From the NCBI GenBank assembly GCA_018831055.1, contig JAHJRE010000139.1, positions 38,380-102,379 on the forward strand: a stretch of 64,000 nt of DNA, read 5' to 3'. The stretch comes from Bacteroidota bacterium (GTDB lineage: Bacteria; Bacteroidota; Bacteroidia; Bacteroidales; B18-G4). Positions 1-64,000 of the stretch are shown in pieces. The position numbers and the translations under genes are program-made. The stretch's first letter is position 1; the number at the start of each line of letters is the position of its first letter. The notes under the pieces were generated by a model. It saw only the letters and a list, made by a program, of their open reading frames with translations. It was not told the origin of the DNA and made no database searches.

Positions 1-52
1 CAGGGTTAGGATTATTGATTTGATGATTATAAACTTAACTAAAATCAACACT

Positions 53-1072
53 ATGAAGAAGATCAACTATTTATTTCTTATTGGTGTGATGGCCCTTTCG
101 GCATCACTGTTACTTGTTTCCTGTGAGAAAGACGAAGAAGAAAGCACGCCAACACCACCTGCGGGACAGGCGTATTCCAATACATCCGACTTGCAGACTA
201 CAGCGGTGGAACTTACCATCCCACGTATCGAGGTTAATCCTGCCAGAGCTACTGACATTAAGCTTTACCTTTCTGTAACCAATCAGGATGGAGCTCCGCT
301 TCAAAACTTTAACCAGTTTAATTTCGTGATCAAACAGGTTTGTGCAGGATCAACGGACAGCGTGGTGGTTGCAAGTGCTTCTTTCGGCACCATTACCCAG
401 CAGGGCAGCAATATTGCCGCTTCTTCCACTATGGATTATTCAGGAAGTATGAGTTCATACGACATCCTGAATATGGAGAATGCTTTGCGTTTCTTCATCA
501 GGGAAAAGCAGGCACTGGATCAGATGGAGATCATCAAGTTTGCTGATGATGTTCAGCGTATGACTGAGTTTACTGCCGATACTACTTTGCTTATTGATGC
601 TGTAAATACCTACGCTCCCGTTGGAACCTACACTTCATTCTATGATGCGGTTTTCATGGGATTGGAAGATGCTGATAACTTCGTAAATACAAATCTGGAT
701 TATCTGCCGGCTGTTCTTGGTTTCACCGATGGCTACGATAATGACTCCTACACTTCTTTCAGTTCCATTGTTTCCACAGCCAATTCATTCCAGATCCCGG
801 TTTACACACTTGGTTTCGGAAATGCTGACTCTGTAACCCTGAGAAACCTTGCTGACCAGACCGGTGGACGTTATTTCTATTCTCCTGATTCCGGTGAACT
901 ACAGGAACTCTATAACATCATCAGCGGTCAGCTGAAGAACCTTTACATTGCAAACTGGGTTTTCAGCCTGAACAATTGTTACGATGGTGTTATTTCTGTA
1001 AAAGTAACTTACACATGCGGTAATGGGACCTTTACAGCTCATGCTATTAAATACTTCGAACCTCTGAAATAG
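53..1072 (+). CDS. vWA (von Willebrand factor A) domain lipoprotein
   Basis: ORF 20..1072. The likely true start is ATG 53, giving MKKINYLFLIGVMALSASLLLVSC (signal peptide plus lipobox Cys). A MIDAS-like D-x-S-x-S motif (MDYSGSMSS) and a later TDGYDN block are typical of vWA domains. Confidence 0.7.
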   Translation: MKKINYLFLIGVMALSASLLLVSCEKDEEESTPTPPAGQAYSNTSDLQTTAVELTIPRIEVNPARATDIKLYLSVTNQDGAPLQNFNQFNFVIKQVCAGSTDSVVVASASFGTITQQGSNIAASSTMDYSGSMSSYDILNMENALRFFIREKQALDQMEIIKFADDVQRMTEFTADTTLLIDAVNTYAPVGTYTSFYDAVFMGLEDADNFVNTNLDYLPAVLGFTDGYDNDSYTSFSSIVSTANSFQIPVYTLGFGNADSVTLRNLADQTGGRYFYSPDSGELQELYNIISGQLKNLYIANWVFSLNNCYDGVISVKVTYTCGNGTFTAHAIKYFEPLK

Positions 1073-1095
1073 ACTTTTTCAGGCTTTTTATTTGG

Positions 1096-1151
1096 CCGCC
1101 ATCAGGGTATTATGTAAGAGTTGTTTTTGATAATACCGGATGGCGGTTTTT
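1096..1151 (+). terminator. Rho-independent terminator candidate after the vWA gene
   Basis: Arms ccgccatc.ggtatta (1096-1112) and taataccggatggcgg (1131-1146) pair with one bulge. TTTTT follows at 1147-1151. Confidence 0.55.
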
Positions 1152-1197
1152 GTCATGTACAGAAGTGTCGGATCAAGATTTTGTTATTGTTTTTAAT

Positions 1198-1241
1198 ACC
1201 CACCCCCTGGCTGCCGGCAGGGAGGGGGCCGGGGGGTGGGT
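1198..1241. repeat. GC-rich nested palindrome
   Basis: acccaccccc...ggggggtgggt outer arms enclose the perfect palindrome ctgccggcag. The element is very GC-rich against AT-rich intergenic DNA. Confidence 0.5.
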
Positions 1242-1342
1242 AATCTCAGAACACCAAACAGTATTTTATGCTAAACTTCAGTTATTTTAACCCAAGACTT
1301 CCATAGATTTAATGATTCTGACATTTGTTAATCCTATTTCCT

Positions 1343-1350
1343 TATTTTTG
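1343..1350 (+). promoter_or_regulatory. Bacteroidota -7 promoter box (TAnnTTTG)
   Basis: TATTTTTG lies 32 bp upstream of ATG 1382. Confidence 0.4.
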
Positions 1351-1381
1351 CCGCTTGATCAAAACTCTAAAACTACTAACA

Positions 1382-2434
1382 ATGAGAAGATATATCCTGG
1401 CAATTGCTATTGTTATAACCGCCCTGACATCCTACGGGCAGATAACCATTACCAGCGCCAATATTGGTGGCCCCGGTGATTCATACCTGATGGCTTACGA
1501 CAATGAGATCCCTCCTCATATTCAGCCCGGCCCGGCTGGTCCTGCACAGACCTGGGATTTTACCTCCCTTACTGCAGACGAGATCGATACGGTTTTATTC
1601 CTCCATCCCGATTCAACTCCCTATGTCGGCTTTTTCCCCGGTACCAATCTTGCAATTTCCCAGAATGATGAAGAAATGTGGGGTTTCCTTGCAAAAAACA
1701 TGCTTGAACTTTCCATTCTTGGGGCCGTCATTCCCGTTCCTGAACTGGGAGTAATGCCGGTCATCCTTGAACCCAAAGATATTATGGCCGACTTTCCGGT
1801 GAACTACCTTGATTCCCTTGAACATTCGTTCAAAGTGGATGTCAGAATAGCCAGTCCTGAACCCGGAATCGACTCCATCCGCTACAAAAGCACAACCTTT
1901 AAAACCAGTATAACAGATGCCTGGGGAACCATGAACCTTCCCATGGGCAGCTATGATGTGCTGAGGGTGAATGAACAAAGGGTGATGGTGGATAGTGTAT
2001 GGACGAAGTTGCTATGGTTTTGGATTTTTGTCAGCAGAACAGTGGATACCATGGAAATGTACTATTGGTGGTCGAACGCACCAGAAGCCGGGTATTACCT
2101 CGCCAGCATGGATGTAGATCCAGGTACAACACAGATCAATACCCTCAGCTTTATGCATAATCCTGAAGTCGGATTATTTGAAAGAAACGATTTTGAAGTC
2201 AATGTATATCCGGTTCCGGTTAGAGATAACCTGCACCTTGAGTTTCCATCAGTCCTCAACGCCAACCTCAGAATAATGAACGCTGCCGGCCAGCTTGTTC
2301 AGGAAGGATCATGGGAGAATGAAAACAAAATAACGGTGAATACCGGTAACCTGCAGGCAGGAGTTTACTTTTATGTGCTTAGGGATGAAACCGGCCGTTT
2401 TCTGCAGTCTGGTAAATTTCTGAAAACAAGGTGA
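1382..2434 (+). CDS. Secreted protein of unknown function with T9SS C-terminal sorting domain
   Basis: ORF 1325..2434. The likely start is ATG 1382 (MRRYILAIAIVITALTSYGQ signal peptide). The C-terminus VYPVPVRDNLHLEF...GVYFYVLRDETGRFLQSGKFLK matches the Por/T9SS CTD pattern. Confidence 0.7.
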   Translation: MRRYILAIAIVITALTSYGQITITSANIGGPGDSYLMAYDNEIPPHIQPGPAGPAQTWDFTSLTADEIDTVLFLHPDSTPYVGFFPGTNLAISQNDEEMWGFLAKNMLELSILGAVIPVPELGVMPVILEPKDIMADFPVNYLDSLEHSFKVDVRIASPEPGIDSIRYKSTTFKTSITDAWGTMNLPMGSYDVLRVNEQRVMVDSVWTKLLWFWIFVSRTVDTMEMYYWWSNAPEAGYYLASMDVDPGTTQINTLSFMHNPEVGLFERNDFEVNVYPVPVRDNLHLEFPSVLNANLRIMNAAGQLVQEGSWENENKITVNTGNLQAGVYFYVLRDETGRFLQSGKFLKTR

Positions 2435-2438
2435 TTTG

Positions 2439-2501
2439 AATCGCAGATCGGAGATCGGAAATGTAAGATCTGCGATCTTCGATCTTCGATCTCCGATCAT
2501 A
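2439..2501. repeat. GATC-core heptanucleotide array with dyad symmetry between convergent genes
   Basis: Nine in-phase 7-mers: AATCGCA GATCGGA GATCGGA AATGTAA GATCTGC GATCTTC GATCTTC GATCTCC GATCATA. 2446-2457 is the perfect reverse complement of 2487-2498. Confidence 0.75.
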
Positions 2502-4586
2502 TCATATTCCCATTTGCATTGCCACGATTTCTGCAATGTCATAGTTCTTCATCGACTCTTCCCTGTTTTTGTATTTGATGCCGTCGGTCATCATTACCAT
2601 GCAGAAGGGGCAGGCTGTTGCAATAATATTGGCGCTGGTTTCGAGCACATCTTCCATGCGTTCCAGGAAAACTTCCTTGTTTCCTTTTTCGGCTTCCTTG
2701 AACATCTGTCCTCCCCCGGCACCGCAGCAAAGGGCAAAGCTTTTCGTGCGCTTCATTTCCTTTAAATTACAGCCCATGCTTTTCAACACCTCACGGGGTG
2801 CATCGTATTCATCGTTTGCCCTGCCGAGATAACAGGGATCGTGGAAGGTAACAAGGTCGCCGGAGAATTTGCCATTACCGCTATGAATTACGCCTTTCCT
2901 GATAAGATCTTCCAGGAAACGGCTGTGATGGATCACCTCAAAATCTCCACCCAGATCGGGATATTCGTTTTTAAAGGTATTGTAGTCGTGGGGACAGCAG
3001 GTGACAATCTTTTTAACCCCATAGGCCTTCATTAACTCGATGTTCATCATGGCCTGCATCTGGAATAGCATTTCATTTCCGGCTCTTCTGGCTACATCTC
3101 CGCTATCGGTTTCTTCTGTCCCCAGCACGGCATAATCAATATTCAGATGATTGAGTATCTTGACAAACTCACGGGTCACTTTCTTGTAACGGTCGTCGAA
3201 AGCCCCTGCCGAGCCAACCCAGAAAAGATACTCCGGGGTCTTCCCTTCGGTTTGCAGCTGTGCCATGACCGGCACCTGCAAGCCTGCATCTTCAGCCCAT
3301 TTCATCCTGTCATCAGGAGAGAACTGCCAGGGGGCACCGTTGTTCTCAATATTGGTAAATATGGAATTCAGCTCACCCGGTCCTTTTGATTCCTCCATTA
3401 CCAGGTATCGTCGCATATCGACAATCAGAGTAGGGTGGTTGATGTTGATCGGACATTCCTGGGTGCAGGCATTACACGTTGTACATGCCCACAACTCTTC
3501 CTCGGTGATGAAATCACGGATAAGCGACTTGCCATCACTAAAGGATTCATCATTGACAAGCCCGGGACCTTTTTCCTTCATGCGTGCCCGTACATCCATG
3601 ATGATCTTCCTGGGTGAAAGCTTTTTACCGGTAATATTTGCCGGACATACCGCAGTGCATCTCCCGCATTCGGTGCAGGAAAGCGAATCGAGATAATTTT
3701 TCCAGGTGATGTCTTCCACATCCAGAACTCCAAACCTTTTCACAGGAGCCGCTTCATCTCCTGAAGGTTCTGCGTAAGCTGTGCTGGGGTCCATCATCAG
3801 CTTTACTTCTTTAGTGATCTCCGGCATGTTATATAGATACCCCAGTGGTTCCAAACGGCTCAGGAAAACGTTGGGAACCGACATGAACACATGAAAATGT
3901 TTTGAATAGGGGAGAATATTGGCAAAAAGGAAGATCCAGACAATATGTGCCCACCAGTTGATCTCATGCCAAAGAAAAGCAGAATGTTCCGGTAAACCTC
4001 CAAACCAGCCAGCGATAACAGCACTTATTGGAAACGTTCCATGTATGGTTTCGTCATGGGCTTCCGATAAAAGAATGTAAAAGGTGTTCATTCCCAGGAG
4101 CGAAACCATGAGCAGGAATATCAGGGTCAGCGCAAAGTTCGCATCCATATGCGAAGTATGCTTCATCTCCGCCCCGGTGAAACGCTTAATATGCATAAAA
4201 ATCCTGCGGAATAAAAAGGCCAGGATCAAAACCAGGATGATAAAAGCAAAGATATCACCGCTGGCAGTGATTACGTCATAAACAGGGCCAAGAACCGATA
4301 GAACCCTGTCTGTCCCCACCAACCCGTCGATAATCATTTCAATGCTGCCTATCAGAATGATGATAAAACCCCACCAAACCAGGGCATGCATCAGTCCTAT
4401 CACCGGCTTTCTCAATATCTTGGTTTGCCCGAAGGCCACCTTCAGCATGATCATGAACCGCTTCCCGAAGTTTTTGACAGGAAAGGGCCTGGTTAACCTG
4501 AAGAAACGATAATAACGGTAAGCTGTGTAAAAGAAAATGATCAGGGTGATCATTAATACCAGGGCGAAGACTATCTGTTTTGCCAT
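2502..4586 (-). CDS. Membrane-anchored (Fe-S)-binding oxidoreductase, HdrD/GlpC-like with CCG domains
   Basis: The N-terminal half is multi-TM. It has two ferredoxin-type motifs (CTECGRCTAVCP and CTTCNACTQECP). Cys-rich CCG-type blocks lie in the C-terminal half (CCPHDY, HDPCYLGR, CCGAGGG, ACPFCMVMM). Confidence 0.8.
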   Translation of the reverse strand: MAKQIVFALVLMITLIIFFYTAYRYYRFFRLTRPFPVKNFGKRFMIMLKVAFGQTKILRKPVIGLMHALVWWGFIIILIGSIEMIIDGLVGTDRVLSVLGPVYDVITASGDIFAFIILVLILAFLFRRIFMHIKRFTGAEMKHTSHMDANFALTLIFLLMVSLLGMNTFYILLSEAHDETIHGTFPISAVIAGWFGGLPEHSAFLWHEINWWAHIVWIFLFANILPYSKHFHVFMSVPNVFLSRLEPLGYLYNMPEITKEVKLMMDPSTAYAEPSGDEAAPVKRFGVLDVEDITWKNYLDSLSCTECGRCTAVCPANITGKKLSPRKIIMDVRARMKEKGPGLVNDESFSDGKSLIRDFITEEELWACTTCNACTQECPININHPTLIVDMRRYLVMEESKGPGELNSIFTNIENNGAPWQFSPDDRMKWAEDAGLQVPVMAQLQTEGKTPEYLFWVGSAGAFDDRYKKVTREFVKILNHLNIDYAVLGTEETDSGDVARRAGNEMLFQMQAMMNIELMKAYGVKKIVTCCPHDYNTFKNEYPDLGGDFEVIHHSRFLEDLIRKGVIHSGNGKFSGDLVTFHDPCYLGRANDEYDAPREVLKSMGCNLKEMKRTKSFALCCGAGGGQMFKEAEKGNKEVFLERMEDVLETSANIIATACPFCMVMMTDGIKYKNREESMKNYDIAEIVAMQMGI

Positions 4587-4743
4587 ATGCTGAAAGTGTT
4601 AATAATGAATTGGTTGTACTGCTTTATTCTTACGCAATGATAAGAATTTAATCATTTAGAATAAAAATAAATTGCATGTGTTTTCATGCGGCAAATCAAT
4701 GTTATTCAGGCTATGAACCTTATGACCTGAAAAGAATTATCCA

Positions 4744-4751
4744 TATATTTG
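4744..4751 (+). promoter_or_regulatory. Bacteroidota -7 promoter box (TAnnTTTG)
   Basis: TATATTTG lies 24 bp upstream of the icmF ATG at 4775. Confidence 0.45.
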
Positions 4752-4774
4752 CCTGATAACACGATCGTACTATT

Positions 4775-7700
4775 ATGCAGAATCCGAGGATTTTCAAACC
4801 CAAAAACCACATCCGCATTGTTACGGCTGCTTCGCTTTTCGACGGACATGACGCGGCGATCAACATTTTTCGCAGGATCATTCAATCCACCGGTGCCGAG
4901 GTAATACATCTTGGTCACGACCGTTCGGTGCAGGAAATCGTTGATACTGCCATACAGGAGGATGCGCAGGCCGTTGCCATCACGTCTTATCAGGGAGGGC
5001 ATATTGAGTATTTCAAGTACATGCATGATCTTTTCAGGGATGCCGGTTACGGCCATATCCGGATATTTGGCGGCGGTGGCGGGGTGATCCTCCCGGAGGA
5101 GATGGATGAACTGCACGACTATGGCATCACCAGGATTTATTCACCGGATGACGGCCGGCATATGGGTTTGCAGGGTATGATCAATGATCTGATGGAGAAA
5201 TCGGATTTTCCTACAGGAAAGGACATTAAGGTATCCATGGATGACATTCGCAGGAAAGACGTTGGAGCTATAGCACGGTTGATCTCCGCAGCTGAGAATT
5301 TCCCGGAGGAGATTGGCGATATCCTGGAATCTATCAGGAATTATGAAAGAAAATCACCTGTATTGGGTATTACCGGTACAGGCGGTTCAGGTAAATCATC
5401 CATGGTGGATGAGATCGTTCGCCGTTATCTTGCCGATTTCCCAGTAAAAACGATTGCCATCATCTCCGTGGATCCTTCAAAACGTAAAACCGGCGGAGCT
5501 TTGCTTGGTGACCGCATACGCATGAACTCCATCCACGATTCCCGGGTGTTTATGCGTTCCCTGGCTACCCGGCAGAGTAACCTGGCCATGTCGAAATACG
5601 TGAAAGACGCTGAATCCATCCTGCAGGTGGCCGGTTATGACCTTATCATCCTGGAAACTTCAGGCATTGGGCAGTCCGATACCGAGATCATCGACCACAG
5701 CAACCTTTCGATGTATGTCATGACTCCTGATTACGGTGCTGCCACTCAATTGGAAAAGATCGACATGCTTGATTTTGCCGATATCATCGCCCTTAATAAA
5801 TTTGATAAACAGGGTGCTTTGGATGCACTACGTGACGTCAAAAAGCAATACCAGCGTAACCATCAGCTCTGGGATCAGGATCCGGATACCATGCCTGTAT
5901 ACGGTACCATTGCATCACAGTTCAACGATCCCGGCGTAAATCAGCTTTACCGCGGGCTAATGGATAAGATCCGGGAAAAGACAGGCGTTGATTTTCACTC
6001 CAGCCTGGAGGTTCCTGAGGAGATGTCGGAAAAAATATATATTATTCCACCGCGCCGCGTAAGATATCTATCGGAAATCAGCGATACAGTGAGGAATTAC
6101 AATTCCTGGGCTTTAAAGCAAGCGGAAATCGCCGGGAAACTTTACGCCATTAAACAAACTGCCACAGAACTGAAGTCAGAGAAAGATGATACGGCAAGCC
6201 TCACAGCTAAACTGGAAGACCTTTACGACAAAACGGGCCTTGACCTGGATCCCCGCAACCGGGAGATCCTGGAAAAATGGGAAGATAAAAAAGCAGCTTA
6301 TGCAAAAGACGAGTTTGTTTTTGGCGTCAGAGAGCATGAGGTCCGTGTAACAACGTTTTCCGAATCGCTCTCCCATACCCGTGTTCCAAAGGTCATACTC
6401 CCGCAGTCGAAAAACTGGGAGGAGATCATGTTTTATGTGCTCCGGGAAAACGTCCCCGGAGAGTTTCCCTTTGCAGCCGGAGTTTTTCCCTTTAAGCGTG
6501 AAGGTGAGGATCCCATAAGGATGTTCGCCGGTGAAGGCGGACCCGAACGTACCAACAAGCGTTTCCATTATCTTTCGCTAGGCATGCCAGCCCGCCGTTT
6601 ATCAACTGCCTTCGATTCGGTTACCCTGTATGGCCGCGATCCCGATATCAGACCGGACATTTATGGGAAAATAGGCAATTCAGGCGTTTCCATTTGCTGC
6701 CTCGATGATGCAAAAAAACTCTATTCGGGATTCAACCTTGCCGAACCCAAAACATCCGTGTCGATGACCATCAACGGTCCGGCACCCGCGATGGTGGGTT
6801 TCTTCATGAACGCTGCCATTGACCAGCAATGCGAGATATATATCCGCAATAACGGCATGGAAAAGGAAATCACAGATAAAATTGAGAAGATGTATCGCGA
6901 TCGTGGCACGCTTAGGCCCCAATACCAGGGTAAACTGCCTAAGGGCAACGATGGACTCGGCCTCTTCCTCCTTGGCGTGACCGGCGACCAGGTGCTTCCT
7001 GCGGATATTTATCATAAGATCAAAGAAGATACCATTTGCCGTGTGAGAGGGACCGTTCAGGCCGACATCCTGAAAGAAGACCAGGCACAGAACACCTGTA
7101 TTTTCTCTACCGACTTCGCACTTAAGATGATGGGCGATGTACAGGAATATTTTACTCTCAATAATGTCAGAAACTTCTACTCGGTTTCCATTTCAGGATA
7201 TCATATTGCGGAAGCAGGTGCCAACCCCATTTCGCAGCTTGCCTTTACCCTTGCAAACGGGTTTACTTACGTGGAGTATTACCTATCACGAGGGATGAAT
7301 ATCAATGAATTTGCACCCAACCTCTCATTTTTCTTTTCTAACGGGATAGATCCTGAATACAGCGTGATCGGCCGTGTAGCCAGGCTTATCTGGGCCAAGG
7401 CCATGAAGCTAAAATACGGTGCCAACGACCGCTCACAAAAACTGAAATACCATATCCAGACTTCCGGCCGTTCGCTGCATGCCCAGGAAATAGAATTCAA
7501 CGATATCCGGACTACCCTTCAGGCGTTGTATGCTATTTATGATAACTGTAATTCGTTGCATACCAATGCTTACGATGAGGCCATCACTACTCCTACCGAA
7601 GAATCTGTGCGCAGGGCCGTTGCCATTCAGATGATCATTAACCATGAACTCGGACTGGCTAAGAACCAGAATCCATTGCAAGGTTCATACATAATCAGGG

Positions 7701-8146
7701 AACTTACCGACCTTGTTGAAGAGGCGGTTCTGAGTGAATTCGACCGCATTACCGAGAGGGGAGGAGTACTCGGTGCCATGGAATCTATGTATCAGAGAAG
7801 CAAGATACAGGAAGAGTCCCTTTATTACGAAACCATGAAGCATACCGGAAAGCTTCCCATCATGGGAGTTAATACCTTCCTGTCGAGCGAAGGTTCACCG
7901 ACCACTATCCCTGGTGAAGTGATACGAGCTACACCCGAGGAGAAGGAATACCAGATTTCCATGCTGGAAGAGCTGCATAAAACCTATCATAAGGAGGCAG
8001 ATCAATGGCTTCACGAGCTTCAACTGAAAGCTGTCCATAACCGGAATATCTTCGAAGGCATCATGGAAGCCTCGAAATACTGTTCCATTGGACAAATATC
8101 CAATGCTCTGTTTGAAGTGGGAGGGAAATACCGTAGAAATATGTAA
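4775..8146 (+). CDS. icmF: Fused isobutyryl-CoA mutase (B12-binding domain, MeaB-like GTPase, mutase catalytic domain)
   Basis: 1123 aa. The N-terminal B12-binding block is [15 protein letters not shown]. The central P-loop G-domain has [12 protein letters not shown] and NKFD. The C-terminal region is an acyl-CoA mutase TIM-barrel-like segment. Order and length fit IcmF. Confidence 0.85.
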
Positions 8147-8167
8147 CTTAACGTTAATTTCAGATTT

Positions 8168-8779
8168 ATGTCACATTGGTTGGAAGAAGCCGAAAAGCGC
8201 CAGGATAGCAAGCTTAAGAAGGAAGACTTCAAAAAGATTGTTGAATACCGGAGAACGCGCATTCGTGAAAATTTCCGAAGACATGGAGAGGCTTACAATG
8301 TTTTCCGTGAAAAGATTGCCGGTCTTGTTGACAGGGTGAATGCCCTTCCTGCAAAGGAGAGAGAGCCTTTTGGTAAGATCACCCTTAAAATAAAAGATTC
8401 TAAGCTAAAAAACCAGTTTTATTTTCTGCGTACCAGCCTTCGACAACAAAGACTTGAATGGCATGGATTTAAGAGCTTAATCAAACCGACTCACTATAAG
8501 CATGTTCGTGCTCTTTACTTTTCTTTATCAACTCATGATGGGTTCATTCACATTGAACTCAGTGAACATGCTTTGCGCCGGGAGCGAATTACCGATGAGA
8601 CACATGATCGGGGAAAAGGTCAGGAAGGGCAAAAGGAAAAGAACCGGCATCATTTTATGTATCGTTATGAGATTGCCCGCCTGGATGAGCCTACTGCACT
8701 TCAGATTATAGACTGGCTGACTTTCCATGTTGAAAAAGAAAGCCTTCCATTTACCAGGAAGGAATTCCTGATCAGGTAA
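8168..8779 (+). CDS. Hypothetical basic protein
   Basis: 203-aa ORF with an ATG start, rich in Lys, Arg and Glu. I recognise no motif. Its 3' end overlaps the hflX 3' end by 8 nt. Confidence 0.45.
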   Translation: MSHWLEEAEKRQDSKLKKEDFKKIVEYRRTRIRENFRRHGEAYNVFREKIAGLVDRVNALPAKEREPFGKITLKIKDSKLKNQFYFLRTSLRQQRLEWHGFKSLIKPTHYKHVRALYFSLSTHDGFIHIELSEHALRRERITDETHDRGKGQEGQKEKNRHHFMYRYEIARLDEPTALQIIDWLTFHVEKESLPFTRKEFLIR

Positions 8780-9989
8780 ACATATCCTCAGGATCTTTGT
8801 ATAGAAGATTATCGTAAGGCCAGCGTTTGAGGTGCAGTTCTTTTACCTTGTTATATAAGAGCATTTTAAAGCTATCGATGTTTTGTTTCTGCTTTGCGGA
8901 GATAAAGATACAAGGATCATGGTCTCTTGCCATCCATGTGGCTTTCAGGTCATCAAGCGAGTAGTTGGCTTTGGTAAGGGGGCCCAGGTCGTATGGGTCT
9001 TTTTCCAGGAAAGAGTAAGCATCAATCTTATTGAAAACCATGTAAACAGGTTTGTCAATCACACCGATTTCCGCCAGCGTTTGCCGCACCACACGGATAT
9101 GGTCTTCAAATTCAGGATGGGATATATCCACTACATGCAAGAGGATATCTGCTTCCCTGACTTCATCGAGTGTCGATTTGAAGGATTCGATCAGGCTGTG
9201 GGGCAGTTTTCGGATAAAGCCGACGGTATCGGAGAGCAAAAAGGGGAGGTTTCCAATTACAACTTTCCTGACGGTAGTATCCAGGGTGGCGAAGAGTTTA
9301 TTTTCCTCGAGCACATCGGATTTGCTGATAAGGTTCATTATGGTTGATTTACCGGTATTGGTATATCCAACCAGGGCAACCCTGATGAGACTTTTCCGGT
9401 GTTTGCGCTGAGTGGTCTTCTGACGGTCTATCTCTTCCAGCTTGGTTTTTAACAGGGCAATGCGCTCACGGATGATGCGGCGGTCGGTTTCAATCTCTTT
9501 CTCACCAGGCCCTTTCAAGCCTATGCCGCCCTTCTGCTTGGAGAGATGGGTCCACATCCTGGTTAGTCTGGGCAGGAGGTACTCGTATTGTGCAAGTTCC
9601 ACCTGCGTTTTTGCATGGGAGGTCCGGGCCCTGCTTGCAAAGATATCCAGGATGAGGTTGTTACGGTCAAGGATCTTGCATTGCAAATCTTTTTCGATGT
9701 TCCTGATTTGAGAAGGACTCAGTTCATCGTCGAAAATAGCCATATCGATCTCGTTGTTTGTAACGAAATTTTTTATTTCCGCCAGTTTTCCCGAGCCAAC
9801 GAAAGTGCGGGAGTCCCGAATGGGTAAAATCTGAGTAAACTGCTTAACGGTTATTCCTCCTGCTGTGTCAAGCAGGAAAGCCAATTCGTTGAGGTGTTCC
9901 TGAAGTTTTCCCCGTTCTTCACGCGTTGTGGCTATCCCGATAAGGATGGCTCTTTCCTTGATTTTTTTTGTACTGATAGGTTCCGGCAA
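8772..9989 (-). CDS. hflX: GTPase HflX
   Basis: The HflX N-terminal domain is followed by G motifs GYTNTGKST, DTVGF and NKID. The start appears to be TTG. Confidence 0.9.
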   Translation of the reverse strand: MPEPISTKKIKERAILIGIATTREERGKLQEHLNELAFLLDTAGGITVKQFTQILPIRDSRTFVGSGKLAEIKNFVTNNEIDMAIFDDELSPSQIRNIEKDLQCKILDRNNLILDIFASRARTSHAKTQVELAQYEYLLPRLTRMWTHLSKQKGGIGLKGPGEKEIETDRRIIRERIALLKTKLEEIDRQKTTQRKHRKSLIRVALVGYTNTGKSTIMNLISKSDVLEENKLFATLDTTVRKVVIGNLPFLLSDTVGFIRKLPHSLIESFKSTLDEVREADILLHVVDISHPEFEDHIRVVRQTLAEIGVIDKPVYMVFNKIDAYSFLEKDPYDLGPLTKANYSLDDLKATWMARDHDPCIFISAKQKQNIDSFKMLLYNKVKELHLKRWPYDNLLYKDPEDMFT

Positions 9990-10039
9990 GGTATGCTTAT
10001 TACTATAATAACAAGTGGGAAGGCAGATTGTTGATTGTC

Positions 10040-11035
10040 TTAAAATGGTTTGAATCCTATGATTTCCCTTACTTCCTTAATGGTCTTTGATGCGCTTATC
10101 CTGGCTTTTTCGCTCCCTTCCCGGGTTACTTTATGAAGATAATCCCTGTCTGCTATTATCTCCTTGATGCGTTCCCGGATGGGTTCAGTAAACCGGATCA
10201 TATCTTCAGCCAGTTGTTTTTTCAGGTCACCGTAACGAATGGTGCAGGCATTGTACATCTCATCGAAATGGGTTATGGTTTCCGGTTTTGAAACAACCTC
10301 CATGAGAGTGAACAGGTTTTGTATCACTTCAGGCTTTTCCTGGTTCATTTGTTGCGGACCTGCATCTGTAACGGCACGCATTACTTTTTTCCTGATGACT
10401 TCGGGTTCGTCAAAGAGGAATACGGCATTGCCCTCGCCTTCGGATTTACCCATTTTTCCCGTACCATCAAGTCCGGGGATCTTTACCAGGGCTTTGCCAA
10501 AGTTATAAGCTTCCGGGATAGGGAAATATTCCACATTGTACATCCGGTTGAACCTTCTTGCAAAAGTCCGCATCATCTCCAGATTTTGCTCCTGGTCTTT
10601 GCCAACCGGGACTTTGGCTGCCTTGTGTATGATAACATCAGCAGCCATCAGGGTCGGATAGGTGAGGAGGCCTGCATTCACGTTGTCGGGTTGCTTCCTG
10701 ACTTTTTCCTTAAAAGAAGTACAGCGTTCCAGCTCTCCGACATATGCATTCATATTCAGAAGTAAATACAGTTCCGTGACTTCTTGCAGATCACTTTGAA
10801 TGTAAATGGTAGCTTTTTCAGGATCCAGACCGCAAGCCAGATATTCTGCCAGCACCTGCCTGACATTGCCATGCAAGTCGGCCGGTGTCGGATGTGTGGT
10901 GAGTGAATGATAGTCGGCAATGAAGAAAAAACAATTGTTTTCTTCCTGCATCCTGATAAAATTCTTGATAGCACCAAAATAATTGCCAAGGTGCAGGTTG
11001 CCCGTAGGCCTGATTCCGCTTACTACTGTTTCCAT
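10040..11035 (-). CDS. trpS: Tryptophan--tRNA ligase
   Basis: Class I signatures are present: the HIGH-type motif GNLHLGNYFG and the KMSKS-type motif KMGKS. At 331 aa, the size fits TrpRS. Confidence 0.9.
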   Translation of the reverse strand: METVVSGIRPTGNLHLGNYFGAIKNFIRMQEENNCFFFIADYHSLTTHPTPADLHGNVRQVLAEYLACGLDPEKATIYIQSDLQEVTELYLLLNMNAYVGELERCTSFKEKVRKQPDNVNAGLLTYPTLMAADVIIHKAAKVPVGKDQEQNLEMMRTFARRFNRMYNVEYFPIPEAYNFGKALVKIPGLDGTGKMGKSEGEGNAVFLFDEPEVIRKKVMRAVTDAGPQQMNQEKPEVIQNLFTLMEVVSKPETITHFDEMYNACTIRYGDLKKQLAEDMIRFTEPIRERIKEIIADRDYLHKVTREGSEKARISASKTIKEVREIIGFKPF

Positions 11036-11105
11036 GCCGCGAAAATAACAATATTTGTGAAATCCGTTGCAAACTCAAAGGGTAGTGAAAATACCCGGTT
11101 TGATC

Positions 11106-12656
11106 TTACATTTTCAACTCGTCGTTGTTACGGTTATAAAACCGGTATTCCAGGAAATGGTAATTATTATTAGGTTGTATATGGATCCACTTCCTGAATT
11201 TGAAATACCAGCGCAGACGCATTGAGATCATTCCTTTCGTGAGAAAAGCATACAGGTAAGGATGCATGACGATTTTAATATAGTCCTCGTTTTGCTCCTT
11301 CAAAAGATACAGGATATTATTTTCAATCTCATCGGTAAGAATGATGCTTGGTTTGATTTTTCCGGTGCCTTCGCAAACAGGGCATTGTTCCAGGATTTCC
11401 ACACTCATCTCGGGTCTGACTCGCTGCCGGGTTATCTGAACCAGTCCGAACTTGCTGGGAGGCAATATCGTATGCTTGGCCCGGTCTTTGGCCATTTCAT
11501 CCTTTAATTTCTGATAGAGTGTACGCCGGTTCTTACCTTCAATCATATCGATGAAATCGATCACAATGATCCCACCCATATCCCTAAGCCTTAATTGACG
11601 AGCTATCTCTTCGGCTGCTTCCATGTTTACCTGCAGAGCATTGTTTTCCTGGGAAATCTCTTTATTCACCCTGTGACCGGAGTTGACATCGATAACATGA
11701 AGAGCCTCAGTGTGTTCAATTATAAGGTAAACACCACTTTTGATGGTGACTGTTTTTCCAAATGAGCTCTTGATTTGCTTGTCGATACCGAAGTGTTCGA
11801 AGACCGGGGCTTTTCCTTTGTAAAGCTTAACTATTTCCGTTTTTTCCGGGGCGATCCTGCTGATGAACGATTTGATCTCTTCAAAGAGCACAGGTTCATT
11901 TACAACGATGGAGTTGAAAGTGTCGTTCAGTATGTCACGCAGTAAAGCCGTGGTACGATCGAGTTCGCTGGCAACCTTTTGGGGCGGTTTGGCATTCTGA
12001 AGTTTGGTAAGGGCTGAATCCCAGCGGTTTATCAGGTTCCGCATGTCGGCGTCCAATTCTGCAACTTTTTTATTCTCAGCCACAGTCCGGATAATAACCC
12101 CGAAATTATTCGGCTTTATGCTCTGAATAAGCCTTTTAAGGCGATTCCTTTCTTCCGGGCTCTTGATTTTTTGAGAAATGGAAATACGGTTGGAAAAAGG
12201 GACCAGGATGATGTACCGACCGGCAAACGAAAGCTCAGAAGATAGCCTGGGACCTTTGGTAGAGATAGGCTCCTTAACTACCTGAACCAAAATAGGTTGA
12301 TTGGACTTAAGAACCTGGGTGATTTTGCCGGTTTTCTCAATGTCTTTTTCCAGATTGAATGTACTCAGACCGGGAGGAGTGGGTTTACCGGATGTGGCGA
12401 CCTTGGCAAATTTATTCAGAGACCTGACTTGCGGCCCCAGGTCCAGATAATGCAAAAAAGCATCCCGTTCGTATCCTACATCAATGAAAGCAGCATTTAG
12501 CCCGGGCATGATCTTTTTTACCCGACCAAGAAAAATGTCTCCTACGGAGTAATCATTTTTGTAATTTTCTTTCTGTAATTCAACGAGGGTTTTTTCTTCC
12601 AATAGAGCCATATTGACCTCATTGGGCCCGGCGTCGATAATAAGTTCCTTGTTCAC
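11106..12656 (-). CDS. rng: Ribonuclease G/E family (Rne/Rng)
   Basis: An N-terminal S1 domain (GDIFLGRVKKIMPGLNAAFIDVG) is followed by the RNase E/G catalytic core. The start appears to be GTG. Confidence 0.85.
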   Translation of the reverse strand: MNKELIIDAGPNEVNMALLEEKTLVELQKENYKNDYSVGDIFLGRVKKIMPGLNAAFIDVGYERDAFLHYLDLGPQVRSLNKFAKVATSGKPTPPGLSTFNLEKDIEKTGKITQVLKSNQPILVQVVKEPISTKGPRLSSELSFAGRYIILVPFSNRISISQKIKSPEERNRLKRLIQSIKPNNFGVIIRTVAENKKVAELDADMRNLINRWDSALTKLQNAKPPQKVASELDRTTALLRDILNDTFNSIVVNEPVLFEEIKSFISRIAPEKTEIVKLYKGKAPVFEHFGIDKQIKSSFGKTVTIKSGVYLIIEHTEALHVIDVNSGHRVNKEISQENNALQVNMEAAEEIARQLRLRDMGGIIVIDFIDMIEGKNRRTLYQKLKDEMAKDRAKHTILPPSKFGLVQITRQRVRPEMSVEILEQCPVCEGTGKIKPSIILTDEIENNILYLLKEQNEDYIKIVMHPYLYAFLTKGMISMRLRWYFKFRKWIHIQPNNNYHFLEYRFYNRNNDELKM

Positions 12657-12759
12657 GTTTTGTTAAATTTCAACATATACAAAAGCGAAACCAGGACCGT
12701 CAAATGGAATTGTCATTTCATGGACAGTGTTGCTGAAAGAAGGGATAGAATAATAATTA

Positions 12760-12785
12760 CGCAATACTGTTCGAGCAGTATTGCG
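12760..12785 (-). terminator. Hairpin terminator candidate after the bS22-like micro-gene
   Basis: A perfect 10-bp stem, cgcaatactg / cagtattgcg, with a 6-nt loop lies 10 nt downstream (minus sense) of the stop at 12795. Confidence 0.5.
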
Positions 12786-12794
12786 AAATTATCT

Positions 12795-12884
12795 TTATTT
12801 CTTCTTGTGTCTGTTTTTTCTCAGGCGTTTTTTCCGCTTGTGCGTCGCCATCTTGTGTCTTTTCCTTTTCTTACCGCTAGGCAT
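12795..12884 (-). CDS. 29-aa highly basic micro-protein, bS22-like (AURKAIP1/COX24-type) candidate ribosomal protein
   Basis: This is not in the ORF track because it is shorter than 60 aa. The reverse strand reads ATG...TAA = MPSGKKRKRHKMATHKRKKRLRKNRHKKK. It sits 22 bp downstream of hup and is followed by a perfect hairpin. Confidence 0.6.
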   Translation of the reverse strand: MPSGKKRKRHKMATHKRKKRLRKNRHKKK

Positions 12885-12906
12885 ACTTCAAAGTATTAAA
12901 ATGTAA

Positions 12907-13191
12907 TTACTTAACACTTTTTTTAACGTCGTTAATGAACGTTTTTGCAGGTTTAAAAGCCGGAATATTGTGAGCAGGAATGATGATTGTTGTGTTCTTT
13001 GAAATGTTCCTACCGGTTTTTTGAGCCCTTTGCTTGATTGTGAAACTTCCGAATCCCCTGAGGTATACATTTTCCCCGTTGATAAGAGATCCTTTGACTG
13101 TGTCCATGAAAGCCTCAACCGTTGCCTGTACTGCAACTTTTTCGATTCCTGTTTTGTTAGCTATTTCTGCTACAATTTCTGCTTTTGTCAT
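12907..13191 (-). CDS. hup: HU family DNA-binding protein
   Basis: 94 aa. MTKAEIVAEIANKTGIEK...GFGSFTIKQRAQKTGRN is a typical HU/IHF fold sequence. Confidence 0.9.
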   Translation of the reverse strand: MTKAEIVAEIANKTGIEKVAVQATVEAFMDTVKGSLINGENVYLRGFGSFTIKQRAQKTGRNISKNTTIIIPAHNIPAFKPAKTFINDVKKSVK

Positions 13192-13240
13192 GATTAATAT
13201 TTTTTTAATTGATACAATTAAGTTTCAGCTTGATGGGCTG

Positions 13241-13248
13241 CAAAGATA
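13241..13248 (-). promoter_or_regulatory. Bacteroidota -7 promoter box (TAnnTTTG on minus strand)
   Basis: CAAAGATA on the plus strand reads TATCTTTG on the minus strand, 50 bp upstream of the hup start at 13191. Confidence 0.4.
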
Positions 13249-13327
13249 TAAATTTTTTATTTCCCAAATGTTTTGTCCGTTTTTTTTTCTGTTTGTAATA
13301 ATCTCATAATAAAATTGTTTACGTCGT

Positions 13328-14443
13328 ATGGAATTTTCACACTCTCTTATATCATGGTATAACCGTTCGAAAAGGGATCTGCCGTGGAGAACCACCAACG
13401 ACCCATACAGGATCTGGGTTTCGGAGATCATTTTGCAACAGACAAGGGTGCAGCAAGGTCTTTCTTATTACAATCGGTTTATTGAAAAATTTCCTGATAT
13501 ACAAACTCTTGCCGGAGCTGATGAGAATGAAGTCCTTAAAGTTTGGGAAGGGTTGGGCTATTATTCCCGTGCCCGGAATATGCTGATTGCCGCCCGTCAG
13601 ATTTCCAGCGGGCATGGTGGCCTGTTTCCTTCTACATATGATGATTTGCTGACACTCAGTGGTATTGGCGATTACACTGCAGCTGCAATTACTTCTATTG
13701 CCTATGGATTACCCTACCCTGTGATCGATGGCAATGTGAAAAGGGTCGTGAGCCGTTTGCTTGGGATACGAGGCCGGTTGGACATGCAGGAGAACCGAAA
13801 AATATTATCTGTTTTCCTTCAGGAAAATATTGATAAAGAGGATCCCGGAACATTCAATCAGGCAGTGATGGAACTGGGTGCTCTCGTGTGCAAACCCTCG
13901 TTGCCTGATTGCGGCCTTTGTCCGCTTTCCGTTTCCTGTGTGGCTTATAAATCCGGACTAACCCATCTTATTCCTTTCAGGAAGGAACAGACTGTAAAAG
14001 TGGAACTTTACCGGGATTATTTTGTGATTTTGTCGGGAGTTGAAGATGACCGGCAATTACTTATCTCCAGGAGTTCAGGTTCCGGAATATGGAAGGGCCT
14101 TTTTGGGTTCCCATACCGGGAAAGTTCCGGTAGTTTCCCGGATGCCGGTGAATTGAAGCATTTTTTATTGAGCCTTTTGCCTCTCCGGAAAGTCAGGCAT
14201 GTGTCAATTGCAGATAATGCTTACCGTCATGTGTTATCCCACCGAATAATTCATGCCCGGTTTCATTTCATCGAGGCTACAGGATTGAATGCTGACCCGG
14301 AAACAGCCTATCCGGTTCACTTAAACTCAATACACCAATACCCTTTTCCAAGACTTCTGAAACGCTTTATGGAAGAGCATCCTGAAATGTTTGTTAAAAA
14401 AATTGCTTCGGAACGGGGGACAAAATCGGATTTCAGGGACTAA
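13328..14443 (+). CDS. mutY: A/G-specific adenine DNA glycosylase
   Basis: It has an HhH-GPD glycosylase core and a [4Fe-4S] cluster loop C-x6-C-x2-C-x5-C (CKPSLPDCGLCPLSVSC). A C-terminal NUDIX-like domain follows. Confidence 0.9.
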   Translation: MEFSHSLISWYNRSKRDLPWRTTNDPYRIWVSEIILQQTRVQQGLSYYNRFIEKFPDIQTLAGADENEVLKVWEGLGYYSRARNMLIAARQISSGHGGLFPSTYDDLLTLSGIGDYTAAAITSIAYGLPYPVIDGNVKRVVSRLLGIRGRLDMQENRKILSVFLQENIDKEDPGTFNQAVMELGALVCKPSLPDCGLCPLSVSCVAYKSGLTHLIPFRKEQTVKVELYRDYFVILSGVEDDRQLLISRSSGSGIWKGLFGFPYRESSGSFPDAGELKHFLLSLLPLRKVRHVSIADNAYRHVLSHRIIHARFHFIEATGLNADPETAYPVHLNSIHQYPFPRLLKRFMEEHPEMFVKKIASERGTKSDFRD

Positions 14444-14478
14444 TGGTAAACGGACAATGGAAACGATGTTTTATTGTC

Positions 14479-14486
14479 TATTTTTG
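14479..14486 (+). promoter_or_regulatory. Bacteroidota -7 promoter box (TAnnTTTG)
   Basis: TATTTTTG lies 36 bp upstream of the ssb ATG at 14522. Confidence 0.4.
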
Positions 14487-14521
14487 TAAATTATTGGTTG
14501 AACTTTAAAATCTGATGTTTT

Positions 14522-14944
14522 ATGGCTGGAGTAAACAAAGTAATCCTGGTCGGGAATCTTGGTAAGGATCCGGAAATCAGGAGCCTGGAAGGCGGGGCAA
14601 AGGTTGCAAATTTCACCCTTGCAACCAACGAAAACTACAAAAACAAAAATGGTGACAAGGTGGAACATACCGAATGGCATAATATTGTCCTTTGGCGCGG
14701 CCTTGCAGATATTGCCGATACATACCTGAAAAAAGGGAATCAGGTATATATTGAGGGACGTCTCAGGACCAGGGCCTGGGATGATAAAGATGGTAACAAA
14801 CGTTATACGACTGAAGTCTATGCTGATAACATGGTTATGCTCGGAGGTCGTCAGAATGCTTCTACCTCTTCGCCTGAAATGAAGGAGAGCCCGGTTATAA
14901 CCGATATCCCGGAACCCTCTAAGGATGATGATCTTCCCTTTTAA
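14522..14944 (+). CDS. ssb: Single-stranded DNA-binding protein
   Basis: An OB-fold N-terminus (MAGVNKVILVGNLGKDPE...) and the acidic C-terminal tip DDDLPF are both present. Confidence 0.9.
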   Translation: MAGVNKVILVGNLGKDPEIRSLEGGAKVANFTLATNENYKNKNGDKVEHTEWHNIVLWRGLADIADTYLKKGNQVYIEGRLRTRAWDDKDGNKRYTTEVYADNMVMLGGRQNASTSSPEMKESPVITDIPEPSKDDDLPF

Positions 14945-15009
14945 TCAGTTTTGCGTTATTTCAAAAAAATCCCGGTCCATCCTGCATCCGATAGATACCG
15001 GTCAGTGGG

Positions 15010-16407
15010 ATGGTCCGGCCTTTTGGATATTTTTATAACTTTGCATCCGAAACTTTAAATATTCATTCCTTGGAAGATACTGATAGTACTTCACTAATTA
15101 TTGGCCAGGGATGGATCATGGCTGAAACAATGATGAATCCGTTTACCATGTCCATTTTCTGGGGATTATTTGCCATAGCATTTTTACTCCTTCTCTCAGC
15201 CTTTATCTCTGGCTCGGAAATTGCATTTTTTGCTCTGAATCATTCTCAGATCAAGGATGTTCGGGAAAACCGAAATCCTGGCAATCTTCGTATTATCACT
15301 TTACTGGAAAGGCCTAAACGATTACTGGCAACTATCCTGATAGCAAATAACCTGATCAATGTATCCATCGTGATCCTTGCGGTTTTTATTTTCAGGATAT
15401 GGTCGAATTTTTCTCCTCCGTTGGAGTTTATTATCCTGGCTGTTGCTGTAACAATTCTGATCCTGGTCTTTGGAGAAATTGTACCCAAGATGTATGCCGC
15501 CAAACATAGTATCAGATTTGTCCGGTTCATGACTCCTGCCATGGCTGTACTTATAAGATTGTTTTATCCCCTTAGCTCCATCCTGGTGAGATCGACAACA
15601 CTGATCGACAGACGCCTGGCTGGGAAAAAACCGGGTTTCTCTATCAGCGACCTCTCTGATGCCATTGATATTACTGCCGGAGCTTCAACCCAGGAAGAAG
15701 AGAAAAAAATACTGAAGGGTATCGTTAAATTCGGCGACATTGACGTTAAAGAGATAATGAAATCCAGACTTGATGTTGTTGCTGTTGAAGTGAATACACC
15801 ATTCTCCGAGATGCTTGATACTGTCAGGGAATCAGGATATTCCAGAATACCGGTATACTCAGATTCTTTCGACAATATCGTTGGGATTCTTTATGTGAAA
15901 GATCTATTAGCCCATCTTGATGAAAATCCCGGATTTCAATGGTCGAAACTCATTCGGGAGGTTTTCTTCGTTCCGGAAAACAAAAAGATCAAAGACCTTC
16001 TAAAAGAATTTCAGGAGAAGAAGATACATATGGCTGTCATCGTTGATGAATACGGTGGTACCGCCGGAATTGTCACTCTGGAAGATATAATTGAAGAGAT
16101 TGTTGGTGATATCAGCGATGAATTTGATACCTCAGAAGATGAACCGGATTTTAAGAAAATCGACGACAATAATTATATCTTCGAAGGGAAAACAACCATT
16201 AACGATGTTTGCAAGATCATGGGCATCGATGATGATGTTTTTGATGAGGTGAAAGGAGAAGCAGATTCCCTGGCAGGATTGATCCTGGAACTTGAAGGGA
16301 ATATTCCTCCCAAAGATACTGTGGTTCTATACCGGAATTTTGAGTTTAAAATCCTTGCTTCCGACCACCGCCGAATAAAACGGATAAAGATTATCATCAG
16401 AACATGA
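15010..16407 (+). CDS. gldE: Gliding motility-associated protein GldE (CNNM/CorC-HlyC family with CBS pair)
   Basis: The protein has a DUF21-type TM region, a CBS pair and a CorC/HlyC C-terminal domain, and lies immediately upstream of gldD as in Flavobacterium. The start is ambiguous: ATG 15010, TTG 15070 or ATG 15118. Confidence 0.8.
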   Translation: MVRPFGYFYNFASETLNIHSLEDTDSTSLIIGQGWIMAETMMNPFTMSIFWGLFAIAFLLLLSAFISGSEIAFFALNHSQIKDVRENRNPGNLRIITLLERPKRLLATILIANNLINVSIVILAVFIFRIWSNFSPPLEFIILAVAVTILILVFGEIVPKMYAAKHSIRFVRFMTPAMAVLIRLFYPLSSILVRSTTLIDRRLAGKKPGFSISDLSDAIDITAGASTQEEEKKILKGIVKFGDIDVKEIMKSRLDVVAVEVNTPFSEMLDTVRESGYSRIPVYSDSFDNIVGILYVKDLLAHLDENPGFQWSKLIREVFFVPENKKIKDLLKEFQEKKIHMAVIVDEYGGTAGIVTLEDIIEEIVGDISDEFDTSEDEPDFKKIDDNNYIFEGKTTINDVCKIMGIDDDVFDEVKGEADSLAGLILELEGNIPPKDTVVLYRNFEFKILASDHRRIKRIKIIIRT

Positions 16408-16417
16408 ACCGGAAATA

Positions 16418-17002
16418 ATGAGAAAATTCATCCCTTTATACTTCGTGTTTTTGTTCCTGGCTTCCTGCTCATCCAATGAATTGCCCAAGCCAAGGGGCTA
16501 TTTCAGGATAGAGTTGCCGGAGCACAGTTACAGAGTCCTGGATACTACATTTCCCTATAGCTTTGAATACCCGGCGTATTCCAGCATCATGTCCGACCCC
16601 TATGCACCGGAAGAACCTTACTGGATTGATGTATACTTCGCCCAATTCAAAGCGAAACTACATCTGAGCTACAAGGTTGTCAATGATACCAATCTCATTT
16701 ATTACCTGGAGGATACAAGAAAATTTGTGGTCAAACATATTCCCAAGGCCAATGCCATCGAAGACAGCCTGATTTTCGACAGAGAAAAAAATATTTATGG
16801 CCTTCTTTATGAAATTCATGGAGGTAACGCCGCTTCTCCTGTCCAGTTTTTTGTTACCGACAGCACCCGGCATTTTGTAAGAGGAGCATTGTACTTCAAT
16901 GTAAAACCCAATAATGATTCCCTCCAGCCTGTCATAGATTTCCTCAGGAAAGACATTGATCACCTCATTAGCACATTTCGTTGGAAGAACGGTGCAGAAT
17001 AA
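16418..17002 (+). CDS. gldD: Gliding motility lipoprotein GldD
   Basis: A lipoprotein signal (LFLASCSS) is followed by the PKPRGYFRIELPEH block characteristic of GldD. Synteny with gldE supports the call. Confidence 0.8.
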   Translation: MRKFIPLYFVFLFLASCSSNELPKPRGYFRIELPEHSYRVLDTTFPYSFEYPAYSSIMSDPYAPEEPYWIDVYFAQFKAKLHLSYKVVNDTNLIYYLEDTRKFVVKHIPKANAIEDSLIFDREKNIYGLLYEIHGGNAASPVQFFVTDSTRHFVRGALYFNVKPNNDSLQPVIDFLRKDIDHLISTFRWKNGAE

Positions 17003-17091
17003 GCAACTTAATCATTACATTTGCTGTCTTGACCCCGGTTTTGGTTCATGGAACCAACCTTTAAAAATTGTCAAACTTTAATTATTGTCTA

Positions 17092-19434
17092 ATGAAAAAG
17101 ACTGCCTTGCTTCTATTGCTTTCCTTACAAATCACTTTTCTTCTTGCTCAGTCCGATATCTATTCCAGAGTGGAGATCAGGGCCGGCAAAAGTCAGATAA
17201 TTAATATGCTTAATCAGGGAATAGCACTTGATGATGCTTTCCTGGAGAAGGAAAACCTGATTATTGCCGAACTACCGCAATCTGATTTGCTGAAGCTTTC
17301 ATCTCTTGGTATCGATTATGAGGTTCTTATTTCTGATGTGACGGCATTTTATATCCAACGAAATGAAATGACCGGTGATTATGTGATAGAACGCGGGATA
17401 GGAGAATACCCGGTTCCGGAAGATTTTGAACTGGGTTCCATGGGCGGGTTCTGTACTTACGATGAGATGATTACGCATCTTGATAACATGCATACTAAGT
17501 ATCCTGATCTCATCACCGCAAAACAGGTAGCAGGAACTACCCTGCAAGGACGCGATATATACTGGGTGAGGTTATCCGATAACCCGGATCAGAATGAAGA
17601 TGAGCCGGAAGTATTATATGACGGCCTGCATCATGCCAGGGAAGGGATAGGACTGCAACTCCTGCTGTATTATATGTATTATCTCCTGGAAAACTATGAT
17701 ACCGACGAAGAGGTGCAATACCTTGTGAATAACACGGAAATGTATTTTATCCCGGTTATCAATGCCGATGGCTATGTTTACAATCAGACTACCAATCCAA
17801 ATGGTGGCGGCATGTGGAGGAAAACACGCCGGGATAATGGTGACGGTTCCTATGGGGTTGATCCGAACAGGAACTATGCTTACATGTGGGGATATGATAA
17901 TAATGGCTCTTCTCCCATCCCTTCTGATGAAACATACCGGGGTCCCTATGCTTTTTCTGAACCTTGTATCCAGACTTTAAGAGATTTTACTATTGATAAC
18001 GAGTTCGGGATAGCCATGAACTACCATTCTTATTCCAATCTTTTACTCTATGCATGGGGATATACGGAAGATCCTTGTCCTGATGACGATATATTCTCGG
18101 CCTTCGGACAGATTATGACAAGTGAAAATGGCTATGCTTATGGCGCCGGTAGCACAACCATTTATCCTACCAACGGTGGTTCCGACGACTGGATGTATGG
18201 CGAACAGGGTGAAAAACCGCTGATCTTTGCCTTTACCCCTGAAGTCGGAAACTCCAACGATGGATTCTGGCCTTCGGTCGACAGGATCATTCCCCTTTGC
18301 CAGGAAAACATGTATGCCAACCTGATGGCTGCTCATTTCGTTGGCTACTATGCCAGTGTTGATGAGACATCCCCGGCCATTATCAGTAGTACCGAAGGGA
18401 GTATTAGCTTTACCATAAAAAGACTGGGACTAAAAGACGGAGCTACGTTTTCCGTATATCTGGCCGCTATTTCACCTGAGATTATTTCGACAGGTATGCC
18501 GTTGGTTTTTAATGACCTTGCTATGCTGCAAACCGAAGAAGGTTCTGTTTCCTTTACTCTGGATCCCAATATTCAGAATGGCACACCTCTTTCATTCCTG
18601 TTACAGGTGGATAATGGATTGCATGTTACTTCCGATACCGTAAACAAAGTATTCGGACAAGCCCAGGTACTTTTTGAGGATGATGGCTCCAATATGAGCA
18701 AATGGACCTCTCCTAAATGGAATATCACATACGAAGCCAGTCATTCGGCTCCAACTTCCATCACCGATTCTCCTAATGCTAATTATTTAAGTAACAGCAA
18801 CAGCAGCGTTACCACAAATACTGAAATTGACCTGAGTGATGCAGTTTTTGCCGTTCTGAATTTCTGGGCGAAATGGGAGATTGAAGCAGGATGGGATTAT
18901 GTTCAGGTAAAAGTTTCTGATAATGGAGGAAGTACCTGGACGGCACTGGATGGTATGTATACCAAACCCGGCAACAGTAACCAGGCTCTGGGCCAGCCCT
19001 TATACGACGGGTACCAGACCGATTGGGTAAAAGAAGAAATTGATCTTAGTGATTACCTGGGTGAACAGATAAAAATCAGATTTACAATCCGTTCTGATGG
19101 TTACATTGAAGAAGACGGTTTCTATTTTGATGACCTGACGGTAATGGCAATACCCCAGAACGGAGTGGGTATGCCCGATCCAACCGGTGATAATGATTTG
19201 TATTCCATTCACCCTAATCCCGGAAACGGTATTATTTTCCTGGAAACATCGGAAGATATGAAGGCAGGAACGGAATTTACTGTTTTTAGCCTGACCGGTA
19301 AAACAGTTTACTCTTCAGAAATATTAGGGAGAATTTCCAGGATAGATGTTAGCGGTTGGGAGCCCGGTATTTACTTTGTCCGGATAGAAGGAGCAGCAAT
19401 TCATCCTTTCGTCAGGAAACTAATCGTTTATTAA
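17092..19434 (+). CDS. M14 family zinc carboxypeptidase with T9SS C-terminal sorting domain
   Basis: ORF 17068..19434 opens with TTG; the likely start is ATG 17092 (MKKTALLLLLSLQ). The M14 zinc site context (HHAREGIG) and a later NYHSY block are present. The C-terminal IHPNPGNGIIFLE...GIYFVRIEG is a T9SS CTD. Confidence 0.85.
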   Translation: MKKTALLLLLSLQITFLLAQSDIYSRVEIRAGKSQIINMLNQGIALDDAFLEKENLIIAELPQSDLLKLSSLGIDYEVLISDVTAFYIQRNEMTGDYVIERGIGEYPVPEDFELGSMGGFCTYDEMITHLDNMHTKYPDLITAKQVAGTTLQGRDIYWVRLSDNPDQNEDEPEVLYDGLHHAREGIGLQLLLYYMYYLLENYDTDEEVQYLVNNTEMYFIPVINADGYVYNQTTNPNGGGMWRKTRRDNGDGSYGVDPNRNYAYMWGYDNNGSSPIPSDETYRGPYAFSEPCIQTLRDFTIDNEFGIAMNYHSYSNLLLYAWGYTEDPCPDDDIFSAFGQIMTSENGYAYGAGSTTIYPTNGGSDDWMYGEQGEKPLIFAFTPEVGNSNDGFWPSVDRIIPLCQENMYANLMAAHFVGYYASVDETSPAIISSTEGSISFTIKRLGLKDGATFSVYLAAISPEIISTGMPLVFNDLAMLQTEEGSVSFTLDPNIQNGTPLSFLLQVDNGLHVTSDTVNKVFGQAQVLFEDDGSNMSKWTSPKWNITYEASHSAPTSITDSPNANYLSNSNSSVTTNTEIDLSDAVFAVLNFWAKWEIEAGWDYVQVKVSDNGGSTWTALDGMYTKPGNSNQALGQPLYDGYQTDWVKEEIDLSDYLGEQIKIRFTIRSDGYIEEDGFYFDDLTVMAIPQNGVGMPDPTGDNDLYSIHPNPGNGIIFLETSEDMKAGTEFTVFSLTGKTVYSSEILGRISRIDVSGWEPGIYFVRIEGAAIHPFVRKLIVY

Positions 19435-19456
19435 AGCCAACCTGTTGGTTTTTTTC

Positions 19457-19464
19457 TATCTTTG
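19457..19464 (+). promoter_or_regulatory. Bacteroidota -7 promoter box (TAnnTTTG)
   Basis: TATCTTTG lies 65 bp upstream of the corA ATG at 19529, just after a short hairpin and T-run that follow the M14 gene. Confidence 0.4.
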
Positions 19465-19528
19465 CAACTTTAAACGATAAGCCGATGTAGAAACCCAGGA
19501 AATTTTCCGCAAAACAAGGGGAGGTCAT

Positions 19529-20440
19529 ATGATCGATACCATTAAAATCGGGACATTAAGGTGGCACCATATCCTGAGTCCCACGGAGGATGATCTGCAA
19601 TTCCTGAATGATACTTTTCATTTTCATCCCCTTGACCTGGAAGACTGCCGAAGTAAGATCAATCAGCGGCCAAAGATCGACATCTACGACGATTATTATT
19701 TTCTCATTCTTCATTTTCCGAGTTTTGATGAACCGGAACGATTTATCCGCACACGTGAGGTTAAGATTTTCTGGGGTGATGATTTTATTATTACCATCGG
19801 CAGTTCACATTGGGTAGTCACTGATATGTTCCTGAAGGTTAAAACCCAGGTGGAAAAGAAGGAAAGCCTGGATGTCGGAACCAGCGATGCCCTCCTTTAC
19901 CGTATTCTGGAGAGGTTAATGCGTGAATCCCTTGTACTGCTCAGGAAGGTAGGCCAGGAAGTTGACTTCCTGAATAGCCAGCTTTTCGATAAACGCGCGG
20001 TATTTACTATTGAACGCATCTCGATTACCCGTAAGAATATCATTCTTATGAACACGATCTTCAAACCCCAGCTTCCGTTGTTCCATAATTTCGAGACCGG
20101 GAAGATCGAGGGATTTGCGGAAAATATGGAGGATTACTGGGGTAATATCCTCGACTACTACCAGCGTATGTGGGATATGATTGAAGATTACCAGGAACTG
20201 ATTGAGGGCCTGTCGAAAACCTTCGACAGCCTGCAGGCAAACAAAACCAGCGAGATTATCAAGGTGCTGACTTTTTTCTCTTCCATTTTGCTTCCATTGA
20301 CTTTTATTACAGGACTTTACGGCATGAATATCGGCCTTCCTCTGCAAAATAACTCTAATTCATTTTTAGTGATTTTAGGGTTTATGATCGCGATCGTGAT
20401 AATAATGCTGTTTTATTTCAAGAAAAGGCGCTGGATATAA
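19529..20440 (+). CDS. corA: CorA family magnesium/cobalt transporter
   Basis: Two C-terminal TM helices carry the signature YGMN (GLYGMNIGLP). The 303-aa size fits CorA. Confidence 0.85.
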   Translation: MIDTIKIGTLRWHHILSPTEDDLQFLNDTFHFHPLDLEDCRSKINQRPKIDIYDDYYFLILHFPSFDEPERFIRTREVKIFWGDDFIITIGSSHWVVTDMFLKVKTQVEKKESLDVGTSDALLYRILERLMRESLVLLRKVGQEVDFLNSQLFDKRAVFTIERISITRKNIILMNTIFKPQLPLFHNFETGKIEGFAENMEDYWGNILDYYQRMWDMIEDYQELIEGLSKTFDSLQANKTSEIIKVLTFFSSILLPLTFITGLYGMNIGLPLQNNSNSFLVILGFMIAIVIIMLFYFKKRRWI

Positions 20441-20470
20441 AGCCTGTTATCTTTAAGTATCCTGAAACAA

Positions 20471-21541
20471 TCAATCATTCAAATATTCCGATTGTCTTCT
20501 GATCGATTCTTTATGAATTTGCTCCAGGATTTTTTTCAAAAATGATTCTTCCAGTCCGAGCAGTTTGCCTTGCCTTAGCCTGCTTTCCAGGACGTGCTCC
20601 CAGCGTTTAAGCTGGAGTATGTTCAGTTTCTGTGATTGTTTAATCATGGCTATTTCTTCAGCGATCCCGAACCTTTTGGCCAGAAGGTCAAGCAGTGAGG
20701 CGTCGATACGGTCGATTTGCCTGCGCAAGTCTTCCAGACGGTCGGGGGGAGTTGCCGCTGCTGACTGTTCCCCATATCGCAAACCGGATAATATCTCATC
20801 CAGCGTGGCAGGTGTGATTTGCTGCTGACGATCGGTCAGGGCCTGGTCGGGATCGTAATGAACCTCCACCATCAGGCCATCCATGCCCAGATCGAAGGCT
20901 GCCTGAGCGACTTCCCGGATATAATTCCGGGATCCTGCAATGTGACTCGGATCACAGATCATCGGCAGGGATGGCATACGCCTTCTAAGTTCTATTGGCA
21001 GTTCCCAGAGGGGATCATTGCGGAACCGGCTTTTGTCATATGAGTAAAAGCCCCTGTGTATGGCAACGATTTTCCGGATCCCTGCATGGTAAATCCTTTC
21101 CAGCGCACCTGTCCATAGCTCCGTATCAGGATATACGGGGTTTTTTATCAGAACAGGTATGTCTCTGTTTTCCAGGATGCCGGCAATCTCATTCATCATA
21201 AATGGATTTACAACCGTTCGGGCACCTATCCATATCATGTCTATCCCCTGATCCAGGGCAAGGCGTATATGGTCCGGATGCCCGGCTTCCACCGTCGTAA
21301 GGAGCCCTGTGCTCTCTTTTACCTTTTTCATCCAGGGCAATCCTGCAGCACCTACTCCTTCGAACAATCCAGGATGGGTGCGTGGCTTCCATAAACCTGC
21401 CCTGAAGACACCAACCTTGCCTGAACGGGATAGTTCTTCCGCGGTCTTCAAAACCTGGTATTCCGTCTCTGCAGAGCAGGGACCGGCTATGATCAAGGGG
21501 CCCGGACAGGTGCACCATGCAGCGGTGGGTGAAAATTCCAT
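20471..21541 (-). CDS. Bifunctional 3-deoxy-7-phosphoheptulonate (DAHP) synthase / chorismate mutase type II
   Basis: ORF 20471..21565 opens with TTG; the likely start is ATG 21541 (MEFSP...). The N-terminal part is a KDO8P/DAHPS class I-beta barrel (IIAGPCSAE, GARTV). The C-terminal ~90 aa are chorismate mutase-like (LRRQIDRIDASLLDLLAKRF). Confidence 0.85.
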   Translation of the reverse strand: MEFSPTAAWCTCPGPLIIAGPCSAETEYQVLKTAEELSRSGKVGVFRAGLWKPRTHPGLFEGVGAAGLPWMKKVKESTGLLTTVEAGHPDHIRLALDQGIDMIWIGARTVVNPFMMNEIAGILENRDIPVLIKNPVYPDTELWTGALERIYHAGIRKIVAIHRGFYSYDKSRFRNDPLWELPIELRRRMPSLPMICDPSHIAGSRNYIREVAQAAFDLGMDGLMVEVHYDPDQALTDRQQQITPATLDEILSGLRYGEQSAAATPPDRLEDLRRQIDRIDASLLDLLAKRFGIAEEIAMIKQSQKLNILQLKRWEHVLESRLRQGKLLGLEESFLKKILEQIHKESIRRQSEYLND

Positions 21542-21562
21542 CAGGAAATTGTTTTTCGATGT

Positions 21563-21570
21563 CAAAGGTA
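21563..21570 (-). promoter_or_regulatory. Bacteroidota -7 promoter box (TAnnTTTG on minus strand)
   Basis: CAAAGGTA on the plus strand reads TACCTTTG on the minus strand, 22 bp upstream of ATG 21541. Confidence 0.4.
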
Positions 21571-21630
21571 CTAAAGTGTAAAGACAAGGAGCAAATTTCC
21601 GGAATTCATTTCAGATAGTGTAAAAAGGTT

Positions 21631-21638
21631 TATTTTTG
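21631..21638 (+). promoter_or_regulatory. Bacteroidota -7 promoter box (TAnnTTTG)
   Basis: TATTTTTG lies 27 bp upstream of the asnS ATG at 21665. Confidence 0.45.
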
Positions 21639-21664
21639 CAGGAAACCAAACACAATATTCCTTT

Positions 21665-23116
21665 ATGGATAAGCTGAAAAGATTTGATATTAAGGCGCTT
21701 CTGGCATCAAAAGACATCAACCGGCCGGTTCTTGTCAAGGGTTGGGTAAGGACCAAACGCAGCAGTAAAAACGTTGCATTCATTGCTATGAACGATGGCA
21801 CCACCATTCATAATCTGCAGATAGTAGTCGACCTTGAAAAGATACCGGAATCGCTGCTTTCCGATATACAGACGGGCGCTGCCCTGTCGGTATACGGACA
21901 ACTGGTACAATCGGCAGGAAGCGGCCAGCCTGTGGAGGTGAATGCCGAGGAAGTGACCATCCTGGGGAAAGCCGACCCCGACGAATACCCCCTGCAACCA
22001 AAAAAACATTCGCTTGAGTTTCTCAGGGAAAAGGCACATCTGCGTTTCCGGACTTCCACCTTCGGCGCCATCACCCGGATACGGCACGCCATGATCTTTG
22101 CCATTCATAAGTTTTTTAACGATAAGGGATTTTATAATATCCACACTCCCATCATCACCGGATCGGATGCTGAAGGCGCAGGGGAAATGTTCAGGGTTAC
22201 CGTGCTGGATGCTAAAAATCCTCCCCTCGATGAATCCGGAAAGGTTGATTTCAATGAGGATTTTTTCGGCAAGGAGACTAACCTGACAGTATCCGGTCAG
22301 CTTGAAGCAGAACTGGCTGCACTGGCCATGTCGAATGTTTATACCTTCGGACCAACCTTCCGCGCAGAGAATTCAAATACCTCCAGGCATCTGGCCGAAT
22401 TCTGGATGATAGAACCCGAAATGGCCTTCTATGATATCCACGATGACATGGACCTGGCAGAAGAGATGCTGAAGTACCTGATTCAGTATGCCTTGGATCA
22501 TTGTCGCGACGATCTGGATTTCCTGAATAAACGCTTCCTGGAAGAAGAATCCAAAAAGAAACAGGAAGAACGCTCGGAAATGGACCTGATCCAAAGGTTG
22601 GAGTTCGTGATGAAAAATCCCTTTGAAAGAATTACCTATACACAGGCATTTGAGATCCTGAGAGATTCAAAACCAAATAAAAAAGGGAAGTTCCAGTATC
22701 CCGTCGAAAAATGGGGTGTGGATATGCAATCGGAACACGAAAGATATCTCGTTGAAAAGCATTTTGGCAGACCTGTGATCGTTACGGATTATCCAATGGA
22801 GATCAAGGCATTTTATATGAAACAAAATGATGATGGTAAGACGGTCAGGGCCATGGATGTGCTATTCCCCCAGATCGGTGAGATCATCGGTGGATCACAA
22901 CGCGAGGAGGTTTACGATAAGCTTTTAAAGCGTATCCACGAAATGAGTATTGATGAGAAAACACTTTGGTGGTACCTTGAAACCAGAAAATTCGGGACAG
23001 TGCCTCACAGTGGTTTCGGACTGGGATTCGAGCGTCTTATGCTTTTTGTAACCGGAATGGGGAATATTCGTGATGTAATTCCTTTTCCGCGTACTCCAAA
23101 GAATGCGGAGTTTTAA
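21665..23116 (+). CDS. asnS: Asparagine--tRNA ligase
   Basis: A class IIb aaRS with an N-terminal OB anticodon-binding domain ([22 protein letters not shown]). Motif 2/3 blocks are [21 protein letters not shown] and GFGLGFERL. Confidence 0.9.
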
Positions 23117-23196
23117 TCTTATTTTCTAAACAGATTGTTTTTTCGTTCAATTAGTTGTAAATTTAGGATGCGGTTGTAAACAGGAATAAACTGATC

Positions 23197-24681
23197 ATGC
23201 TCAATCAAAGGCTACAACAAAAGCTTTTACAGAAACTTTCTCCTCAGCAGATATTGCTGATGAAGTTGTTACAGATACCCTCTGCTGTGCTGGATCAGAG
23301 AATTAAACAGGAAATTGAGGAAAATCCGGCTCTCGAAGAGTTCGGGGATAATGAAAACCTTCAGGCAGAAAGTAAGGCAGAAGAGCCGGTTGATCAGGAA
23401 GATACCGGAGGAGATGAGCTGGAAGACGTTTACGATGAAAGCGATGATGAATTTGATATTAATGATTATCTCGATGATGATGAGATTCCCCTGTACCGGC
23501 TGAGTTCTGATAATGCATCCCCCGATGATGAACATCGGGAAGTGCCAATGGCTTCAGGGGTAACATTTCAGGATTTCCTGATTGATCAGCTTGGTTTGCG
23601 CACTATGACCGAAAAACAAAGGCATATTGCCGAAACGCTGATCGGGAACCTGGATGACTCAGGATACTTAAATCGTGATGTAAGGGCTATGGTTGACGAC
23701 CTTGCCTTCTCACACAATATTCAGGCGAGCGTGGGAGAAATACTGGAAGTACTTTATATGATCCAGGAGTTTGACCCACCCGGGGTGGGTGCAAGGAATC
23801 TCAAGGAATGCCTGCTCATTCAACTCAGACGGATTGAAGACCCTTCGGATGACGTGTTAAATGCCATTAACATCCTGGAGCATAGTTTCAATGAGTTTAC
23901 CAAGAAACATTATGAGAAGATACTGAAGAGAACCAAATTTACAGATGAACAGCTTAAGGATGCAATCAATGAAATACTGAAGCTTAATCCAAAGCCCGGG
24001 AATTCCCTTTCTGAAACTACGAAGACCAACCATTATATCATTCCTGATTTCATTATCACCAATATCAATGGGGAACTGGAATTAACATTGAATTCCAGAA
24101 ATACACCTGAGCTTCGCGTAAACCGTTCTTATGTTGAAATGATGGAGACCTATGCGGAGAACAAAAATGATAAGAAAAGCAAGGATGCATTTCTGTTTGT
24201 GAAGCAGAAGATCGACTCCGCCAAGTGGTTCATGGAAGCTATCCGTCAACGGCAGCATACTTTGATGGTGACCATGCAGGCCATTATGGATTTTCAAAGA
24301 GATTATTTTCTTACAGGAGATGAGACCAAACTTAAACCCATGATCCTGAAAGATATTGCGGAGATTGTAAATATGGACATATCAACCATTTCCAGGGTGG
24401 CCAATAGCAAATACGTTCAAACCCCTTTTGGTACTTTTCTGCTTAAAAGCTTTTTTTCCGAATCCATGCAGATGGACAGCGGAGAAGAGGTGTCGACCCG
24501 GGAGATAAAGAAGATACTGTCGGATTGCATATTAGCTGAAAATAAAGTGAAACCCTATACCGATGATCAGCTTACGGCCATCCTGAAAGAAAAAGGTTAT
24601 AATATTGCAAGACGGACTGTGGCAAAGTACAGGGAGCAATTAAGCATTCCCGTTGCCCGGCTGAGAAAGGAGCTAAGCTGA
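23197..24681 (+). CDS. rpoN: RNA polymerase sigma-54 factor
   Basis: A Gln/Leu-rich region I (MLNQRLQQKLLQKLSPQQ) is followed by an acidic region II. A C-terminal HTH and the RpoN box (ARRTVAKYRE) complete the pattern. Confidence 0.9.
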   Translation: MLNQRLQQKLLQKLSPQQILLMKLLQIPSAVLDQRIKQEIEENPALEEFGDNENLQAESKAEEPVDQEDTGGDELEDVYDESDDEFDINDYLDDDEIPLYRLSSDNASPDDEHREVPMASGVTFQDFLIDQLGLRTMTEKQRHIAETLIGNLDDSGYLNRDVRAMVDDLAFSHNIQASVGEILEVLYMIQEFDPPGVGARNLKECLLIQLRRIEDPSDDVLNAINILEHSFNEFTKKHYEKILKRTKFTDEQLKDAINEILKLNPKPGNSLSETTKTNHYIIPDFIITNINGELELTLNSRNTPELRVNRSYVEMMETYAENKNDKKSKDAFLFVKQKIDSAKWFMEAIRQRQHTLMVTMQAIMDFQRDYFLTGDETKLKPMILKDIAEIVNMDISTISRVANSKYVQTPFGTFLLKSFFSESMQMDSGEEVSTREIKKILSDCILAENKVKPYTDDQLTAILKEKGYNIARRTVAKYREQLSIPVARLRKELS

Positions 24682-24734
24682 ATAATCAAGGGTATTATAC
24701 GATCGTTAACATTCTTCCTGATTAACTGAATCTT

Positions 24735-25346
24735 ATGGAATCAAAAGCAGCCAAAGTTATTTCTATAGTCTTCCAGCCATTGCTTATCCCCACATACGGA
24801 TTTATTGTCCTTTTAAACCTGAATGTGTTCTTTGCACTGGTATTACCTCCGGTGTCGAAATGGCTGATCATCGGAATGATTTTTACAACTACTTTTGTTT
24901 TTCCGCTCATATTCTTGCTGATCCTTTATTATCGTGGTGTTATCAAAACATTACACATGGAATCGAGGGAAGAGAGGATACTGCCTTTTATTCTCACCAT
25001 CGTATTTTATTATCTTACGTATTATCTGCTGAAAAACATGCAGATCTCTCCCATTTTCTATTATTTCCTGATCGGGACTTCACTCACGGCAGTCATTGCT
25101 CTCCTGGTGAACTTTTTCTGGAAAATAAGCATACATATGGTTGGGATCGGTGGAGTACTGGGAGCTTTTCTTGGCTTATCGCTGGTGCTGATGATCGATA
25201 TTCCCCTGGTTCTGATAATAATCACACTTATTTCGGGGCTGGTTGGATTTGCCCGTTTGCAGCTACACGCCCATACACCGGCACAGGTTTATGCAGGATT
25301 CCTGGCAGGTTTTACCATTATGCTTTGTCTGTTTTTGTTTATTTAG
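24735..25346 (+). CDS. Integral membrane protein, PAP2-like (degenerate phosphatase motifs)
   Basis: About six TM helices are predicted. The blocks ESREERILP, KISIHM and ARLQLHAHTPAQVYAG loosely resemble PAP2 motifs C1-C3. Confidence 0.45.
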   Translation: MESKAAKVISIVFQPLLIPTYGFIVLLNLNVFFALVLPPVSKWLIIGMIFTTTFVFPLIFLLILYYRGVIKTLHMESREERILPFILTIVFYYLTYYLLKNMQISPIFYYFLIGTSLTAVIALLVNFFWKISIHMVGIGGVLGAFLGLSLVLMIDIPLVLIIITLISGLVGFARLQLHAHTPAQVYAGFLAGFTIMLCLFLFI

Positions 25347-25375
25347 TACCAGGAAGAATGCCCTGCCGGCAATTG

Positions 25376-26038
25376 TTACCACGGTAGTATCATGATCCCG
25401 ACCGAAATAGGATAGAACTCCGGCCCTCTGTCTTCTCGGAAAACTGTTGAAAGCTGGTAATAGGCCCATACATTGATCCACCGGTATCCAACACGGAACG
25501 TTGGCCCGTAACGCCACGGCTCAATCTGTTTTACCCCAATGTTTTTATATTTAACAAGGGTGCCGTCGGTATTTGAAAGGTCTCCCTTATACTTTGTGTG
25601 GCTGCTGATCAGGTAACCGGCTTTAAAACCGGCTGCCATCCGAAACCCTTTCTTTGATTTGTAAGTGAACTCAAAGGGAATATCCAGGTATGTCAACGAT
25701 AGCTTGCTCTTTTTATAGTCGCGGGTAATGTTGGTGAAACTAATCGTATCGGCTTTAATATCCAGTATTTCACCATTACTATATAAGTTATGCATACCAA
25801 GCCCACCACCTATAGTCAGAAATAAGTGACTTTTCCCTAAACGATGGTTGTACTGGAATCCTACGTTCGATCCCTGGTTCATGAATCTTGCGTCCAAACC
25901 ATCGGGGACATCCATCCAGAAATCATTAAAAACAGCAACATTGATACCGAATTTCTGACGAGTGTCTTCACTGACAACCTGTGCCATCATCACAATTGAA
26001 GCCAGAAATAATACAAGGGTAAAAAGGGTCCTTTTCAT
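25376..26038 (-). CDS. Outer-membrane beta-barrel (porin-family) protein
   Basis: ORF 25376..26083; the likely start is ATG 26038 (MKRTLFTLVLFLASIVMMAQ signal peptide). Alternating amphipathic beta-strand patterns run through the protein, and the C-terminus is aromatic (ILPW). Confidence 0.55.
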   Translation of the reverse strand: MKRTLFTLVLFLASIVMMAQVVSEDTRQKFGINVAVFNDFWMDVPDGLDARFMNQGSNVGFQYNHRLGKSHLFLTIGGGLGMHNLYSNGEILDIKADTISFTNITRDYKKSKLSLTYLDIPFEFTYKSKKGFRMAAGFKAGYLISSHTKYKGDLSNTDGTLVKYKNIGVKQIEPWRYGPTFRVGYRWINVWAYYQLSTVFREDRGPEFYPISVGIMILPW

Positions 26039-26060
26039 GAGTAAATGGGTTTGTGAATCA

Positions 26061-26068
26061 CAAAAATA
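26061..26068 (-). promoter_or_regulatory. Bacteroidota -7 promoter box (TAnnTTTG on minus strand)
   Basis: CAAAAATA on the plus strand reads TATTTTTG on the minus strand, 23 bp upstream of ATG 26038. Confidence 0.4.
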
Positions 26069-26318
26069 ATATAATATCCTCATGTTATGGAAATATCATG
26101 CCAAAACTGCACATGGAGTCAATATATATTTAAATTTTTAGATAATACGTATTTTCCCCACCTGCAATCTGGCAGGTACGCAATTTCCACACCTGAATTA
26201 ATTCGTTGAGTATTATTGAAAACGGGTGATTTCCTCCGTTGACAAGGCGTGCTAATCTTTGTTACTTTGTTGTATCCGATTGTTGATAAAAACCAAACGG
26301 TAGCTAAAAATTTAAGCC

Positions 26319-26426
26319 ATGATTACGACAATGCTTTTTTTGTTCTTATTAATAATCTCAGCATACTTGAATGCTCAGAGCCTGGAAGAAAAAAATATTC
26401 CTTGTTTTATAATGCAAGACCGATAA
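26319..26426 (+). pseudogene. Orphan signal-peptide fragment (35 codons), probable gene remnant
   Basis: The ATG at 26319 gives MITTMLFLFLLIISAYLNAQSLEEKNIPCFIMQDR followed by a stop. This is a clean signal peptide plus cleavage-site-like AQS with no mature domain behind it. Confidence 0.3.
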
Positions 26427-26496
26427 ATTACGATTCCCCTACCAGGCCCATATATATTCCCGGCCCCGGATAACACTCGTTACTGGGGCTATTTTT

Positions 26497-26745
26497 TTAC
26501 CAGGGTTTTACAAAATCGGAAGGTTTGTACACATGGTTCCTGACAACAAGATAGCTGGCATTATCCATTTGAGTTCTTTTCAACGGATTTTGCATCAGAA
26601 AGCACTGAAGCCAGGCAATGGGTGTAACGATGAAGATATAAAGCAGTCCGAGTATTCCCGCCATAAGGATTAAACTGATCGCCGGTAATAACCAGAATTT
26701 CTTGCGTGTTCTCATGAAATCCCATAGATCTGTTATCTTTTCCAT
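26497..26745 (-). CDS. Small membrane protein of the carbamoyltransferase-associated SxtJ/SxtK(DUF5989)-like type
   Basis: 82 aa. The N-terminus LWDFMRTRKKFWLLPAISLILMAGILG resembles, from memory, DUF5989 proteins found beside NodU/CmcH carbamoyltransferases. It lies 17 bp downstream of the carbamoyltransferase-like gene. Confidence 0.45.
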   Translation of the reverse strand: MEKITDLWDFMRTRKKFWLLPAISLILMAGILGLLYIFIVTPIAWLQCFLMQNPLKRTQMDNASYLVVRNHVYKPSDFVKPW

Positions 26746-26761
26746 AATATTGAGTATTTAT

Positions 26762-27886
26762 TTATTGCATAGTAAGGTTGTTCTGGAGAATAGTCTTTTT
26801 CTGTTTGAAATAAATATAGTTGACTGCCAGGGCGGCTCCAATGGCAGCACAATCATCTGTGCAGCCATGCGGCATGTAAATATTCTTGAATATTTCTGTT
26901 TTTCCCAGGAACTCTATATCCAGGTCGCCGGTAAAAAGGTCCCCGGCAAGGCAAAGATTTACCGAACCGGTCAGGAGGCTTGATTCCCTGGCTAATTTCA
27001 CAATAATTTCTTCCCAGATGCCCTGCAAAGCCAACGCCAGATTGTAATGATGGGGTTTAAAGTCTTGCCCTGACCTTCTTCTTTCAAACCCCAATACCCC
27101 TTTCCAGGCCGATGCATTGATCCGGCTTAGTCCGGATACCGTCCTGAAAAATTTTCTGCTTAACGACAAACTGCCATCATCGGCTATATGAACCATTTCC
27201 GTCATGATGATTTTACGGAAATCCGCCGTTTGATCGGAATGAGATTTGCCTTCGGATGCCAGAGCCAGGAATTCTTTGTCCGCTGACAATGAAGGAAGCC
27301 CCAGATAATAACGGAAGGCTGCCCTGAGTATACCCAGTGAGTTTGGATAGCGCAGGTCCTTGATGATTTTGATGTTATTCTTATGTCCGTGGCATATCGA
27401 TGTTGTGGCCCATTCTCCTTGTCCGTCAATGATCAGGATGGCCGCCTCTTCAATGGGAGCAGGATAAAAAGTGGCAGCAGCAAGCGATAGATTGCATTCG
27501 CTGAAAAGTATCGGTGTTTTGTCGAGGTCTATATCACCCGATTTCTTTAATTGCTTTTTGATGAATGCTTTGGTGAACAGTTTTTCTCTGACCCTGACCG
27601 GCATCGTGGTTGCAAAACTGTAAACCCCTTTGGGAGCGTAAGCATAATACGTTTCAAGCTGCTTCTCCAGCTTCAGAAAGGGTTTTTCGAAAAAGACAAT
27701 AGCATCCAGCCCGGATGCCGGTATATTCGCCATAGCCAAACAATACTCTATGGCATTGACGGGGAAAGAGGTATCGTAAGGTATCCCGGAGAATGTCTCC
27801 TCCTTGGCTGAAACGGCAACTTGTCCGTCTTTTACCAGACATGCATTGGCATTGCTATAAAATGCTGATATTCCCAGGATATTCAT
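26762..27886 (-). CDS. Carbamoyltransferase (NodU/CmcH family) N-terminal domain only; truncated and divergent, possible pseudo-enzyme
   Basis: MNILGISAFYSNANACLVKDGQVAV aligns to the family N-terminus, where FYHDSAA is usual. CLAGD...AAIGAALAV is the end of the Kae1-like domain. The 374-aa ORF stops where the C-terminal (YrdC-like) domain of the longer full-length enzymes (~600 aa by recollection) should begin. Confidence 0.6.
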   Translation of the reverse strand: MNILGISAFYSNANACLVKDGQVAVSAKEETFSGIPYDTSFPVNAIEYCLAMANIPASGLDAIVFFEKPFLKLEKQLETYYAYAPKGVYSFATTMPVRVREKLFTKAFIKKQLKKSGDIDLDKTPILFSECNLSLAAATFYPAPIEEAAILIIDGQGEWATTSICHGHKNNIKIIKDLRYPNSLGILRAAFRYYLGLPSLSADKEFLALASEGKSHSDQTADFRKIIMTEMVHIADDGSLSLSRKFFRTVSGLSRINASAWKGVLGFERRRSGQDFKPHHYNLALALQGIWEEIIVKLARESSLLTGSVNLCLAGDLFTGDLDIEFLGKTEIFKNIYMPHGCTDDCAAIGAALAVNYIYFKQKKTILQNNLTMQ

Positions 27887-28007
27887 ATATTGGATGATAA
27901 CCGAATCAGTTAAATATACTTACACAATGACGCATGAGTCAATGTAAGATAAGTAAGCGGTAAGATGGAATCAGTTTCCGGTCGGGGGCTATACTCTTTG
28001 ACCGGAG

Positions 28008-28619
28008 CTATTTCAGCTTGTCGGCAAAGACTTTCCTGAGCTTTTCCAGCTTTGGTTTGATAACCAGTTGGCAGTAAGGTTGGGAGGTATTATCGTTGTA
28101 ATAGTTATGATGATAATCTTCCGCAGGATAAAAAACCTCCAAAGGTTTAATTTCTGTGACAATGGGAGCCCGGAAGGCACCCGATTCATCCAGTTTTTTC
28201 AGATAATGCTCCGCCAGCCTTTTCTGTTCAGGATTGTGATAGAAGATGACGGAACGGTATTGCGTACCCACGTCAGCTCCCTGCCGGTTAAGGGTCGTCG
28301 GGTCATGGGTTTGCCAGAACACCTCCAGCAATTCATCGTAGGAGATGATCTCCGGATTGTACACGATCTGCGCTACTTCAGCGTGACCGGTGGTTCCTGC
28401 ACAAACTTCCCTGTAAGAGGGATTTTTTATATCCCCTCCCGAATACCCGGGTTTAACCGATTCAACTCCTTTCAGCCTCTGAAAAACCGCCTCCACACAC
28501 CAAAAACAACCTGCACCAAACGTCGCCGTGTCGGCAGATGGCTCCGAAACCTTCGGGTTGCCCGCACTAATGCTTAATAGTATTATGGATGATATCATGG
28601 TAAGAAACACTCTTTTCAT
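28008..28619 (-). CDS. msrA: Peptide-methionine (S)-S-oxide reductase
   Basis: A signal peptide precedes the active-site motif GAGCFWCVE. The conserved blocks GHAEVAQIVY and GTQYRS are also present. Confidence 0.9.
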   Translation of the reverse strand: MKRVFLTMISSIILLSISAGNPKVSEPSADTATFGAGCFWCVEAVFQRLKGVESVKPGYSGGDIKNPSYREVCAGTTGHAEVAQIVYNPEIISYDELLEVFWQTHDPTTLNRQGADVGTQYRSVIFYHNPEQKRLAEHYLKKLDESGAFRAPIVTEIKPLEVFYPAEDYHHNYYNDNTSQPYCQLVIKPKLEKLRKVFADKLK

Positions 28620-28843
28620 TTTTCTGCTTCAACATCTGTTTATAATTATCCGCCTTAAAGCGTTTCTTACATAACGAACAAGCCCGCTCCGGTGTTCATT
28701 TCGTGGCTGAAAGATCCTTACCAGGAAAAAAAGAACGCTGAGCAGAGAGTTTCAAAATTAGTACCAAAGACCATATTGGTCGTATATTCAATGAATTACG
28801 AATAAAATTTGAGATCAAAAAAAAGACGTTTTTGTCCTATGGT

Positions 28844-28868
28844 GTTCACTTGCTGTACGGAAGTGAAC
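28844..28868 (-). terminator. Hairpin terminator candidate
   Basis: An 8-bp stem gttcactt / aagtgaac with a 9-nt loop starts 3 nt downstream (minus sense) of the stop at 28871. Confidence 0.35.
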
Positions 28869-28870
28869 TG

Positions 28871-29335
28871 TTATTGCATCAACACGCTTTGAACCGGATA
28901 CCAGAAAACACCAATCAGCAATGCCGTGAGCAAGGGCCGTATCATGTTTTTCCAGGTTGTGTTCTTCCTGGCAAAAATGTTGTATCCATGGTTAATAGCC
29001 GATTGTAACAGAAAAAGCAGAAAAGTAAGCACAAGGGTTACATTGGCCATAGGATTCCAATGGGCAAAATAAACAAGCAGAGCCATGAGGGCAAAGGATA
29101 AGAAGGCAAATCCCGTCTGTTTCTGGTAATCGCTGCCTTGCTCGTAACCGGTTGCTTCTGCGGCTTTTTTTGCGAACAGAAGTCCTTCGATGGCGGAAAA
29201 CCCCGCGATGGAACCAAGGATCCAGGGTGTCATGATGTGCAGGATCTCTTCGGGGGTATCTCCAAGGTAATATGCCAGGAATATGCCAAGTCCAGTTCCG
29301 ACGATTCTAAGGATTTCAAGGATTTTAATGATCAT
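28871..29335 (-). CDS. Hypothetical integral membrane protein
   Basis: 154 aa with about four hydrophobic helices. I recognise no motif. Confidence 0.5.
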   Translation of the reverse strand: MIIKILEILRIVGTGLGIFLAYYLGDTPEEILHIMTPWILGSIAGFSAIEGLLFAKKAAEATGYEQGSDYQKQTGFAFLSFALMALLVYFAHWNPMANVTLVLTFLLFLLQSAINHGYNIFARKNTTWKNMIRPLLTALLIGVFWYPVQSVLMQ

Positions 29336-29353
29336 GGGTATATGGTTTATGGG

Positions 29354-31024
29354 TTATTGTTTTGGTTTGTTTCGACTCAAATTGACTTTGTCCAGTTTCC
29401 ATGCATTCAGGAAACCGAGTTTGACAATGCGTGTCATCTTATCGATGTTAACCTTTTCGATCTCATCCGTAGGTTGATGGTAATCGGTTGTAAAGCCGGC
29501 CATAAAGAATGCGAAAGGAATGCCTTTCATGGAGAACGGAGCATGGTCGCTGCCTCCACGTCCGCCTTCCGATGCACGAAATCCGATATCCAGGCCCAGT
29601 TCATGGGTTTCATTGTTCTTTTTGCTTATTTCTTCCAGGATGGGATGTGATTTGGAGTAGGAAAGGGAACATTTGTTTTTCAGGGTATCGTTGCGGGAAT
29701 CCCGTGAGATCATATCGAAATTCAGGTTGAGCAGAATGTTCTCCACGGGTTTTACGGGATGGTCGACGAAATAGCTTGAACCAAGCAACCCCATCTCTTC
29801 GCCTGTCCAGGCTGCGAAAACGATTGTCCGCTCCGGCTGTTCGCCGGTTGCAAGAAAGGCCCTGGCGATGGTCATTACACCCACAGTGCCGGATGCGTTG
29901 TCATCGGCCCCGTTCCAGATGTAGCCATCGTGAATGCCGAGGTGATCGTAATGGGCGCCCAGCACGATCAGCGAATCAGGATTTTTCCCTTCGATCATAC
30001 CGATTACATTGCGTGCTGTGACGATCTCCGATTCCATTGTTGTCACAAATCCGGCCTGTTTCCCGAAAATCTCCTTCGACATGGGTTTGGGCCGCGCTGC
30101 TATTGATTTATGGAATTCATCAGGATGGATGCCCGAACCATCGAGGAGGAGGTTCATGATGGCAGGGGTGACCCGGATGATCAGGGGATTGGTCTTCAGG
30201 GTGTCTTCCGGAAGACTGAAATCGTATTCATAAGGTGATTCCAGCTCTTCAGGGCCTTCATAAATAGCGGATTTAAAGCGGAATGGCAGGTTAACTGTCC
30301 AGTCTTTCTGTATGCCTTCATAACCGGGTTCAATAACGGCGATGGCTCCTCTTTCACGGGCTTCCTTATTCTTGTCGCGGTTGAGATAATAATACCCATA
30401 CCGGCCTTCCGGATGGAATTTGCGGAAGGCTTCGGAGGCTGTATCGTTAATTCCCGGGAACCCGGCAAGACGGATGATGATCTTGCCGCTGACGTCCACA
30501 CCCTGGTAATCGTTGTACCCTTCCTTTTCGTTCACATACCCGTAACCCACAAAAACCACCGGTGCTGCCCCGCTCATGCTTACCGGGGGCAAACTGCCGA
30601 ATTCGAAGTCTGTCTTGTAGGTGAAATGAAAAGTAGATTCACCATTCTTGTTTTTCTTTGTCACGGAAAGATGCTGTTCCTTGCCGGCTTTGCTTTTGAT
30701 CAGACTGAATTCCTGGAAAAAGGAACGGTATTTTTCGGGTTTCTTCCCTTCCCACCGTTCTTCCCGCGTAAGTTCCGTAAAACGGTAATCCCCGGCCGGG
30801 GCCAAACCATAGATCTTGAATATGCTCGCGATATAATCCCCGGCGATAAATTCACCCTTAGTACCTGTCTGACGACCTTCGGTCCAGTCGGAAGAAAGGA
30901 ACTCAAGCTGGCCCTGAACGGCTTCGGTGGTGATGGCTTCGAGGCCTTTGGTTGCGGGGTCTTCCTGGGAATACACCCACGAAAAGCATAATGCAAACAT
31001 CAAAATAGCGAAGATCTTTTTCAT
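29354..31024 (-). CDS. M28 family metallopeptidase (aminopeptidase) with PA-like insert
   Basis: A signal peptide is present. The M28 zinc-ligand blocks are GAHYDHLG, GADDNASGTVGV, FAAWTGEEMGLLGS and SDHAPF. Confidence 0.8.
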   Translation of the reverse strand: MKKIFAILMFALCFSWVYSQEDPATKGLEAITTEAVQGQLEFLSSDWTEGRQTGTKGEFIAGDYIASIFKIYGLAPAGDYRFTELTREERWEGKKPEKYRSFFQEFSLIKSKAGKEQHLSVTKKNKNGESTFHFTYKTDFEFGSLPPVSMSGAAPVVFVGYGYVNEKEGYNDYQGVDVSGKIIIRLAGFPGINDTASEAFRKFHPEGRYGYYYLNRDKNKEARERGAIAVIEPGYEGIQKDWTVNLPFRFKSAIYEGPEELESPYEYDFSLPEDTLKTNPLIIRVTPAIMNLLLDGSGIHPDEFHKSIAARPKPMSKEIFGKQAGFVTTMESEIVTARNVIGMIEGKNPDSLIVLGAHYDHLGIHDGYIWNGADDNASGTVGVMTIARAFLATGEQPERTIVFAAWTGEEMGLLGSSYFVDHPVKPVENILLNLNFDMISRDSRNDTLKNKCSLSYSKSHPILEEISKKNNETHELGLDIGFRASEGGRGGSDHAPFSMKGIPFAFFMAGFTTDYHQPTDEIEKVNIDKMTRIVKLGFLNAWKLDKVNLSRNKPKQ

Positions 31025-31156
31025 GGTTTGGATATTTATTCGTGTGCAATATAAATAAAAAGCGGATACTGGATGCAGTATACTTGTTAAAGGTTGCTGA
31101 TTGAATTATTCGGTAACTTTAACTCTTCCTGCAAGCTACCTGTAAGCAATCTTCTC

Positions 31157-31248
31157 ATATTTGCAGAAAATTGGTTTTGTGCAAATAAATATTGTTATAT
31201 TTGCAGGAAATTAGATAAGTGCAAATAAGATGATTTATATTCGCAGAT
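31157..31248 (+). promoter_or_regulatory. 40-bp-phased operator-like repeats overlapping the Fic promoter
   Basis: Two 33-bp units (31157-31189 and 31197-31229) match at 27 of 33 positions. Each contains the palindrome TTTGCA-N14-TGCAAA (31160-31185 and 31200-31225). A third partial unit, ATATTCGCAG, starts at 31237. Unit 2 carries a perfect TATATTTG -7 box (31196-31203). Confidence 0.55.
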
Positions 31249-32382
31249 ATGTATATTAGGGATTTTATATCGGGAAAACAGGAGAAGCAATATCAGTACA
31301 GGAGTTTTCTGCCCAATCCCGTTAATCATGCCTGGATTACGGCTGATGAGAAATTGGACCATATGTTGAGCAGGGCGAACATCTGTTTGGGAGAATTGAA
31401 TGCTTTTTCTTCACTGGTGCCTGATGTTGATTATTTCATCAGGATGCATGTCCAGAAGGAGGCGTTGACGAGCAGCAGGATAGAAGGGACACGTACCCGG
31501 CTGGAAGAGGCATTACAAAAGGAGGAGTATATTGATCCGGAAAGGCGGGATGACTGGCAGGAGGTCAGGAACTATGTGCTGGCAATGAATACAAGTATTG
31601 AAAGCCTTTCCCGTTTGCCCATCAGTGGCAGGATAATCCGGCAGGCACATAAGGTACTATTGCAAGGAGTAAGAGGGGAGCATAAGCAGCCCGGTGAATA
31701 CCGTCAGTCACAGAACTGGGTGGGTGGCTCATCAATTCAGGATGCGCTTTTTATTCCTCCGCATCACACAGAGGTACCGGAGCTCATGAGTGACCTGGAA
31801 AAATTTTTGAACAATGAAGACCTGATGATTCCTGATCTGATAAGAATAGGGATTGCCCATTATCAGTTTGAGACCATACACCCATTCCTGGATGGTAATG
31901 GAAGGATAGGACGATTGATCATCACATTATTCCTGGTTAGCAGAAAGGTTTTGACCAGACCGGTGCTTTATCTCAGCGATTTCCTGGAGAAAAACAGGGT
32001 TCATTATTATGATCGTCTTACCCGTGCCCGTGTTCAGAACGACCTTGCTCAATGGCTTATCTTTTTCCTGGAAGGTGTAAGACAAACAGCAGAAAATTCA
32101 ATTATCACTTTCCGTAAGATCATAGATATGAGGCAGCGGCTTGAAACCCATGATATGCCCAAGCTCGGGAAAAAGGCACCTTCAGGCATGGCTTTGCTGC
32201 GGTTATTATATTCACAGCCGGTAGTGGATGGTAATGATGTTGCAGAAATGTTGAACGTGAACATCTCCACAGCCCTCAGGATGATCTCAGATTTTGAAAA
32301 GCTGGGCATCTTGCAGGAAATGACTGGTTACCGGCGTAACAGGGTATTTATTTTCGGGGAATATGTGAGCCTGTTTGGGTAA
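31249..32382 (+). CDS. Fic family protein (AMPylase/Fido domain) with N-terminal inhibitory motif and C-terminal winged-helix-like region
   Basis: The Fic motif HPFLDGNGRIGR is present. The N-terminal TSSRIEGT matches the (S/T)xxxE(G/N) auto-inhibition helix. The C-terminal ~80 aa look wHTH-like. Confidence 0.85.
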   Translation: MYIRDFISGKQEKQYQYRSFLPNPVNHAWITADEKLDHMLSRANICLGELNAFSSLVPDVDYFIRMHVQKEALTSSRIEGTRTRLEEALQKEEYIDPERRDDWQEVRNYVLAMNTSIESLSRLPISGRIIRQAHKVLLQGVRGEHKQPGEYRQSQNWVGGSSIQDALFIPPHHTEVPELMSDLEKFLNNEDLMIPDLIRIGIAHYQFETIHPFLDGNGRIGRLIITLFLVSRKVLTRPVLYLSDFLEKNRVHYYDRLTRARVQNDLAQWLIFFLEGVRQTAENSIITFRKIIDMRQRLETHDMPKLGKKAPSGMALLRLLYSQPVVDGNDVAEMLNVNISTALRMISDFEKLGILQEMTGYRRNRVFIFGEYVSLFG

Positions 32383-32411
32383 GAGGGAGAAGGCGGGGTG
32401 ATGTAAAATCT

Positions 32412-32429
32412 TCGATTGCATACAATCGA
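32412..32429 (+). terminator. Short hairpin after Fic, embedded in GATC-type heptads
   Basis: The stem is tcgattg / caatcga with a cata loop, about 30 bp after the Fic stop codon. No T-run follows. Confidence 0.3.
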
Positions 32430-32452
32430 TCTTCGAAATATTTTATCAAAGA

Positions 32453-32600
32453 TTAGTTAAAATAAACTTCCAGGTCAATGATCTTGTTTCCTTTTTCAAT
32501 GACAAAATCCATTTCAAAGTTCCGCTGCCGCCAATAGTAGACCCTAAAACCCTCTTTGGCAGAGTAATTGAGTAAATGAGCGCCTAAATATGTCTTTCAT
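32453..32600 (-). pseudogene. Remnant of an AAA/DUF4143-type ATPase gene (C-terminal fragment, frameshifted)
   Basis: The reverse strand encodes ...FRVYYWRQRNFEMDFVIEKGNKIIDLEVYFN followed by a stop. This resembles the C-terminus of the intact ATPase at 49331..50461 (YFWRTYTGAEIDYIEEKGGKLYAYEI). The upstream piece is in another frame and stops early. Confidence 0.45.
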
Positions 32601-32719
32601 AATGGTTGGCTCAATCAACGCATCCAGCATGTATTGTCTCCATCTGTTTTATCAGGGTTGTTTTACAGGATTTCTTGATTTTCTTATTGTGGGGTAGAGT
32701 AAATTGGTGAGATGCTGGG

Positions 32720-32840
32720 CAGGTTACAGGTTGCAGGCTGCAGGTTGCAGGAGTTTGGGTTTGAGTTATGAGTTATGAGTTATGAGTTATGAGTTTAGCT
32801 TCCTGCAGCTTGAAACCTGTATCCTGTAACTTGAAACCTG
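32720..32840. repeat. Heptanucleotide-phased three-block array forming a long imperfect hairpin
   Basis: Seventeen in-phase 7-mers: CAGGTTA CAGGTTG CAGGCTG CAGGTTG CAGGAGT TTGGGTT (TGAGTTA)x4 TGAGTTT AGCTTCC TGCAGCT TGAAACC TGTATCC TGTAACT TGAAACC. The last block is the inverted complement of the first. Confidence 0.8.
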
Positions 32841-32862
32841 CCCCCCTTTTACCTTCCTCCTC

Positions 32863-35085
32863 TCATTTCACCAAAACTTTAATATTCCATGAAGCATTTT
32901 TCCCCATTGCCCTTATCACATACATCCCTGCCGGCCAGTTGCTTACATCGATCTCGTGGATCATGGGACTGCCTGCGGTTTTGGTGATTTGCCGGTTGTA
33001 AACTGTTTTCCCGAAGGAATTGTATACCGCTATTTCGCTTTTCCCCTCCAGATTTTCATTCAGGAGAAGATTAATGCGGTCGTGAGCCGGGTTGGGAAAA
33101 ACGGTGATTCCTGGATCCTTTATTGCATTATCGCCAATTCCCACCCCAGGTGACGAAAAATGTATCCCGTCCAGCCACAGCTCAAAGCCATATTCCCAGG
33201 TGTCGGCGTGGAATTCCAGGAAGGAGATATCGCTGAAGGAGACATTGCCAAATATTGTCCGGCTCCAGGGGGATGCTCCGGTCAGCGGGATAGCGTAATG
33301 CTTCCACTGGTTCATGGTCGGGTTCAGGATGGTGCCGGCAGAAGCCGTGTATTTGTAATACCCCCCGCAATCATTTCCCAGGATGAAATTGCAGTACTGG
33401 AAGCCATATCCTGTGTTGTTCACGCTCCTGATCCACAGGAACAAGGTGTCGGTTTCATGCAGGGCCCAGGATGCGATGGAATCACCCCCCGGCCGGTAAA
33501 GCATGCCCAGGTCCCAGCCATTGCCGGTACTCAGGTGTATGGAGGCGTTCCCTTCCTTTTTGTTGACCGTATCCCAGGATGTGATGGTCGGTTCCCAGAG
33601 ACCATAAGACCAGCAGGCTTCAGGGTATGAAAACCAAACAGCCGGGGGCTCAGCAAGATCGGATACAGGGATGTGCTGCCAGGCAGGATCCGGGCCGGGG
33701 GTGAATGGATGCCAGATAACCTCGCCTACCGAAGAATTATCGTGGATGTCGTAAATATTACATGCGATCACATCTTCGTCGTTCAAACCGAAATCATTGG
33801 CTACCGCATATATTTCCTGGGTGCTCCGGTTCTCAATGTGATAAAAGGTACTTCTTTTAAAAAGGTTTCCGGTAATGGTATCATGCTGTGCTTCTCCTTC
33901 AATGTAAATACCATTGCGGTTTTCCAGGATGTCGTTGTGCTTCACGATCAGGCCTTCCGTCTTTTTGGCCGAGATGGCAATGGTATTCCCCTGTATGGTA
34001 TTTCCCAGGATTTGGTAATCGTGGGAATATTGATTCTGGTAGGGAGGAATCCCGTCTCCTTCCCAAAGCTCTATCCCTGTGGGGTTTTCGTTGATGATAT
34101 TGTGCGTGATCGTATTGTTGTATCCCCTGTCGATGGCAATGCCGGAATGTTGATTGCCGATCACCTCGTTGCTGTCGACCAGGCTGTTGAATGAATAACC
34201 CAGCCAGAACCCGTAATGGCTGTAGTTACAGAGGTTGTGTTTGTAAACATTGCCATCGGCAAAAGTGGCCTCAATCGCGTTGTGCGGCGAATAGGAGCAA
34301 TCATTGTAAGCGAAATAGTTGTTGTTGGGTATGCTCGAATATTCATATTGTCCCAGGAAAATGCCATCGCCGGAATAGGTGAAGTCATTGTGCACAACCG
34401 TGTTTTCGTTGGATACGATCAGCAGGATGGCCGCACAATCGCTCGGGTCGGTTTCACGGTTCACATGGCTGCAAACATTGTGATGGATGTAGCAGGAATC
34501 GGTAAAATTCATCCGGATACCAAATCCTGTGTTCCAGTTCAGGATATTGTCGTGGATATGGATACTATCGCAATCATACATGGCCACCCCGTCGTTCTGT
34601 TGCTGCATAGTGTTATCGAAGACTTCCACTGCCCGGCACTGGTCCATCAGCACACCACCACCCAGTGCTGAATTTACGCCGGTCCAGATAGAGATCCATC
34701 CTGTGGTATCTTTTTTATTATGTGAAAACACATTCCCGTTTATGATGATATTATGCGAATTTTTAATCTTAACGGCATAGTAGTAATCTTTTACCATTTC
34801 GAAATTCCGGATGATGATGTCATGTGAATTCTCAATAATGGCCATGTAACCCTGGTCATCCGCGCCGTTTACGGTTACGCTGTCGCCATCGATGATGATG
34901 TTGTGTTTGTTGATGATGCGGATGACCCCGTCTTTTTCAGGATCAGGGAAATTATACGTGCCACCTATGATGTTATACCAGGAACCGCTGGGAATATCCC
35001 AGTTGTCCTGAAGGGGTATATATTGCTGTGCTGAAAGGCTTGAATACAGGAATAATCCTGAAAGAATTACAATGATATTTTTCAT
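32863..35085 (-). CDS. Right-handed parallel beta-helix repeat protein with T9SS C-terminal sorting domain
   Basis: ORF 32863..35112 opens with TTG; the likely start is ATG 35085 (MKNIIVILSGLFLYSSLSAQ). It has repeated NxxIxxN beta-helix turns (NSHDIIIRNF, NSHNIIINGN, HIHDNILNWN, ITHNIINEN). The C-terminal VFPNPAHDRINLLL...GMYVIRAMG is a T9SS CTD. Confidence 0.8.
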   Translation of the reverse strand: MKNIIVILSGLFLYSSLSAQQYIPLQDNWDIPSGSWYNIIGGTYNFPDPEKDGVIRIINKHNIIIDGDSVTVNGADDQGYMAIIENSHDIIIRNFEMVKDYYYAVKIKNSHNIIINGNVFSHNKKDTTGWISIWTGVNSALGGGVLMDQCRAVEVFDNTMQQQNDGVAMYDCDSIHIHDNILNWNTGFGIRMNFTDSCYIHHNVCSHVNRETDPSDCAAILLIVSNENTVVHNDFTYSGDGIFLGQYEYSSIPNNNYFAYNDCSYSPHNAIEATFADGNVYKHNLCNYSHYGFWLGYSFNSLVDSNEVIGNQHSGIAIDRGYNNTITHNIINENPTGIELWEGDGIPPYQNQYSHDYQILGNTIQGNTIAISAKKTEGLIVKHNDILENRNGIYIEGEAQHDTITGNLFKRSTFYHIENRSTQEIYAVANDFGLNDEDVIACNIYDIHDNSSVGEVIWHPFTPGPDPAWQHIPVSDLAEPPAVWFSYPEACWSYGLWEPTITSWDTVNKKEGNASIHLSTGNGWDLGMLYRPGGDSIASWALHETDTLFLWIRSVNNTGYGFQYCNFILGNDCGGYYKYTASAGTILNPTMNQWKHYAIPLTGASPWSRTIFGNVSFSDISFLEFHADTWEYGFELWLDGIHFSSPGVGIGDNAIKDPGITVFPNPAHDRINLLLNENLEGKSEIAVYNSFGKTVYNRQITKTAGSPMIHEIDVSNWPAGMYVIRAMGKNASWNIKVLVK

Positions 35086-35436
35086 AACTGCCGGTTTTGG
35101 TTTCGAATGCAAAAGGTAAAGATTTTTTTTGGATATTTAAAAATCCCTGTTTATTTTTGGAGTCTCATTACTTGCCGATGAAACCTATCATCATTACCGG
35201 CTTTCTTTTTGTGACCTGCTAAGGTCATACCGGACATATTCATCCGGTTGTTTTCGGAATTATTTCCCGGAGCTTTTTTTCAATTAACATATTTTTTATT
35301 CATCAAAATTTCGGAGGAAAAACCATGAAAAATCAAATTACCCTTATGCCAGGATTTGTGATTAACATCCTTTCGGGCTGTTATGCCCTGATAAACCATT
35401 TGAAACTGTTAAATCCCAATCAAAAACGAAAACGAA

Positions 35437-36894
35437 ATGAAAAATAACCATAAAGCCAGGCATTTTCTACTATTTTATTTACCTGTAAGAAAGATCACTA
35501 CTTTCCGGTGGAAAAGTTTTTACAGGGATCTGTATGAAGCCATTTCCGGTTCGGAGCAGGATTTTACGCAAGGCAGCCTGCGACGGGCCATTTTTCTTCT
35601 TTCCATCCCAATGGTTTTGGAGATGTTGATGGAATCCATCTTTGCCATTGTTGACATATTCTTTGTTTCCCGGCTGGGCGCTGATGCTGTGGCCACGGTA
35701 GGTTTAACCGAAAGCATGCTGACCATCGTTTATTCGTTGGGAGTGGGCTTTGCTATGGGCGCAACGGCACTTGTTTCACGGCGTATTGGTGAAAAAGACC
35801 CGGAAGCAGCGGCTACTTCAGGCTTTCAGGCTATAATAATCGGAGTTGTATTTTCAGTTCCCCTGGCAATAGCCGGGATCTTTTATGCCGGCGATCTGCT
35901 GGAACTCATGGGCGCTTCTCCTGAATTAATAGAAAGCTATTCGGGTTACCTGCGTATCATGCTGGGATCCAATGTGGTGATTATGTTGTTGTTTATAAAC
36001 AATGCCATCTTCCGCAGTGCCGGTGATGCGGTGGTAGCCATGCGCGTGCTGTGGTTCGCCAACATCCTGAATATCATCCTTGATCCTTTGCTGATCTTTG
36101 GTTTAGGACCTTTTCCCGAATTGGGCATAGAAGGTGCTGCCATAGCTACCGTTATTGGAAGGGGACTGGCGGTGATTTACCAGTTTTACCTGTTATTCAG
36201 GGGATCAACGAGGATTGTTTTACGGAAAAAGAATTTCCGGATCATCCCTAATGTTATGACACGCCTGATCAGGCTTTCATCGGGTAACATCGGTCAATAC
36301 CTCATTGCCACGGCAAGCTGGATAGGTATGGTCAGGATCATTTCCGAATTCGGGAGCGAAGTATTGGCCGGTTATACCATTGCCATCAGGATCATCATTT
36401 TTGCATTATTGCCAACTTTAGGAATAAGTAATGCGGCTGCTACTCTGGTAGGACAAAACCTGGGAGCCGGTAAGCCCGATCGTGCAGAGAGATCCGTTTG
36501 GGGTACCAGTAAGATCAACGTGGTGATCCTGGGTATGATCGGACTTATGCTGGTTGCCATACCTGAGTTTTTCATCGGGATGTTTATCGGCGATCCTGCC
36601 GTTCTGAAATCCGGTTCAGCCTGTCTGAGGATCATCGCCAGCGGTTTCCTCTTTTACGGTTTCGGTATGGTGCTGGTCAATTCGTTCAATGGCGCCGGTG
36701 ATACGATGACTCCTTTATGGATCAACCTCTTTTGTTTCTGGGTGGTTGAGATTCCTCTGGCATATTTCCTGGCGATAACATCAGGAATAGGCGAAAACGG
36801 GGTTTATTATGCCATCCTGATCGCCGAATCGCTGATGACCATCACTGCATTTGTGATTTTCCGGCGGGGGAGATGGAAGCTGAAAGTTGTTTGA
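35437..36894 (+). CDS. MATE family efflux transporter
   Basis: 485 aa with about 12 TM helices. The typical N-terminal GSLRRAIFLLSIPMVLEML block and internal duplicated halves are present. Confidence 0.85.
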   Translation: MKNNHKARHFLLFYLPVRKITTFRWKSFYRDLYEAISGSEQDFTQGSLRRAIFLLSIPMVLEMLMESIFAIVDIFFVSRLGADAVATVGLTESMLTIVYSLGVGFAMGATALVSRRIGEKDPEAAATSGFQAIIIGVVFSVPLAIAGIFYAGDLLELMGASPELIESYSGYLRIMLGSNVVIMLLFINNAIFRSAGDAVVAMRVLWFANILNIILDPLLIFGLGPFPELGIEGAAIATVIGRGLAVIYQFYLLFRGSTRIVLRKKNFRIIPNVMTRLIRLSSGNIGQYLIATASWIGMVRIISEFGSEVLAGYTIAIRIIIFALLPTLGISNAAATLVGQNLGAGKPDRAERSVWGTSKINVVILGMIGLMLVAIPEFFIGMFIGDPAVLKSGSACLRIIASGFLFYGFGMVLVNSFNGAGDTMTPLWINLFCFWVVEIPLAYFLAITSGIGENGVYYAILIAESLMTITAFVIFRRGRWKLKVV

Positions 36895-36900
36895 CAGAGA

Positions 36901-36934
36901 CAGATGACATCTGCCCCCGGGCAGATGTCATCTG
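36901..36934. repeat. 34-bp palindromic element, copy 1 (bidirectional terminator-like)
   Basis: cagatgacatctg-cccccggg-cagatgtcatctg has 13-bp perfect outer arms plus a GC core. It lies between the convergent MATE and TatT-like genes. The right arm contains the minus-strand stop codon (36928-36930). Confidence 0.8.
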
Positions 36935-37809
36935 AATATTTCTTCCCGCTGATCCAGCAATTCCTGCGATTGACGCTGAAAAAAAACATTCCAGGGAAAA
37001 GGATTCCCTGCTTTATGCGGATCCTGGTTGAGAACCCATTCCAGGTCGCTGACAAAAGCTTCTTCCTCTCCTGTTAAAGAATACAAATATTTTGCTCTTC
37101 CCCAGCGGTTTACAAGATAAGTAGGACCAACTTCAATGGCCTTGTTAAAGTATTCCCTGGCTTTTTCCTTGCTGCCTCCAAACTTTTCCGGGATGGCAAC
37201 ATAATAAATGCCCCTTGAAAATGCATTGCCTCCACCGGCCCAGGTAGGATCGATCTTGTCCATGCGATCCATGATGATGTTGTTGTGTATGACAAGCCGG
37301 GTATTAAAAACCCTGCCTAGTCCTGACAAACAATCCTTGAAATAATTGAAAATGGCGGTGTACCAGTATCCCATGGCCCATATTTCCCGCTCTCCAAGCA
37401 CCTCGCAGGCCTCCCATACAGGAACTCCCTGATCCGCGAGCTTTTTAAATTCAGGATTCGTGTACATCGCCGCTTCACAATACCGTATGGCTTCTTTGTA
37501 ATAGCGTTTCCGCTCACTTTTTTTACTTGCATAGGCGGCGCCCATGAGAATGTTGTAATTGCCTGTCTTCCAGAGCGCGTAGATGTTGTCGGGGTCGTAT
37601 TGCAGGGCTTTTTTATAGGTCGCGATCAATTCCTGCACTTTTGCAGCATCATCGGCCTGTTGCTCCAGGGTGGCAGCCTCGTCCAGAATGGCTGAGGCAT
37701 CCTGTTGTATGCTGCCGTAATCGATCTCTTTCCAGCCCGGTTTCCAGGAAACGCAGGAACTGCACAAGATGATGGCAGCAAATAATGAAATATAAATGGG
37801 TTTTTTCAT
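36928..37809 (-). CDS. TPR-like lipoprotein, TatT-family-like
   Basis: A lipoprotein signal (AAIILCSSC) is present. The helical repeat protein has a C-terminal block GGNAFSRGIYYVAIPEKFGGSKEKAREYFNKAIE that resembles the TRAP T-component (TatT) family, by recollection. Confidence 0.5.
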   Translation of the reverse strand: MKKPIYISLFAAIILCSSCVSWKPGWKEIDYGSIQQDASAILDEAATLEQQADDAAKVQELIATYKKALQYDPDNIYALWKTGNYNILMGAAYASKKSERKRYYKEAIRYCEAAMYTNPEFKKLADQGVPVWEACEVLGEREIWAMGYWYTAIFNYFKDCLSGLGRVFNTRLVIHNNIIMDRMDKIDPTWAGGGNAFSRGIYYVAIPEKFGGSKEKAREYFNKAIEVGPTYLVNRWGRAKYLYSLTGEEEAFVSDLEWVLNQDPHKAGNPFPWNVFFQRQSQELLDQREEIFR

Positions 37810-37830
37810 GGGTATAATATTTATTTGTGA

Positions 37831-37864
37831 CAGATGACATCTGCCCCGGGGGAGATGTCATCTG
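37831..37864. repeat. 34-bp palindromic element, copy 2
   Basis: cagatgacatctg-ccccgggg-gagatgtcatctg differs from copy 1 at two central positions. The right arm contains the stop codon (37858-37860) of the hydrolase gene. Only 21 nt separate it from the start of the TatT-like gene. Confidence 0.8.
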
Positions 37865-38886
37865 ATTAAATCATAACCAAGTCCTTCCGTATTGACCCTG
37901 AAAAGGGTTGTGTCACTCAGATCAGGCTGTTCTCCATGGAAAATGGTATTGTAAAACTCCCTGAGGTTGGGTATTTCTTCCATTATTTCTCCCAGGAAAT
38001 AGGTGTGTGAAGCTCCGGTTGGAGTCCTGAAACCAACCGTTTCGGTGAAGTTGATATATATTGCATTGCCGGCCAGCGGGGGATAAATGCGTTCACCAAG
38101 CTGTTTTCCATCGTTTGTGAAGAACCTTACCCCGTTAAGGTTAAAATCCATTTTGTTGCTGGTCACATAAATATTTCGCGCAAAATTGATCTTCTCCAGC
38201 CATTTTTCATGCCCTTCTGCATTCACGGCCGCGGCGTTAAGTACGAGATTGTCGAAAAGGCCGGGTTGCAGGTTTATTGTGATGCTGCTGTCTGTTGCAA
38301 CTCTTTCCAGGAAGTAGTTACCCAGGCTGTGATGGAACATGGTAAGCCGGGAGTTTTTCCATGGACTGTCAGGGGCAGTCTTGTATTCCTGGATTAGTTC
38401 AAGCATGTTGTAAAACTGACCGGCCGACAAGCGTACATTATTTTGTGAGTTTTTAAAGTTTTTCGTGCCAAACGATTCAGGAAGTCTGGAAGGCCATGTG
38501 AAAAGCAATACATTTACATCGTATGTGTTTTCAATTTCCAATCCGCGGTCCGCAGCCTCATCAAAAGCTTTATAATCTCCATGGACGAAGACCACGATGT
38601 CTTTTCCTGAAGGCATATCCTGTAAAAGATCGTTGAGATCACTCCGTAACTGGTAGTTCCATCTTTCCATCGGACATTTGCAACCTTTGACAAACCTGAG
38701 CCGGCCCTGAGGGTCAACCTTGCTGCCAAAAAACATTCCCGGTTCGTCCGGTGGGTTAATGGTCCGGTTGGTGATGATCCAGATGCAGGAATCCTGTTCC
38801 TGGCCGAATACAGACAGATTCCATGTTAACAGGAAGTTAGCGAGAATCAAAACAAGCAGGTTATTCCAGATAGTATTCATATGCAT
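37858..38886 (-). CDS. Alpha/beta hydrolase (DUF900-like)
   Basis: ORF 37858..38898 opens with GTG; the likely start is ATG 38886 or 38880. A signal peptide is present. VVFVHGDYKAFDEA and the nucleophile-elbow-like HHSLGNY fit an alpha/beta hydrolase. Confidence 0.55.
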   Translation of the reverse strand: MHMNTIWNNLLVLILANFLLTWNLSVFGQEQDSCIWIITNRTINPPDEPGMFFGSKVDPQGRLRFVKGCKCPMERWNYQLRSDLNDLLQDMPSGKDIVVFVHGDYKAFDEAADRGLEIENTYDVNVLLFTWPSRLPESFGTKNFKNSQNNVRLSAGQFYNMLELIQEYKTAPDSPWKNSRLTMFHHSLGNYFLERVATDSSITINLQPGLFDNLVLNAAAVNAEGHEKWLEKINFARNIYVTSNKMDFNLNGVRFFTNDGKQLGERIYPPLAGNAIYINFTETVGFRTPTGASHTYFLGEIMEEIPNLREFYNTIFHGEQPDLSDTTLFRVNTEGLGYDLIR

Positions 38887-39074
38887 TTTTTTAGGCACTT
38901 AAATATAGTTAATATTTGTTTATTCATTCTTAATTATTTAAAAACCATATCCATTTGCGAAGCGAAACTGTCCATCGGTAAATTGAAATCATTTGTTGAT
39001 ATGGATTTGTTTGATCCTTCCTGATAAAATATTACCTTTAATTCGTAATAAACTATTAACCAAAACCCAATACC

Positions 39075-40109
39075 ATGAAAAATTTTACCATGCTTAAAAG
39101 CGTAGTTTTAGTCCTTTCTTTTTTGTTCAGCAGTTTCTTCATTTTTGGTCAGAGCGTTCTTTGTGTCGACAGGGATGGTAGTTTTTATTCTGAAAGCTTT
39201 ACCGATGTCTGGCCACGTTACCAGGAAGTACTGGATGCCCTTGGACTGACCTACGATTATTTTGAAGTGGAAGATCCAGCCAACAACGGGCCGGATGCTA
39301 CCGCCATGAATGCTTACGACATTGTTCTTTGGTTCACCGGAGAAACCTGGCAGGAGAGCCAGACCATGACCAATGACGATGAGTTTAACCTTTTACTATA
39401 CACCAGCGTGAACAGTGGTAAATTGCTCCTTTCCGCACAGGATTACCTTTGGGACCGCTACAGCTCTGCCGGTGTATTGTCTTCAGGTTCTTTTCCTTAT
39501 GATGTTCTGGGTTTAAGGGAAGTACTTCAGGATGTCTGGAATCTAGATTTTCCTGATACTTCAGTAGTAGCCGGTGTGGCAGGTTCCCTGGCTGACGGGA
39601 TGTTATTCGGAATAGAAGACTTGTACACAACGGAATCCCGTGAAGGTTTATATATTGATCTGATGATTGACCATGCGGGACAAAGCCTTCTTGAGATGAG
39701 TTATGCAGGATCCGATAGTGTTACCGCTATTCAGTATGATGCCGGCAATTATCGCACCATTTTCTCAACGGTTTCACTTGCCTGTGTTATCCAGCCGACA
39801 CTTAGGACAGAATTGTTGGAGCGGATGTTTGCATGGTTGATGGGCACAATTGGAACCCGGGAAATACTGCCGGAGCAAAACCTCGAAATATTGGTCTATC
39901 CAAATCCGGTGAAAGATATTGTGACTATCGGAACGGACGTGGATATAGATGAGTTGTGTATTTACAATTCGATGGGCCAACTGGTTTATCAAGCTGAACC
40001 GGGAGATTATAAGGTTCAGGTTAACCTTAACGGTTTAAATCCCGGGATGTACACCATTTTAGTGAATACTCAATCCGGGGTAAAGACTTCCAGGATGCTG
40101 GTTGAGTAG
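39075..40109 (+). CDS. Secreted protein of unknown function with T9SS C-terminal sorting domain
   Basis: A signal peptide is present. The C-terminal VYPNPVKDIVTIGT...GMYTILVNTQSGVKTSRMLVE is a T9SS CTD. Confidence 0.65.
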   Translation: MKNFTMLKSVVLVLSFLFSSFFIFGQSVLCVDRDGSFYSESFTDVWPRYQEVLDALGLTYDYFEVEDPANNGPDATAMNAYDIVLWFTGETWQESQTMTNDDEFNLLLYTSVNSGKLLLSAQDYLWDRYSSAGVLSSGSFPYDVLGLREVLQDVWNLDFPDTSVVAGVAGSLADGMLFGIEDLYTTESREGLYIDLMIDHAGQSLLEMSYAGSDSVTAIQYDAGNYRTIFSTVSLACVIQPTLRTELLERMFAWLMGTIGTREILPEQNLEILVYPNPVKDIVTIGTDVDIDELCIYNSMGQLVYQAEPGDYKVQVNLNGLNPGMYTILVNTQSGVKTSRMLVE

Positions 40110-40141
40110 TTTGTTCAGGACATTAGTGAATTTCTATAAAT

Positions 40142-40180
40142 AAAAAGTCTTCCAGGTTTTTTAAATCAGGAAGACTTTTT
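40142..40180 (+). terminator. Rho-independent terminator candidate
   Basis: A perfect 12-bp stem aaaaagtcttcc / ggaagacttttt with a 15-nt loop. The 3' arm ends in a T-run, 33 nt after the stop at 40109. Confidence 0.6.
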
Positions 40181-40230
40181 ATATTTAGGTTTAATTTGTA
40201 TATTTCGATGGAAAATTAATCCATATCATT

Positions 40231-42534
40231 ATGAAAAAAATTTTATTAACAGGGTGTATCCTGTTCCTGACAGGTGTTTTATCCGGACAATCACCGCTTT
40301 TACAATCGGAATATATTATTGGAGGTCCACCTGCCGGCCAGATCTGGGAGTCTGTCCCGGATATTCCAGGCATAAAGGAAGAGGTTATGCGTGAACTCGA
40401 CTATGACTCGCTGAACATGCGTTTTACAGGTAACTGGCCTTACGGACAAAGTTATTCCGTTACATCCTCACCTACCGGAGATACGGTTTTTGTGGGAAGT
40501 GGGGGAGGAGTGCTGATCATGGATGTCAGCGATCCTTATAATCCTGTGCAGATCTCAGAAGTGAGGGCCCGGGCACTGGTAGATGCCAGTTATTATGATC
40601 CGGTTACCCAAAGATTATACCTGGCAGCGTATTTTTCAGGAGTTGAGGTTTGGGATTTGTCAGATATCGTAAATCCTGTGAGGATGAGCCGGATTCCCAC
40701 CAATAGTTACCCAAGGGGAGGCATCTTTGCCCGGGGCGATTATGTTTATATCGTTACCGTTGCCGATGGATTTTATGTTGCCGATGTCAGCGATCCGTGG
40801 AATCCTGTGATGATCTCCCATCAGATCGTCAGCGGTCCGCTGATCTGGAACTCTTCTTTCGAGGGCAATTATGCCTATCTTGCTTTGGGTACATCCGGTT
40901 TCAGGATCATCGACTTTTCCGATCCCTACGACCCGGTGATTGCCGGTGTGGCTTCAGGAAATACCACCGGTATTTTTGTCATGGACCAGATTGCCTATGT
41001 AGTTGCTTATGATTTTGGGCTACGTATCTTCGATGTAAGTGATCCGGGAGGGGTAACTTCATTAGGTACACTTGCCGTTGAAGGCTGGCCATACCGTGTT
41101 ACCGCATATGGCAACTATGTATATATTGCCAATTCCACAAGCAATCCGGGTGGCGGGGTCAATGTTGTAAATGTGGCCGATCCGGCGCTACCTGAGTTTA
41201 TAACTACCGTGGAGGGCTATCAGAACTTTATTTCCTGCGGCAGTACTGTGGTTGCCGCCACCGGGAACAGCAGCGGTTGTCTTATCCTGGATGTTACCGA
41301 CCCGGAAAATCCCGTTCATGCAGCCGATATCCCGCATGCCTGGCACATTACGGCTGTGGAAGCTTCAGGAGATTATGCGTACACGGGGAGCAATGGTTTC
41401 CGTGTGTTTGACTTGTCAGACCCGACACATCCTGTTGAAACCGGTTTCGAACCGACACAAGGGGCTTTGGTTGCCGTGAGCGATACCCTCGCCGTTTATA
41501 TCCCCAAGAGCATGACCTCCAGTAATCCCGTAAATATCATGAATGTGAAGGATCCTTATAATCCTGTGAAAACAGGACATTATACTGCCCCGGTAATGAC
41601 GTATGATATCTGCCTGAAAGATCATTATGCTTTTATAGCCTGTTGGTGGGACGGATTTCGGGTGGTGGATTTCAGCAATCCATCCAATCCAGTGCTGGCT
41701 GCTCATGAATTTGGCTGGACCAACGGGGCTACGCCGGGTGTGGAGTGGTGCTATGTGCAGGCTTTGGACGTATATTCGAATTATCTGTATCTGATCGATT
41801 ATAAGCCTTTTGAGGATGAGGATACCAAGGGATTATATATTTTCGATATTTCCAATCCCGAAGAGCCTCAGTTTGTTTCACGGTATGCAGGGCTTTTCAG
41901 TGCAGGATACGATCTGGCAGCCTGGGGTGATTATGTTTATGTGGCGGATAATGTAGGAGGCTTCGAGGTTATCAATGTGGCAGACCCTGCCAGTCCTTAT
42001 TCGATGGCCTATATCACCCTTCCTGATGTTGCCTGGCAGCTTGATGTTACCTGGCCTTATGTTTATGTGGCCACGTATATCAACGGCGGTGTGCAGGTTG
42101 TGGATGTCTCGGATCCTGCCAATCCTTTTATTACAGGATATTATCAGCGCTCAGGCTGCTTCGCGCTTGGAGTGACGGCATGGGAGAATTATGCCATCAT
42201 CGGTGACGGTCCCGCAGGATTTCAGGTCTATGATTTTATGCTGGCTACAGGCATAGCGGAACCGGTTGCCGGACAGGTAACAGGATCCCTGCATGTTTTT
42301 CCGAATCCGGCTGCTGATTTCTTTACCCTGAAAACCAATGAACCTGTTTCCGGAAATATCCACGCTTCCATTTATAATGCTCAGGGTCAGGAGGTATGGC
42401 ATTATTCCTGGTTTATGAAAGAACCCGGACAATTGGTGAAGTCTATAAATGCCTCTTCCTTACCGGATGGTGTATATCTGATCAGATTAAATACCGGAAA
42501 AGAAGCATTTTCAGGCAGGGTGGTGTTATTTTAA
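40231..42534 (+). CDS. LVIVD repeat beta-propeller protein with T9SS C-terminal sorting domain
   Basis: At least eleven repeats of the (V/I)x(V/I)xDxSxPxxP type occur, such as IMDVSDPYNPV, VADVSDPWNPV, IIDFSDPYDPV, ILDVTDPENPV and VVDVSDPANPF. The C-terminal VFPNPAADFFTLK...GVYLIRLNTG is a T9SS CTD. Confidence 0.8.
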   Translation: MKKILLTGCILFLTGVLSGQSPLLQSEYIIGGPPAGQIWESVPDIPGIKEEVMRELDYDSLNMRFTGNWPYGQSYSVTSSPTGDTVFVGSGGGVLIMDVSDPYNPVQISEVRARALVDASYYDPVTQRLYLAAYFSGVEVWDLSDIVNPVRMSRIPTNSYPRGGIFARGDYVYIVTVADGFYVADVSDPWNPVMISHQIVSGPLIWNSSFEGNYAYLALGTSGFRIIDFSDPYDPVIAGVASGNTTGIFVMDQIAYVVAYDFGLRIFDVSDPGGVTSLGTLAVEGWPYRVTAYGNYVYIANSTSNPGGGVNVVNVADPALPEFITTVEGYQNFISCGSTVVAATGNSSGCLILDVTDPENPVHAADIPHAWHITAVEASGDYAYTGSNGFRVFDLSDPTHPVETGFEPTQGALVAVSDTLAVYIPKSMTSSNPVNIMNVKDPYNPVKTGHYTAPVMTYDICLKDHYAFIACWWDGFRVVDFSNPSNPVLAAHEFGWTNGATPGVEWCYVQALDVYSNYLYLIDYKPFEDEDTKGLYIFDISNPEEPQFVSRYAGLFSAGYDLAAWGDYVYVADNVGGFEVINVADPASPYSMAYITLPDVAWQLDVTWPYVYVATYINGGVQVVDVSDPANPFITGYYQRSGCFALGVTAWENYAIIGDGPAGFQVYDFMLATGIAEPVAGQVTGSLHVFPNPAADFFTLKTNEPVSGNIHASIYNAQGQEVWHYSWFMKEPGQLVKSINASSLPDGVYLIRLNTGKEAFSGRVVLF

Positions 42535-44550
42535 CACAGCCACTTTGCTATGATATACCACTCCTTCTGTATCCCTTATTTCCAGGATATAGATACCGTT
42601 GGTAAGTTGGGATAAATCAATGATATTTGAGTTTATTTGCCTAATGGATTTTATAAGTTCGCCATTAAGGGAATAAACCATGATTTCTCCGTTATCCATG
42701 GTCCCAAGGTTTATGATTCCGGTGGTCGGATTGGGATAAACACTGATCAGCCTGTTTTCCGGATCTTTGATCCCGGTTTCAATGTCCCAGTTGATGGAAT
42801 AACGGTTATGTGTCATCAGGTCTTCTGCGAAAACATCGACGACAGTAGTTCCGGGAAGCGTATGTGCAGGCACGACAACCACGATAGCCTTATCATCAAC
42901 AGGGATACCTTCAACGAGGGGGACATCAGTGGTTCCTGGTGCCAGTTCGATGGTGTAATCAAACACCTGGGGGTCAAAGCCGGGCACCTGAACACCGTCG
43001 TAAGTCAGGTCACTGAGGTGGGCTTCCGTGGCGAAAACACCGTTTTCGACGGAGTAGGCTGACTGGAAGATTTTCTTGGAGCCGAATTCCTGGAATAATA
43101 CCAGTACCGAAAGGTCATCAATTTCTTCTATGAAGGTGTCGATCAGATCTACCGTAAAATCAAGATTTACCGGTTCCCTGTCTGTGGTATTCATTACCGA
43201 ACCATCGGCATCGGGTATCATTTTCATCATCACATGGTGGAACTCGGTTTCCCCGTTGGATGCGACATTACCGTAAGTTGTATTCTCCATCACAATGATG
43301 TGGGCCCTGAAGTCTGTAAATCCTGCAAAAGGAAGGACAGCCGCGTTCACGGTGATTTCTGTTCCATTGATCTGGTGGGAAGAGACCAGGCTAACATAAG
43401 TCGGTTCGGCTGCAGCAGCATTCACGGCAGCCTGGATAGCGCTGGTATTGCTTGATACCAGTGAACCTTCCACATTCACCCAAGGCACGTAGGAAACACC
43501 ATAATAATTCCTTCGAACCCCACCTTCTTCTGTGTAATAGGGGTCACCGTTTCCTGGCCAATCCATCTGATATTTCACGAAGGTAAGCTCATCCGCGTGT
43601 GTCTCCAACCAGGGATTCAGCGTTGTGTTGAGCGTGGCACAAGGGCCGCAGGTGGAACTGGTAAATTCTTCCAGGCAGGGCTTGTTGGCCACAGTATGGC
43701 TAACAACGCTGATGTGCTTGCTTAAAGTGTCGTTGGCCGGATTGTCGTCGTTGATGCCATTCACGTTTGACAACCATACCTTCAGGTTATAGGAACCTAC
43801 AGGGAAGTTAAAAATATCGGTACAGGTGAAGTTATAGCTTTCGGTTAGGTTAAGGTTCAATCCTGTGAGGTTGGTGATATTAACTATGCCACCGTTGGCC
43901 TGCCAGTTTATGTCAATGTCAGTAATGGTAGTATTTCCAACATTGGTGATCTTTCCGGTAACTTCTGCCGGACCATTCAGGTAAGGATAGGTTGTGATCA
44001 GGCTCATGGCACAATCGAGACCATAGGGACGGAACAGCACGATATCGTCGATGAACCATCCATCCATATTGTATGAGTTCCCGCTGAAATAGATGCAAAA
44101 CTGAAAATCAGCCTGACCGACATCGTCATTGGTAATTTCCAGGATCTTTTCCTCTGCGGCAATATTGCCGGTAGGACTGACTTCCCACACAATATTCCAT
44201 ACACCGCTTCCCTGCGAGGTAGTGGCTACTCCGATGGAATAAGCAGTACCGCTGTAATCGTCAAGCATGTGCCTGAACTGAAGAACGACGTTGGATGCTC
44301 CCGTCAGGTCGATGAGCGGGGAGATCAGACGACTGTCATCGTTAAACTGTGGACTCCAGTTCATCTTGGCTTCGGGTGCAATACCCCCTGCGTTGACGCT
44401 GTTGCTTATACTCCAGTTGGCAGCATGGGCATCGATGCTCCAACCCGACGGAGGCATTACGCCGCCGCTGAAATCTTCTGTGATCAAAGTCTGGCTATAG
44501 GATATTAATCCCATAACTGCCAGGATCACAATCATGTAGAATTTTTTCAT
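42526..44550 (-). CDS. Multidomain secreted protein (choice-of-anchor-J-like N-domain, Cys-pair thioredoxin-like segment, cadherin-like beta-sandwich) with T9SS C-terminal sorting domain
   Basis: ORF 42526..44628; the likely start is ATG 44550 (MKKFYMIVILAVMGLISYSQ). Domain cues are LITEDFSGGVMPPSGWS, EEFTSSTCGPCATLN and LSDLTYDGVQVPGFDPQVFDYTIEL. The C-terminal VYPNPTTGIINLG...GIYILEIRD is a T9SS CTD. Confidence 0.7.
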   Translation of the reverse strand: MKKFYMIVILAVMGLISYSQTLITEDFSGGVMPPSGWSIDAHAANWSISNSVNAGGIAPEAKMNWSPQFNDDSRLISPLIDLTGASNVVLQFRHMLDDYSGTAYSIGVATTSQGSGVWNIVWEVSPTGNIAAEEKILEITNDDVGQADFQFCIYFSGNSYNMDGWFIDDIVLFRPYGLDCAMSLITTYPYLNGPAEVTGKITNVGNTTITDIDINWQANGGIVNITNLTGLNLNLTESYNFTCTDIFNFPVGSYNLKVWLSNVNGINDDNPANDTLSKHISVVSHTVANKPCLEEFTSSTCGPCATLNTTLNPWLETHADELTFVKYQMDWPGNGDPYYTEEGGVRRNYYGVSYVPWVNVEGSLVSSNTSAIQAAVNAAAAEPTYVSLVSSHQINGTEITVNAAVLPFAGFTDFRAHIIVMENTTYGNVASNGETEFHHVMMKMIPDADGSVMNTTDREPVNLDFTVDLIDTFIEEIDDLSVLVLFQEFGSKKIFQSAYSVENGVFATEAHLSDLTYDGVQVPGFDPQVFDYTIELAPGTTDVPLVEGIPVDDKAIVVVVPAHTLPGTTVVDVFAEDLMTHNRYSINWDIETGIKDPENRLISVYPNPTTGIINLGTMDNGEIMVYSLNGELIKSIRQINSNIIDLSQLTNGIYILEIRDTEGVVYHSKVAVLK

Positions 44551-44587
44551 AGTAATCAGGATTTTGAATTTGGTTAATATACATTCG

Positions 44588-44595
44588 CAAAAATA
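44588..44595 (-). promoter_or_regulatory. Bacteroidota -7 promoter box (TAnnTTTG on minus strand)
   Basis: CAAAAATA on the plus strand reads TATTTTTG on the minus strand, 38 bp upstream of ATG 44550. Confidence 0.4.
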
Positions 44596-44696
44596 GAAGA
44601 ATATGAAAACGAACTCAAAGAATTGCATGAATAAATATATAGATCTGTCATTGTGAATGATTACAGGTCATTTCATCCTGACTGATAAAAATGTAT

Positions 44697-44704
44697 TAAA
44701 TTTG
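44697..44704 (+). promoter_or_regulatory. Bacteroidota -7 promoter box abutting the arsR start codon
   Basis: TAAATTTG ends 1 nt before ATG 44706. A second in-frame ATG lies at 44712. Confidence 0.35.
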
Positions 44705-44705
44705 T

Positions 44706-45008
44706 ATGCCTATGAAAGAAGAACCCCTCAGCGAAAAACAAAAATTACTGGCAAGATATGCCAAGGCAATGTCGCACCCTGTAAGGATCTATGTCCTGGA
44801 ACTACTGGAAAAGCAATCGTGTTGCTACAGCGGTGACCTTTCAGAGATTCTGCCCATTGCAAAATCGACGCTTTCTCAGCATCTGAAGGAATTAAAGGAT
44901 GCGGGACTTATCCAGGGAGAGATTGAAGCGCCTAAGATTCGCTATTGCATCAACAGGGAAAGCTGGGAAGAAGCAAAAAAATTATTCCTCGACTTTTACG
45001 GTTCATAA
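44706..45008 (+). CDS. arsR: ArsR/SmtB family metalloregulatory transcription repressor
   Basis: 100 aa with a wHTH (LARYAKAMSHPVRIYVLELL...). A Cys pair CCYSGDL sits at the position of the As(III)-binding site in ArsR. The gene heads an ars operon. Confidence 0.8.
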   Translation: MPMKEEPLSEKQKLLARYAKAMSHPVRIYVLELLEKQSCCYSGDLSEILPIAKSTLSQHLKELKDAGLIQGEIEAPKIRYCINRESWEEAKKLFLDFYGS

Positions 45009-45023
45009 AATTTTTTCTTAATA

Positions 45024-45045
45024 TTGTTCGCAGTTTTACGAACAA
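45024..45045. promoter_or_regulatory. Palindrome TTGTTCG-N8-CGAACAA (candidate ArsR operator or intercistronic stem-loop), copy 1
   Basis: The 7-bp arms are perfect. It sits in the 55-bp gap between arsR and the thioredoxin-like gene. A near-identical site occurs at 46455. Confidence 0.45.
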
Positions 45046-45063
45046 CGAATAATAAGGATCAAA

Positions 45064-45306
45064 ATGGAGATTAAAATCTTAGGAACGGGTTGTCCAAAAT
45101 GCCAGTCGCTCGAGAAATCTGTCAGAGAAGTAGTCACTAAGCTGGGGATTGACGCTCAGATTGGGAAGGTTGATGATATCATGAAGATCATGGAATATGG
45201 GATCATGCGCACGCCAGGACTGGTAATCGACGGTAAAGTTGTTGCCAGTGGCAGGTTGCTTTCTGCCAAGGAGATAGAAGGTTATATTAATTCGAATCAA
45301 TTATAG
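45064..45306 (+). CDS. Thioredoxin-fold redox-active disulfide protein (TM0996/MTH895 type)
   Basis: 80 aa. MEIKILGTGCPKCQSLE carries a CxxC motif. This small protein is a classic companion of ArsP-type permeases. Confidence 0.8.
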   Translation: MEIKILGTGCPKCQSLEKSVREVVTKLGIDAQIGKVDDIMKIMEYGIMRTPGLVIDGKVVASGRLLSAKEIEGYINSNQL

Positions 45307-45312
45307 TTAACT

Positions 45313-45732
45313 ATGAAAACAATCAGAGTATTATTATCTATTGTCCTTGTCGCCGTATTAACCGGTACTTTTGCACAGCAGGAAACAAAAGTAGTTACAC
45401 AGCAGGACGGGCAGGAAATTAAAGCTGCCGTTTATTATTTTCATCTTGAACGGCGTTGCATGACTTGCAAAAACGTTGAAGCACAATCCAAAAAAGCCCT
45501 TGAGCAACTTTATCCCGGTGAAATGGAAAAGGGAACGGTAGTTTTCAAATCAGTAAACATTGAAGATAAATCCGGTGATGAGCTGAAAGAAAAGTATGGA
45601 ATCAAAGGCCAAACTTTATTGGTAGTTAAGGGAGACAAGAAGAAAGACCTTACCTCTGAAGGATTTCTGTATGCCAAATCAGATCCTGATAAGCTAAAAG
45701 CTGAAATAGAAAAAGCCATAAAGGAGTTGTAA
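45313..45732 (+). CDS. Exported thioredoxin-like CxxC protein, ArsF-like
   Basis: A signal peptide and the motif ERRCMTCKN are present. The ArsF family name is my recollection of the label used for this gene in Bacteroidota ars operons, next to an ArsG-like membrane protein. Confidence 0.45.
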   Translation: MKTIRVLLSIVLVAVLTGTFAQQETKVVTQQDGQEIKAAVYYFHLERRCMTCKNVEAQSKKALEQLYPGEMEKGTVVFKSVNIEDKSGDELKEKYGIKGQTLLVVKGDKKKDLTSEGFLYAKSDPDKLKAEIEKAIKEL

Positions 45733-45738
45733 CCCATT

Positions 45739-46440
45739 ATGGAAAGCTTTCTCTCGGAATTATATTCCAATACATCTGTTCCGGTATTGGCAGCTTTTAT
45801 TCTGGGGCTGATGACTGCTATCAGTCCGTGCCCGCTTGCCACCAATATTACAGCCATTGGGTTTATCAGCAAGGACATCGAAAACCGGAGGAAGGTTTTT
45901 TATAACGGATTGATTTACACGCTGGGACGAGCCATCTCTTACACCGGACTGGCGGCCGTTATATATTATGGTGCTGATCAGATGAGTGTTTCCGGGTTTT
46001 TTCAGCAGTATGGCGAAAAAATCCTGGGGCCCTTATTGGTTATCATCGGACTGTTTATGCTGGATGTTATCAGGATCAACTTTCCCGGGCTAAGCAATCT
46101 GACACAACGGTTTCAGGAAAGAGGCATCAGTTCTTCCTGGGAGGTGCTGTTATTGGGGATGGTGTTTGCCCTGGCTTTTTGCCCTTACAGCGGAGTGTTG
46201 TATTTTGTAATGCTTATTCCAATGACCATCAGCAGTTCATCGGGTTTACTTCTGCCGGTATCATTTGCTATTGCTACAGGAATCCCGGTTATCATCTTTG
46301 CCTGGTTTATCGCTTTTACCATCTCAGGTGTCGGAAAGTTTTACAGCAAAATGAAAATTTTTGAAAAGTGGTTCCGGAGGGTGATTGCTGTTCTTTTTAT
46401 TGGAACGGGCGTTTATTATATTGTCTTGTTGCTTTTATAA
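45739..46440 (+). CDS. DsbD/CcdA-superfamily membrane protein, ArsG-like
   Basis: 233 aa with about six TM helices. Cys-Pro motifs lie in TM1 and TM4 (AISPCPLA, ALAFCPYSG), typical of the CcdA/DsbD thiol-disulfide transfer fold. Confidence 0.6.
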   Translation: MESFLSELYSNTSVPVLAAFILGLMTAISPCPLATNITAIGFISKDIENRRKVFYNGLIYTLGRAISYTGLAAVIYYGADQMSVSGFFQQYGEKILGPLLVIIGLFMLDVIRINFPGLSNLTQRFQERGISSSWEVLLLGMVFALAFCPYSGVLYFVMLIPMTISSSSGLLLPVSFAIATGIPVIIFAWFIAFTISGVGKFYSKMKIFEKWFRRVIAVLFIGTGVYYIVLLLL

Positions 46441-46454
46441 AAATTTTTAAATCA

Positions 46455-46476
46455 TTGTTCGTTAAAATACGAACGT
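46455..46476. promoter_or_regulatory. Palindrome TTGTTCG-N8-CGAAC (candidate ArsR operator or stem-loop), copy 2
   Basis: ATTGTTCGttaaaataCGAACgt lies in the 48-bp gap before the arsP-like gene. It shares ATTGTTCG-N6-TACGAAC with copy 1. Confidence 0.45.
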
Positions 46477-46488
46477 AAATGCAGGATT

Positions 46489-47805
46489 ATGGAATGGAGA
46501 AAAGAAATCCGGATATTATTCTGGATAGCGGCGTTTTTCCTGTTTGCCTATTTTCTGCCTCTCGACAGTATCCGGTTTAATGAGGCGGTTTTTGCCATGC
46601 TGGATCTGGCGAAATGGTATGCCAGGGAACATGTGATCTTATGTTTGCTGCCGGCTTTTTTTATTGCCGGAGTAATCGCGGTGTTTGTGAGCCAGGGTTC
46701 GGTATTGAAATATTTCGGTGCCAACGCGAAAAAGTGGCTGGCCTATACAGTGGCATCGGTTTCAGGAACCATCCTTGCGGTATGTTCCTGCACTATTTTG
46801 CCATTGTTCTCAAGTATTCACAAAAGGGGAGCAGGATTGGGACCTGCCATTGCTTTTTTGTATTCCGGCCCTGCCATTAATATCCTGGCTATCATCCTTA
46901 CTGCCCGGATTCTGGGTTGGCAGCTCGGGCTTGCCCGTGTAGTGGGTGCGGTAGTCTTCAGTGTGCTGATCGGGCTGATCATGTCGATGATTTACCGCAA
47001 GGAAGAAAGAAAAAAGGCTGAAGAACAGATGAATGTGATGGTTGAACCGGAAAGCAGGCCTCTCTGGCAAACGGCTTTTCACTTTTTTGTGCTTGTACTT
47101 ATTTTGGTGATGGTGAACTGGGGCAAACCCGGCAATGATGTCCAACAGGGTTTATGGTATTTTCTCTGGTCTCAGAAATGGCTGATCACTGCAGTACTTT
47201 CCCTTTTCCTGGCTTATTCCCTGATCAAAGTACTGAAGATCAAATGGTGGTATGTATTATTAACTGCCCTTGCTGTGATGGTCACAGCCATTGCTTTTGC
47301 GAATCCCATAATTCCTTTTGTAACCGGACTGGCCGGATTAACGGTGATTACCCTGATGAGCGGCGGAGAAAACCGTGAATGGACGATCTCAAGCTGGGAT
47401 TTTGCCAAACAAATTATGCCTTTGCTTGCGCTCGGGGTGCTGGTGGCCGGTTTTCTGCTGGGCTCAACCCATGATGAAACACAGATACCAGGAATTATAC
47501 CGAATGAATGGATATCTTCATTAGTTGGTGGTAATTCGTTGTTTTCCAATTTCTTCGCTTCCATCGTGGGAGCGTTTATGTACTTTGCTACACTTACTGA
47601 GGTTCCCATTTTACAGGGTTTGATTAATTCAGGTATGGGACAGGGGCCTGCTCTGGCGCTTTTGCTGGCCGGGCCATCGTTGTCACTGCCCAATATGCTG
47701 GTGATCAGGAGTGTTATGGGTACACAGAAAACCATCGTATATGTTTGTCTGGTGGTTGTTATGGCAACCCTGAGCGGTTTGATTTATGGTATAATGGTCA
47801 ACTAA
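46489..47805 (+). CDS. arsP: ArsP-type permease (PF03773-like two-domain permease; organoarsenical efflux candidate)
   Basis: 438 aa with multiple TM helices. The conserved block TILAVCSCTILPLFSSIHKRGAGLGPAIAFLYSGPAINI includes the vicinal Cys-x-Cys. Confidence 0.7.
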   Translation: MEWRKEIRILFWIAAFFLFAYFLPLDSIRFNEAVFAMLDLAKWYAREHVILCLLPAFFIAGVIAVFVSQGSVLKYFGANAKKWLAYTVASVSGTILAVCSCTILPLFSSIHKRGAGLGPAIAFLYSGPAINILAIILTARILGWQLGLARVVGAVVFSVLIGLIMSMIYRKEERKKAEEQMNVMVEPESRPLWQTAFHFFVLVLILVMVNWGKPGNDVQQGLWYFLWSQKWLITAVLSLFLAYSLIKVLKIKWWYVLLTALAVMVTAIAFANPIIPFVTGLAGLTVITLMSGGENREWTISSWDFAKQIMPLLALGVLVAGFLLGSTHDETQIPGIIPNEWISSLVGGNSLFSNFFASIVGAFMYFATLTEVPILQGLINSGMGQGPALALLLAGPSLSLPNMLVIRSVMGTQKTIVYVCLVVVMATLSGLIYGIMVN

Positions 47806-47816
47806 AATTCTGAAGA

Positions 47817-48236
47817 ATGAAAATTCTGATACTTTGTACCGGTAACTCCTGCCGCAGCCAGATGGCAGAAGGTTTTCTCAAGTCCTTCGATGCGGAGATT
47901 GAAGTTTCTTCTGCGGGAACCAATCCTGCGGAGCAGGTTCATCCCAAAGCCATCCAGGTGATGAAAGAAGCAGGTATTGATATTTCCGGAAACCGGCCCC
48001 GACTGGTCGATGAATTCCTGGATCAGGAATTTGATTTTGTGATCACTGTTTGCGACGGGGCCAAAGAATCCTGCCCGGCTTTCACAGGAAAGGTGAAACA
48101 CCGCTTGCATATTGGTTTTGAAGACCCTGCAGCCGCTACCGGAACGGAAGAAGAGATCATTAAAGTTTTCAGGACTGTAAGGGACCAGATCAAAGCGCAA
48201 TTCCTGGAGTTTTATAAAAAAGTAAGTGAAAAATGA
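47817..48236 (+). CDS. arsC: Arsenate reductase, LMW-PTPase/thioredoxin-coupled type
   Basis: [19 protein letters not shown] carries the CX5R P-loop. Downstream Cys residues ([10 protein letters not shown]) fit the disulfide cascade. Confidence 0.9.
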
Positions 48237-49279
48237 AAAAACGACTTAAATTCTTAGACCGCTATCTCACGTTGTGGATATTCCTGGCTATGTTTATTGG
48301 TGTATTCTGGGGCTACTTTGATCCGGGTATTGCGGAATTCTGGGACACTTTCTCCTCAGGTACAACCAATATCCCCATCGCCATAGGCCTTATCCTGATG
48401 ATGTATCCCCCGTTGGCAAAGGTCAGGTATGAAGAGTTGCCGCGGGTTTTCAGGAATGTAAAGATACTCGGGTTGTCGCTGGTGCAGAACTGGCTTATCG
48501 GACCGGTGCTGATGTTTGTCCTGGCCATAGTTTTTCTCCGGGGTTACCCGCATTATATGACCGGACTGATCCTGATAGGGCTGGCCCGTTGCATAGCCAT
48601 GGTTATTGTCTGGAACGACCTGGCAAAAGGGAATCGTGAGTATGCCGCCGGACTGGTGGCGTTTAATTCCATTTTCCAGGTGCTGTTTTTTTCTTTTTAC
48701 GCCTATGTTTTTATTACCGTTATTCCAGGATGGCTGGGTATGGAATCTTTTGCTGTGGATATTACCATCCGGCAAATTGCCATCAGCGTTTTTATTTATC
48801 TCGGTATTCCTTTTATTGCAGGATTTCTTACCCGGTTTATCCTGATTCGCATAAAGGATAAGGATTGGTATCACCGTAAGTTCATTCCGAAAATCAGTCC
48901 GATCACTTTGATAGCCTTACTATTTACTATCCTGGTAATGTTCTCCATGAAAGGGGAATATATCGTCAAGATCCCGCTGGATGTTGTCAGGATAGCTATT
49001 CCGCTGATCATCTATTTCGTGGTGATGTTCCTGGTTTCTTTCTTTATGGGCAAAAAGATTGGGGCGGATTACTCAAAAACGACCACCATTGCTTTTACGG
49101 CTGCCAGTAACAATTTTGAGCTTGCCATTGCGGTGGCGATTGCTGTTTTCGGGATCAATTCAGGAGAGGCTTTTGCCGCGGTGATAGGGCCGCTGGTGGA
49201 GGTGCCGGTGCTAATTTCGTTGGTGAATGTTTCTTTGTGGTTAAAAAGGAGATATTTTTCTATAGATAGGTTATTGTAA
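48233..49279 (+). CDS. acr3: ACR3 family arsenite efflux transporter
   Basis: 348 aa with about ten TM helices. The N-terminus [18 protein letters not shown] and the block [10 protein letters not shown] (conserved Cys) are typical of ACR3. It overlaps arsC by 4 nt. Confidence 0.9.
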
Positions 49280-49330
49280 AACTCTCCAACCTCGCGCGGC
49301 AGAAGAACCCCAGCGTATCCTTCTCAACCC

Positions 49331-50461
49331 TTAAATAACAAACTCCCAAAAGTTATCCCTGGTAATACTCTTATAATTGTCTCCATATTGCTCTACCCAT
49401 GTTTTAGGAGCAATTTTCCTGGCTTTTTTGTATTTTATTTCATAGGCATATAGTTTTCCGCCCTTTTCTTCAATATAATCGATTTCGGCACCGGTATAGG
49501 TTCTCCAGAAATAGGAGGAAAGGAAATTCTGAGTGTATTCCAGGTATTTAAACCTTTCTGAAATGATGAAATTTTCCCACAATGCTCCAACATCATTTCT
49601 AATATTGAAACTATTGAAGTTTTCTACCAAGCAGTTTCTGACACCAAGATCCCAAAAATATATTTTATTTCTCTTAGATACCTCTTTCCTGAGATTCCGG
49701 CTATAACCACCTAAGCGGAATATGATAAATGCTTTTTCAAGTAATTCAATATATGATGCCACGGTTTCCTGGCTTAGCTTCAGGTTCAGTGCAAGCTCGT
49801 TGACGGATGTTTCAGAGCCGATTTGAAGCGCCAGTAGTTTTAAAAGCGATGAAATCTTTGAATTATTTTTTATTGATGATAATTCGAAAACATCCTTATA
49901 CAAATATGCAGAAGTAAGTTCACGTAAATACTTTTCTTTGGAATGGCCTGATGTGTGATGAAAAATCACCGGATACATGCCATATATCATGTATTCTTCC
50001 AACTTGCTTTGTAGTTCAAATGCATTGACTTGAACAGACAATTCAGATAATGAGATCGGATACAGAATATGAGTGGAGGTTCGCCCTGTCAGTGGTTCCT
50101 TGACTTTGTTTGCCAGATCAAAAGATGAAGAACCTGTTGCAAGAATTTTTAATGAAGGCCAATTGTCATGAATTATCTTCAGGTTGATGCCTATATCAGG
50201 AATTCTTTGTGCTTCATCAATAAAGAGAATGTCATATCCTGATACCAATAACTTCATACGATCAAGGTCACGTGAAGAGAGTACATCTGCATATTTTATC
50301 TCATCCGCATTTATTTTAAGTACTGATTCACTTGTACCGCTCAGGACATCATTGGAAAGTGTTGTTTTTCCGGTTTGCCTTGCACCATATAAAATAATGA
50401 TGTTTCTGTTGTTTTTCAGGTCTTCCTGGATAGAATTAAATATTTTCCGGACTATTTTCAT
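49331..50461 (-). CDS. AAA-type ATP-binding protein with DUF4143-like C-terminal domain
   Basis: Walker A is YGARQTGKTTL and Walker B is ILFIDEAQ. The C-terminal block YFWRTYTGAEIDYIEE is typical of this family. Confidence 0.8.
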   Translation of the reverse strand: MKIVRKIFNSIQEDLKNNRNIIILYGARQTGKTTLSNDVLSGTSESVLKINADEIKYADVLSSRDLDRMKLLVSGYDILFIDEAQRIPDIGINLKIIHDNWPSLKILATGSSSFDLANKVKEPLTGRTSTHILYPISLSELSVQVNAFELQSKLEEYMIYGMYPVIFHHTSGHSKEKYLRELTSAYLYKDVFELSSIKNNSKISSLLKLLALQIGSETSVNELALNLKLSQETVASYIELLEKAFIIFRLGGYSRNLRKEVSKRNKIYFWDLGVRNCLVENFNSFNIRNDVGALWENFIISERFKYLEYTQNFLSSYFWRTYTGAEIDYIEEKGGKLYAYEIKYKKARKIAPKTWVEQYGDNYKSITRDNFWEFVI

Positions 50462-50608
50462 AGAACAAATTTTGGAATAAAGGTAGTAAATTCACGTGAA
50501 AATTTCAAATCAATTCGAAATATTCACGTTAAATTTTCGAATGAATCTTAAAAATTCAGGGGAATCTTTTATCATGGAGGAGAATTATCTGCTGATTAAG
50601 ATATGGAG

Positions 50609-50616
50609 TATATTTG
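50609..50616 (+). promoter_or_regulatory. Bacteroidota -7 promoter box (TAnnTTTG)
   Basis: TATATTTG lies 20 bp upstream of ATG 50636. Confidence 0.45.
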
Positions 50617-50635
50617 CCGGATTTTATTTCGATTT

Positions 50636-51007
50636 ATGAAAACCGGACTGTATACCATTGGATTACTGATACTTTCCAATATCTTCATGACCCTAGCCTG
50701 GTATGGCCATTTAAAGTTCAGGGAAATTAACTGGTTTGCCGCATTGCCATTGGTCGCCGTTGTACTGATAAGCTGGGGCATAGCCCTGTTCGAGTACTTT
50801 TTCCAGGTGCCTGCAAACCGTATTGGTTTTAAAGGAAACGGAGGCCCTTTTACGCTTGTTGAGCTAAAGGTGATCCAGGAAGTAATCACCCTCGTGGTGT
50901 TTACCCTTTTCACCATCCTGGCATTTAAAAACGAAACCTTCAGGTTGAATCATCTGATTGGCTTTGTTTTTTTGATTTTGGCAGTGTATTTTGTGTTTAA
51001 GAAATAA
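50636..51007 (+). CDS. DMT-superfamily small membrane protein (DUF486-like)
   Basis: ORF 50603..51007; the likely start is ATG 50636. MKTGLYTIGLLILSNIFMTLAWYGHLKF is followed by four TM helices. Confidence 0.65.
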   Translation: MKTGLYTIGLLILSNIFMTLAWYGHLKFREINWFAALPLVAVVLISWGIALFEYFFQVPANRIGFKGNGGPFTLVELKVIQEVITLVVFTLFTILAFKNETFRLNHLIGFVFLILAVYFVFKK

Positions 51008-51056
51008 TGCCGGATGAAGCCATCAGGAATTGTGTTTTAGATATTTCCCGGAAAGA

Positions 51057-51692
51057 TTATGCAAAAGGCAACACCACAAAAACCACCACATCCCACACTG
51101 TGTGGCTTACAATATTCATCAGCATAGAGCGGTATTTTGCGTACATCCATCCCCAGAACAGTCCGGCTGTCAGGGCGGCGGTAATGAGCATGAGATTTCC
51201 GGTGAAAACGTGTACACCGGTATAAATAAGTACCCCAAGGGCAAATCCACCCCATTTACCCAGGTAGGGTTCCAGGTTTCTCTGGAGAAAGCCACGCCAG
51301 AACAGTTCTTCCCCCGGTCCGATGATAAGAAGCATGGATAACGCTATTCTTAAAGCATCGGCATTACCCTTGAAGTTATAAACGCCTTGGATTCCCTCAT
51401 CGGCAATGGGCAAAATAAGCCGTGAGAAGTAATTTCCTGCAAAAAAAACACCATACAAAACAAGCGCTGAAAATACACCCAAAGCGATTTTCCGGATAGG
51501 ATGGGAGAGAAAGTCCTGCCGCAGGATTTTTTTATAACCATGATCAGAAATGAAAACAAAGCTAAGAAGTACGATCAGGTTGAGGCTCATCCACCACCAG
51601 AAATCCAGCGGTCCCAGGTTACGGAACAGAAATAACGGGATAAAAAAAAGTATGCCCAGTAAGGTGATGAATATCAGTTTTTTCTTTGGCAT
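51057..51692 (-). CDS. CPBP family intramembrane glutamic endopeptidase (CAAX protease/Rce1-like)
   Basis: Motif 1 EExxxR is present (GPGEELFWRGF). A later His motif (VSHTVWD) follows. The protein is multi-TM. Confidence 0.8.
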   Translation of the reverse strand: MPKKKLIFITLLGILFFIPLFLFRNLGPLDFWWWMSLNLIVLLSFVFISDHGYKKILRQDFLSHPIRKIALGVFSALVLYGVFFAGNYFSRLILPIADEGIQGVYNFKGNADALRIALSMLLIIGPGEELFWRGFLQRNLEPYLGKWGGFALGVLIYTGVHVFTGNLMLITAALTAGLFWGWMYAKYRSMLMNIVSHTVWDVVVFVVLPFA

Positions 51693-51716
51693 ACTGTGAG
51701 GGTTTTGTCTCTATGT

Positions 51717-52676
51717 TCAGACCAGGTATTGAAGAAGAGCGTGGACGAACAGGGCCAGTGTACAGAGCGATCCAAATACCAGATTCAGTTTGGCAGTAGC
51801 TCCGTCGAGGGCGATGAAATCAAGGGGTTCTTTGGGATTTTTCCTGTTCAGGGCTTTTCTCCAGAGGCTGATGGCCAGGGGCAGTGCAAGCAGGGTGATA
51901 AGGAAAGTAAAGGGCATGGCATCAAGCGAAGGGACGAGGAGGTAAGGAACCAAAATGAGCAATAACACCATGAAGAACGGGCCATAGATCAGGAAGCCAT
52001 AGTACCGGAGAGATTTTTTATCTCCCAGGAGGGAAGCAATGGTGAAAATATTCTTTTGTTTATCGGAGCTGATATCGCGCCAGTTATTGGCATGCAGGAT
52101 GGCAATGACCAGGGTTGACATGGGTATGGCCCATAAAACAGGTATCCAGGAAAGCTCTGTAGTCTGGACATAATAAGCACCCAGGGCGCCGAGTATACCG
52201 AAGTTCATGAACACGGCAAAGTCGCCCAATCCATTGTATTTTAGTGCAAAACGGGTTCCTGAAGTATAAAAAACACCGATAAAAAGGCCGGCAAACCCGA
52301 TAATCAGCAGCCAGATGCCTGTAAGGTAGGTGAGTACAAGCCCTATGATAGTACCTGCTGATAAAAGGATCACTGACGCCCAGGTTGCTTCCCTGGTGCT
52401 GATGAATCCCCTGACGATGCCTCCGCTGGTCGGATTGGGAAGCTTGTCTATTCCTTTTTTATAATCATAGATGTCGCTGAGAATATTGGCTCCGCTATGA
52501 AGAATAACCATTCCTGCAAAAGCCAGTATGAAATTCAGCAGGTTGAAGCCGGTATCACCATAAACAATGGCCAGCACGGTACCAAAGATAACCGGCATGG
52601 TTGAGGCCGGGAATGCGAAAGGGCGAACCGATGTCCACCATTTCTTCAGGAAGGATATTTTGTTGGTATTATCCAT
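51717..52676 (-). CDS. UbiA-superfamily prenyltransferase, MenA-like
   Basis: About nine TM helices are predicted. The first Asp-rich motif is atypical (GANILSDIYDYKKGID). The second motif, NNWRDISSDKQKN, is like MenA NNxRDxxxD. Confidence 0.7.
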   Translation of the reverse strand: MDNTNKISFLKKWWTSVRPFAFPASTMPVIFGTVLAIVYGDTGFNLLNFILAFAGMVILHSGANILSDIYDYKKGIDKLPNPTSGGIVRGFISTREATWASVILLSAGTIIGLVLTYLTGIWLLIIGFAGLFIGVFYTSGTRFALKYNGLGDFAVFMNFGILGALGAYYVQTTELSWIPVLWAIPMSTLVIAILHANNWRDISSDKQKNIFTIASLLGDKKSLRYYGFLIYGPFFMVLLLILVPYLLVPSLDAMPFTFLITLLALPLAISLWRKALNRKNPKEPLDFIALDGATAKLNLVFGSLCTLALFVHALLQYLV

Positions 52677-52713
52677 GAACGTGAAACATTAAAATTGAAT
52701 AATTAACAAACGG

Positions 52714-52721
52714 CAAAGGTA
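52714..52721 (-). promoter_or_regulatory. Bacteroidota -7 promoter box (TAnnTTTG on minus strand)
   Basis: CAAAGGTA on the plus strand reads TACCTTTG on the minus strand, 38 bp upstream of ATG 52676. Confidence 0.4.
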
Positions 52722-52846
52722 AAGGTTTTAAAGTTTCAGGGAACTAATTATTGTTTTATGACTAACAGCAATAAGAAAAAAACCTGTACCGGGTTATTTC
52801 GGCACAGGTTTTAAATATATATCAAAACTTAGTTTGAATAGTTACA

Positions 52847-54334
52847 TCACGGATCCACAACGATGAAAACGGTCTGTATCACGGGTGAGTTGCCGGTTCC
52901 TTGTTTCAGGAATATAACGGCAGCCCAGCCACCGGGTAGCGGAAGGTATTCGTTACCGTATGCCACTGCATCGTCATACATCTGCTGAGCCCAGGTAAGG
53001 GTTGACAGTGCGGGCATACCACCGCTGGCGCTTCCGTTCCACTGAGGCACGTCGAGCAGCCAGAATGCGCCCTGGATATCGGCCCATGTGTAACCCGGAT
53101 ACCAATCGAGGTGGTTCATGATCCAGTTGGCCATATCCCAGTTATCGTTTGCGATGACTGCGGGCATGAGTTCCGGATACAATGAGCTGTAAACATCCAT
53201 GTTGTATGTAGCGCCAACATTAATGGTTACCTGGTGGTCGAAACACCATGAAGCATAGGTTCCGTTTGAAATTTCGTACCCTGCGGGGATATTGGTAAGA
53301 ATAGCATCCAGATATCCTCCCATGCTGCCGGGAGCTGTTTGTCCGCCTACTTTGTAAGTAGCTGTTGCAGGAAGGTTCATATAGGGTGCAAAGATAAAGT
53401 CTGCATCAGGTGCACACATACCCAGTACGAAGTCAACGATGCCGTCGCTTCCCTGCGGGATAACCTGAGCGTCGTAAATGGTCCAGGTTTTAAAGGGCTT
53501 GTAGTTGAAGCCTGCGCCATCCCTTACAAGGATGAAGAGTTTGAAGTCAAACTTGTCGACCAGGTCATCGTAATCGGCATAAGTAACACAAAGCGGTCCT
53601 TCGCCAAGTATGTCTTCATTGTCGAAAGTAGCAACAAGGTTGTCGTTCCTGTAAAGTTCGATTTTTGCGATGGCAGGCATGTCGATCTGAAGTCCATAAG
53701 TCTGCTGCTCATAGAGAGATCCGATGTAATCATTCGGATTCTTGGCACAAAGGTCACCAAAGAAACATTCTTCACGGATGGTAACTTCATCAACTACGAA
53801 CCAGTCGAAACCAAAGCTCGTGTAAACATCGGGCTGGAAGCAGATCACTTCAACCGGGATCTCGAGTTTCAGGAATTCGAGTACATCAATGGTGAAGGGA
53901 ACCGGTTTGCTGATGTAACCGGCAAAGGTACTTCCAACCTCGGGTGTAGCGGCAATGATAACATCATCGCTCATGTCATTCGGAGTCTGGTTGTCGTCCA
54001 TGAACAAAAACTGGGTAACCGTGTAAGTCACATTGGGATCGTAAGGTAATTTGATGGACTGTGTATACGGTTTCTCAACATTGTTGATGGTGAGATAAAA
54101 TACTTCGGGGAAGTATTCTACGCCATTGATGACGACCTTGGCATAATCGACGATTTCCATGCTGCAGTTCGGCACGCCGTCGTTTTTGAAGTTTGAAGGA
54201 TCCACCTGGTCACCGGCGAAAGTTACTTCGATCTCAGTTGGCAGGGTGGTCTCTTCCTGCTGGTCTTTTTTACACATGGTAAAAACCAGCGTGATCATAA
54301 TGGGTATTACCCATAGGAGTTTCAGGTTTTTCAT
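52847..54334 (-). CDS. Lipoprotein of unknown family, paralogue A
   Basis: ORF 52847..54370; the likely start is ATG 54334 (MKNLKLLWVIPIMITLVFTMCKKD). Long blocks are shared with the upstream paralogue: YTQSIKLPYDPN, FGFDWF, CFFGDLC, NPNDYIGSLYEQQ, GSDG(I/V)VDFVLG and NWIMNHLDWYPG.TW.DIQGAFWLLD. Confidence 0.6.
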   Translation of the reverse strand: MKNLKLLWVIPIMITLVFTMCKKDQQEETTLPTEIEVTFAGDQVDPSNFKNDGVPNCSMEIVDYAKVVINGVEYFPEVFYLTINNVEKPYTQSIKLPYDPNVTYTVTQFLFMDDNQTPNDMSDDVIIAATPEVGSTFAGYISKPVPFTIDVLEFLKLEIPVEVICFQPDVYTSFGFDWFVVDEVTIREECFFGDLCAKNPNDYIGSLYEQQTYGLQIDMPAIAKIELYRNDNLVATFDNEDILGEGPLCVTYADYDDLVDKFDFKLFILVRDGAGFNYKPFKTWTIYDAQVIPQGSDGIVDFVLGMCAPDADFIFAPYMNLPATATYKVGGQTAPGSMGGYLDAILTNIPAGYEISNGTYASWCFDHQVTINVGATYNMDVYSSLYPELMPAVIANDNWDMANWIMNHLDWYPGYTWADIQGAFWLLDVPQWNGSASGGMPALSTLTWAQQMYDDAVAYGNEYLPLPGGWAAVIFLKQGTGNSPVIQTVFIVVDP

Positions 54335-54391
54335 TTTTGTAAGATTTAGGGTTATTGCATTCATTTTCAATTTATAAGTTTGGTGGAATTA

Positions 54392-55888
54392 TTATTGTGT
54401 TATTTCAATAAAGACAATGATAAGATTGGGGTGTGCTGCTCCCTGTGGTGTTCCCTGTTCCGTGAAAATAACAGCAGCCTGTTCTCCCCAGGATGGTTCA
54501 AATCCTGTCCCGTATGCATCTGCATCGGTCTTCATCTGTTGTGCGTACTGGAGTTGGGTAACATCGGGTATACCACCGGTTGCGCTGCCATTCCAGGGTT
54601 CCTGGAGGTCGAGCAGCCAAAAGGCTCCCTGTATATCTTCCCAGGTATGTCCCGGATACCAGTCGAGATGGTTCATGATCCAGTTCACTTTATCCCACTG
54701 TTCATTTTCCAGGAAATCGGGACCATAAAAGGTATATAAAGAACTATATACGTCCATGCTGTATTCGTTACCATTTGCAACAGATAGTTGATGATCCAGG
54801 TTCCAGGAGGCGTTGTTCCCATTAGATACATCAAATCCTGAGGGAATATCCGAAAGCTTGGAGTTTATATAGCCTCCCCCGGGATTTCCCGGAGCATAAT
54901 TTGTTGTTTTTAGTGAAGCTGTATATGGTATATTCATATAGGATGGCAGGAAAAAGTCGGCATCGGTAGCACAGGGTCCGAGCACGAAATCTACCACACC
55001 ATCTGAGCCGTCGGGTATCATTTCGTTATCGGAGAATGACCAGTACTGAAAATAACGGTAATCAAAGTCACTTCCTGTTTTAACAAGCACATACAACAGG
55101 AACTCGAACAGGTCAGGATTATGCAGGTAATCTTTGTATGTTATGCACAAGGGTTGTCCTTCACCCAGCCAGGATTCATTGGAAAACTCGCCCTCGAATT
55201 CGCCGTTACGGTATACTTCTACCTTAAATATGGCCGGCATGTCCATTTGCAGTGGACCTGATTGTTGTTCGTAAAGCGAACCGATATAATCATTGGGATT
55301 TTGAACGCAAAGGTCACCAAAGAAACACTGCTCCAGGATGGCGATCTCCTCAATGGCAAACCAGTCGAATCCGAAACTTTCCCATTGATCCGGCTCAAAG
55401 CATAAAACCTGCACCGGGATCTCAAGCTTCTTAAATTCCTCAACCCGAATGCTGAAGTTAACAGGAGTACTGACATACATGGCAAAATCGCTGCCAACGG
55501 TCGGTATGGAGGCAATGATAACATCGTCGCTCTTGTCATTGGGTGTCTGCTGGTCATCCATCAGGTGGAATTGTTCTACCGTAAAGAGATTGCTTGAATT
55601 AGGGTCGTAGGGTAATTTGATGGATTGGGTATAGGTCCTGGTTACACCATTAATATTAAGGTAAAAGACTTCGGGATAATAAGATGTTCCGTTGATGATG
55701 GCCTTGGCGTAATCGGCCGTTTCTATATAACAAAGGGAGTTGTATTCTTTCTGAGCGAGCTGGTCGATCTTTATTCCGGTGAAGGATATCTCAATTTCTT
55801 TGGGTTGCTCCTCTTCCTGGTTTTTTTTACACCCGGTAAGTGATACAATAATTATGAGAAGAATTGTATATACTGCTACGCCCTTCAC
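54392..55888 (-). CDS. Lipoprotein of unknown family, paralogue B
   Basis: A GTG start gives MKGVAVYTILLIIIVSLTGCKKN, a canonical lipobox. It is collinear with paralogue A over its full length and lies 21 bp upstream of it. Confidence 0.6.
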   Translation of the reverse strand: MKGVAVYTILLIIIVSLTGCKKNQEEEQPKEIEISFTGIKIDQLAQKEYNSLCYIETADYAKAIINGTSYYPEVFYLNINGVTRTYTQSIKLPYDPNSSNLFTVEQFHLMDDQQTPNDKSDDVIIASIPTVGSDFAMYVSTPVNFSIRVEEFKKLEIPVQVLCFEPDQWESFGFDWFAIEEIAILEQCFFGDLCVQNPNDYIGSLYEQQSGPLQMDMPAIFKVEVYRNGEFEGEFSNESWLGEGQPLCITYKDYLHNPDLFEFLLYVLVKTGSDFDYRYFQYWSFSDNEMIPDGSDGVVDFVLGPCATDADFFLPSYMNIPYTASLKTTNYAPGNPGGGYINSKLSDIPSGFDVSNGNNASWNLDHQLSVANGNEYSMDVYSSLYTFYGPDFLENEQWDKVNWIMNHLDWYPGHTWEDIQGAFWLLDLQEPWNGSATGGIPDVTQLQYAQQMKTDADAYGTGFEPSWGEQAAVIFTEQGTPQGAAHPNLIIVFIEITQ

Positions 55889-56144
55889 AAATTTTAGATT
55901 TGGGTTAAATAATTGGTCAACTATAATTTATAAGACAATACTATAACACTTTGCATACTGCAAAATCAGTGGTGAAGTTAAGCCGGAATAAAAGAGGTGT
56001 CAATGGGTGAAATTACTCTATTTGAGTGATTTCAGAGGTTATTATACCATCGGACTATAAGTGTTAACAAAATGTTAATAACTAAATATGGGTAAAATTA
56101 CGTATTGACTTTTTTAAAATACTTGATTTTGCTAATAATTACTC

Positions 56145-59100
56145 TCACAGTGCATCCTCTATTTTTTTCAGGTCTTCCCTGCAGGAAATGGTATATTCAT
56201 GATCATCTCCCAGGGTGCCGGCGATGACTGGTATCTCCTGACTGAGCATATCGTATGCTTCCCTTAATCTACCTGATGCATAGAGGATATTAACCATCTT
56301 AACTGTTGATTCTATGCTTCGCATATGTTCTGCTCCCAGGTTTTGGAGGTAGCTGTTTCTTGCTTCTGAAATGGCAGTCATGGATTTTTCCAGGTTGTTT
56401 TGCCTGTAGAGCATATCAGACATTTTTTCTTTTGCATAGGCTACATCCAGGATTTTTTCCAACTGGTTGAACAACTTTATGGATTTCTCGAAATAATGCT
56501 CAGAAAATGCGTATTCTTCTGCATTGCCTAAGATTACCCCGGCATCGCGGCTCAGGTCTGCTGCTTCTTCCACGGCATTTATTTTCAGGAAGGATTCAAT
56601 AGCATCATCAAACCTTAATCCTGCTGATTCATTGCGCTTCAGTGCTGCAAGCGATTTGGCAATATTTCCCATTCTCAGCGCTTTTTTATACACATCATCC
56701 GAATCCGAAAGCAAGTCGAGTGATTTCTTATAGTTTTCAAGGGCGTCCTCGTACTTTCCCATAGCCTGATAAATGACCCCGAGGTCGTTCAAATGGCCTG
56801 TCAAACGGGTTTTATCACCGGTAAGCTCGTCCATTTCAATTGCCTGATGGATAGAATTTATTGCATTTTCATAGTCTTCCTTTAACTGGTACACATAGCT
56901 GATGGAGCTATAACGGTCCGACATCGATAAGGCATCATCCAAACTTTCATCAAGGATCAGGGCCTGATAAAAATGCTTCAGGGCCATGTCGTAATCACCT
57001 TTTGCCTGATAAGCCTGGGCAATGTTTTTCTGATGGAAGGATTGCTGAGCGCGGTCATAGATTTCCTCATCGATTTCAACTGCTTTCATATAATATTCGA
57101 TGGCCTGGTCGTAATCCCTTTTGCTGTAATAAGCTGCTCCGATATTGTTGAATTTATCGACCATTTCATTCCGGTTACCCAACTCTTCATCAATAGATAA
57201 GCCTTGCCGGTAATATTCAATGGCATCATCGTAGAATCCCATGATCTGCTGTAGTTGCCCCATGTGATAATAATCGGTTGACTGGCTGTGCAGATTGTTT
57301 GCCTTAACATGGATGTCGAGCGATTTCCTGTAATAGTCGAGCGCTTCTTCCATCTGGCCTGAATTCCTGAGAAGAAATCCCAATGTGGAATATATTTCAG
57401 CCAGTTTTCGTGAATAATCATCACTGCATCGGTCGTAAGCTTTTCCGGCTTCTTTATAATAAACCAAAGCTTCCGGAATATTATCCAGTTCCTGGTATAA
57501 TACTCCCAGGTTGGCCAGGTAATCTCCGGCAACACCGTAATCATTCTGGTTTTCAGCGATCGTTACCGCGATTTTTGCACTTTCCAGCGCCTGTTCTTTT
57601 TGTCCGGCCAGGAACAGTATTGTGCCTATGTTATTGTAACTTCTTGCTATCAATGATTGATCCTGTGCTTTCTTGGCAGCTTCCAAAGCCTGATGATAGT
57701 GATTATAGGCTTCCTGATAGTCGGGTACGTAACGGTAAATTTCTCCCAGGCTGTTTAGGTTCACAGCCTGATGATAAGGATCATCTTTATCTAAAGCCAG
57801 GGAGAGAGCCTTGTAGTAATAGTTAAAGGCTTTATTTCTCCTTTGTTGCCTGGTTTCAACATCTCCTTGCAATTCAAGGGTTTTAATCTTACAATCAGCA
57901 TCAAGATAGTTTTCATTGGCTATTTCCCAGGCTTGCTCGAGATAATAATCCGCATCCGACAAATAGCCTTGCGAAAGTGCTTCAGCGCCAAGTTCCTGGT
58001 ATAACTCCCACGATTTCCTGAAATAATCGCCGGACTCCTCAGTCCTTTCCATTCTTCCATATATCCTTCCCAGATTTCCTGCACAAAAAGCCATGTTGGA
58101 GATATCCCCGTTATCTCTGGCGGTATGGAACCCTTTCAGGTAATACTCTGCTGCTTTATCTTCCTGTTCGTTGAAGCTGTAAGAAGCTCCAATATTGTTG
58201 TAATAGATGGAAAGGTTATCCTGAATATCATGTTTCTCAGCAATTTCAATGGCTTTGGTGAAGTACACTATGGCTTTATCGGGTTTCTCCATCTCCTGGA
58301 AACAACGTCCTGCATAATTATAATCACGGGCTGCTTCTTTCCATTTCTCCTGCGTTTTAAACTCATCCGTTGCCTGCAGGAAATACTCCAGGGCATGTTC
58401 GTATTTACCGGGCGACATGGATATACTGCCCATCTCATGAAAGATATCTCCCAGTTTTTCATTATTTCCGGTTTTTCGCAGTATCATCGCCGCCTTATTG
58501 AATAGTTCAATAGCCTGGTCATGGTTACCTGTCTGGGTTTGACAATCTCCCATATTATAAAGGATGTCGGACTGAAACGATTCTTGTACCGGATTGCTTG
58601 CCAGGTCCATGGCAAGTTCATAATACCAAAGGGCTTCGCTGTAATCTCCCTGGCTATGGTACATCCTGGCCTCATTCAGGTATTTATCTAATAAAGAAGC
58701 CCTGGCTTGTTTCATTTCCTGGGTTGGATTTTTAATTTTTTCCCTTAGTTCAAATAATTCGAGTTCTTTGATTGCTTTGCTGTTCTTATCGTTTATCAGG
58801 GGAATTGCAAGTTCCAGTTGTTCTATGGCTTGTCCGAAAAGGGATTGCCTGGCGTACAGTTTGGTCAGGGAATCGCGGAGAACCACTTCATTTTCTGTTG
58901 TGCCGGCGTGGCCGTTTATGGTCAGGGCAATGCTGTAATGCTGGATGGCATAAGATTCGTTGATCTCGATCAGCATTTTGGCCAGGTTCTGGTAGTTTTC
59001 AAGCAGGATACGGCGTGTTCCCGGACTGGTTTCCAGGATCATACGTTTGGAGAAATAGCTGAGGTATTCGTGTTTGAACAGGTCTGCTGCTTTTTCAAGA

Positions 59101-61985
59101 TATCGGGCGGCATTGTCGTATTCTTCCAGGAGAATGTGTATGATGCCCGCCATGTGCATGCACCTCATCATTTCACGGTAATCACGTGAACTTTCATACC
59201 TGGCAAGGGCTTTACGGAAAAAGGTCAGCGCAGGATAATATTGCCCGCCAAGATAATTGGCTATTCCAATGGAGAAATATGTCTGCGTAATCCTGAAATC
59301 ATTGTTCATTTTGTGATAGTATTCCAGGGCCTTGAAATATTCCGCGGCAGCCTCCCCGGTTTTGTTTTCATCCAGGAAGAGATTACCTTTTAACACATAT
59401 GCTTTGCCTAACCAAAGATTGCTTTCTGTTTTGATGAATCCTTCAATTGCCTTGTCAAAACTGGTATGTGCCTTACCCATTTCACCTGTGAGGTGGAAAT
59501 ATTGACCGATGTATAAATAGTCGATACTTGTGTTGAATACATCATCAAAACGGGAATCGATCTCAAGGCATTTCTGGAGGTAATCCAGAGCCAGTTCTTT
59601 TTCACCGCGGTAAAGATGGTTAGCCCCGAGATTGCAGAGATTGGTGGCTATTCGTCCGAGGTAATTAAACTTGCTGTTGATTTCAAGGGCCTGCTCAAAA
59701 TATTCGATGGCAAGATCGAACTCACCCATGGCGCTGTAATTGTTGCCGTACATGTTAAGGCTATGGGCAATGCTCGATTCTGAAGCATATTCGCGGTTCA
59801 GATCCAGTGATTTCCCGTAATAATGATGGGCATTTTCATATTCCCCGAAATCTTTATACAAGGAGGCAATGCCTTCATAATGCGAAGCAATGGCGGTTTG
59901 GTCATCAACGAGTTCTGCAATGGCAATTGCTTTATTGTACAGGGTGACTGCCCTGCGGTAATCGCCGGTATCACCGATAAAGGAAGCTTTCAGACTGTAT
60001 GCATAGGAAAGCATGGAGTTGTTATCATCCCGCTGCGCTATTTCTATTGCCAGATCAAAGGCATTTTCTGCATCCTCCGGTTTACCCTGCCCTGCGAGGT
60101 AATTTCCGAAACGGATGAGGGCCAGTACATGATTGCCGATACCTTCTTTTCCGTTGGCAAACTCCATGGTTTCCCGGTATTGAGCCATGGCTTCTTCATG
60201 CTGGAACAAATTCTCATATGCCATGGCAAGGTAGAACATACCATCGAAGATCAGGGAGTCGATACCGGAGAGCTTTGCTTCTTCAAGCATTTTCCGGGCA
60301 GTATCAAGGGATTCAGGGAAGCGGTTTTCCCAGTCGAAGGCAGTGATCTTCAGTGTGTAACACTCTGACTTTTTCTGGTGGCCTTCTTCATCCAGGACTT
60401 TTATCTGGCTCAGGAAGGCCAGGGCCTGGTCGGCATGAGACTGACATTCTGCCATCGTTCCCTGGTTGTAACCTTCCCATCCTTTTTCCAGCTCAAACCC
60501 TGCATTTTCCAGGATTTCCTTTGCTTCCTGACTGTTATCCACTTCTTTCTTTGAGAATTTCAGGGTAGTCGGGTCGATCAACCCGCTGGCATATTTGGAA
60601 TGCTTATGATATTGGGCTTTGATATCAGGATATTGATCCATCCTGTCGCCAAAGATATTCTTGAAAGCTTCTGCCACTTTCCGGTGGAGAATTCGTTTTT
60701 CCTTATTGCTGAGCTGGTCGTAAATGTATTTGTGCTGTAAGGTATGCGTGAAATGGTAAATATCCAGGAAAACTTCATCGATGCTCAGGGTTTCCTCGTT
60801 GTCGATGATCAACCCTTTATCTTTACTAAGTTTTTTCAGGCTTTCCACCAGTTCAAGCTCATCCTCTATTCCCAGGAGTTTCTGGATCACCTGCAGGTAA
60901 AAGTCTTCACCGTTCACAGCGGCATAATTCATGATCTTCCGAAGATTTTCACCCAGAAGGTTAAGCCTTTCCTTGATTACCTCAGTAGTGGTTTCAGGGA
61001 TATTATCGAGAGCATCGCTTTTCAGGTGAAACACCCCATTGGGATCGGCGTAGATGCCGCCGTTTTCCTTGAGTGAATCCAATATCTCACTGACAAACAG
61101 GGCTCTTCCTTTTGTATAGTTGAATAATGATAAAGCCAGGTCTTCAGGAAAATCATTCTGAGGGAACTTTTGCGTGATCAGATCCTGGATCTCCCCGTCA
61201 CTGAAAGAGGGAACATCAATCCGGATCAGCCAGGTATCTTCGCGCTCACTGTCGTCTTTCGTGTTGATACGCATTAACCTCGAAAGCATGGCCGTAAATG
61301 GGTGCTGTATGACCTCGTTGCTCCCGTCCTGGTTAATGATATTTCTTTCCGTTACCTCATGAGGCCGGTACGTACCAATCAGCATAATGGGGAAGGGGAC
61401 ATTCTTAAGTGACCGGCCCAGGGCAAAAATGAAATCTATACTTGATTTGTCGGCCCATTGAAGGTCGTCAATAAACAGGATGACAGGCTTGATCTCCGCC
61501 AGCTCCCTTAACTGGAATTCCAATGCACGTTGCTTCTCGTCGGGTTTTCGGGTTTCCTCTTCCTCTTTGTCGACGAAATGGGTTTTAACCCCTTTGATGA
61601 GCTCCAAACCCATGGCGGCAAAGGCATTTGATTCAATGCCTTTTTCTGCTACGTTTCCGAAAATCTTGAAAATGCGTTTCATCTTATCACCAGGCTGATT
61701 GCGCTTTTCCTTCTCACCGGCTTTTATCTGCTTTTCAATCAGTTCCACCGCATGGTTGAAAGGAGCATAGGCGTTATGGATGCCGTCGTCGGCAGTACAT
61801 TCGCTTTGGGCAACGAAACAATCTTCCCTGTGCTTTTCCAGGAATTTTCTCACCAATGTCGATTTTCCCGAACCGGGATTTCCTGAAACCAGGATGATCT
61901 TTCCAAGATTGTTGAGGGTTTCCTGCAGGGCGGTTTCGAGGATTTGTATCTCGTTCTCCCTTCCGACGAAAATTTGTTGACGCAT
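56145..61985 (-). CDS. Giant STAND/AAA_16-type NTPase fused to a very long TPR array, with no recognisable effector domain
   Basis: 1946 aa. The N-terminus is FVGRENEIQILE, Walker A is GNPGSGKST and Walker B is VILFIDDLQWAD. From roughly residue 520 to the C-terminus it is continuous TPR-like 34-residue helical repeats (many A..Y..AL.I motifs). Confidence 0.8.
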   Translation of the reverse strand: MRQQIFVGRENEIQILETALQETLNNLGKIILVSGNPGSGKSTLVRKFLEKHREDCFVAQSECTADDGIHNAYAPFNHAVELIEKQIKAGEKEKRNQPGDKMKRIFKIFGNVAEKGIESNAFAAMGLELIKGVKTHFVDKEEEETRKPDEKQRALEFQLRELAEIKPVILFIDDLQWADKSSIDFIFALGRSLKNVPFPIMLIGTYRPHEVTERNIINQDGSNEVIQHPFTAMLSRLMRINTKDDSEREDTWLIRIDVPSFSDGEIQDLITQKFPQNDFPEDLALSLFNYTKGRALFVSEILDSLKENGGIYADPNGVFHLKSDALDNIPETTTEVIKERLNLLGENLRKIMNYAAVNGEDFYLQVIQKLLGIEDELELVESLKKLSKDKGLIIDNEETLSIDEVFLDIYHFTHTLQHKYIYDQLSNKEKRILHRKVAEAFKNIFGDRMDQYPDIKAQYHKHSKYASGLIDPTTLKFSKKEVDNSQEAKEILENAGFELEKGWEGYNQGTMAECQSHADQALAFLSQIKVLDEEGHQKKSECYTLKITAFDWENRFPESLDTARKMLEEAKLSGIDSLIFDGMFYLAMAYENLFQHEEAMAQYRETMEFANGKEGIGNHVLALIRFGNYLAGQGKPEDAENAFDLAIEIAQRDDNNSMLSYAYSLKASFIGDTGDYRRAVTLYNKAIAIAELVDDQTAIASHYEGIASLYKDFGEYENAHHYYGKSLDLNREYASESSIAHSLNMYGNNYSAMGEFDLAIEYFEQALEINSKFNYLGRIATNLCNLGANHLYRGEKELALDYLQKCLEIDSRFDDVFNTSIDYLYIGQYFHLTGEMGKAHTSFDKAIEGFIKTESNLWLGKAYVLKGNLFLDENKTGEAAAEYFKALEYYHKMNNDFRITQTYFSIGIANYLGGQYYPALTFFRKALARYESSRDYREMMRCMHMAGIIHILLEEYDNAARYLEKAADLFKHEYLSYFSKRMILETSPGTRRILLENYQNLAKMLIEINESYAIQHYSIALTINGHAGTTENEVVLRDSLTKLYARQSLFGQAIEQLELAIPLINDKNSKAIKELELFELREKIKNPTQEMKQARASLLDKYLNEARMYHSQGDYSEALWYYELAMDLASNPVQESFQSDILYNMGDCQTQTGNHDQAIELFNKAAMILRKTGNNEKLGDIFHEMGSISMSPGKYEHALEYFLQATDEFKTQEKWKEAARDYNYAGRCFQEMEKPDKAIVYFTKAIEIAEKHDIQDNLSIYYNNIGASYSFNEQEDKAAEYYLKGFHTARDNGDISNMAFCAGNLGRIYGRMERTEESGDYFRKSWELYQELGAEALSQGYLSDADYYLEQAWEIANENYLDADCKIKTLELQGDVETRQQRRNKAFNYYYKALSLALDKDDPYHQAVNLNSLGEIYRYVPDYQEAYNHYHQALEAAKKAQDQSLIARSYNNIGTILFLAGQKEQALESAKIAVTIAENQNDYGVAGDYLANLGVLYQELDNIPEALVYYKEAGKAYDRCSDDYSRKLAEIYSTLGFLLRNSGQMEEALDYYRKSLDIHVKANNLHSQSTDYYHMGQLQQIMGFYDDAIEYYRQGLSIDEELGNRNEMVDKFNNIGAAYYSKRDYDQAIEYYMKAVEIDEEIYDRAQQSFHQKNIAQAYQAKGDYDMALKHFYQALILDESLDDALSMSDRYSSISYVYQLKEDYENAINSIHQAIEMDELTGDKTRLTGHLNDLGVIYQAMGKYEDALENYKKSLDLLSDSDDVYKKALRMGNIAKSLAALKRNESAGLRFDDAIESFLKINAVEEAADLSRDAGVILGNAEEYAFSEHYFEKSIKLFNQLEKILDVAYAKEKMSDMLYRQNNLEKSMTAISEARNSYLQNLGAEHMRSIESTVKMVNILYASGRLREAYDMLSQEIPVIAGTLGDDHEYTISCREDLKKIEDAL

Positions 61986-62148
61986 GATTAAAATTTTAGA
62001 ATAGTCTTAATTGCAAGTTTTCAGATTGTTATCTTATTGTTGTTCGTGAATTACCTTTTCTTCAGCTTTAGGGGCTCAAAATACAAATTTCCCGACAATG
62101 AAAAGGCGAAATATCTATTGATTTTCGGGATATGGTAGCAAATAGTTA

Positions 62149-62246
62149 CAGGTTTCAGGGTTCAAGTTGCAGGTTGCAGCCTGTTACCTGTAACCTGTAA
62201 CCTGAATCCTGAATCCTGTCGCTTGCAACCTGCACCATGGAACCTG
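62149..62246. repeat. Heptanucleotide-phased inverted array (CAGGTTN / NAACCTG), second locus
   Basis: Fourteen in-phase 7-mers: CAGGTTT CAGGGTT CAAGTTG CAGGTTG CAGCCTG TTACCTG TAACCTG TAACCTG AATCCTG AATCCTG TCGCTTG CAACCTG CACCATG GAACCTG. It lies in the divergent region between the STAND gene and the gene starting at 62375. Confidence 0.8.
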
Positions 62247-62374
62247 TGAATGGATATTAATCGCTCCCGAAACTCATTATATTTTTTACTTTTACATCTC
62301 ATTAGAAACTGACATTTTAATGTTTTATTTACCCATTCATTCCACGTTGATTATGAATCTTTAAAGGGGAAAAG

Positions 62375-63829
62375 ATGATTAAAAAAGCATTGTTTGTTTT
62401 AATTCTTTTCGTTTTGATTTCCCCTGCATTGCAGCAGATTTTTGGAATCGTTGCTATTAAACCCTTACATGGATCCTTTACACTTCCTCCTAAGCCGACC
62501 TTAGAAAAACTTAACTGGCAGGAATGGTTTTCTGGTGGATTTCAAAATGATTTTAATTCCCGACTGGAAGAAAATGTAGGATTCAGGAATTACCTTATAA
62601 GAATATTATATCAATTGGATTTTTCTTTGTTTAAAGAAGTCCACACAGTGGGTGTTGTTGTAGGTAAGGATAATTATTTATATGAGAACTCATATATCAA
62701 CGCATATAATGGAACGGATTTCTCAGGCACGCACAGAATAGTTGATCAGAGTCACAAAATACAGTTAGTAAAGGATAAACTTCACGAAACCGGAAAAGAT
62801 TTATTGATCCTTTTTGCTCCCGGGAAAGGAAGCTTTTATCCTGAGTATATTCCGGAAAAGTTTCTGGGTGATACTGATGACACAACAAATTATGCTTATT
62901 ATGTAAGGTGCCTTAATGAATTTGATGTTCCTCTCCTGGATTTCAAAGATTATTTTACCCGGATTAAAAGCGAGTCACCATACGCATTATTCCCCAAAGC
63001 AGGGATTCATTGGAGCACATATGGTGCCGCGCTGGTTTCCGATAGTCTCGTCGGGTATTTAAACAGCCATTACGGCCTAAGGCTGCCTAAGTTTGAATAT
63101 CATGCTCAACCCGTAAACGATTCATTAAAATATACCGGTTTTGATTACGACATTGGAGTTGGACTGAATATTTTGTCGTATATAAATCAACCTGATCTCG
63201 CAATTGTAGATATAGATTATCCGGATATCGAGGACTCGCTTAGGCCCGATGTTCTTGTTATTGGTGACAGTTATTTTATTAACCTGATCAGAGCCGGTTT
63301 CCCTGAAGCTTATTTCGATAATTATCAGTTTTGGTATTATAACAGGACTATTTATCCTCGACCTCCTGATTCTTCAAATAATTTGAAGGATTATGATACG
63401 ATGAAAGAAATCGCTAAATATGATATTATTCTCATTATAGCTACCGATGCAAACCTCTGGAAATTTCCTTTCGGAATTATAGATGAACTGTATAACAGGA
63501 TGGTCATGGAGGATAGTAGCGATAAGGTTAAATATTACAGGGATCTGTATGTTGATCATTTACCTTTGATTTTTCCCGAAAATTCTCAGCGTTTTGACAG
63601 GATTAAAGCATTGTTAAATAAGCAAGGCACAATCAACGAGGTTCATGGTAGTTATCTGGACTATCTCGACCGTGACCGTTTTTCCCTATCCCTGAAACTG
63701 ATAAAATATCAGTCTGGATTGTATAGAATGGCCGTTAGCAAAGCAAAAACAAGGCAAATATCCGTCGGCGAAATGATTAACCTGGATGCCCGGTGGATGG
63801 TTAACGATGAAAAAAGATACAGATATTAG
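62375..63829 (+). CDS. Membrane-anchored protein, AlgX/AlgJ-like SGNH-type (possible polysaccharide O-acyl modification)
   Basis: An N-terminal TM anchor is present. GIHWSTYGA resembles the DxHW block of AlgJ/AlgX-type proteins, and VIGDSYF resembles their GDS block. The resemblance is weak and judged by eye only. Confidence 0.4.
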   Translation: MIKKALFVLILFVLISPALQQIFGIVAIKPLHGSFTLPPKPTLEKLNWQEWFSGGFQNDFNSRLEENVGFRNYLIRILYQLDFSLFKEVHTVGVVVGKDNYLYENSYINAYNGTDFSGTHRIVDQSHKIQLVKDKLHETGKDLLILFAPGKGSFYPEYIPEKFLGDTDDTTNYAYYVRCLNEFDVPLLDFKDYFTRIKSESPYALFPKAGIHWSTYGAALVSDSLVGYLNSHYGLRLPKFEYHAQPVNDSLKYTGFDYDIGVGLNILSYINQPDLAIVDIDYPDIEDSLRPDVLVIGDSYFINLIRAGFPEAYFDNYQFWYYNRTIYPRPPDSSNNLKDYDTMKEIAKYDIILIIATDANLWKFPFGIIDELYNRMVMEDSSDKVKYYRDLYVDHLPLIFPENSQRFDRIKALLNKQGTINEVHGSYLDYLDRDRFSLSLKLIKYQSGLYRMAVSKAKTRQISVGEMINLDARWMVNDEKRYRY

Positions 63830-63850
63830 AATTCTCCTGTTTGAATAATA

Positions 63851-64000
63851 TTATTTACTGATCACCTTAAACTCCGTCCTCCGGTTCATGGCTCTGCCTT
63901 CTTCGGTATCGTTTCCTGCGATGGGTTGGGCAAAACCATAACCTTTATATGTCAGCCTGTCCTGTTCAACACCCTTGTCGACAAGGTATTCCACTACTGC
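63851..64000 (-). CDS. OmpA-family protein, C-terminal peptidoglycan-binding domain (partial, runs off the window)
   Basis: The reverse strand encodes ...AVVEYLVDKGVEQDRLTYKGYGFAQPIAGNDTEEGRAMNRRTEFKVISK followed by a stop. This is the canonical OmpA_C ending (NRRTEF). Confidence 0.75.
   Translation of the reverse strand, partial: AVVEYLVDKGVEQDRLTYKGYGFAQPIAGNDTEEGRAMNRRTEFKVISK

Follow-up and report, generated by a model that had tools for sequence, protein, structure and literature searches.

What accounts for a 121-nt stretch of intergenic DNA that reads as runs of 7-nt units, in two complementary arms and a loop, just past the end of a gene in an uncultured Bacteroidales? In many bacteria, no long simple repeats are as over-represented as those with a unit of seven nucleotides. 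We analysed one such element (array 1, positions 32720-32840) in a stretch of 64,000 nucleotides, hereafter called the window. The self-identity of the 121 nt is 0.71 at a lag of 7 and 0.63 at a lag of 14, versus 0.17-0.28 at the remaining lags of the tested range, 3-13 (around 0.2 at non-multiples of 7). Tandem Repeats Finder (TRF) splits the element into three adjoining arrays: 32719-32751 with period 7, 32751-32795 with period 7 (6.7 copies), and 32801-32840 with period 21 (1.9 copies). By TRF and lag-7 identity, array 1 is a heptad array, i.e., a series of at least three to four head-to-tail 7-nt copies, as claimed by the first-pass annotation of this locus. Its parts are:

32720-32754, no strand: left arm of array 1, five CAGGTTN-type heptamers (sequence; TRF; MFE pairing with 32804-32840)
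32755-32803, no strand: loop block of array 1, TTGGGTT, four TGAGTTA, TGAGTTT and AGCTTCC (sequence; TRF; folds)
32804-32840, no strand: right arm of array 1, reverse-complement CAGGTTN-type heptamers (TRF; unit parse; folds)

CAGGnTn units thus come first, a block of another unit follows, and the reverse complement of the first block closes the element. The left arm reads CAGGTTA, CAGGTTG, CAGGCTG, CAGGTTG and CAGGAGT, and after AGCTTCC the right arm reads TGCAGCT, TGAAACC, TGTATCC, TGTAACT, TGAAACC and a final TG. The annotation had parsed these blocks as CAGGTTN, TGAGTTA and TGNAACC, five times each. The heptad blocks stand, but the exact units fit only three of the five left heptamers and two of the five right ones, and the loop block of five ends in TGAGTTT. 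Strict phasing over 17 heptamers was an over-reading: the blocks differ in unit, and the junction heptamers TTGGGTT and AGCTTCC match none. Any offset can be absorbed there, and the absence of a phase slip therefore says little. The right arm is more aptly viewed as two copies of a 21-nt heptad triplet, with CTTG variants (unit parse). The loop unit TGAGTTA reads TAACTCA on the - strand.

Array 1 does form the long hairpin that had been proposed, with significantly stable predicted folds on both strands as RNA and as DNA. The RNA folds reach -66.1 kcal/mol on the + strand (z -7.1) and -43.2 on the - strand (z -3.8); as single-stranded DNA the values are -25.4 (z -4.8) and -23.3 (z -4.0). In the DNA folds and on the - strand the loop block stays open; in the + strand RNA, part of it pairs with itself through G-U. 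We considered this G-U asymmetry as a sign of a functional RNA strand and dropped it, because the better-folding strand is antisense to the neighbouring beta-helix gene, both here and in the related locus L123 (see below), and because the asymmetry vanishes with DNA parameters. No Rfam match in the window reached gathering thresholds, and we rejected a known RNA family. In E-value mode, only sub-threshold models of plant miRNA precursors, which are long hairpins, were matched (24 bits versus thresholds of 95-135).

Repeats and palindromes are classic trouble for assemblers, and array 1, or its exact number of units, might be an artefact of metagenome assembly. An independent assembly of another run (Logan SRR6514730, contig L001) indeed ends within the TGAGTTA block. 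Yet, this contig is identical over the left 72 nt of array 1 and its flank, the window contig was assembled at k = 141, which exceeds any perfect repeat in array 1, and comparable arrays are found in isolate genomes, e.g., Neolewinella agarilytica DSM 24740 and Flavobacterium spp. We regard an artefact as most improbable.

The genes around array 1 are:

31249-32382, + strand: Fic gene, part of an islet (ORF and profile searches)
about 32467-32607, - strand: C-terminal fragment of a DUF4143 ATPase gene (PF13635, E 1.1e-6, profile positions 112-157 of 160)
32863-35112, - strand: beta-helix (NosD/Beta_helix) T9SS cargo gene with Por_Secre_tail (ORF and profile searches)

Array 1 lies on the 3' side of the beta-helix gene, 22 nt from its stop codon (23 bp in the annotation). 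The Fic gene and the ATPase fragment are on its other side, and the fragment lacks its 5' part on the side facing array 1. A tblastn search of the spacer with an intact ATPase gave no match, whereas Pfam did detect DUF4143 in the translated fragment. In orthologous loci the beta-helix gene is directly followed by an M28 peptidase gene, and the Fic islet is missing from L123 and L125. In the window, the Fic gene and the truncated ATPase gene are inserted between these two genes, adjoining array 1. Judging from gene order, array 1 sits at a rearrangement boundary, and it bounds the Fic/ATPase-remnant islet as initially described. The relatives of this locus are distant: the closest beta-helix homologue is 65% identical, an exact-protein look-up with P0001 found no close relative, and a metagenome scan retrieved only relatives of 40-63% identity. 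In L123, from a 63% identical species, a short CAGGTTN hairpin flanked by an A-tract and a T-tract follows the same beta-helix gene, which could mean long-term retention and hence selection. Among 28 more distant orthologous loci, just three have a heptad array after this gene.

An imperfect palindrome of this length at the edge of an inserted islet could be a small mobile hairpin that brought or bounds the islet, either a MITE or a REP-like element moved by a RAYT or an IS200/IS605-type transposase; the same genome also has other small hairpin insertions relative to its close relative L128. REP/BIME elements and MITEs are likewise intergenic imperfect palindromes after genes, and REPs can stabilise the upstream mRNA. 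Each of their families, however, has one conserved sequence, for REP/BIME a palindromic consensus of 20-40 nt, as well as defined ends and a cognate transposase, whereas the units here differ by locus and the ends are undefined. The flanks of arrays 1-3 (arrays 2 and 3 are described below) share only chance 7-16-mers in flank-versus-flank BLAST, there are no terminal repeats beyond the array and no target-site duplications, and arrays 1 and 2 have only their heptad units in common. A CAGGTTN hairpin already follows the gene at the orthologous locus that is free of the islet. Finally, a Pfam scan of the long ORFs of the window found no transposase, Y1 transposase, RAYT or reverse transcriptase. 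On this evidence from the window, we rejected both the MITE and the RAYT-associated REP/BIME identities, and a mobile hairpin element, one of the mechanisms first suggested, is very unlikely.

The annotation had noted a second array of the same CAGGTTN unit at 62149-62246, which sequence and fold confirm. In the 81.5 kb that we surveyed there are at least four heptad inverted pairs (CAGGTTN twice, GATCGNA, and TTCTGTA/TACAGAA), and many more in relatives, so that the element is not confined to two loci. Besides array 1, the window holds:

62149-62246, no strand: array 2, five CAGGTTN units followed directly by around ten NAACCTG-type units (sequence; TRF; folds)
2440-2498, no strand: array 3, GATCGNA / TNCGATC hairpin with the 7-nt loop AATGTAA (TRF; fold; orthologous hairpin in L128)

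The fourth pair, TTCTGTA/TACAGAA (array 4), is just beyond the window, on L165. All four are significantly stable as RNA hairpins, and arrays 1-3 also with DNA parameters. Array 2 folds at -56.1 kcal/mol (z -7.9) as a hairpin at around 62148-62219, leaving the remaining units of its right arm unpaired. It lies between two divergent genes, STAND/TPR (56145-61985, -) and AlgX-like (62375-63829, +); when relatives of array 2 were sought, the latter gave no homologue above 38% identity. Two convergent genes, encoding a T9SS CTD protein (1325-2434, +) and an Fe-S/CCG protein (2502-4586, -), have their stops 67 nt apart, and array 3 occupies this gap. Arrays 1 and 3 are thus 22, 5 and 3 nt from stop codons. 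None of the units CAGGTTN, TGAGTTA, GATCGNA and TACAGAA has GGG.

A scan for periodicity, one of the checks proposed with the annotation, shows that period 7 prevails well beyond these loci. Among periods 5-10, the window has a strong tandem signal at period 7 only (29 scan windows versus 0). In 830 kb from 120 other genomes, once the arrays used to select these genomes were removed, we counted 138 arrays of period 7, versus 1-28 at periods 4-6, 8, 9 and 11, and zero at periods 10 or 12. The 143 arrays analysed in other genomes have 105 distinct units. Since period 7 dominates while the units are very diverse, the shared property is the period, not any sequence. Most heptad arrays are direct-only and unable to fold. 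In same-strand gene pairs, the median distance is 17.5 nt from the array to the upstream stop and 60.5 nt to the downstream start, with 51 arrays nearer the stop and 27 nearer the start (p = 0.009, paired test), with ORFs of foreign loci called by a crude method that is less dependable where G+C is high. By the same crude caller, we saw no enrichment of hairpin-type arrays between convergent genes.

Some units nevertheless recur. A search for four consecutive CAGGNTN units retrieved at least 120 loci/genomes from many phyla, where we estimate that around one chance match is expected. The units of the window keep positions 1-4 and 6 and vary at positions 5 and 7, as do the GGGANTN units of Xanthomonas. 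This recognition-like profile might suggest that the arrays are platforms for a nucleic-acid-binding protein with a 7-nt DNA or RNA register, akin to the post-transcriptional regulator proposed for TAACTGA arrays, for which MacGregor suggests S1, Csp or CsrA-like binders (PMC4679880). But the search pattern itself accounts for part of the CAGGNTN profile seen in the wider sample, and the diversity of units, at least four of them unrelated in this genome alone, argues against a sequence-specific binder. Moreover, the number and order of units change freely between relatives of 95% identity, and the window offers no candidate protein with a link to the arrays. The binding platform, also among the mechanisms first listed, is improbable.

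STRR repeats are defined in heterocystous cyanobacteria, and their units reportedly include CCCCAGT, TTGGTCA and CAACAGT, which Mazel et al. are said to have described in 1990. The likeness to STRR drawn in the annotation is apt: both are intergenic 7-bp tandem repeats, with several unit types per genome and some hairpins between genes. In Nostoc/Anabaena such hairpins occur, e.g., between hupS and hupL and upstream of hoxW, and roles in transcript stability or termination were proposed (PMC2670836). Array 1 is not an STRR in the strict sense, as the units differ and the host belongs to Bacteroidetes/Bacteroidales. The annotation was not aware of an equivalent in Bacteroidota, but MacGregor 2015 (PMC4679880) had found arrays of heptamer direct repeats in five Bacteroidetes (Gramella, Aequorivita, Elizabethkingia, Flexibacter and Paludibacter), and further heptamer direct repeats in those spacers; inverted pairs (PMC4692102) and the STRR hairpins (PMC2670836) had also been published. 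The TAACTGA repeats, present as well in Beggiatoaceae and cyanobacteria, are mostly direct, forward sets immediately upstream of start codons, with one inverted set in the BOGUAY genome; TAACTCA is listed solely as a non-repeated variant (PMC4679880). Contigs often end in these repeats, and a role in gene rearrangement was suggested (PMC4679880). Array 1 shares with them the heptamer array in intergenic DNA, and its loop unit TAACTCA (- strand) is one base off. However, this unit sits within a hairpin after a stop codon, whereas TAACTGA repeats are characterised by the exact unit in direct sets before a start.

The closest parallel in structure is with Xanthomonas, where Rehm et al. 2015 (PMC4692102) found 70-75 convergent (inverted) pairs of heptamer arrays per genome, capable of forming stem-loops. 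These arrays are overwhelmingly intergenic, near the end of the upstream gene (28 nt from the upstream versus 160 nt from the downstream gene) and under-represented between divergent genes, and related species have them at corresponding intergenic positions, although their length and sequence differ (PMC4692102). Our inverted same-unit pairs can likewise form a stem-loop, their unit positions 1-4 and 6 are conserved as in Xanthomonas, and the distances of 17.5 versus 60.5 nt match the bias of 28 versus 160 nt. The Xanthomonas (GGGAATC / GGGANTN) and Nostoc (GGGGAYT) units are G-rich (PMC4692102), whereas CAGGnTn lacks the G3-4 tract and hence no G-quadruplex is expected. The host is here a Bacteroidales MAG, the loop of array 1 bears a second, unrelated heptamer block, and we observed flipping and rearrangement that are not reported there (PMC4692102). 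According to Mrazek, Guo and Shah 2007, as presented in PMC4679880 and PMC4692102, heptanucleotides are the most abundant class of long SSR in many genomes, and the proposed cause is polymerase slippage over a contact of around 7 nt. That survey is statistical, and what is presented of it describes no inverted-pair hairpins, flips or Bacteroidales. Given the excess of period 7, the dispersed intergenic loci, bias towards upstream gene ends and unit variation at the same site (arrays 3 and 4), array 1 belongs to the known class of heptanucleotide simple-sequence repeats, found in Xanthomonas, as STRR in cyanobacteria and in a few Bacteroidetes. Our literature search on the units themselves found no bacterial paper. 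With the present loci, this class gains a lineage of uncultured Bacteroidales as well as new units, among them CAGGnTn, which is widespread.

How such arrays evolve is best seen in L128, whose Fe-S protein is 95% identical to that of the window and whose intergenic flanks are nearly identical (~95%). At the site of array 3, L128 has a GATCGNA hairpin of 12 in-phase heptads with a perfect stem (-64 kcal/mol), versus about nine heptads in the window (-32 kcal/mol). Hence, at homologous sites, the number of units and the order of their variants differ while the flanks stay ~95% identical, which is the unit-number variation that the annotation had proposed to look for. The length difference between conserved anchors is 17 nt; since 7 does not divide it evenly, further small indels also contribute. 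The loop and the inner unit of the L128 hairpin match the opposite strand of the window, and the flanks are collinear. Array 4 varies in the same way: L165 18566-18627 and L128 18331-18270 match in opposite orientations, the DJ-1 gene at this locus is truncated through a strand-switch junction, and synteny stops there. These alignments show the segment between the arms apparently inverted at both comparable loci (arrays 3 and 4), in one case joined to a deletion, for two loci in one pair of genomes. The orientation of a loop is ambiguous if the perfect arms exceed the assembler k: the window is safe (k141) and the TACAGAA locus is unaffected, whereas the orientation of the GATCGNA locus of L128 would depend on its assembler k. 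Bacteroidales invertons are segments between inverted repeats that a population carries in both orientations and that a cognate recombinase inverts. Here, inverted arms are present and the two orientations are seen in two relatives of 95% identity. The long ORFs scanned in the window include no recombinase gene, and we infer that a conventional invertase would need a longer loop than the 7 nt of array 3. Comparison with L128 also revealed small hairpin insertions elsewhere in the same genome, at 1152-1283 of the window and at 16495-16615 of L165.

We propose, with a probability of roughly 0.6, that array 1 is a heptanucleotide simple-sequence repeat in inverted-pair form, grown by slippage, prone to recombination and tolerated just after stop codons. 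Judging from the differences in copy number, the arrays would lengthen and shorten through replication slippage in 7-nt steps, an idea already put forward for heptamer repeats (PMC4692102, PMC4679880). The inverted partner arm may be made, and kept similar, by intrastrand template switching or by arm-to-arm recombination on the extruded hairpin. The same process could flip the loop and turn the sites into hotspots of deletion and insertion. Arrays would then pile up within a few tens of bases past stop codons, presumably because expansion there spares promoters. Slippage plus inversion, one of the mechanisms in the annotation, is the one we favour, given the differences in unit number and the inverted core or spacer at both comparable loci. 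It does not account for the 7-nt step, nor would slippage alone lead one to expect units that keep positions 1-4 and 6 but vary at 5 and 7.

If these observations hold, the arrays are best viewed as hotspots of local genome instability at gene ends. What bears on mechanism is a conserved period without a conserved sequence, copy-number change at 95% identity, flips, and the association with a deletion, a synteny break and an islet. A much broader reading, which we consider doubtful, is that inverted heptad arrays are widespread self-renewing flip-flop modules, independent of recombinases, whose hairpin templates its own arm symmetry, inverts the enclosed DNA, and seeds deletions and islet insertions, thereby shaping the architecture of gene ends across phyla. 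On this view, the likeness in unit profile to Xanthomonas would stem not from chance but from one molecular ruler, for instance the footprint of a polymerase or repair complex, and arms enclosing a promoter could serve as a phase switch. In practice, the arrays break assemblies, may pass for invertons, terminators or structured RNAs, and could serve through their copy number as strain markers.

The proximity of arrays 1 and 3 to stop codons, between facing gene ends, also suits a different explanation, in which the hairpins are selected as factor-independent, bidirectional elements of transcript 3' ends (terminators and/or exonuclease barriers) and the heptads just lengthen the stems. The general bias of arrays towards stops and the roles proposed for STRR hairpins agree with it, and the L123 hairpin between its A- and T-tracts resembles a bidirectional terminator. 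However, array 2 and the TACAGAA array of L128 lie between divergent gene starts. A canonical intrinsic terminator has a short G+C-rich stem and a loop of 3-8 nt followed by a U-tract. The hairpins of the window lack a U-tract on the relevant strands and are not called by a terminator scan; in array 1 there is none on the sense strand of the beta-helix gene, and the + strand has CCCCCCTTTT. These observations speak against a canonical terminator at array 1, while the tracts around the L123 hairpin would rather suit one. The scarcity of arrays after the beta-helix gene (the three in 28 loci), the lack of enrichment in convergent contexts, the many direct-only arrays and the antisense orientation of the better-folding RNA in array 1 and L123 also speak against selection for 3' ends. 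A heptad hairpin comes after the Fe-S gene in the window and in L128, and so does one of an unrelated unit in L131, whereas in L129, an 83% relative, the convergent genes overlap and there is no hairpin. As L131 has six arrays in 22 kb, a coincidence at the Fe-S 3' end is plausible, and we downgraded this shared position as evidence of selection. On balance, selection as 3'-end elements is rather unlikely, though a role of the arrays as transcript 3' hairpins is possible. A repeat grown by slippage may also affect transcripts: if transcribed, array 1 would form a very stable hairpin in the 3' untranslated region, probably hindering, as a side effect, read-through and 3' exonucleases on the transcripts of the beta-helix gene and of the Fic side.

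The window lies on a metagenome contig from an uncultured Bacteroidetes/Bacteroidales MAG. Within 81.5 kb of it, four inverted heptad pairs (a run of a 7-nt unit, a spacer and a run of its reverse complement) were identified; their arms use three unrelated units, and TGAGTTA serves as a loop unit. The fourth came from a further 7.5 kb of the contig, to the left of the window. The arrays, and a gene fragment lying beside the first, are:

32720-32840, array 1: CAGGTTN-type unit x5, one junction heptamer, four TGAGTTA and one TGAGTTT, another junction heptamer, reverse-complement CAGGTTN-type unit x5
32467-32607, minus strand: C-terminal fragment of a DUF4143 ATPase gene (Pfam E 1e-6), its 5' part missing on the side facing array 1
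62149-62246, array 2: same CAGGTTN unit as array 1; fold of -56 kcal/mol, z -7.9
2440-2498, array 3: unit GATCGNA/TNCGATC, unrelated to CAGGTTN, with a 7-nt loop AATGTAA; found by the periodicity scan
18534-18703 of L165 (the same contig extended leftward), array 4, about 4 kb past the left end of the window: TTCTGTA x6, an 86-nt spacer, TACAGAA x3; fold of -67 kcal/mol

The first-pass annotation correctly described array 1 as a three-block, 7-periodic array forming a hairpin. Tandem Repeats Finder resolved three adjoining arrays, the third of which is best seen as one 21-nt heptad triplet, duplicated, and self-identity over the 121 nt was 0.71 at lag 7 and 0.63 at lag 14, vs 0.17-0.28 at the other lags tested within 3-13. 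The sequence folds into a long imperfect hairpin, at -66.1 kcal/mol for plus-strand RNA (z -7.1) and -43.2 for the minus strand (z -3.8); as single-stranded DNA both strands are alike (-25.4 and -23.3). A separate assembly, built from a different sequencing run, reproduces its left 72 nt and ends inside the TGAGTTA block. We give little weight to the claimed lack of any phase slip: the blocks differ in unit and both junction heptamers match none, so any offset could hide there. The second array said to share the CAGGTTN unit was borne out as array 2. Among the 26 CAGGTTN-type units of arrays 1 and 2, positions 1, 2 and 4 are fixed, 3 and 6 nearly fixed, and 5 and 7 free, the profile reported for the GGGANTN heptamers of Xanthomonas (1-4 and 6 conserved, 5 and 7 variable). 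Within the window, period 7 gave the only strong tandem signal among periods 5-10. A weak ATGGGTT-type run of three units was also seen at 29334-29362, in an 18-nt gap region between two minus-strand genes (a DUF6790 protein and an M28 peptidase).

We searched one genome per species in 185,579 species for CAGGNTN x4 (20 specified bases; about one chance match estimated) and at least 120 loci matched. The matches listed fall in Bacteroidota, Acidobacteriota, Planctomycetota, Chloroflexota, Lentisphaerota, Desulfobacterota, Gemmatimonadota and other phyla. Their units (CAGGGTT, CAGGTTT, CAGGTTG, CAGGATT, CAGGCTA and similar) have a CAGGNTN profile imposed by the search pattern, and at many loci a further block is made of a second, unrelated heptamer. 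The 830 kb around the matches listed, with the pattern-selected arrays excluded, contained 138 further period-7 arrays; counts were 1-28 for each of periods 4-6, 8, 9 and 11, and zero for 10 and 12. There were 105 distinct units in 143 arrays, a count that takes in five loci from relatives of this organism. The feature common to these array-bearing genomes is the 7-nt period, not the sequence. Recognition by a sequence-specific protein, including the nucleic-acid binder with a 7-nt register proposed at first, is made unlikely by units this diverse. Inverted pairs turn up across numerous phyla and with a wide range of units (e.g., loci L008, L020, L024, L030, L037 and L067; among the loci listed also L070, L072, L087, L097 and L106), and most heptad arrays in other genomes are direct-only.

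Heptad arrays of different units abound in two related Bacteroidales MAGs (L126, 5777-5912; L131, 1027-1083, 4212-4251, 6478-6513, 12084-12189 and 18553-18592, within 22 kb). The units are GCAGTTG/GCAGTAG x19, CCTGTGA, TTCACGC, TTGACAR, GAGAAGA and TATTTGC. These arrays mostly begin a few bases from a stop codon; that at 1027-1083 of L131 falls within the called 3' end of a MutY-like gene.

Heptad arrays, and the hairpins formed by inverted pairs of them, belong to a known kind of repeat, some Bacteroidetes included, as three reports attest. TAACTGA direct repeats were described in Beggiatoaceae, cyanobacteria and five Bacteroidetes (MacGregor 2015, PMC4679880), a precedent of which the first-pass annotation was not aware for Bacteroidota. 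The same spacers hold other heptamer repeats, contigs end in repeats, and rearrangement was put forward as a possible role. As summarised there, Mrazek found heptanucleotide units to be the commonest long simple repeats, with polymerase slippage proposed. Xanthomonas genomes carry about 185 GGGANTN arrays each, 89-93% of them intergenic, with 70-75 convergent pairs per genome that could form stem-loops; array positions are common to the species, lengths and sequences vary, and no function was found (Rehm et al. 2015, PMC4692102). STRR hairpins of 7-bp repeats lie between cyanobacterial genes, with transcript stabilisation or termination suggested (PMC2670836). We found no mention of CAGGTTN-type units in the literature searched. 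Array 1 is a real feature of this known heptanucleotide class, to which its lineage and units are new.

The best-supported reading is that heptad arrays are hypermutable heptanucleotide simple repeats. Copy-number differences suggest that they lengthen and shorten by slippage. The closest comparison is with L128, a relative that shares 95% identity with the window in its Fe-S protein and is near-identical in intergenic DNA apart from the array 3 site. There, L128 has 12 in-phase GATCGNA-type heptads in a perfect stem (-64 kcal/mol as RNA, z -11.5 as DNA), vs about nine heptads and -32 kcal/mol in the window. The flanks are collinear, yet the window matches the L128 loop and inner unit (GATCGGA AATGTAA GATCT) on its opposite strand. 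This points to a flipped hairpin core, although such a short loop between perfect arms may be mis-assembled if the arms are longer than the k used for L128 (at k141 the window contig is not at risk); this concern touches the GATCGNA locus, not the TACAGAA locus. At the latter, array 4, L128 retains only TACAGAA x3, with the adjoining spacer piece in opposite orientation. The L128 DJ-1/PfpI gene is shortened by about 17 N-terminal codons at a strand-switch junction, and synteny stops there. Mirror-perfect L128 arms, the two flips and this junction suggest that intrastrand template switching or arm-to-arm recombination would create the inverted partner arms and keep them alike. Slippage plus inversion, one of the mechanisms first proposed, is favoured by the copy-number differences and flips. 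The flips rest on one genome pair, and turnover, flipping and the association with rearrangement are useful but preliminary observations.

The mobile hairpin element proposed alongside is unlikely: flank comparison revealed neither defined ends nor duplications, and the roughly 40 long window ORFs scanned against Pfam, which encode housekeeping and T9SS cargo proteins, included no transposase, RAYT (the transposase of REP elements) or reverse transcriptase. Two other insertions relative to L128 were also seen. That at 1152-1283 (132 nt, upstream of a T9SS CTD gene) is not heptadic, folds at -55 kcal/mol and includes a G+C-rich palindrome at 1199-1240 (CCCACCCCC...GGGGGTGGG); it is perhaps a small hairpin element that inserted there. 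The other, of 60 nt (L165, 16495-16615), has TTATATTG tandem repeats on either side and a short CCCGAC...GTCGGG hairpin within.

A NosD/beta-helix gene with a T9SS sorting domain has its stop codon 22 nt from array 1, and array 3 takes up the 67 nt that separate the stop codons of two convergent genes. It is plausible that both arrays act at the transcript level as 3' hairpins. Against such a role being required or general, array 2 sits between divergent gene starts, the window hairpins have no U-tracts, heptad arrays elsewhere are mostly direct-only, and in an 83% relative the convergent genes at the array 3 site overlap with no hairpin. A 78% relative (L131) has a GAGAAGA/TCTTCTC hairpin at the end of the Fe-S gene; with six arrays in 22 kb, we set it aside as evidence of conservation. 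A crude classification of the fetched loci gave no enrichment of hairpin-type arrays between convergent genes.

Position is consistent with simple repeats tolerated after stop codons. In all fetched loci, the foreign ones with ORFs called heuristically, 82 arrays between same-strand genes lay a median 17.5 nt from the upstream stop and 60.5 nt from the downstream start (nearer the stop in 51, the start in 27; p = 0.009). Because starts were called from the longest ORF, the true asymmetry is probably greater. The Xanthomonas result is thereby reproduced in a broad sample; there the upstream ORF is on average 28 nt away and the downstream one 160 nt, and arrays are rare between divergent genes (PMC4692102). 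This asymmetry and that rarity suggest that arrays persist right after stops because expansion there would spare promoters.

The databases searched contain no relative of the array 1 locus closer than 65%. In the nearest (L123, 63%) an M28 peptidase gene comes immediately after the beta-helix gene, and a short hairpin of CAGGTTN-type unit (GTTGCAG GTTACAA GTTTCAG ... GCAACCC GTAACCC GCAACCT) lies about 57 nt past the stop, flanked by A- and T-tracts. In the window, the Fic gene and ATPase fragment lie on the side of array 1 opposite the beta-helix gene. Comparison with L123, which has the hairpin and no islet genes, indicates that this islet is an insertion beside a hairpin that probably predates it; the missing 5' part of the ATPase gene points to array 1 as a truncation point. 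Among 28 more distant orthologous loci, only three have a heptad array after the beta-helix gene, each with a different unit. In the distant relative L158, the first 170 nt after the beta-helix homologue's stop form a long-range heptad hairpin (-70 kcal/mol) with yet another unit, of GGCAAAG GGCAGGA GGCAGAA, a spacer of about 100 nt and CTTCTGC CTTCTGC CTTTTGC CCTTTGCC. A 40-bp tandem repeat of 2.3 copies (31157-31247; TATTTGCAG...GTGCAAATAA) ends just before the Fic start at 31249 and may represent repeats of an islet operator or promoter module. Another, of 32 bp and 2.2 copies (50488-50558), lies directly upstream of the start of an intact minus-strand AAA_14/DUF4143 ATPase gene (49331-50461), of the same family as the truncated fragment.

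Follow-up and report, generated by a model that had tools for sequence, protein, structure and literature searches.

A 34-bp palindrome overlapping stop codons occurs twice around a tatT-like gene of an uncultured Bacteroidales bacterium

The 64,000-nt stretch of Bacteroidales DNA analysed here (the window) carries two copies of a 34-bp palindrome, one on each side of a gene for a TatT-like lipoprotein (Table 1). The explanation that we favour, at about even confidence, is that the two palindromes are a low-copy, lineage-specific, REP-like transcribed hairpin of this uncultured Bacteroidales bacterium. From the sequences covered they seem to be a minor peculiarity of one lineage rather than a genome-wide mobile family, and the locus shows a small palindrome copied onto the end of a gene with the protein unaltered in length. 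The established picture is unchanged by this, as stop-codon overlap of REP-like elements is already documented in Proteobacteria.

The element has the form CAGATGACATCTG-N8-(C/G)AGATGTCATCTG. An initial annotation of the window had described it as a 34-bp palindrome at two sites with two central differences, and this description holds: the copies lie approximately 930 bp apart, are identical at 32 of 34 bases, and differ at plus-strand positions 18 (C/G) and 22 (C/G), both central. The count expected by chance was 0.00 (100 dinucleotide-preserving shuffles, none with the palindrome) against two observed. A single substitution separates either copy from the perfect palindrome CAGATGACATCTGCCCC-GGGGCAGATGTCATCTG. 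The 13-bp arms are also palindromic in themselves (CAGATG-W-CATCTG), a feature overlooked in the initial annotation, and all four GATGWCATC sites of the window fall within the two 34-bp elements. A division of the arms into heptads, which had also been proposed, was not upheld; it arises as a side effect of the arms' CA..TG symmetry, and a related element in another lineage (L031) has an 11-bp period. The duplicated palindrome is not an assembly artefact, because two further contigs carry both copies with the same central differences: an ENA contig of 127,982 bp (99.95% identity over 20.9 kb), and a short-read Logan contig of 4,103 bp (L027, 100% identical) that runs unbroken across both copies.

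Table 1. Coordinates of the palindromes and of the neighbouring genes in the window.
Feature	Position	Strand	Details
Copy 1, 34-bp palindrome	36901..36934		13-bp arm, CCCCCGGG centre, 13-bp arm; 16-bp perfect stem
Copy 1 left arm	36901..36913		CAGATG-A-CATCTG; 13-bp palindrome with GATGWCATC core
Copy 1 right arm	36922..36934		CAGATG-T-CATCTG; minus strand reads C-AGA-TGA
Copy 2, 34-bp palindrome	37831..37864		Centre CCCCGGGG; right arm begins with G
Copy 2 left arm	37831..37843		CAGATG-A-CATCTG
Copy 2 right arm	37852..37864		GAGATG-T-CATCTG; minus strand reads C-AGA-TGA
matE efflux gene	35437..36894	+	Convergent with tatT; copy 1 is a candidate terminator
TatT-like TPR lipoprotein gene	36928..37809	-	293 aa; Pfam TAtT PF16811; bracketed by both copies
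A/U-rich spacer, 21 nt	37810..37830	-	UCACAAAUAAAUAUUAUACCC; between copy 2 and the tatT AUG
DUF900 alpha/beta-hydrolase gene	37858..38898	-	Longest ORF 346 aa; gene callers give 340 aa, start 38880

The right arm of each copy had been said to donate the final Arg codon and the TGA of a minus-strand gene, and the ORF coordinates bear this out for both. The TatT-like ORF ends in ...EEIFR, with AGA (36931–36933) and TGA (36928–36930) within the right arm of copy 1, and the DUF900 ORF ends in ...YDLIR, with AGA-TGA (37858–37863) within the right arm of copy 2. The matE gene, on the plus strand, has its stop codon 6 nt ahead of copy 1 (a point likewise overlooked at first), and copy 1 therefore sits between the convergent matE and tatT genes. 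Copy 2 is placed between the co-directional DUF900 and tatT-like genes, and the distance of 21 nt previously given from it to the tatT start codon is correct, the ATG being at 37809. The CACAAAT motif of this spacer recurs in the 9-nt DUF900-tatT spacer of one related lineage (L036). The initial annotation saw no room there for a separate promoter, but tatT may have one inside the DUF900 coding region. An exact TAnnTTTG box is absent ahead of tatT and equally absent ahead of DUF900, so that its absence is uninformative. A sigma-70 promoter scan is not applicable to Bacteroidota.

DUF900 and tatT are neighbours in five lineages, separated by 8 to 60 nt and with their order and orientation fixed, which supports co-transcription. 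The site of copy 2 is empty in all four related lineages (L028, L031, L036 and L037), so that copy 2 is, as judged from these sequences, a lineage-specific gain. It had been suggested that insertion of the palindrome rewrote the C-termini of the two proteins. Alignment of the orthologues from the four lineages retains a part of this, in that the last amino acid was changed, but not truncation or extension. The C-terminus of TatT falls at the same residue position in four of four orthologues, the last residue alone differing; that of DUF900 does so in three of four, the L036 protein being one residue longer, and here too the last residue differs. As the last residue varies freely among orthologues while the lengths are kept, overlap with the last codon costs little.

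The region downstream of tatT gives a second comparison. In L028 an ordinary GC hairpin and T-run follow tatT where the source genome has copy 1, and the palindrome therefore occupies a terminator slot. Strains L031, L032 and L033 carry, 7 nt after the tatT stop codon, a palindrome built of four GATGWCATC sites, and these palindromes fold at −38.8 and −33.4 kcal/mol. This lineage (56–68% protein identity to the source; about 70% for TatT) has one element only, with a stem of 22 bp. The GATGWCATC core is shared at the orthologous tatT flank though the intergenic DNA around it is unalignable; spacers and the arrangement of units differ between the lineages, and the 9-nt core is the common part. 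The L031-lineage strains are 99.8% identical, yet the number and orientation of their units vary. Two of the 26 substitutions in 16.5 kb lie inside the 46-bp element (~0.07 expected, P about 0.003), and a third strain shows yet another arrangement, on a contig that ends inside the element.

As RNA, the copies fold strongly relative to shuffled sequence: copy 1 at −29.1 kcal/mol on the minus strand (z-score −4.8) and −29.7 kcal/mol on the plus strand (z-score −5.9), and copy 2 at −22.6 kcal/mol (z-score −4.1). Within ~81 kb of the source genome, perfect stems of at least 12 bp are found in these two elements only. The stems are all Watson-Crick, with no G-U pairs; this is a mark of recent DNA symmetry and not evidence of selection on RNA structure. 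On the plus strand, in the sense of matE, copy 1 is followed by AATATTTCTT, passes a hairpin-plus-T-tail scan and is scored as terminator-like. In the same scan copy 1 fails on the minus strand and copy 2 on both; neither copy has a U-tract in the sense of tatT, and copy 2 is followed by a T-rich tail in neither direction. Rfam 15 covariance models applied to nt 35000–40000 returned no relevant match up to E = 10. The initial annotation had favoured transcriptional read-through at the copy 2 hairpin, which is plausible because copy 2 is without a T-rich tail and DUF900 and tatT are adjacent in five lineages.

A possible history of the transcribed hairpins starts with a GATGWCATC-based palindrome that was already at, or was acquired by, the 3' flank of tatT. 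Both copies would derive from a once-perfect 34-bp palindrome, made of two inverted 13-mers with GATGWCATC cores around CCCCGGGG. In a later step the 34-mer, possibly with an extra base to its one side and two to its other, would have been copied to a place ~930 bp off where the upstream DUF900 gene ends, and its TGA would have fallen exactly on the native DUF900 stop codon. The route of copying is conjecture: a template switch within the microhomology at the stop codon (A-TGA) would fit, as would a trans-acting enzyme. Selection for an intact protein would have followed.

Both copies would be transcribed, with predicted folding into stable stem-loops (−23 to −30 kcal/mol). Copy 1 may serve as a terminator or 3' barrier between the convergent genes, with its T-rich tail in the matE direction only, and in the tatT direction as a hairpin that protects the 3' end. 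For copy 2 the proposed role is that of an intercistronic hairpin, within a DUF900-tatT operon, that RNA polymerase would read through. The terminating ribosome would have to melt the stem, which starts 4 nt before the stop codon, so that translation of the upstream gene and formation of the hairpin would be coupled. By analogy with REPs near stop codons, termination may be slowed, the 3' ends of the mRNA may be protected, or the message may be processed here by a double-strand-specific RNase. We infer termination, read-through and processing for these hairpins; if they act in this way, the locus would be a compact natural example, within an operon of the poorly studied Bacteroidales, of a stop-overlapping stem-loop through which the end of translation is linked to the structure of the mRNA 3' end. 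The comparisons at hand are the sister-lineage terminator in the same slot, the four empty copy 2 sites and the strain-variable related element.

Selection on a hairpin alone does not predict that the 9-nt core survives at 56–68% protein identity, and this counts against the transcribed-hairpin explanation. Survival of the core in these sequences speaks for a protein or mobilising enzyme that recognises this specific sequence. GATGWCATC could be the recognition core of an undescribed Bacteroidota system (an enzyme that mobilises the units, or a factor binding DNA or RNA) that plants and remodels small palindromes at the 3' ends of genes, which we consider quite unlikely. The sharing of the core by two diverged lineages, the remodelling between strains and arrays of a half-element in Ferruginibacter would fit such a system, and if it were real the two copies would be the footprint of an active process aligning its TGA with host stops.

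An alternative that acts at the DNA level, and that we rate as unlikely, is that each 13-bp arm is a dyad site for a dimeric DNA-binding protein, and that two or four of these sites on one face of the helix act as an operator or roadblock at the end and the front of tatT. Arms that are themselves palindromic agree with this, as does the placing of copy 2 only 21 nt ahead of the tatT ATG, and the 9-nt core is shared across lineages where spacers and arrangement are not. The arm centres are 21 bp apart here and the L031 units 11, 12 and 11 bp apart, all near whole helical turns, although this phasing is drawn from two architectures only. Against binding of this kind, the sites fall at gene 3' ends, and there is no linked regulator; the nearest HTH protein is of the ArsR type, in a thioredoxin/DsbD/ArsP operon ~7 kb off. 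Unlike a conserved operator, moreover, the units vary in number and orientation between 99.8%-identical strains.

The hypervariability of the related element in the L031 lineage would also suit a selfish or neutral by-product, that is, a palindrome that arose and spread locally by replication stalling, template switching or slippage and persists because it is harmless on a freely variable last codon and a stop codon, with no selected function. The presence of two copies only, 930 bp apart, the one mutation that separates each from a perfect palindrome, and the other intergenic arrays of direct and inverted short units in the window are all consistent with such an origin. A transient error would not, however, be expected to leave the same core at the orthologous tatT flank of two lineages that are ~30% divergent in protein sequence, and the element fills the exact slot of the sister lineage's normal terminator. 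This origin therefore appears somewhat unlikely to us.

Site-specific recombination was considered as well, since the two copies bracket tatT with a 13-8-13 geometry like that of lox/FRT sites (inverted arms of 13 bp, with 8 bp between them). Bacteroidales genomes commonly contain invertible segments. Recombination could invert the segment, exchanging the DUF900 operon for matE read-through, or could excise it; each stop codon sits on the side of its own gene, and exchange at the centres would spare all three ORFs. It is nevertheless highly improbable. Tyrosine recombinases need identical, asymmetric overlaps, whereas the centres CCCCCGGG and CCCCGGGG are unequal and nearly symmetric (one of them symmetric), the self-palindromic arms are unlike lox arms, and there is no recombinase gene within ~81 kb; the copies were for these reasons not classed as lox/FRT-type sites. 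DUF900 and tatT keep their order and orientation throughout five lineages, and a single element is present in the L031 lineage. The bracketed segment has one orientation in both assembled contigs examined, and the short-read contig crosses both copies without a break.

Returning to the transcribed-hairpin explanation, the likeness to known elements is closest in form to REP and BIME sequences, the repetitive extragenic palindromes of Proteobacteria, which are mobilised by RAYT transposases. Like these, the element is a palindrome of 20–40 bp (34 bp, with stems of 15–16 bp) near or over stop codons, between convergent or co-directional genes and possibly between the cistrons of an operon, and its inverted unit dimers resemble BIMEs. 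It differs in that its stems are perfect, where REP stems are imperfect with G-U pairs, each arm is self-palindromic, there are two copies in ~81 kb and no RAYT gene is nearby. REP termini often give stop codons to flanking ORFs, and REPs are recognised by a conserved tetranucleotide, GTAG or CGTC, at one of their ends (PMC3733652); this tag is absent from both copies and from the adjacent bases, the ends reading CAGATG and CATCTG. A passage of PMC12306157, citing earlier work, describes ribosome stalling and lowered translation for REPs less than 16 nt from a stop codon. The initial label of "REP/MITE-type" can accordingly be kept for the REP-like hairpin, without the tag, and dropped for MITE, as no target-site duplication or separate terminal inverted repeats are present. 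The whole element is one 34-bp palindrome, where MITEs usually have 50–500 bp with an internal region, and no direct duplication occurs at the flanks of the copies, which have no more in common than a T to one side and TC to the other.

Intrinsic terminators resemble copy 1, a GC-centred hairpin between convergent genes whose tail in the sense of matE is partly T-rich, and in its place L028, the sister lineage, has a canonical hairpin and T-run. Copy 2, unlike a terminator, is without any U-tract and is internal to an operon. The stem also reaches into coding sequence, and a duplicate that agrees at 32 of 34 bases is not normal for a terminator. RNase III hairpins (phage T7 intercistronic hairpins, lambda sib retroregulation) are long perfect stems that control the stability of the upstream message. 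Long perfect stems between cistrons or 3' of a gene are found here too (22 bp in L031), but the 15–16-bp stems of the window are shorter than classical substrates. Integron attC sites were discarded, as there are no RYYYAAC ... GTTRRRY core sites and tatT, being syntenic in five lineages, is not a cassette; the same synteny led us to reject an att-site or island.

The element had also been proposed to belong to a repeat family, which could not be substantiated. There are no further copies of the 34-mer in ~81 kb of the source genome, and no transposase or recombinase gene there; no RAYT gene is among the genes of the window or those up to 10 kb beyond it on either side. Given two adjacent copies in ~81 kb, more than ~150 randomly placed copies are unlikely in a genome with an assumed size of ~4 Mb. 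Scans of 185,579 species genomes and of JGI metagenomes with tolerant two-arm patterns, in neither of which the source organism itself turned up, detected no 34-mer of this build. Protein-based look-up did locate this organism in other assemblies. The matches returned were mostly unrelated tandem repeats or ordinary hairpins, and one (L024) was coding sequence; they were not counted as family members, since the sheer number of tandem arrays in 596 Gb means that such matches are expected by ascertainment. A phage origin was rejected, as a scan of viral contigs gave generic hairpins only and BLAST against phages gave nothing, and a plasmid origin likewise, the sole match being partial and at chance level (E = 3, Pseudorhodobacter). 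Literature searches for the palindrome sequence returned primer coincidences only.

A near-identical 17-nt half-element (16 of 17 bases) occurs in dispersed intergenic arrays of a Ferruginibacter genome. These arrays have no gene neighbour in common, being flanked by MiaE, ribosomal protein L19, PDZ, GNAT and T9SS proteins. Intergenic DNA of Bacteroidota and cyanobacteria contains short tandem arrays of heptamers and minisatellites, the TAACTGA repeats (PMC4679880) being one example. Heptamer and minisatellite arrays share with the element their short direct and inverted units, their intergenic position, sometimes over stops, and, in the relatives' elements, variation in unit number; heptamer arrays are present in the window as well. 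The unit here differs in being a palindrome of 9–13 bp, present twice per element and in inverted order. Other intergenic arrays in the window consist of short units repeated both directly and in inverted order, several of them heptameric.

The 34-bp palindrome described in the initial annotation is present at two sites in the window and, in a search allowing up to three mismatches, at no others; none arose in 100 dinucleotide-preserving shuffles of the window. One base separates each copy from the perfect palindrome CAGATGACATCTGCCCC|GGGGCAGATGTCATCTG. Each 13-bp arm is also individually palindromic (CAGATG-W-CATCTG), a feature that had been overlooked, and the window therefore contains four GATGWCATC sites, all inside the two elements. 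An assembly artefact was ruled out: both copies, including their central differences, recur in two other contigs, one from ENA (99.95% identical) and one from Logan (100%).

Coordinates of the palindromes, adjacent genes and other repeats (positions without a contig name are those of the window)
Feature	Position	Strand	Details
Palindrome copy 1	36901–36934	+ (reading)	CAGATGACATCTG-CCCCCGGG-CAGATGTCATCTG
Palindrome copy 2	37831–37864	+ (reading)	CAGATGACATCTG-CCCCGGGG-GAGATGTCATCTG
matE	35437–36894	+	stop 6 nt ahead of copy 1
tatT-like ORF	36928–37809	minus	C-terminus ...EEIFR
DUF900 ORF	37858–38898	minus	C-terminus ...YDLIR
Four-unit GATGWCATC palindrome after tatT	L031:8310–8356		unit centres T, T, A, A
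Four-unit GATGWCATC palindrome after tatT	L032:6491–6537		unit centres T, A, A, A
GATGWCATC palindrome after tatT	L033:3329–3357		begins T, T, T; contig end falls inside element
GGGGTAGATGWCATCTG arrays, Ferruginibacter	L006:444–469 and 1224–1305; L013:4394–4454; L018:9–86; L019:3450–3475 and 4533–4609		
Heptamer array	2440–2498		GATCGGA x2 ... GATCTTC x4; between convergent ORFs
Heptamer array	29334–29357		ATGGGTT x3.3
Heptamer array	32719–32840		GCAGGTT x4.7, GAGTTAT x6.7, 21-mer x1.9; between convergent ORFs
Heptamer array	62145–62219		GTTGCAG x5, CCTGTAA x5.7; between divergent ORFs

Read on the minus strand, the right arm provides the AGA-TGA codons that end both the tatT-like and DUF900 ORFs, and copy 2 lies 21 nt upstream of the tatT ATG, both as originally annotated. 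The position of the matE stop places copy 1 between convergent genes, which had been missed. The window consists of ordinary chromosomal DNA. Among the called genes and Pfam matches of the window plus 10 kb on each side there is no gene for a transposase, integrase or recombinase. Many of the annotated genes have T9SS sorting domains, which together with the source names of TatT homologues place the organism among uncultured Bacteroidales or Bacteroidota.

The DUF900 (alpha/beta-hydrolase) and tatT-like (TPR lipoprotein) genes are adjacent and co-directional in four further lineages (contigs L028, L031 with strains L032 and L033, L036 and L037). Ranked by protein identity, this genome groups with L028, followed by L031 and then by L036 and L037. 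In this genome, L028, L031, L036 and L037, respectively, TatT ends in EIFR, EIFE, EIFD, KTFK and KIFK, DUF900 ends in YDLIR, FDILK, YDLLK, YDILKK and YDIVY, and the gap between the genes is 48 nt (containing copy 2), 8, 60, 9 and 41 nt. The C-terminus falls in the same alignment column in all TatT proteins and in four of the five DUF900 proteins, so the element neither truncated nor extended the proteins; the only change is of a last, freely variable residue to Arg. Native stop codons in the relatives occur in the contexts AAA-TGA, AAA-TAA, GAA-TGA or GAT-TAG. Since the DUF900-tatT gap lacks GATGWCATC in all four relatives, copy 2 represents a gain in this lineage.

The sequence common to the two copies is limited to the 34 bp, possibly with a T on the 5' side and TC on the 3' side; there is no target-site duplication at the copies and no transposase gene nearby. 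In both genes the TGA of the element coincides exactly with the native stop codon position. Perfect palindromes provoke replication template switching, and copy 2 may have originated in this way, with a join through A-TGA microhomology that would account for the TGA register without extra assumptions. Alternatively, a trans-acting enzyme may have placed it, with selection keeping only a protein-preserving insertion. The copies have the 13-8-13 layout of lox/FRT sites, and exchange at their centres would not disrupt any of the three ORFs, but a role as site-specific recombination sites is very improbable: the two centres are unequal and nearly symmetric, the arms are self-palindromic, the nearby genes do not include a recombinase, gene order is constant in five lineages, and one short-read contig runs unbroken across both copies.

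In L028 the 3' flank of tatT carries a textbook terminator, a GC hairpin of unrelated sequence with TTATTTTT after it, and in L036 and L037 the flank contains no GATGWCATC. In L031 a perfect 46-bp palindrome, CAGATGTCATC-CAGATGTCATC-C-GGATGACATCT-GGATGACATCTG, begins 7 nt past the tatT TAG stop; it consists of four units of the GATGWCATC core and has a fold of -38.8 kcal/mol. The intergenic DNA around this element and that around its counterpart in the window are not alignable, and chance cannot account for finding the core again at the orthologous flank. Both one gain plus one loss (an ancestral element replaced in L028) and two separate gains from a common source fit the data. The set of genes separating tatT from the M28 peptidase gene also differs by lineage, with matE, a NosD/beta-helix T9SS protein and a Fic protein in this genome (31249–36894), matE and a small ORF in L028, and no gene in L031, which marks the flank as a repeatedly rearranged place.

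L031 and L032 share 99.84% identity over 16.5 kb. Of the 26 substitutions between these strains, two lie inside the 46-bp element compared to about 0.07 expected (by our arithmetic, P about 0.003), and these two give unit 2 the same form as units 3 and 4. The third strain, L033, has another unit order again, while the strains are otherwise 99.8% identical. That the element is a neutral by-product of palindrome instability is a serious, if somewhat unlikely, alternative with regard to function, but not to origin. If only pairing were selected, a 9-nt core would not be expected to be kept or to recur across about 30% protein divergence, which points to sequence-specific recognition. The arms could be an operator or roadblock for a putative DNA-binding protein, given their dyad symmetry and the spacing of their centres (21 bp in the window; 11, 12 and 11 bp in L031); we consider this unlikely, as there is no linked regulator gene and the reshuffling of units between strains is unlike an operator.

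The predicted RNA folds of copy 1 (-29.1 and -29.7 kcal/mol for the two strands) and copy 2 (-22.6 kcal/mol) have z-scores of -4.1 to -5.9. A terminator scan was passed by copy 1 alone, and only toward matE, where it has a T-rich tail; it is thus a plausible matE terminator, and toward tatT it would form a 3'-end hairpin without a U-tract. Judged by their conserved adjacency, DUF900 and tatT form a predicted operon. Copy 2 lies inside it, lacks a T-rich tail and precedes an unstructured, A/U-rich leader of 21 nt, and so is most readily seen as an intercistronic hairpin. Both stems start 4 nt ahead of the stop codon, and therefore must be unwound by the terminating ribosome. For E. coli REPs whose distance to a stop codon is below 16 nt, ribosome stalling and lower translation are reported (PMC12306157), and REP termini often supply the stop codons of flanking ORFs (PMC3733652). 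On these grounds, and from their anatomy, the palindromes probably act like a REP or 3' stem-loop; the stems could further be putative processing sites for a double-strand-specific RNase.

No further GATGWCATC pair and no other perfect stem of at least 12 bp was found in about 81 kb of this genome. Species-genome and metagenome collections were scanned with tolerant two-arm patterns, and neither a 34-mer of the same build nor the source organism was returned; the organism was recovered in other assemblies via protein lookup. Most scan matches were tandem arrays that happened to include AGATGNCATCT, or ordinary hairpins, and one (L024) was coding sequence; they were rejected as relatives and attributed to ascertainment, given the abundance of tandem arrays expected in 596 Gb. 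Viral contigs returned only generic hairpins, plasmids a single chance-level partial match (E = 3), phage records none, and Rfam nothing relevant. With no third copy in about 81 kb and none of the same build in the scans, no repeat family was found. The elements are comparable to REP/BIME sequences in size and location, and share with them palindromy, overlap with stop codons and units in inverted dimers, but lack the GTAG/CGTC tag; for this reason, and as copy number is seen from about 81 kb only, they are not filed as REPs. Assignment as a MITE, an attC site or a known Rfam family was rejected, and the fit to a canonical terminator is partial. We rate them as low-copy, tag-less, nested-palindrome members of the REP-like class.

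In Ferruginibacter MAG JBDSDG01 a 17-bp unit, GGGGTAGATGWCATCTG, forms dispersed intergenic arrays with two to five copies each; these often end with an inverted unit and have unrelated housekeeping genes as neighbours (MiaE, ribosomal protein L19, PDZ, GNAT, T9SS protein). The unit matches the window half-element GGGGCAGATGTCATCTG at 16 of 17 bases, 11 of which were imposed by the query, so the resemblance is possibly coincidence; if real, it would suggest a wider Bacteroidota system recognising the GATGWCATC core. Several intergenic heptamer arrays in the window consist of a run of units followed by inverse units, giving long hairpins. They share the construction of the 34-bp palindrome (a short unit, direct and inverted) but are unrelated in sequence; heptamer repeats described in PMC4679880 offer a comparison. 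Two longer tandem repeats occur a short way upstream of genes, at 31157–31247 (40-bp unit x2.3, ending 2 nt ahead of a Fic-domain ORF, 31249–32382, +) and 50488–50558 (32-bp unit x2.2, upstream of an AAA_14/DUF4143 ORF, 49331–50461, minus strand). Two further long but imperfect AT-rich inverted repeats, both in gaps between long ORFs, at 40134–40188 (26-nt arms, 85% complementary, directly past ORF 39075–40109) and 12744–12801 (29-nt arms, 79% complementary), are probably ordinary terminators.

Follow-up and report, generated by a model that had tools for sequence, protein, structure and literature searches.

The gene studied here lies on the reverse strand of a 64-kb window, by which we mean the whole stretch of DNA analysed (64,000 nucleotides); its domain map is given in Table 1. 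Both the ORF list and the translation agree with the earlier description of one uninterrupted reading frame, which opens with an ATG codon. The identical 1946-aa protein is encoded by three metagenome contigs coming from three independent assemblies. Base composition of the gene (GC 0.444, GC3 0.498) is native to its surroundings (means of the 64-kb window 0.451 and 0.496), giving no compositional sign of recent transfer. The AT-rich outliers of the window are the AlgX and DUF4143 genes. The STAND gene is a real gene and, as read from its translation, encodes a predicted ATP-driven switch module followed only by about 30 putatively protein-binding TPR repeats.

Table 1. Features of the STAND gene, with positions in the window
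Feature	Residues	Position	Strand	Basis
Whole gene: STAND (AAA_16) NTPase + TPR array	1946 aa	56145..61985 incl. stop codon	(-)	ORF list, translation, Pfam
AAA_16 nucleotide-binding domain	6-202	61380..61970	(-)	Pfam; AlphaFold2 beta-alpha P-loop core
Walker A GNPGSGKST	35-43	61857..61883	(-)	Translation; G38, G40 and K41 invariant in subfamily alignment A2
Walker B VILFIDDLQWAD	168-179	61449..61484	(-)	Translation
Helical domain + winged-helix-like arm + helical linker	203-560	60306..61379	(-)	A2, TIGR03903, structural model
TPR block 1	561-969	59079..60305	(-)	9 recognisable units from residue 627; self-derived HMM, Pfam segments
Linker	970-1101	58683..59078	(-)	No repeat-HMM unit; 0 Pfam families at E<=1
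TPR block 2	1102-1356	57918..58682	(-)	7 units, 40-aa period; Pfam TPR_12 and SNAP matches
TPR block 3 + KLC-type TPR tail	1357-1946	56148..57917	(-)	At least 12 units; self-derived HMM, Pfam

The STAND/AAA_16 module stands at the very N-terminus, as the earlier note had stated. Pfam AAA_16 matches from residue 6 onwards (E 9e-22 to 1e-22; 78.7 bits against a cutoff of 32.6), residues 6-17 read FVGRENEIQILE and both Walker motifs are present. The subfamily alignment (A2) shows no variation at Walker B residues D173, D174, L175, Q176, W177 and D179, nor at R207 (in GTYRP), a candidate sensor-1 arginine. Pfam places no domain above its cutoff in residues 203-560. The region is subfamily-specific and conserved among the members, A2 being alignable over all of residues 1-575. 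Positions 483-884 of the NCBIfam model TIGR03903 align to residues 6-463. The hallmarks of the STAND superfamily were found in the protein, namely a P-loop NBD with Walker A/B (hhhhDD), helical and winged-helix domains, and a C-terminal repeat sensor. Between Walker A and B, the other members share a W...IPV.G insert which is diverged or absent in the window protein. We considered a KAP-like membrane segment in this insert as a built-in effector and rejected it as too short, weakly hydrophobic (0.95-1.69 in relatives, one short segment) and diverged in the window protein; the KAP_NTPase match was below cutoff (18 bits against 20), and the inserted TM helix typical of KAP proteins was lacking. 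Neither a signal peptide nor a membrane segment was detected by a hydrophobicity scan and inspection of the N-terminus (maximum Kyte-Doolittle value over a 19-residue window 1.31), and an NTPase that begins at residue 6 leaves no space for a signal peptide.

Pfam TPR matches begin at about residues 553-582 when the protein is searched in segments. A self-derived repeat HMM recognised 28 units, which recur every 40 aa or so and are grouped in blocks 627-969, 1102-1356 and 1384-1838. In the whole-protein Pfam search, TPR_12 matched in 19 stretches (E 3e-112) and TPR_MalT scored 124 bits against a cutoff of 45. The linker at residues 970-1101 is helical and resembles degenerate TPR by eye, and is the sole stretch without a family match. 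The final 110 aa still match TPR_12 (E 9e-7), so that the earlier claim of an array exceeding 1,000 residues and reaching nearly to the last residue was right. We estimate that at least 28-30 predicted units run to the C-terminus.

No effector or HTH domain was found by Pfam in the whole protein or its segments at E<=1; GerE and other HTH families were absent at this threshold from the whole protein, the last 299 aa and the last 110 aa. Likewise, neither NCBIfam nor PADLOC gave an effector or DNA-binding domain. Apart from generic TPR models, the sole PADLOC match was a weak one of the P-loop to mad8 (E 2e-5); no Avs or other STAND defence model matched. A sequence search of the PDB with the A2 profile returned nothing meaningful, only P-loop matches with E around 2e-3. 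The AlphaFold2 model of residues 1-575 is mostly helical and of moderate confidence (pLDDT 68.7), residues 91-147 and 359-413 being poorly defined. In Foldseek it resembled only STAND/ORC-type NBD-HD-WHD folds, the best matches being CED-4, Avs3 (8dgc) and Cdc6/ORC (E 8e-8 to 1e-6); TM-scores were low (about 0.3), owing to the several domains and moderate quality of the model. A MutL_C match at residues 452-501 was dismissed as noise (sub-threshold, about 20 bits against a cutoff of 25). The absence of an output domain in cis, which the earlier note had read from the sequence, is thus borne out by all of these searches, and neither the profile searches nor the 1-575 model brought to light a cryptic domain in the N-terminal region or at the C-terminal end. 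The 389 bp upstream of the gene cannot supply an output ORF either, the longest ORF there having at most 46 aa. The heptad array reported from this upstream region is indeed present, but it is a dispersed repeat and not specific to the gene: a second copy lies at about 32.7 kb in the window, and the heptad palindrome was excluded as a regulatory site of the STAND gene by this copy 29 kb off.

The subfamily (E<=1e-64 over residues 1-560) comprises about 30 clusters at 50% identity, and the loci sampled from it have a Bacteroidota-like appearance. The NTPase comes first in all members whose N-terminus is intact; full-length members reach about 1,950 aa, and TPR length differs two-fold among them. 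When scored with the A2 profile, 28 of the 32 top-scoring representatives had the NTPase at most 4 residues from the N-terminus. Two others had offsets of 12 and -43, the latter being an N-terminally truncated fragment, and the remaining two (offsets 1395 and 1500) were multi-module kinase/BTAD/cyclase outliers. In the next tier of relatives, 58 of 115 representatives likewise begin at the NTPase, and for P0004-P0017 the precomputed Pfam lists hold only AAA_16 and TPR. Where relatives do bear an output, it is Pkinase, Guanylate_cyc, BTAD/Trans_reg_C or GerE, and one relative (P0027) has a TIR domain. Beyond the subfamily, AAA_16+TPR proteins without an output domain, roughly 850-1000 aa long and 24-30% identical over the NTPase module, are common as well. 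No copies were found in 50,697 phage records, and plasmids contained only relatives at <=27% identity. The matches listed in a search of metagenome contigs with the A2 profile were all cousins at <=30% identity, with not one subfamily member among them. The words 'previously undescribed' in the earlier note were an overstatement, since output-less AAA_16+TPR proteins are abundant and carry the labels 'tetratricopeptide repeat protein' or 'predicted ATPase' in public sources. Literature searches turned up no output-less AAA_16-TPR protein from Bacteroidota that has been characterised, and no member of the widespread 850-1000-aa group with an experimentally established function.

Several known systems share parts of this architecture. 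MalT and other LAL (large ATP-binding LuxR-family) regulators have the same N-terminal AAA_16 STAND NTPase, helical arm and TPR-like sensor, and presumably the same mechanism of ligand-released autoinhibition followed by ATP-dependent oligomerisation. The window protein, however, lacks their C-terminal LuxR/GerE DNA-binding domain, and therefore cannot alone be a transcription factor; its TPR region is also three to four times longer. The best NCBIfam matches were TIGR03903, the TOMM kinase/cyclase fusion (114 bits against a cutoff of 705.75, covering NTPase and arm only), and AfsR (139 bits against 1430, covering the TPR region only). The AfsR/SARP-, kinase- and cyclase-fused AAA_16-TPR proteins are the nearest relatives with an output domain. 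They differ in having an N-terminal SARP, kinase or cyclase module, whereas the window NTPase begins at residue 6 and the Trans_reg_C + BTAD module of SARP/AfsR proteins is absent. Mycobacterial cyclase-AAA_16 proteins and PknK are further output-fused AAA_16 proteins. Avs proteins similarly combine a STAND NTPase with a large TPR-like sensor, but they possess a nuclease, SIR2, TIR, protease or other effector. NPHP3 and kinesin-light-chain-type scaffolds share TPR_12/TPR_10 units with a 40-42-aa period; TPR_NPHP3 was sub-threshold on the window protein (62 bits against a cutoff of 100), as was NPHP3_N, and NPHP3 is a eukaryotic ciliary protein whose likeness is confined to the repeat type. The STANDs treated by Lee et al. 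include transcriptional regulators, TEP1 and NPHP3, the last cited as non-immune. Closest in domain content and order are the widespread, equally effector-less AAA_16+TPR proteins from metagenomes, though their TPR arrays, at about 350-450 aa, are shorter than the array of about 1,350 aa in the window protein.

On balance we lean towards regarding the protein as a signal-transduction ATPase that is cytoplasmic and stands alone, belongs to the AAA_16 (MalT/AfsR/cyclase-type) branch of the STAND NTPases and acts as a nucleotide-gated TPR scaffold or switch. With no catalytic or DNA-binding output in cis, its output would have to be protein-protein. By analogy with MalT, Apaf-1/CED-4 and Avs, the resting protein would be ADP-bound, with the TPR array folded back onto the NTPase. 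As in characterised STANDs, a protein or peptide ligand bound in the TPR solenoid would lift autoinhibition, and replacement of ADP by ATP would then allow the NBD-HD-WHD modules to oligomerise. The oligomer may cluster, sequester or hand over clients on its very long TPR platform. These steps are drawn by analogy only. The clients would be encoded elsewhere in the genome, and not by the adjacent lipoprotein genes.

Those lipoproteins had been put forward as the in-trans partner, the STAND protein being the sensor and the two downstream gene products its co-transcribed output in a two-part system. The description of the pair was accurate: lipoA and lipoB are paralogues (55% identical, with lipobox-like LTGC and FTMC), lie on the same strand and start after a 256-bp gap, in which no intrinsic-terminator-like site was found. 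Against this, no STAND NTPase relative occurred within 10 kb at any of 75 genome loci of the lipoprotein family, nor a lipoprotein gene at any of the nine STAND-subfamily loci examined, for which gene contexts came from exact look-ups of representatives; these nine loci share no conserved gene neighbour. In the closest available MAG (L003), lipoA-lipoB-UbiA-CPBP are kept at 60-76% identity while the STAND gene is absent. Of the accessory-looking block described earlier, what stands is that L003 lacks a 13.4-kb stretch including the STAND gene; the conserved part consists of the lipoproteins, UbiA and CPBP. Moreover, the lipoprotein family keeps its own company, mostly tandem copies together with a DUF4842 protein, a recurrent neighbour at 30 of 76 loci. 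The signal peptide and lipobox cysteine place the lipoproteins outside the cytoplasm, in the opposite compartment to the STAND protein. From the genomic comparison, the sensor-plus-lipoprotein reading is comparatively refuted and we consider it hardly credible. Rather than half of a new two-part system, the STAND protein is an uncharacterised representative of a known kind. As for the lipoprotein family itself, it is abundant in Bacteroidales and pairs with DUF4842 proteins, and a Foldseek search with the lipoprotein model found nothing significant in the PDB. A better lead than the lipoproteins is a tandem-AAA+ gene of a sister lineage, situated directly upstream on the same strand (gaps of 29-203 bp) in L160, L164, L168 and L169, which represent four different 50%-identity clusters. 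Its product of roughly 900 aa has two AAA and two AAA_lid_6 domains and is 53-67% identical between loci. That the window protein also works with such an ATPase, encoded at a distant locus in this genome, nevertheless appears improbable: neither the 64-kb window nor the extra 10 kb of L001 contains a homologue, the gene is missing at L159, L162 and L165, and the window protein shares no more than about 33-35% identity with the lineage in question and is without the W...IPV.G insert of other members. A 352-aa gene in L001 was compared with the SUKH+TPR gene of L160 (35% over 125 aa) and rejected as a shared neighbour, the similarity being generic TPR. In a broader form, the giant output-less AAA_16-TPR subfamily would be a new STAND class whose output is always in trans, with the conserved, seemingly co-transcribed tandem-AAA+ ATPase (and a recurrent SUKH+TPR gene) as partner in one lineage; the oligomer would pass clients to this unfoldase on sensing a protein ligand, as a stress/quality-control switch or in non-canonical immunity, and the window gene would be a partner-less or remote-partner representative. 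We regard this broader proposal as speculative and rather unlikely.

A role in antiviral or other conflict deserves more weight, although we still judge it to be on the unlikely side. The TPR array would here recognise a phage protein in the manner of an Avs-like receptor, and killing would be carried out by a distant effector or by oligomerisation itself, for example by depleting NTPs or sequestering a host protein that the cell cannot do without. Avs sensors are mostly TPR-like (PMC13581612), and Avs3 is among the top structural matches. The absence of the 13.4-kb stretch from L003 and the high variability of TPR length in the subfamily are equally compatible with a rapidly evolving conflict gene and with a regulator. 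At four of the nine loci, candidate genes for defence or toxin immunity lie nearby: a DUF4143 gene (PADLOC PDC-S01) lies 5.7 kb from the STAND gene in the window, a Fic + HTH pair (PDC-S04/SoFic-like) adjoins P0168, GmrSD_N is found about 7 kb from P0175 together with AAA/nSTAND5-like genes, and SUKH genes are near P0314 and P0180. Yet these are unvalidated candidates or generic domains; the sample of 43 neighbours from 5 subfamily loci searched with PADLOC, too small for statistics on enrichment, gave only candidate or generic matches (PDC-S01, PDC-S04/SoFic and an OmpA domain under ZorB) and no validated defence system. The missing effector, here and in every member with an intact N-terminus, the lack of a defence-STAND match in PADLOC, the native composition and the lack of phage or close plasmid copies also speak against a conflict role. 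So does L160/L164, where synteny is kept between members only 46% identical, pointing to vertical inheritance there. Because the nearest output-bearing relatives carry signalling outputs, a regulatory or scaffolding role is favoured over one in abortive infection. Finally, the lack of an output domain and the divergence of the NTPase insert could be taken as marks of a decaying remnant which has lost its effector and no longer functions, but this is very improbable: the 5.8-kb frame is uninterrupted, none of the catalytic motifs that never vary across the subfamily has been lost, the same protein was recovered from independent assemblies, and the output-less build is common to the subfamily.

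Output-less STAND NTPases are numerous, and as none was found with a known function, a tractable example would be useful. The present locus, with no conserved partner, effector or informative context, is not such an example, and its value is mainly negative, in that the lipoprotein-partner hypothesis falls away and the architecture proves to be common. Three by-products may be of wider use: a defined subfamily with its alignment A2, an abundant Bacteroidales lipoprotein family paired with DUF4842 proteins, and, in the sister lineage, a conserved tandem-AAA+/STAND gene pair that constitutes a testable two-gene unit.

The STAND protein is an unusually large AAA_16/TPR STAND NTPase without an output domain, and such proteins are already known. 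Its N-terminus reads MRQQIFVGRENEIQILE, and AAA_16 occupies residues 6-202 (Pfam, E 9e-22). TPR_12 was matched in 19 stretches (E 3e-112), accompanied by TPR_1, TPR_2, TPR_8, TPR_10 and TPR_MalT, and the C-terminal 110 residues still matched TPR_12 (E 9e-7). An HMM of the repeat, bootstrapped on the protein itself, detected 28 TPR units, very regularly spaced at about 40 residues; residues 970-1101 were the sole stretch without any family match among the Pfam segments. The earlier note had described an NTPase followed by a helical linker and TPR repeats up to the C-terminus, which proved accurate according to Pfam and the repeat HMM.

Coordinates of the STAND gene, its domains and the other genes discussed
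Feature	Position	Strand	Basis
STAND gene, 1946 aa	window 56145-61985	-	ORF list and translation
Walker A GNPGSGKST	residues 35-43	-	translation
Walker B VILFIDDLQWAD	residues 168-179	-	translation
TPR unit blocks, three	residues 627-969, 1102-1356, 1384-1838	-	self-derived repeat HMM
Downstream lipoprotein genes lipoA, lipoB	window 54392-55888, 52847-54370	-	
Tandem-AAA+ gene	L160:5961-8702; L164:1-2316; L168:1693-4386; L169:2-319	same as STAND gene	
DUF4143/AAA_14 ATPase	window 49331-50461	-	full-length match to PADLOC candidate single-gene family PDC-S01, E 5e-143

The same note had seen no output at either end, and Pfam, NCBIfam, PADLOC and the comparison of an AlphaFold2 model with the PDB all upheld this. 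When the whole protein and four segments of it were searched against Pfam at E<=1, P-loop families were returned N-terminally, TPR families elsewhere, and nothing more. In NCBIfam, the NTPase and arm (residues 6-463) aligned with the middle of the TOMM kinase/cyclase fusion protein, and AfsR was matched by the TPR region, both far under the family cutoffs. The PADLOC scan gave no Avs model; apart from generic TPR models, there was a weak match to mad8 through the P-loop. The model of residues 1-575, built from a 15-sequence subfamily alignment (pLDDT 68.7, pTM 0.67), comprises a P-loop core and, after it, elements of helical and winged-helix-like type, with CED-4, Avs3 and Cdc6/ORC as top PDB matches; this region is predicted to be a canonical STAND/ORC module and nothing else. 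No ORF longer than 46 aa was present in the 389 bp upstream of the gene, as had been claimed. The protein contains no segment of membrane-helix hydrophobicity and leaves no room for a signal peptide, and it is predicted to be cytoplasmic.

An identical protein was called on three metagenome contigs, and its neighbours on the longest (128 kb) are typical of Bacteroidota (a TonB-dependent receptor with a CarboxypepD_reg domain, DUF5723 and OmpA/PD40/TPR). An exhaustive phmmer search with residues 1-560 against 1.84 billion cluster representatives yielded 38,213 matches at E<=1e-3, from which a top group of about 30 clusters, here called the subfamily, was sharply set apart (E<=1e-64, 31-52% identity, all 560 residues aligned). 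According to the profile of residues 1-575 (A2), the NTPase lies at most 4 residues from the N-terminus in 28 of the 32 representatives that scored highest. Of the other four, one has an offset of 12 and another, a fragment truncated at the N-terminus, an offset of -43; P0197 and P0203, both kinase/BTAD/cyclase proteins with multiple modules, score this high through the sum of several AAA_16 modules and therefore fall outside the subfamily. Subfamily lengths range from fragments up to 1946 aa, with TPR-like C-termini. In the next tier out, 58 of 115 representatives also begin at the NTPase, with lengths of about 850-1000 aa, and precomputed Pfam lists of such proteins contain AAA_16 and TPR families alone. 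This indicates that the effector-less architecture is common; what is unusual in the window protein is mainly the size of its TPR array. Where relatives carry extra domains, these are signalling outputs (Ser/Thr kinase, nucleotide cyclase, sometimes with SAM, SARP/BTAD or LuxR modules), and one relative has a TIR domain.

All residues invariant in A2 are kept in the window protein (G38, G40, K41, E62-C63, D173-D174-L-Q-W177, D179, R207 and H228-P229). These residues speak against reading the gene as a pseudogene, which we regard as highly improbable; in favour of that reading is the loss of a nearly invariant W...IPV.G hydrophobic insert, located in other members between Walker A and Walker B. 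The consensus of this insert is AGTxWIxLIPVVGxFAxxGIETYKAY (A2 columns ~115-140; W, P and G nearly invariant). The corresponding region of the window protein (residues ~100-135, window ~61580-61690) is diverged and non-hydrophobic, and residues 91-147 are disordered in the AlphaFold2 model (pLDDT <50).

The earlier note had proposed that the two lipoproteins supply the output in trans. They are 55% identical to each other, their signal peptides end in lipobox-like LTGC and FTMC, and they belong to a family without a Pfam domain, of which more than 270 relatives occur in Bacteroidales-type MAGs. Genome contigs were scanned with a 30-sequence alignment, giving 75 loci with flanks of up to 10 kb; none of these matched the STAND N-terminal module (tblastn), one having an unrelated TPR match 7 kb away. 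Conversely, a lipoprotein of this family was found in none of nine retrieved STAND-subfamily loci. The neighbour that recurs with the family, at 30 of 76 loci, is a co-directional upstream gene for a DUF4842/DUF4114 protein of about 600 aa. Tandem arrays of 2-5 lipoprotein genes are present at 39 of 76 loci, and the AlphaFold2 model (pLDDT 84) shows a chain of beta-sandwich domains with a C-terminal alpha/beta domain and no significant PDB match.

The closest genome locus, L003 (Bacteroidales M55B132), is collinear with the source contig (L001) on both flanks. L003:7092-9650 corresponds to L001:179-2738 (two CbiA/Fer4 genes, a Nitro_FeMo-Co gene and DUF134), and L003:10040-14855 to L001:16131-20938 (lipoA, lipoB, UbiA and CPBP, with 66%, 69%, 76% and 60% identity). 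The 13.4 kb between (L001:2738-16131; window 55856 onward, past the window end) are absent from L003, where lipoA follows the DUF134 gene almost directly; they hold a 147-aa gene, DUF5723, a 352-aa TPR protein, an OmpA/PD40/TPR protein, AlgX and the STAND gene. From this, the lipoprotein pair, UbiA and CPBP form a conserved unit, with the STAND gene on the variable side. The accessory block suggested previously is half upheld: the STAND gene lies in a stretch missing from L003, but the lipoproteins, UbiA and CPBP are conserved there. Since the genomes are distant (55-76% protein identity), variability is demonstrated and recent mobility not necessarily. Moreover, the lipoproteins are exported while the STAND protein is cytoplasmic, and the different compartments count against a partnership. 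Taken together, the lipoprotein-partner model is refuted as far as comparative data allow, and we give it next to no credence. The STAND gene is not part of a new sensor-plus-partner system.

Subfamily neighbours vary by locus: hydrogenase genes and an ECF sigma/DUF4252 cluster (L159), Nqr and Mur ligase genes (L162), esterase, methyltransferase and Fur (P0171), or unknowns with Fib_succ_major (L165). Downstream of P0168, on the same strand, L159:13901-17289 holds two small unknown genes, an ECF sigma factor (Sigma70_r2/r4_2), a 157-aa gene and two DUF4252 genes; these surroundings, with Fic + HTH upstream, were seen at this locus only. In the window, the DUF4143/AAA_14 gene is compositionally foreign, and just past it (~46489-49279; L001:22707-25497) lies an arsenic-resistance-like cluster with an SBF/Acr3-type transporter, an LMWPc (ArsC-type) phosphatase and an ArsP_1 permease (precomputed Pfam, source contig). 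Upstream of the STAND gene, at 62145-62250, is an array of 7-nt units arranged as a palindrome (CTGTAAC / CTGAATC and inverse GTTACAG / GTTGCAG), which when single-stranded forms a long hairpin (-26.6 kcal/mol, z -5.6). A second such element, 29 kb off between two unrelated genes (32718-32842), flanks five GAGTTAT units. Pattern matches number 10 against 0.13 expected, and the element resembles a dispersed intergenic repeat of REP or MITE type.

The STAND protein possesses an intact switch module and a very long TPR solenoid, without a catalytic or DNA-binding output or a conserved partner. If it works like MalT, Apaf-1/CED-4 and Avs proteins, the NTPase in its ADP-bound form would be autoinhibited by the TPR array until a protein or peptide ligand binds in the TPR, and ATP binding would then drive oligomerisation. 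The output would be protein-protein, with TPR-bound clients, encoded elsewhere, being clustered, sequestered or handed over. A regulatory or scaffolding role of this kind appears moderately probable; it is favoured by the signalling outputs of relatives, the native composition of the gene and the synteny kept between members 46% identical. GC (0.444) and GC3 (0.498) of the gene equal the window means, while the DUF4143 gene (GC 0.355) and AlgX (62375-63829, GC 0.371) are AT-rich outliers versus the window mean of 0.451.

That the protein is an Avs-like conflict protein seems rather unlikely. Lee et al. 2026 use two criteria for a defence role, effector content or defence-gene proximity, and no effector is contained in the STAND protein. 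As for proximity, PADLOC gave candidate or generic matches, none beyond, for 43 neighbours from five subfamily loci: the DUF4143 ATPase of the window (PDC-S01), a Fic + HTH pair adjoining P0168 (PDC-S04/SoFic), and generic matches of AAA+ and OmpA domains to the IetA and ZorB models. About 7 kb from P0175 there is also a GmrSD_N gene. No phage copies of the STAND gene were found, and plasmid matches reach at most 27% identity.

We consider it quite improbable that the protein, rather than acting as a regulator or scaffold on its own, depends on a distant tandem-AAA+ partner. A protein of about 900 aa with two AAA and two AAA_lid_6 domains is encoded immediately upstream of the STAND gene in L160, L164, L168 and L169, four different 50%-identity clusters, with 53-67% identity from one locus to another. 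The two genes are 29, 51 and 203 bp apart, except that in L160 a SUKH+TPR gene intervenes; this 356-aa SUKH/SMI1_KNR4+TPR gene recurs in L169 (54% identical). However, the window and the additional 10 kb of L001 contain neither of these genes, and the lineage with the pair is only ~33-35% identical to the window protein. Judged from these sequences, tandem-AAA+ and STAND constitute a genuine conserved pair, belonging to a sister lineage, and this pair is a better lead than the lipoproteins.
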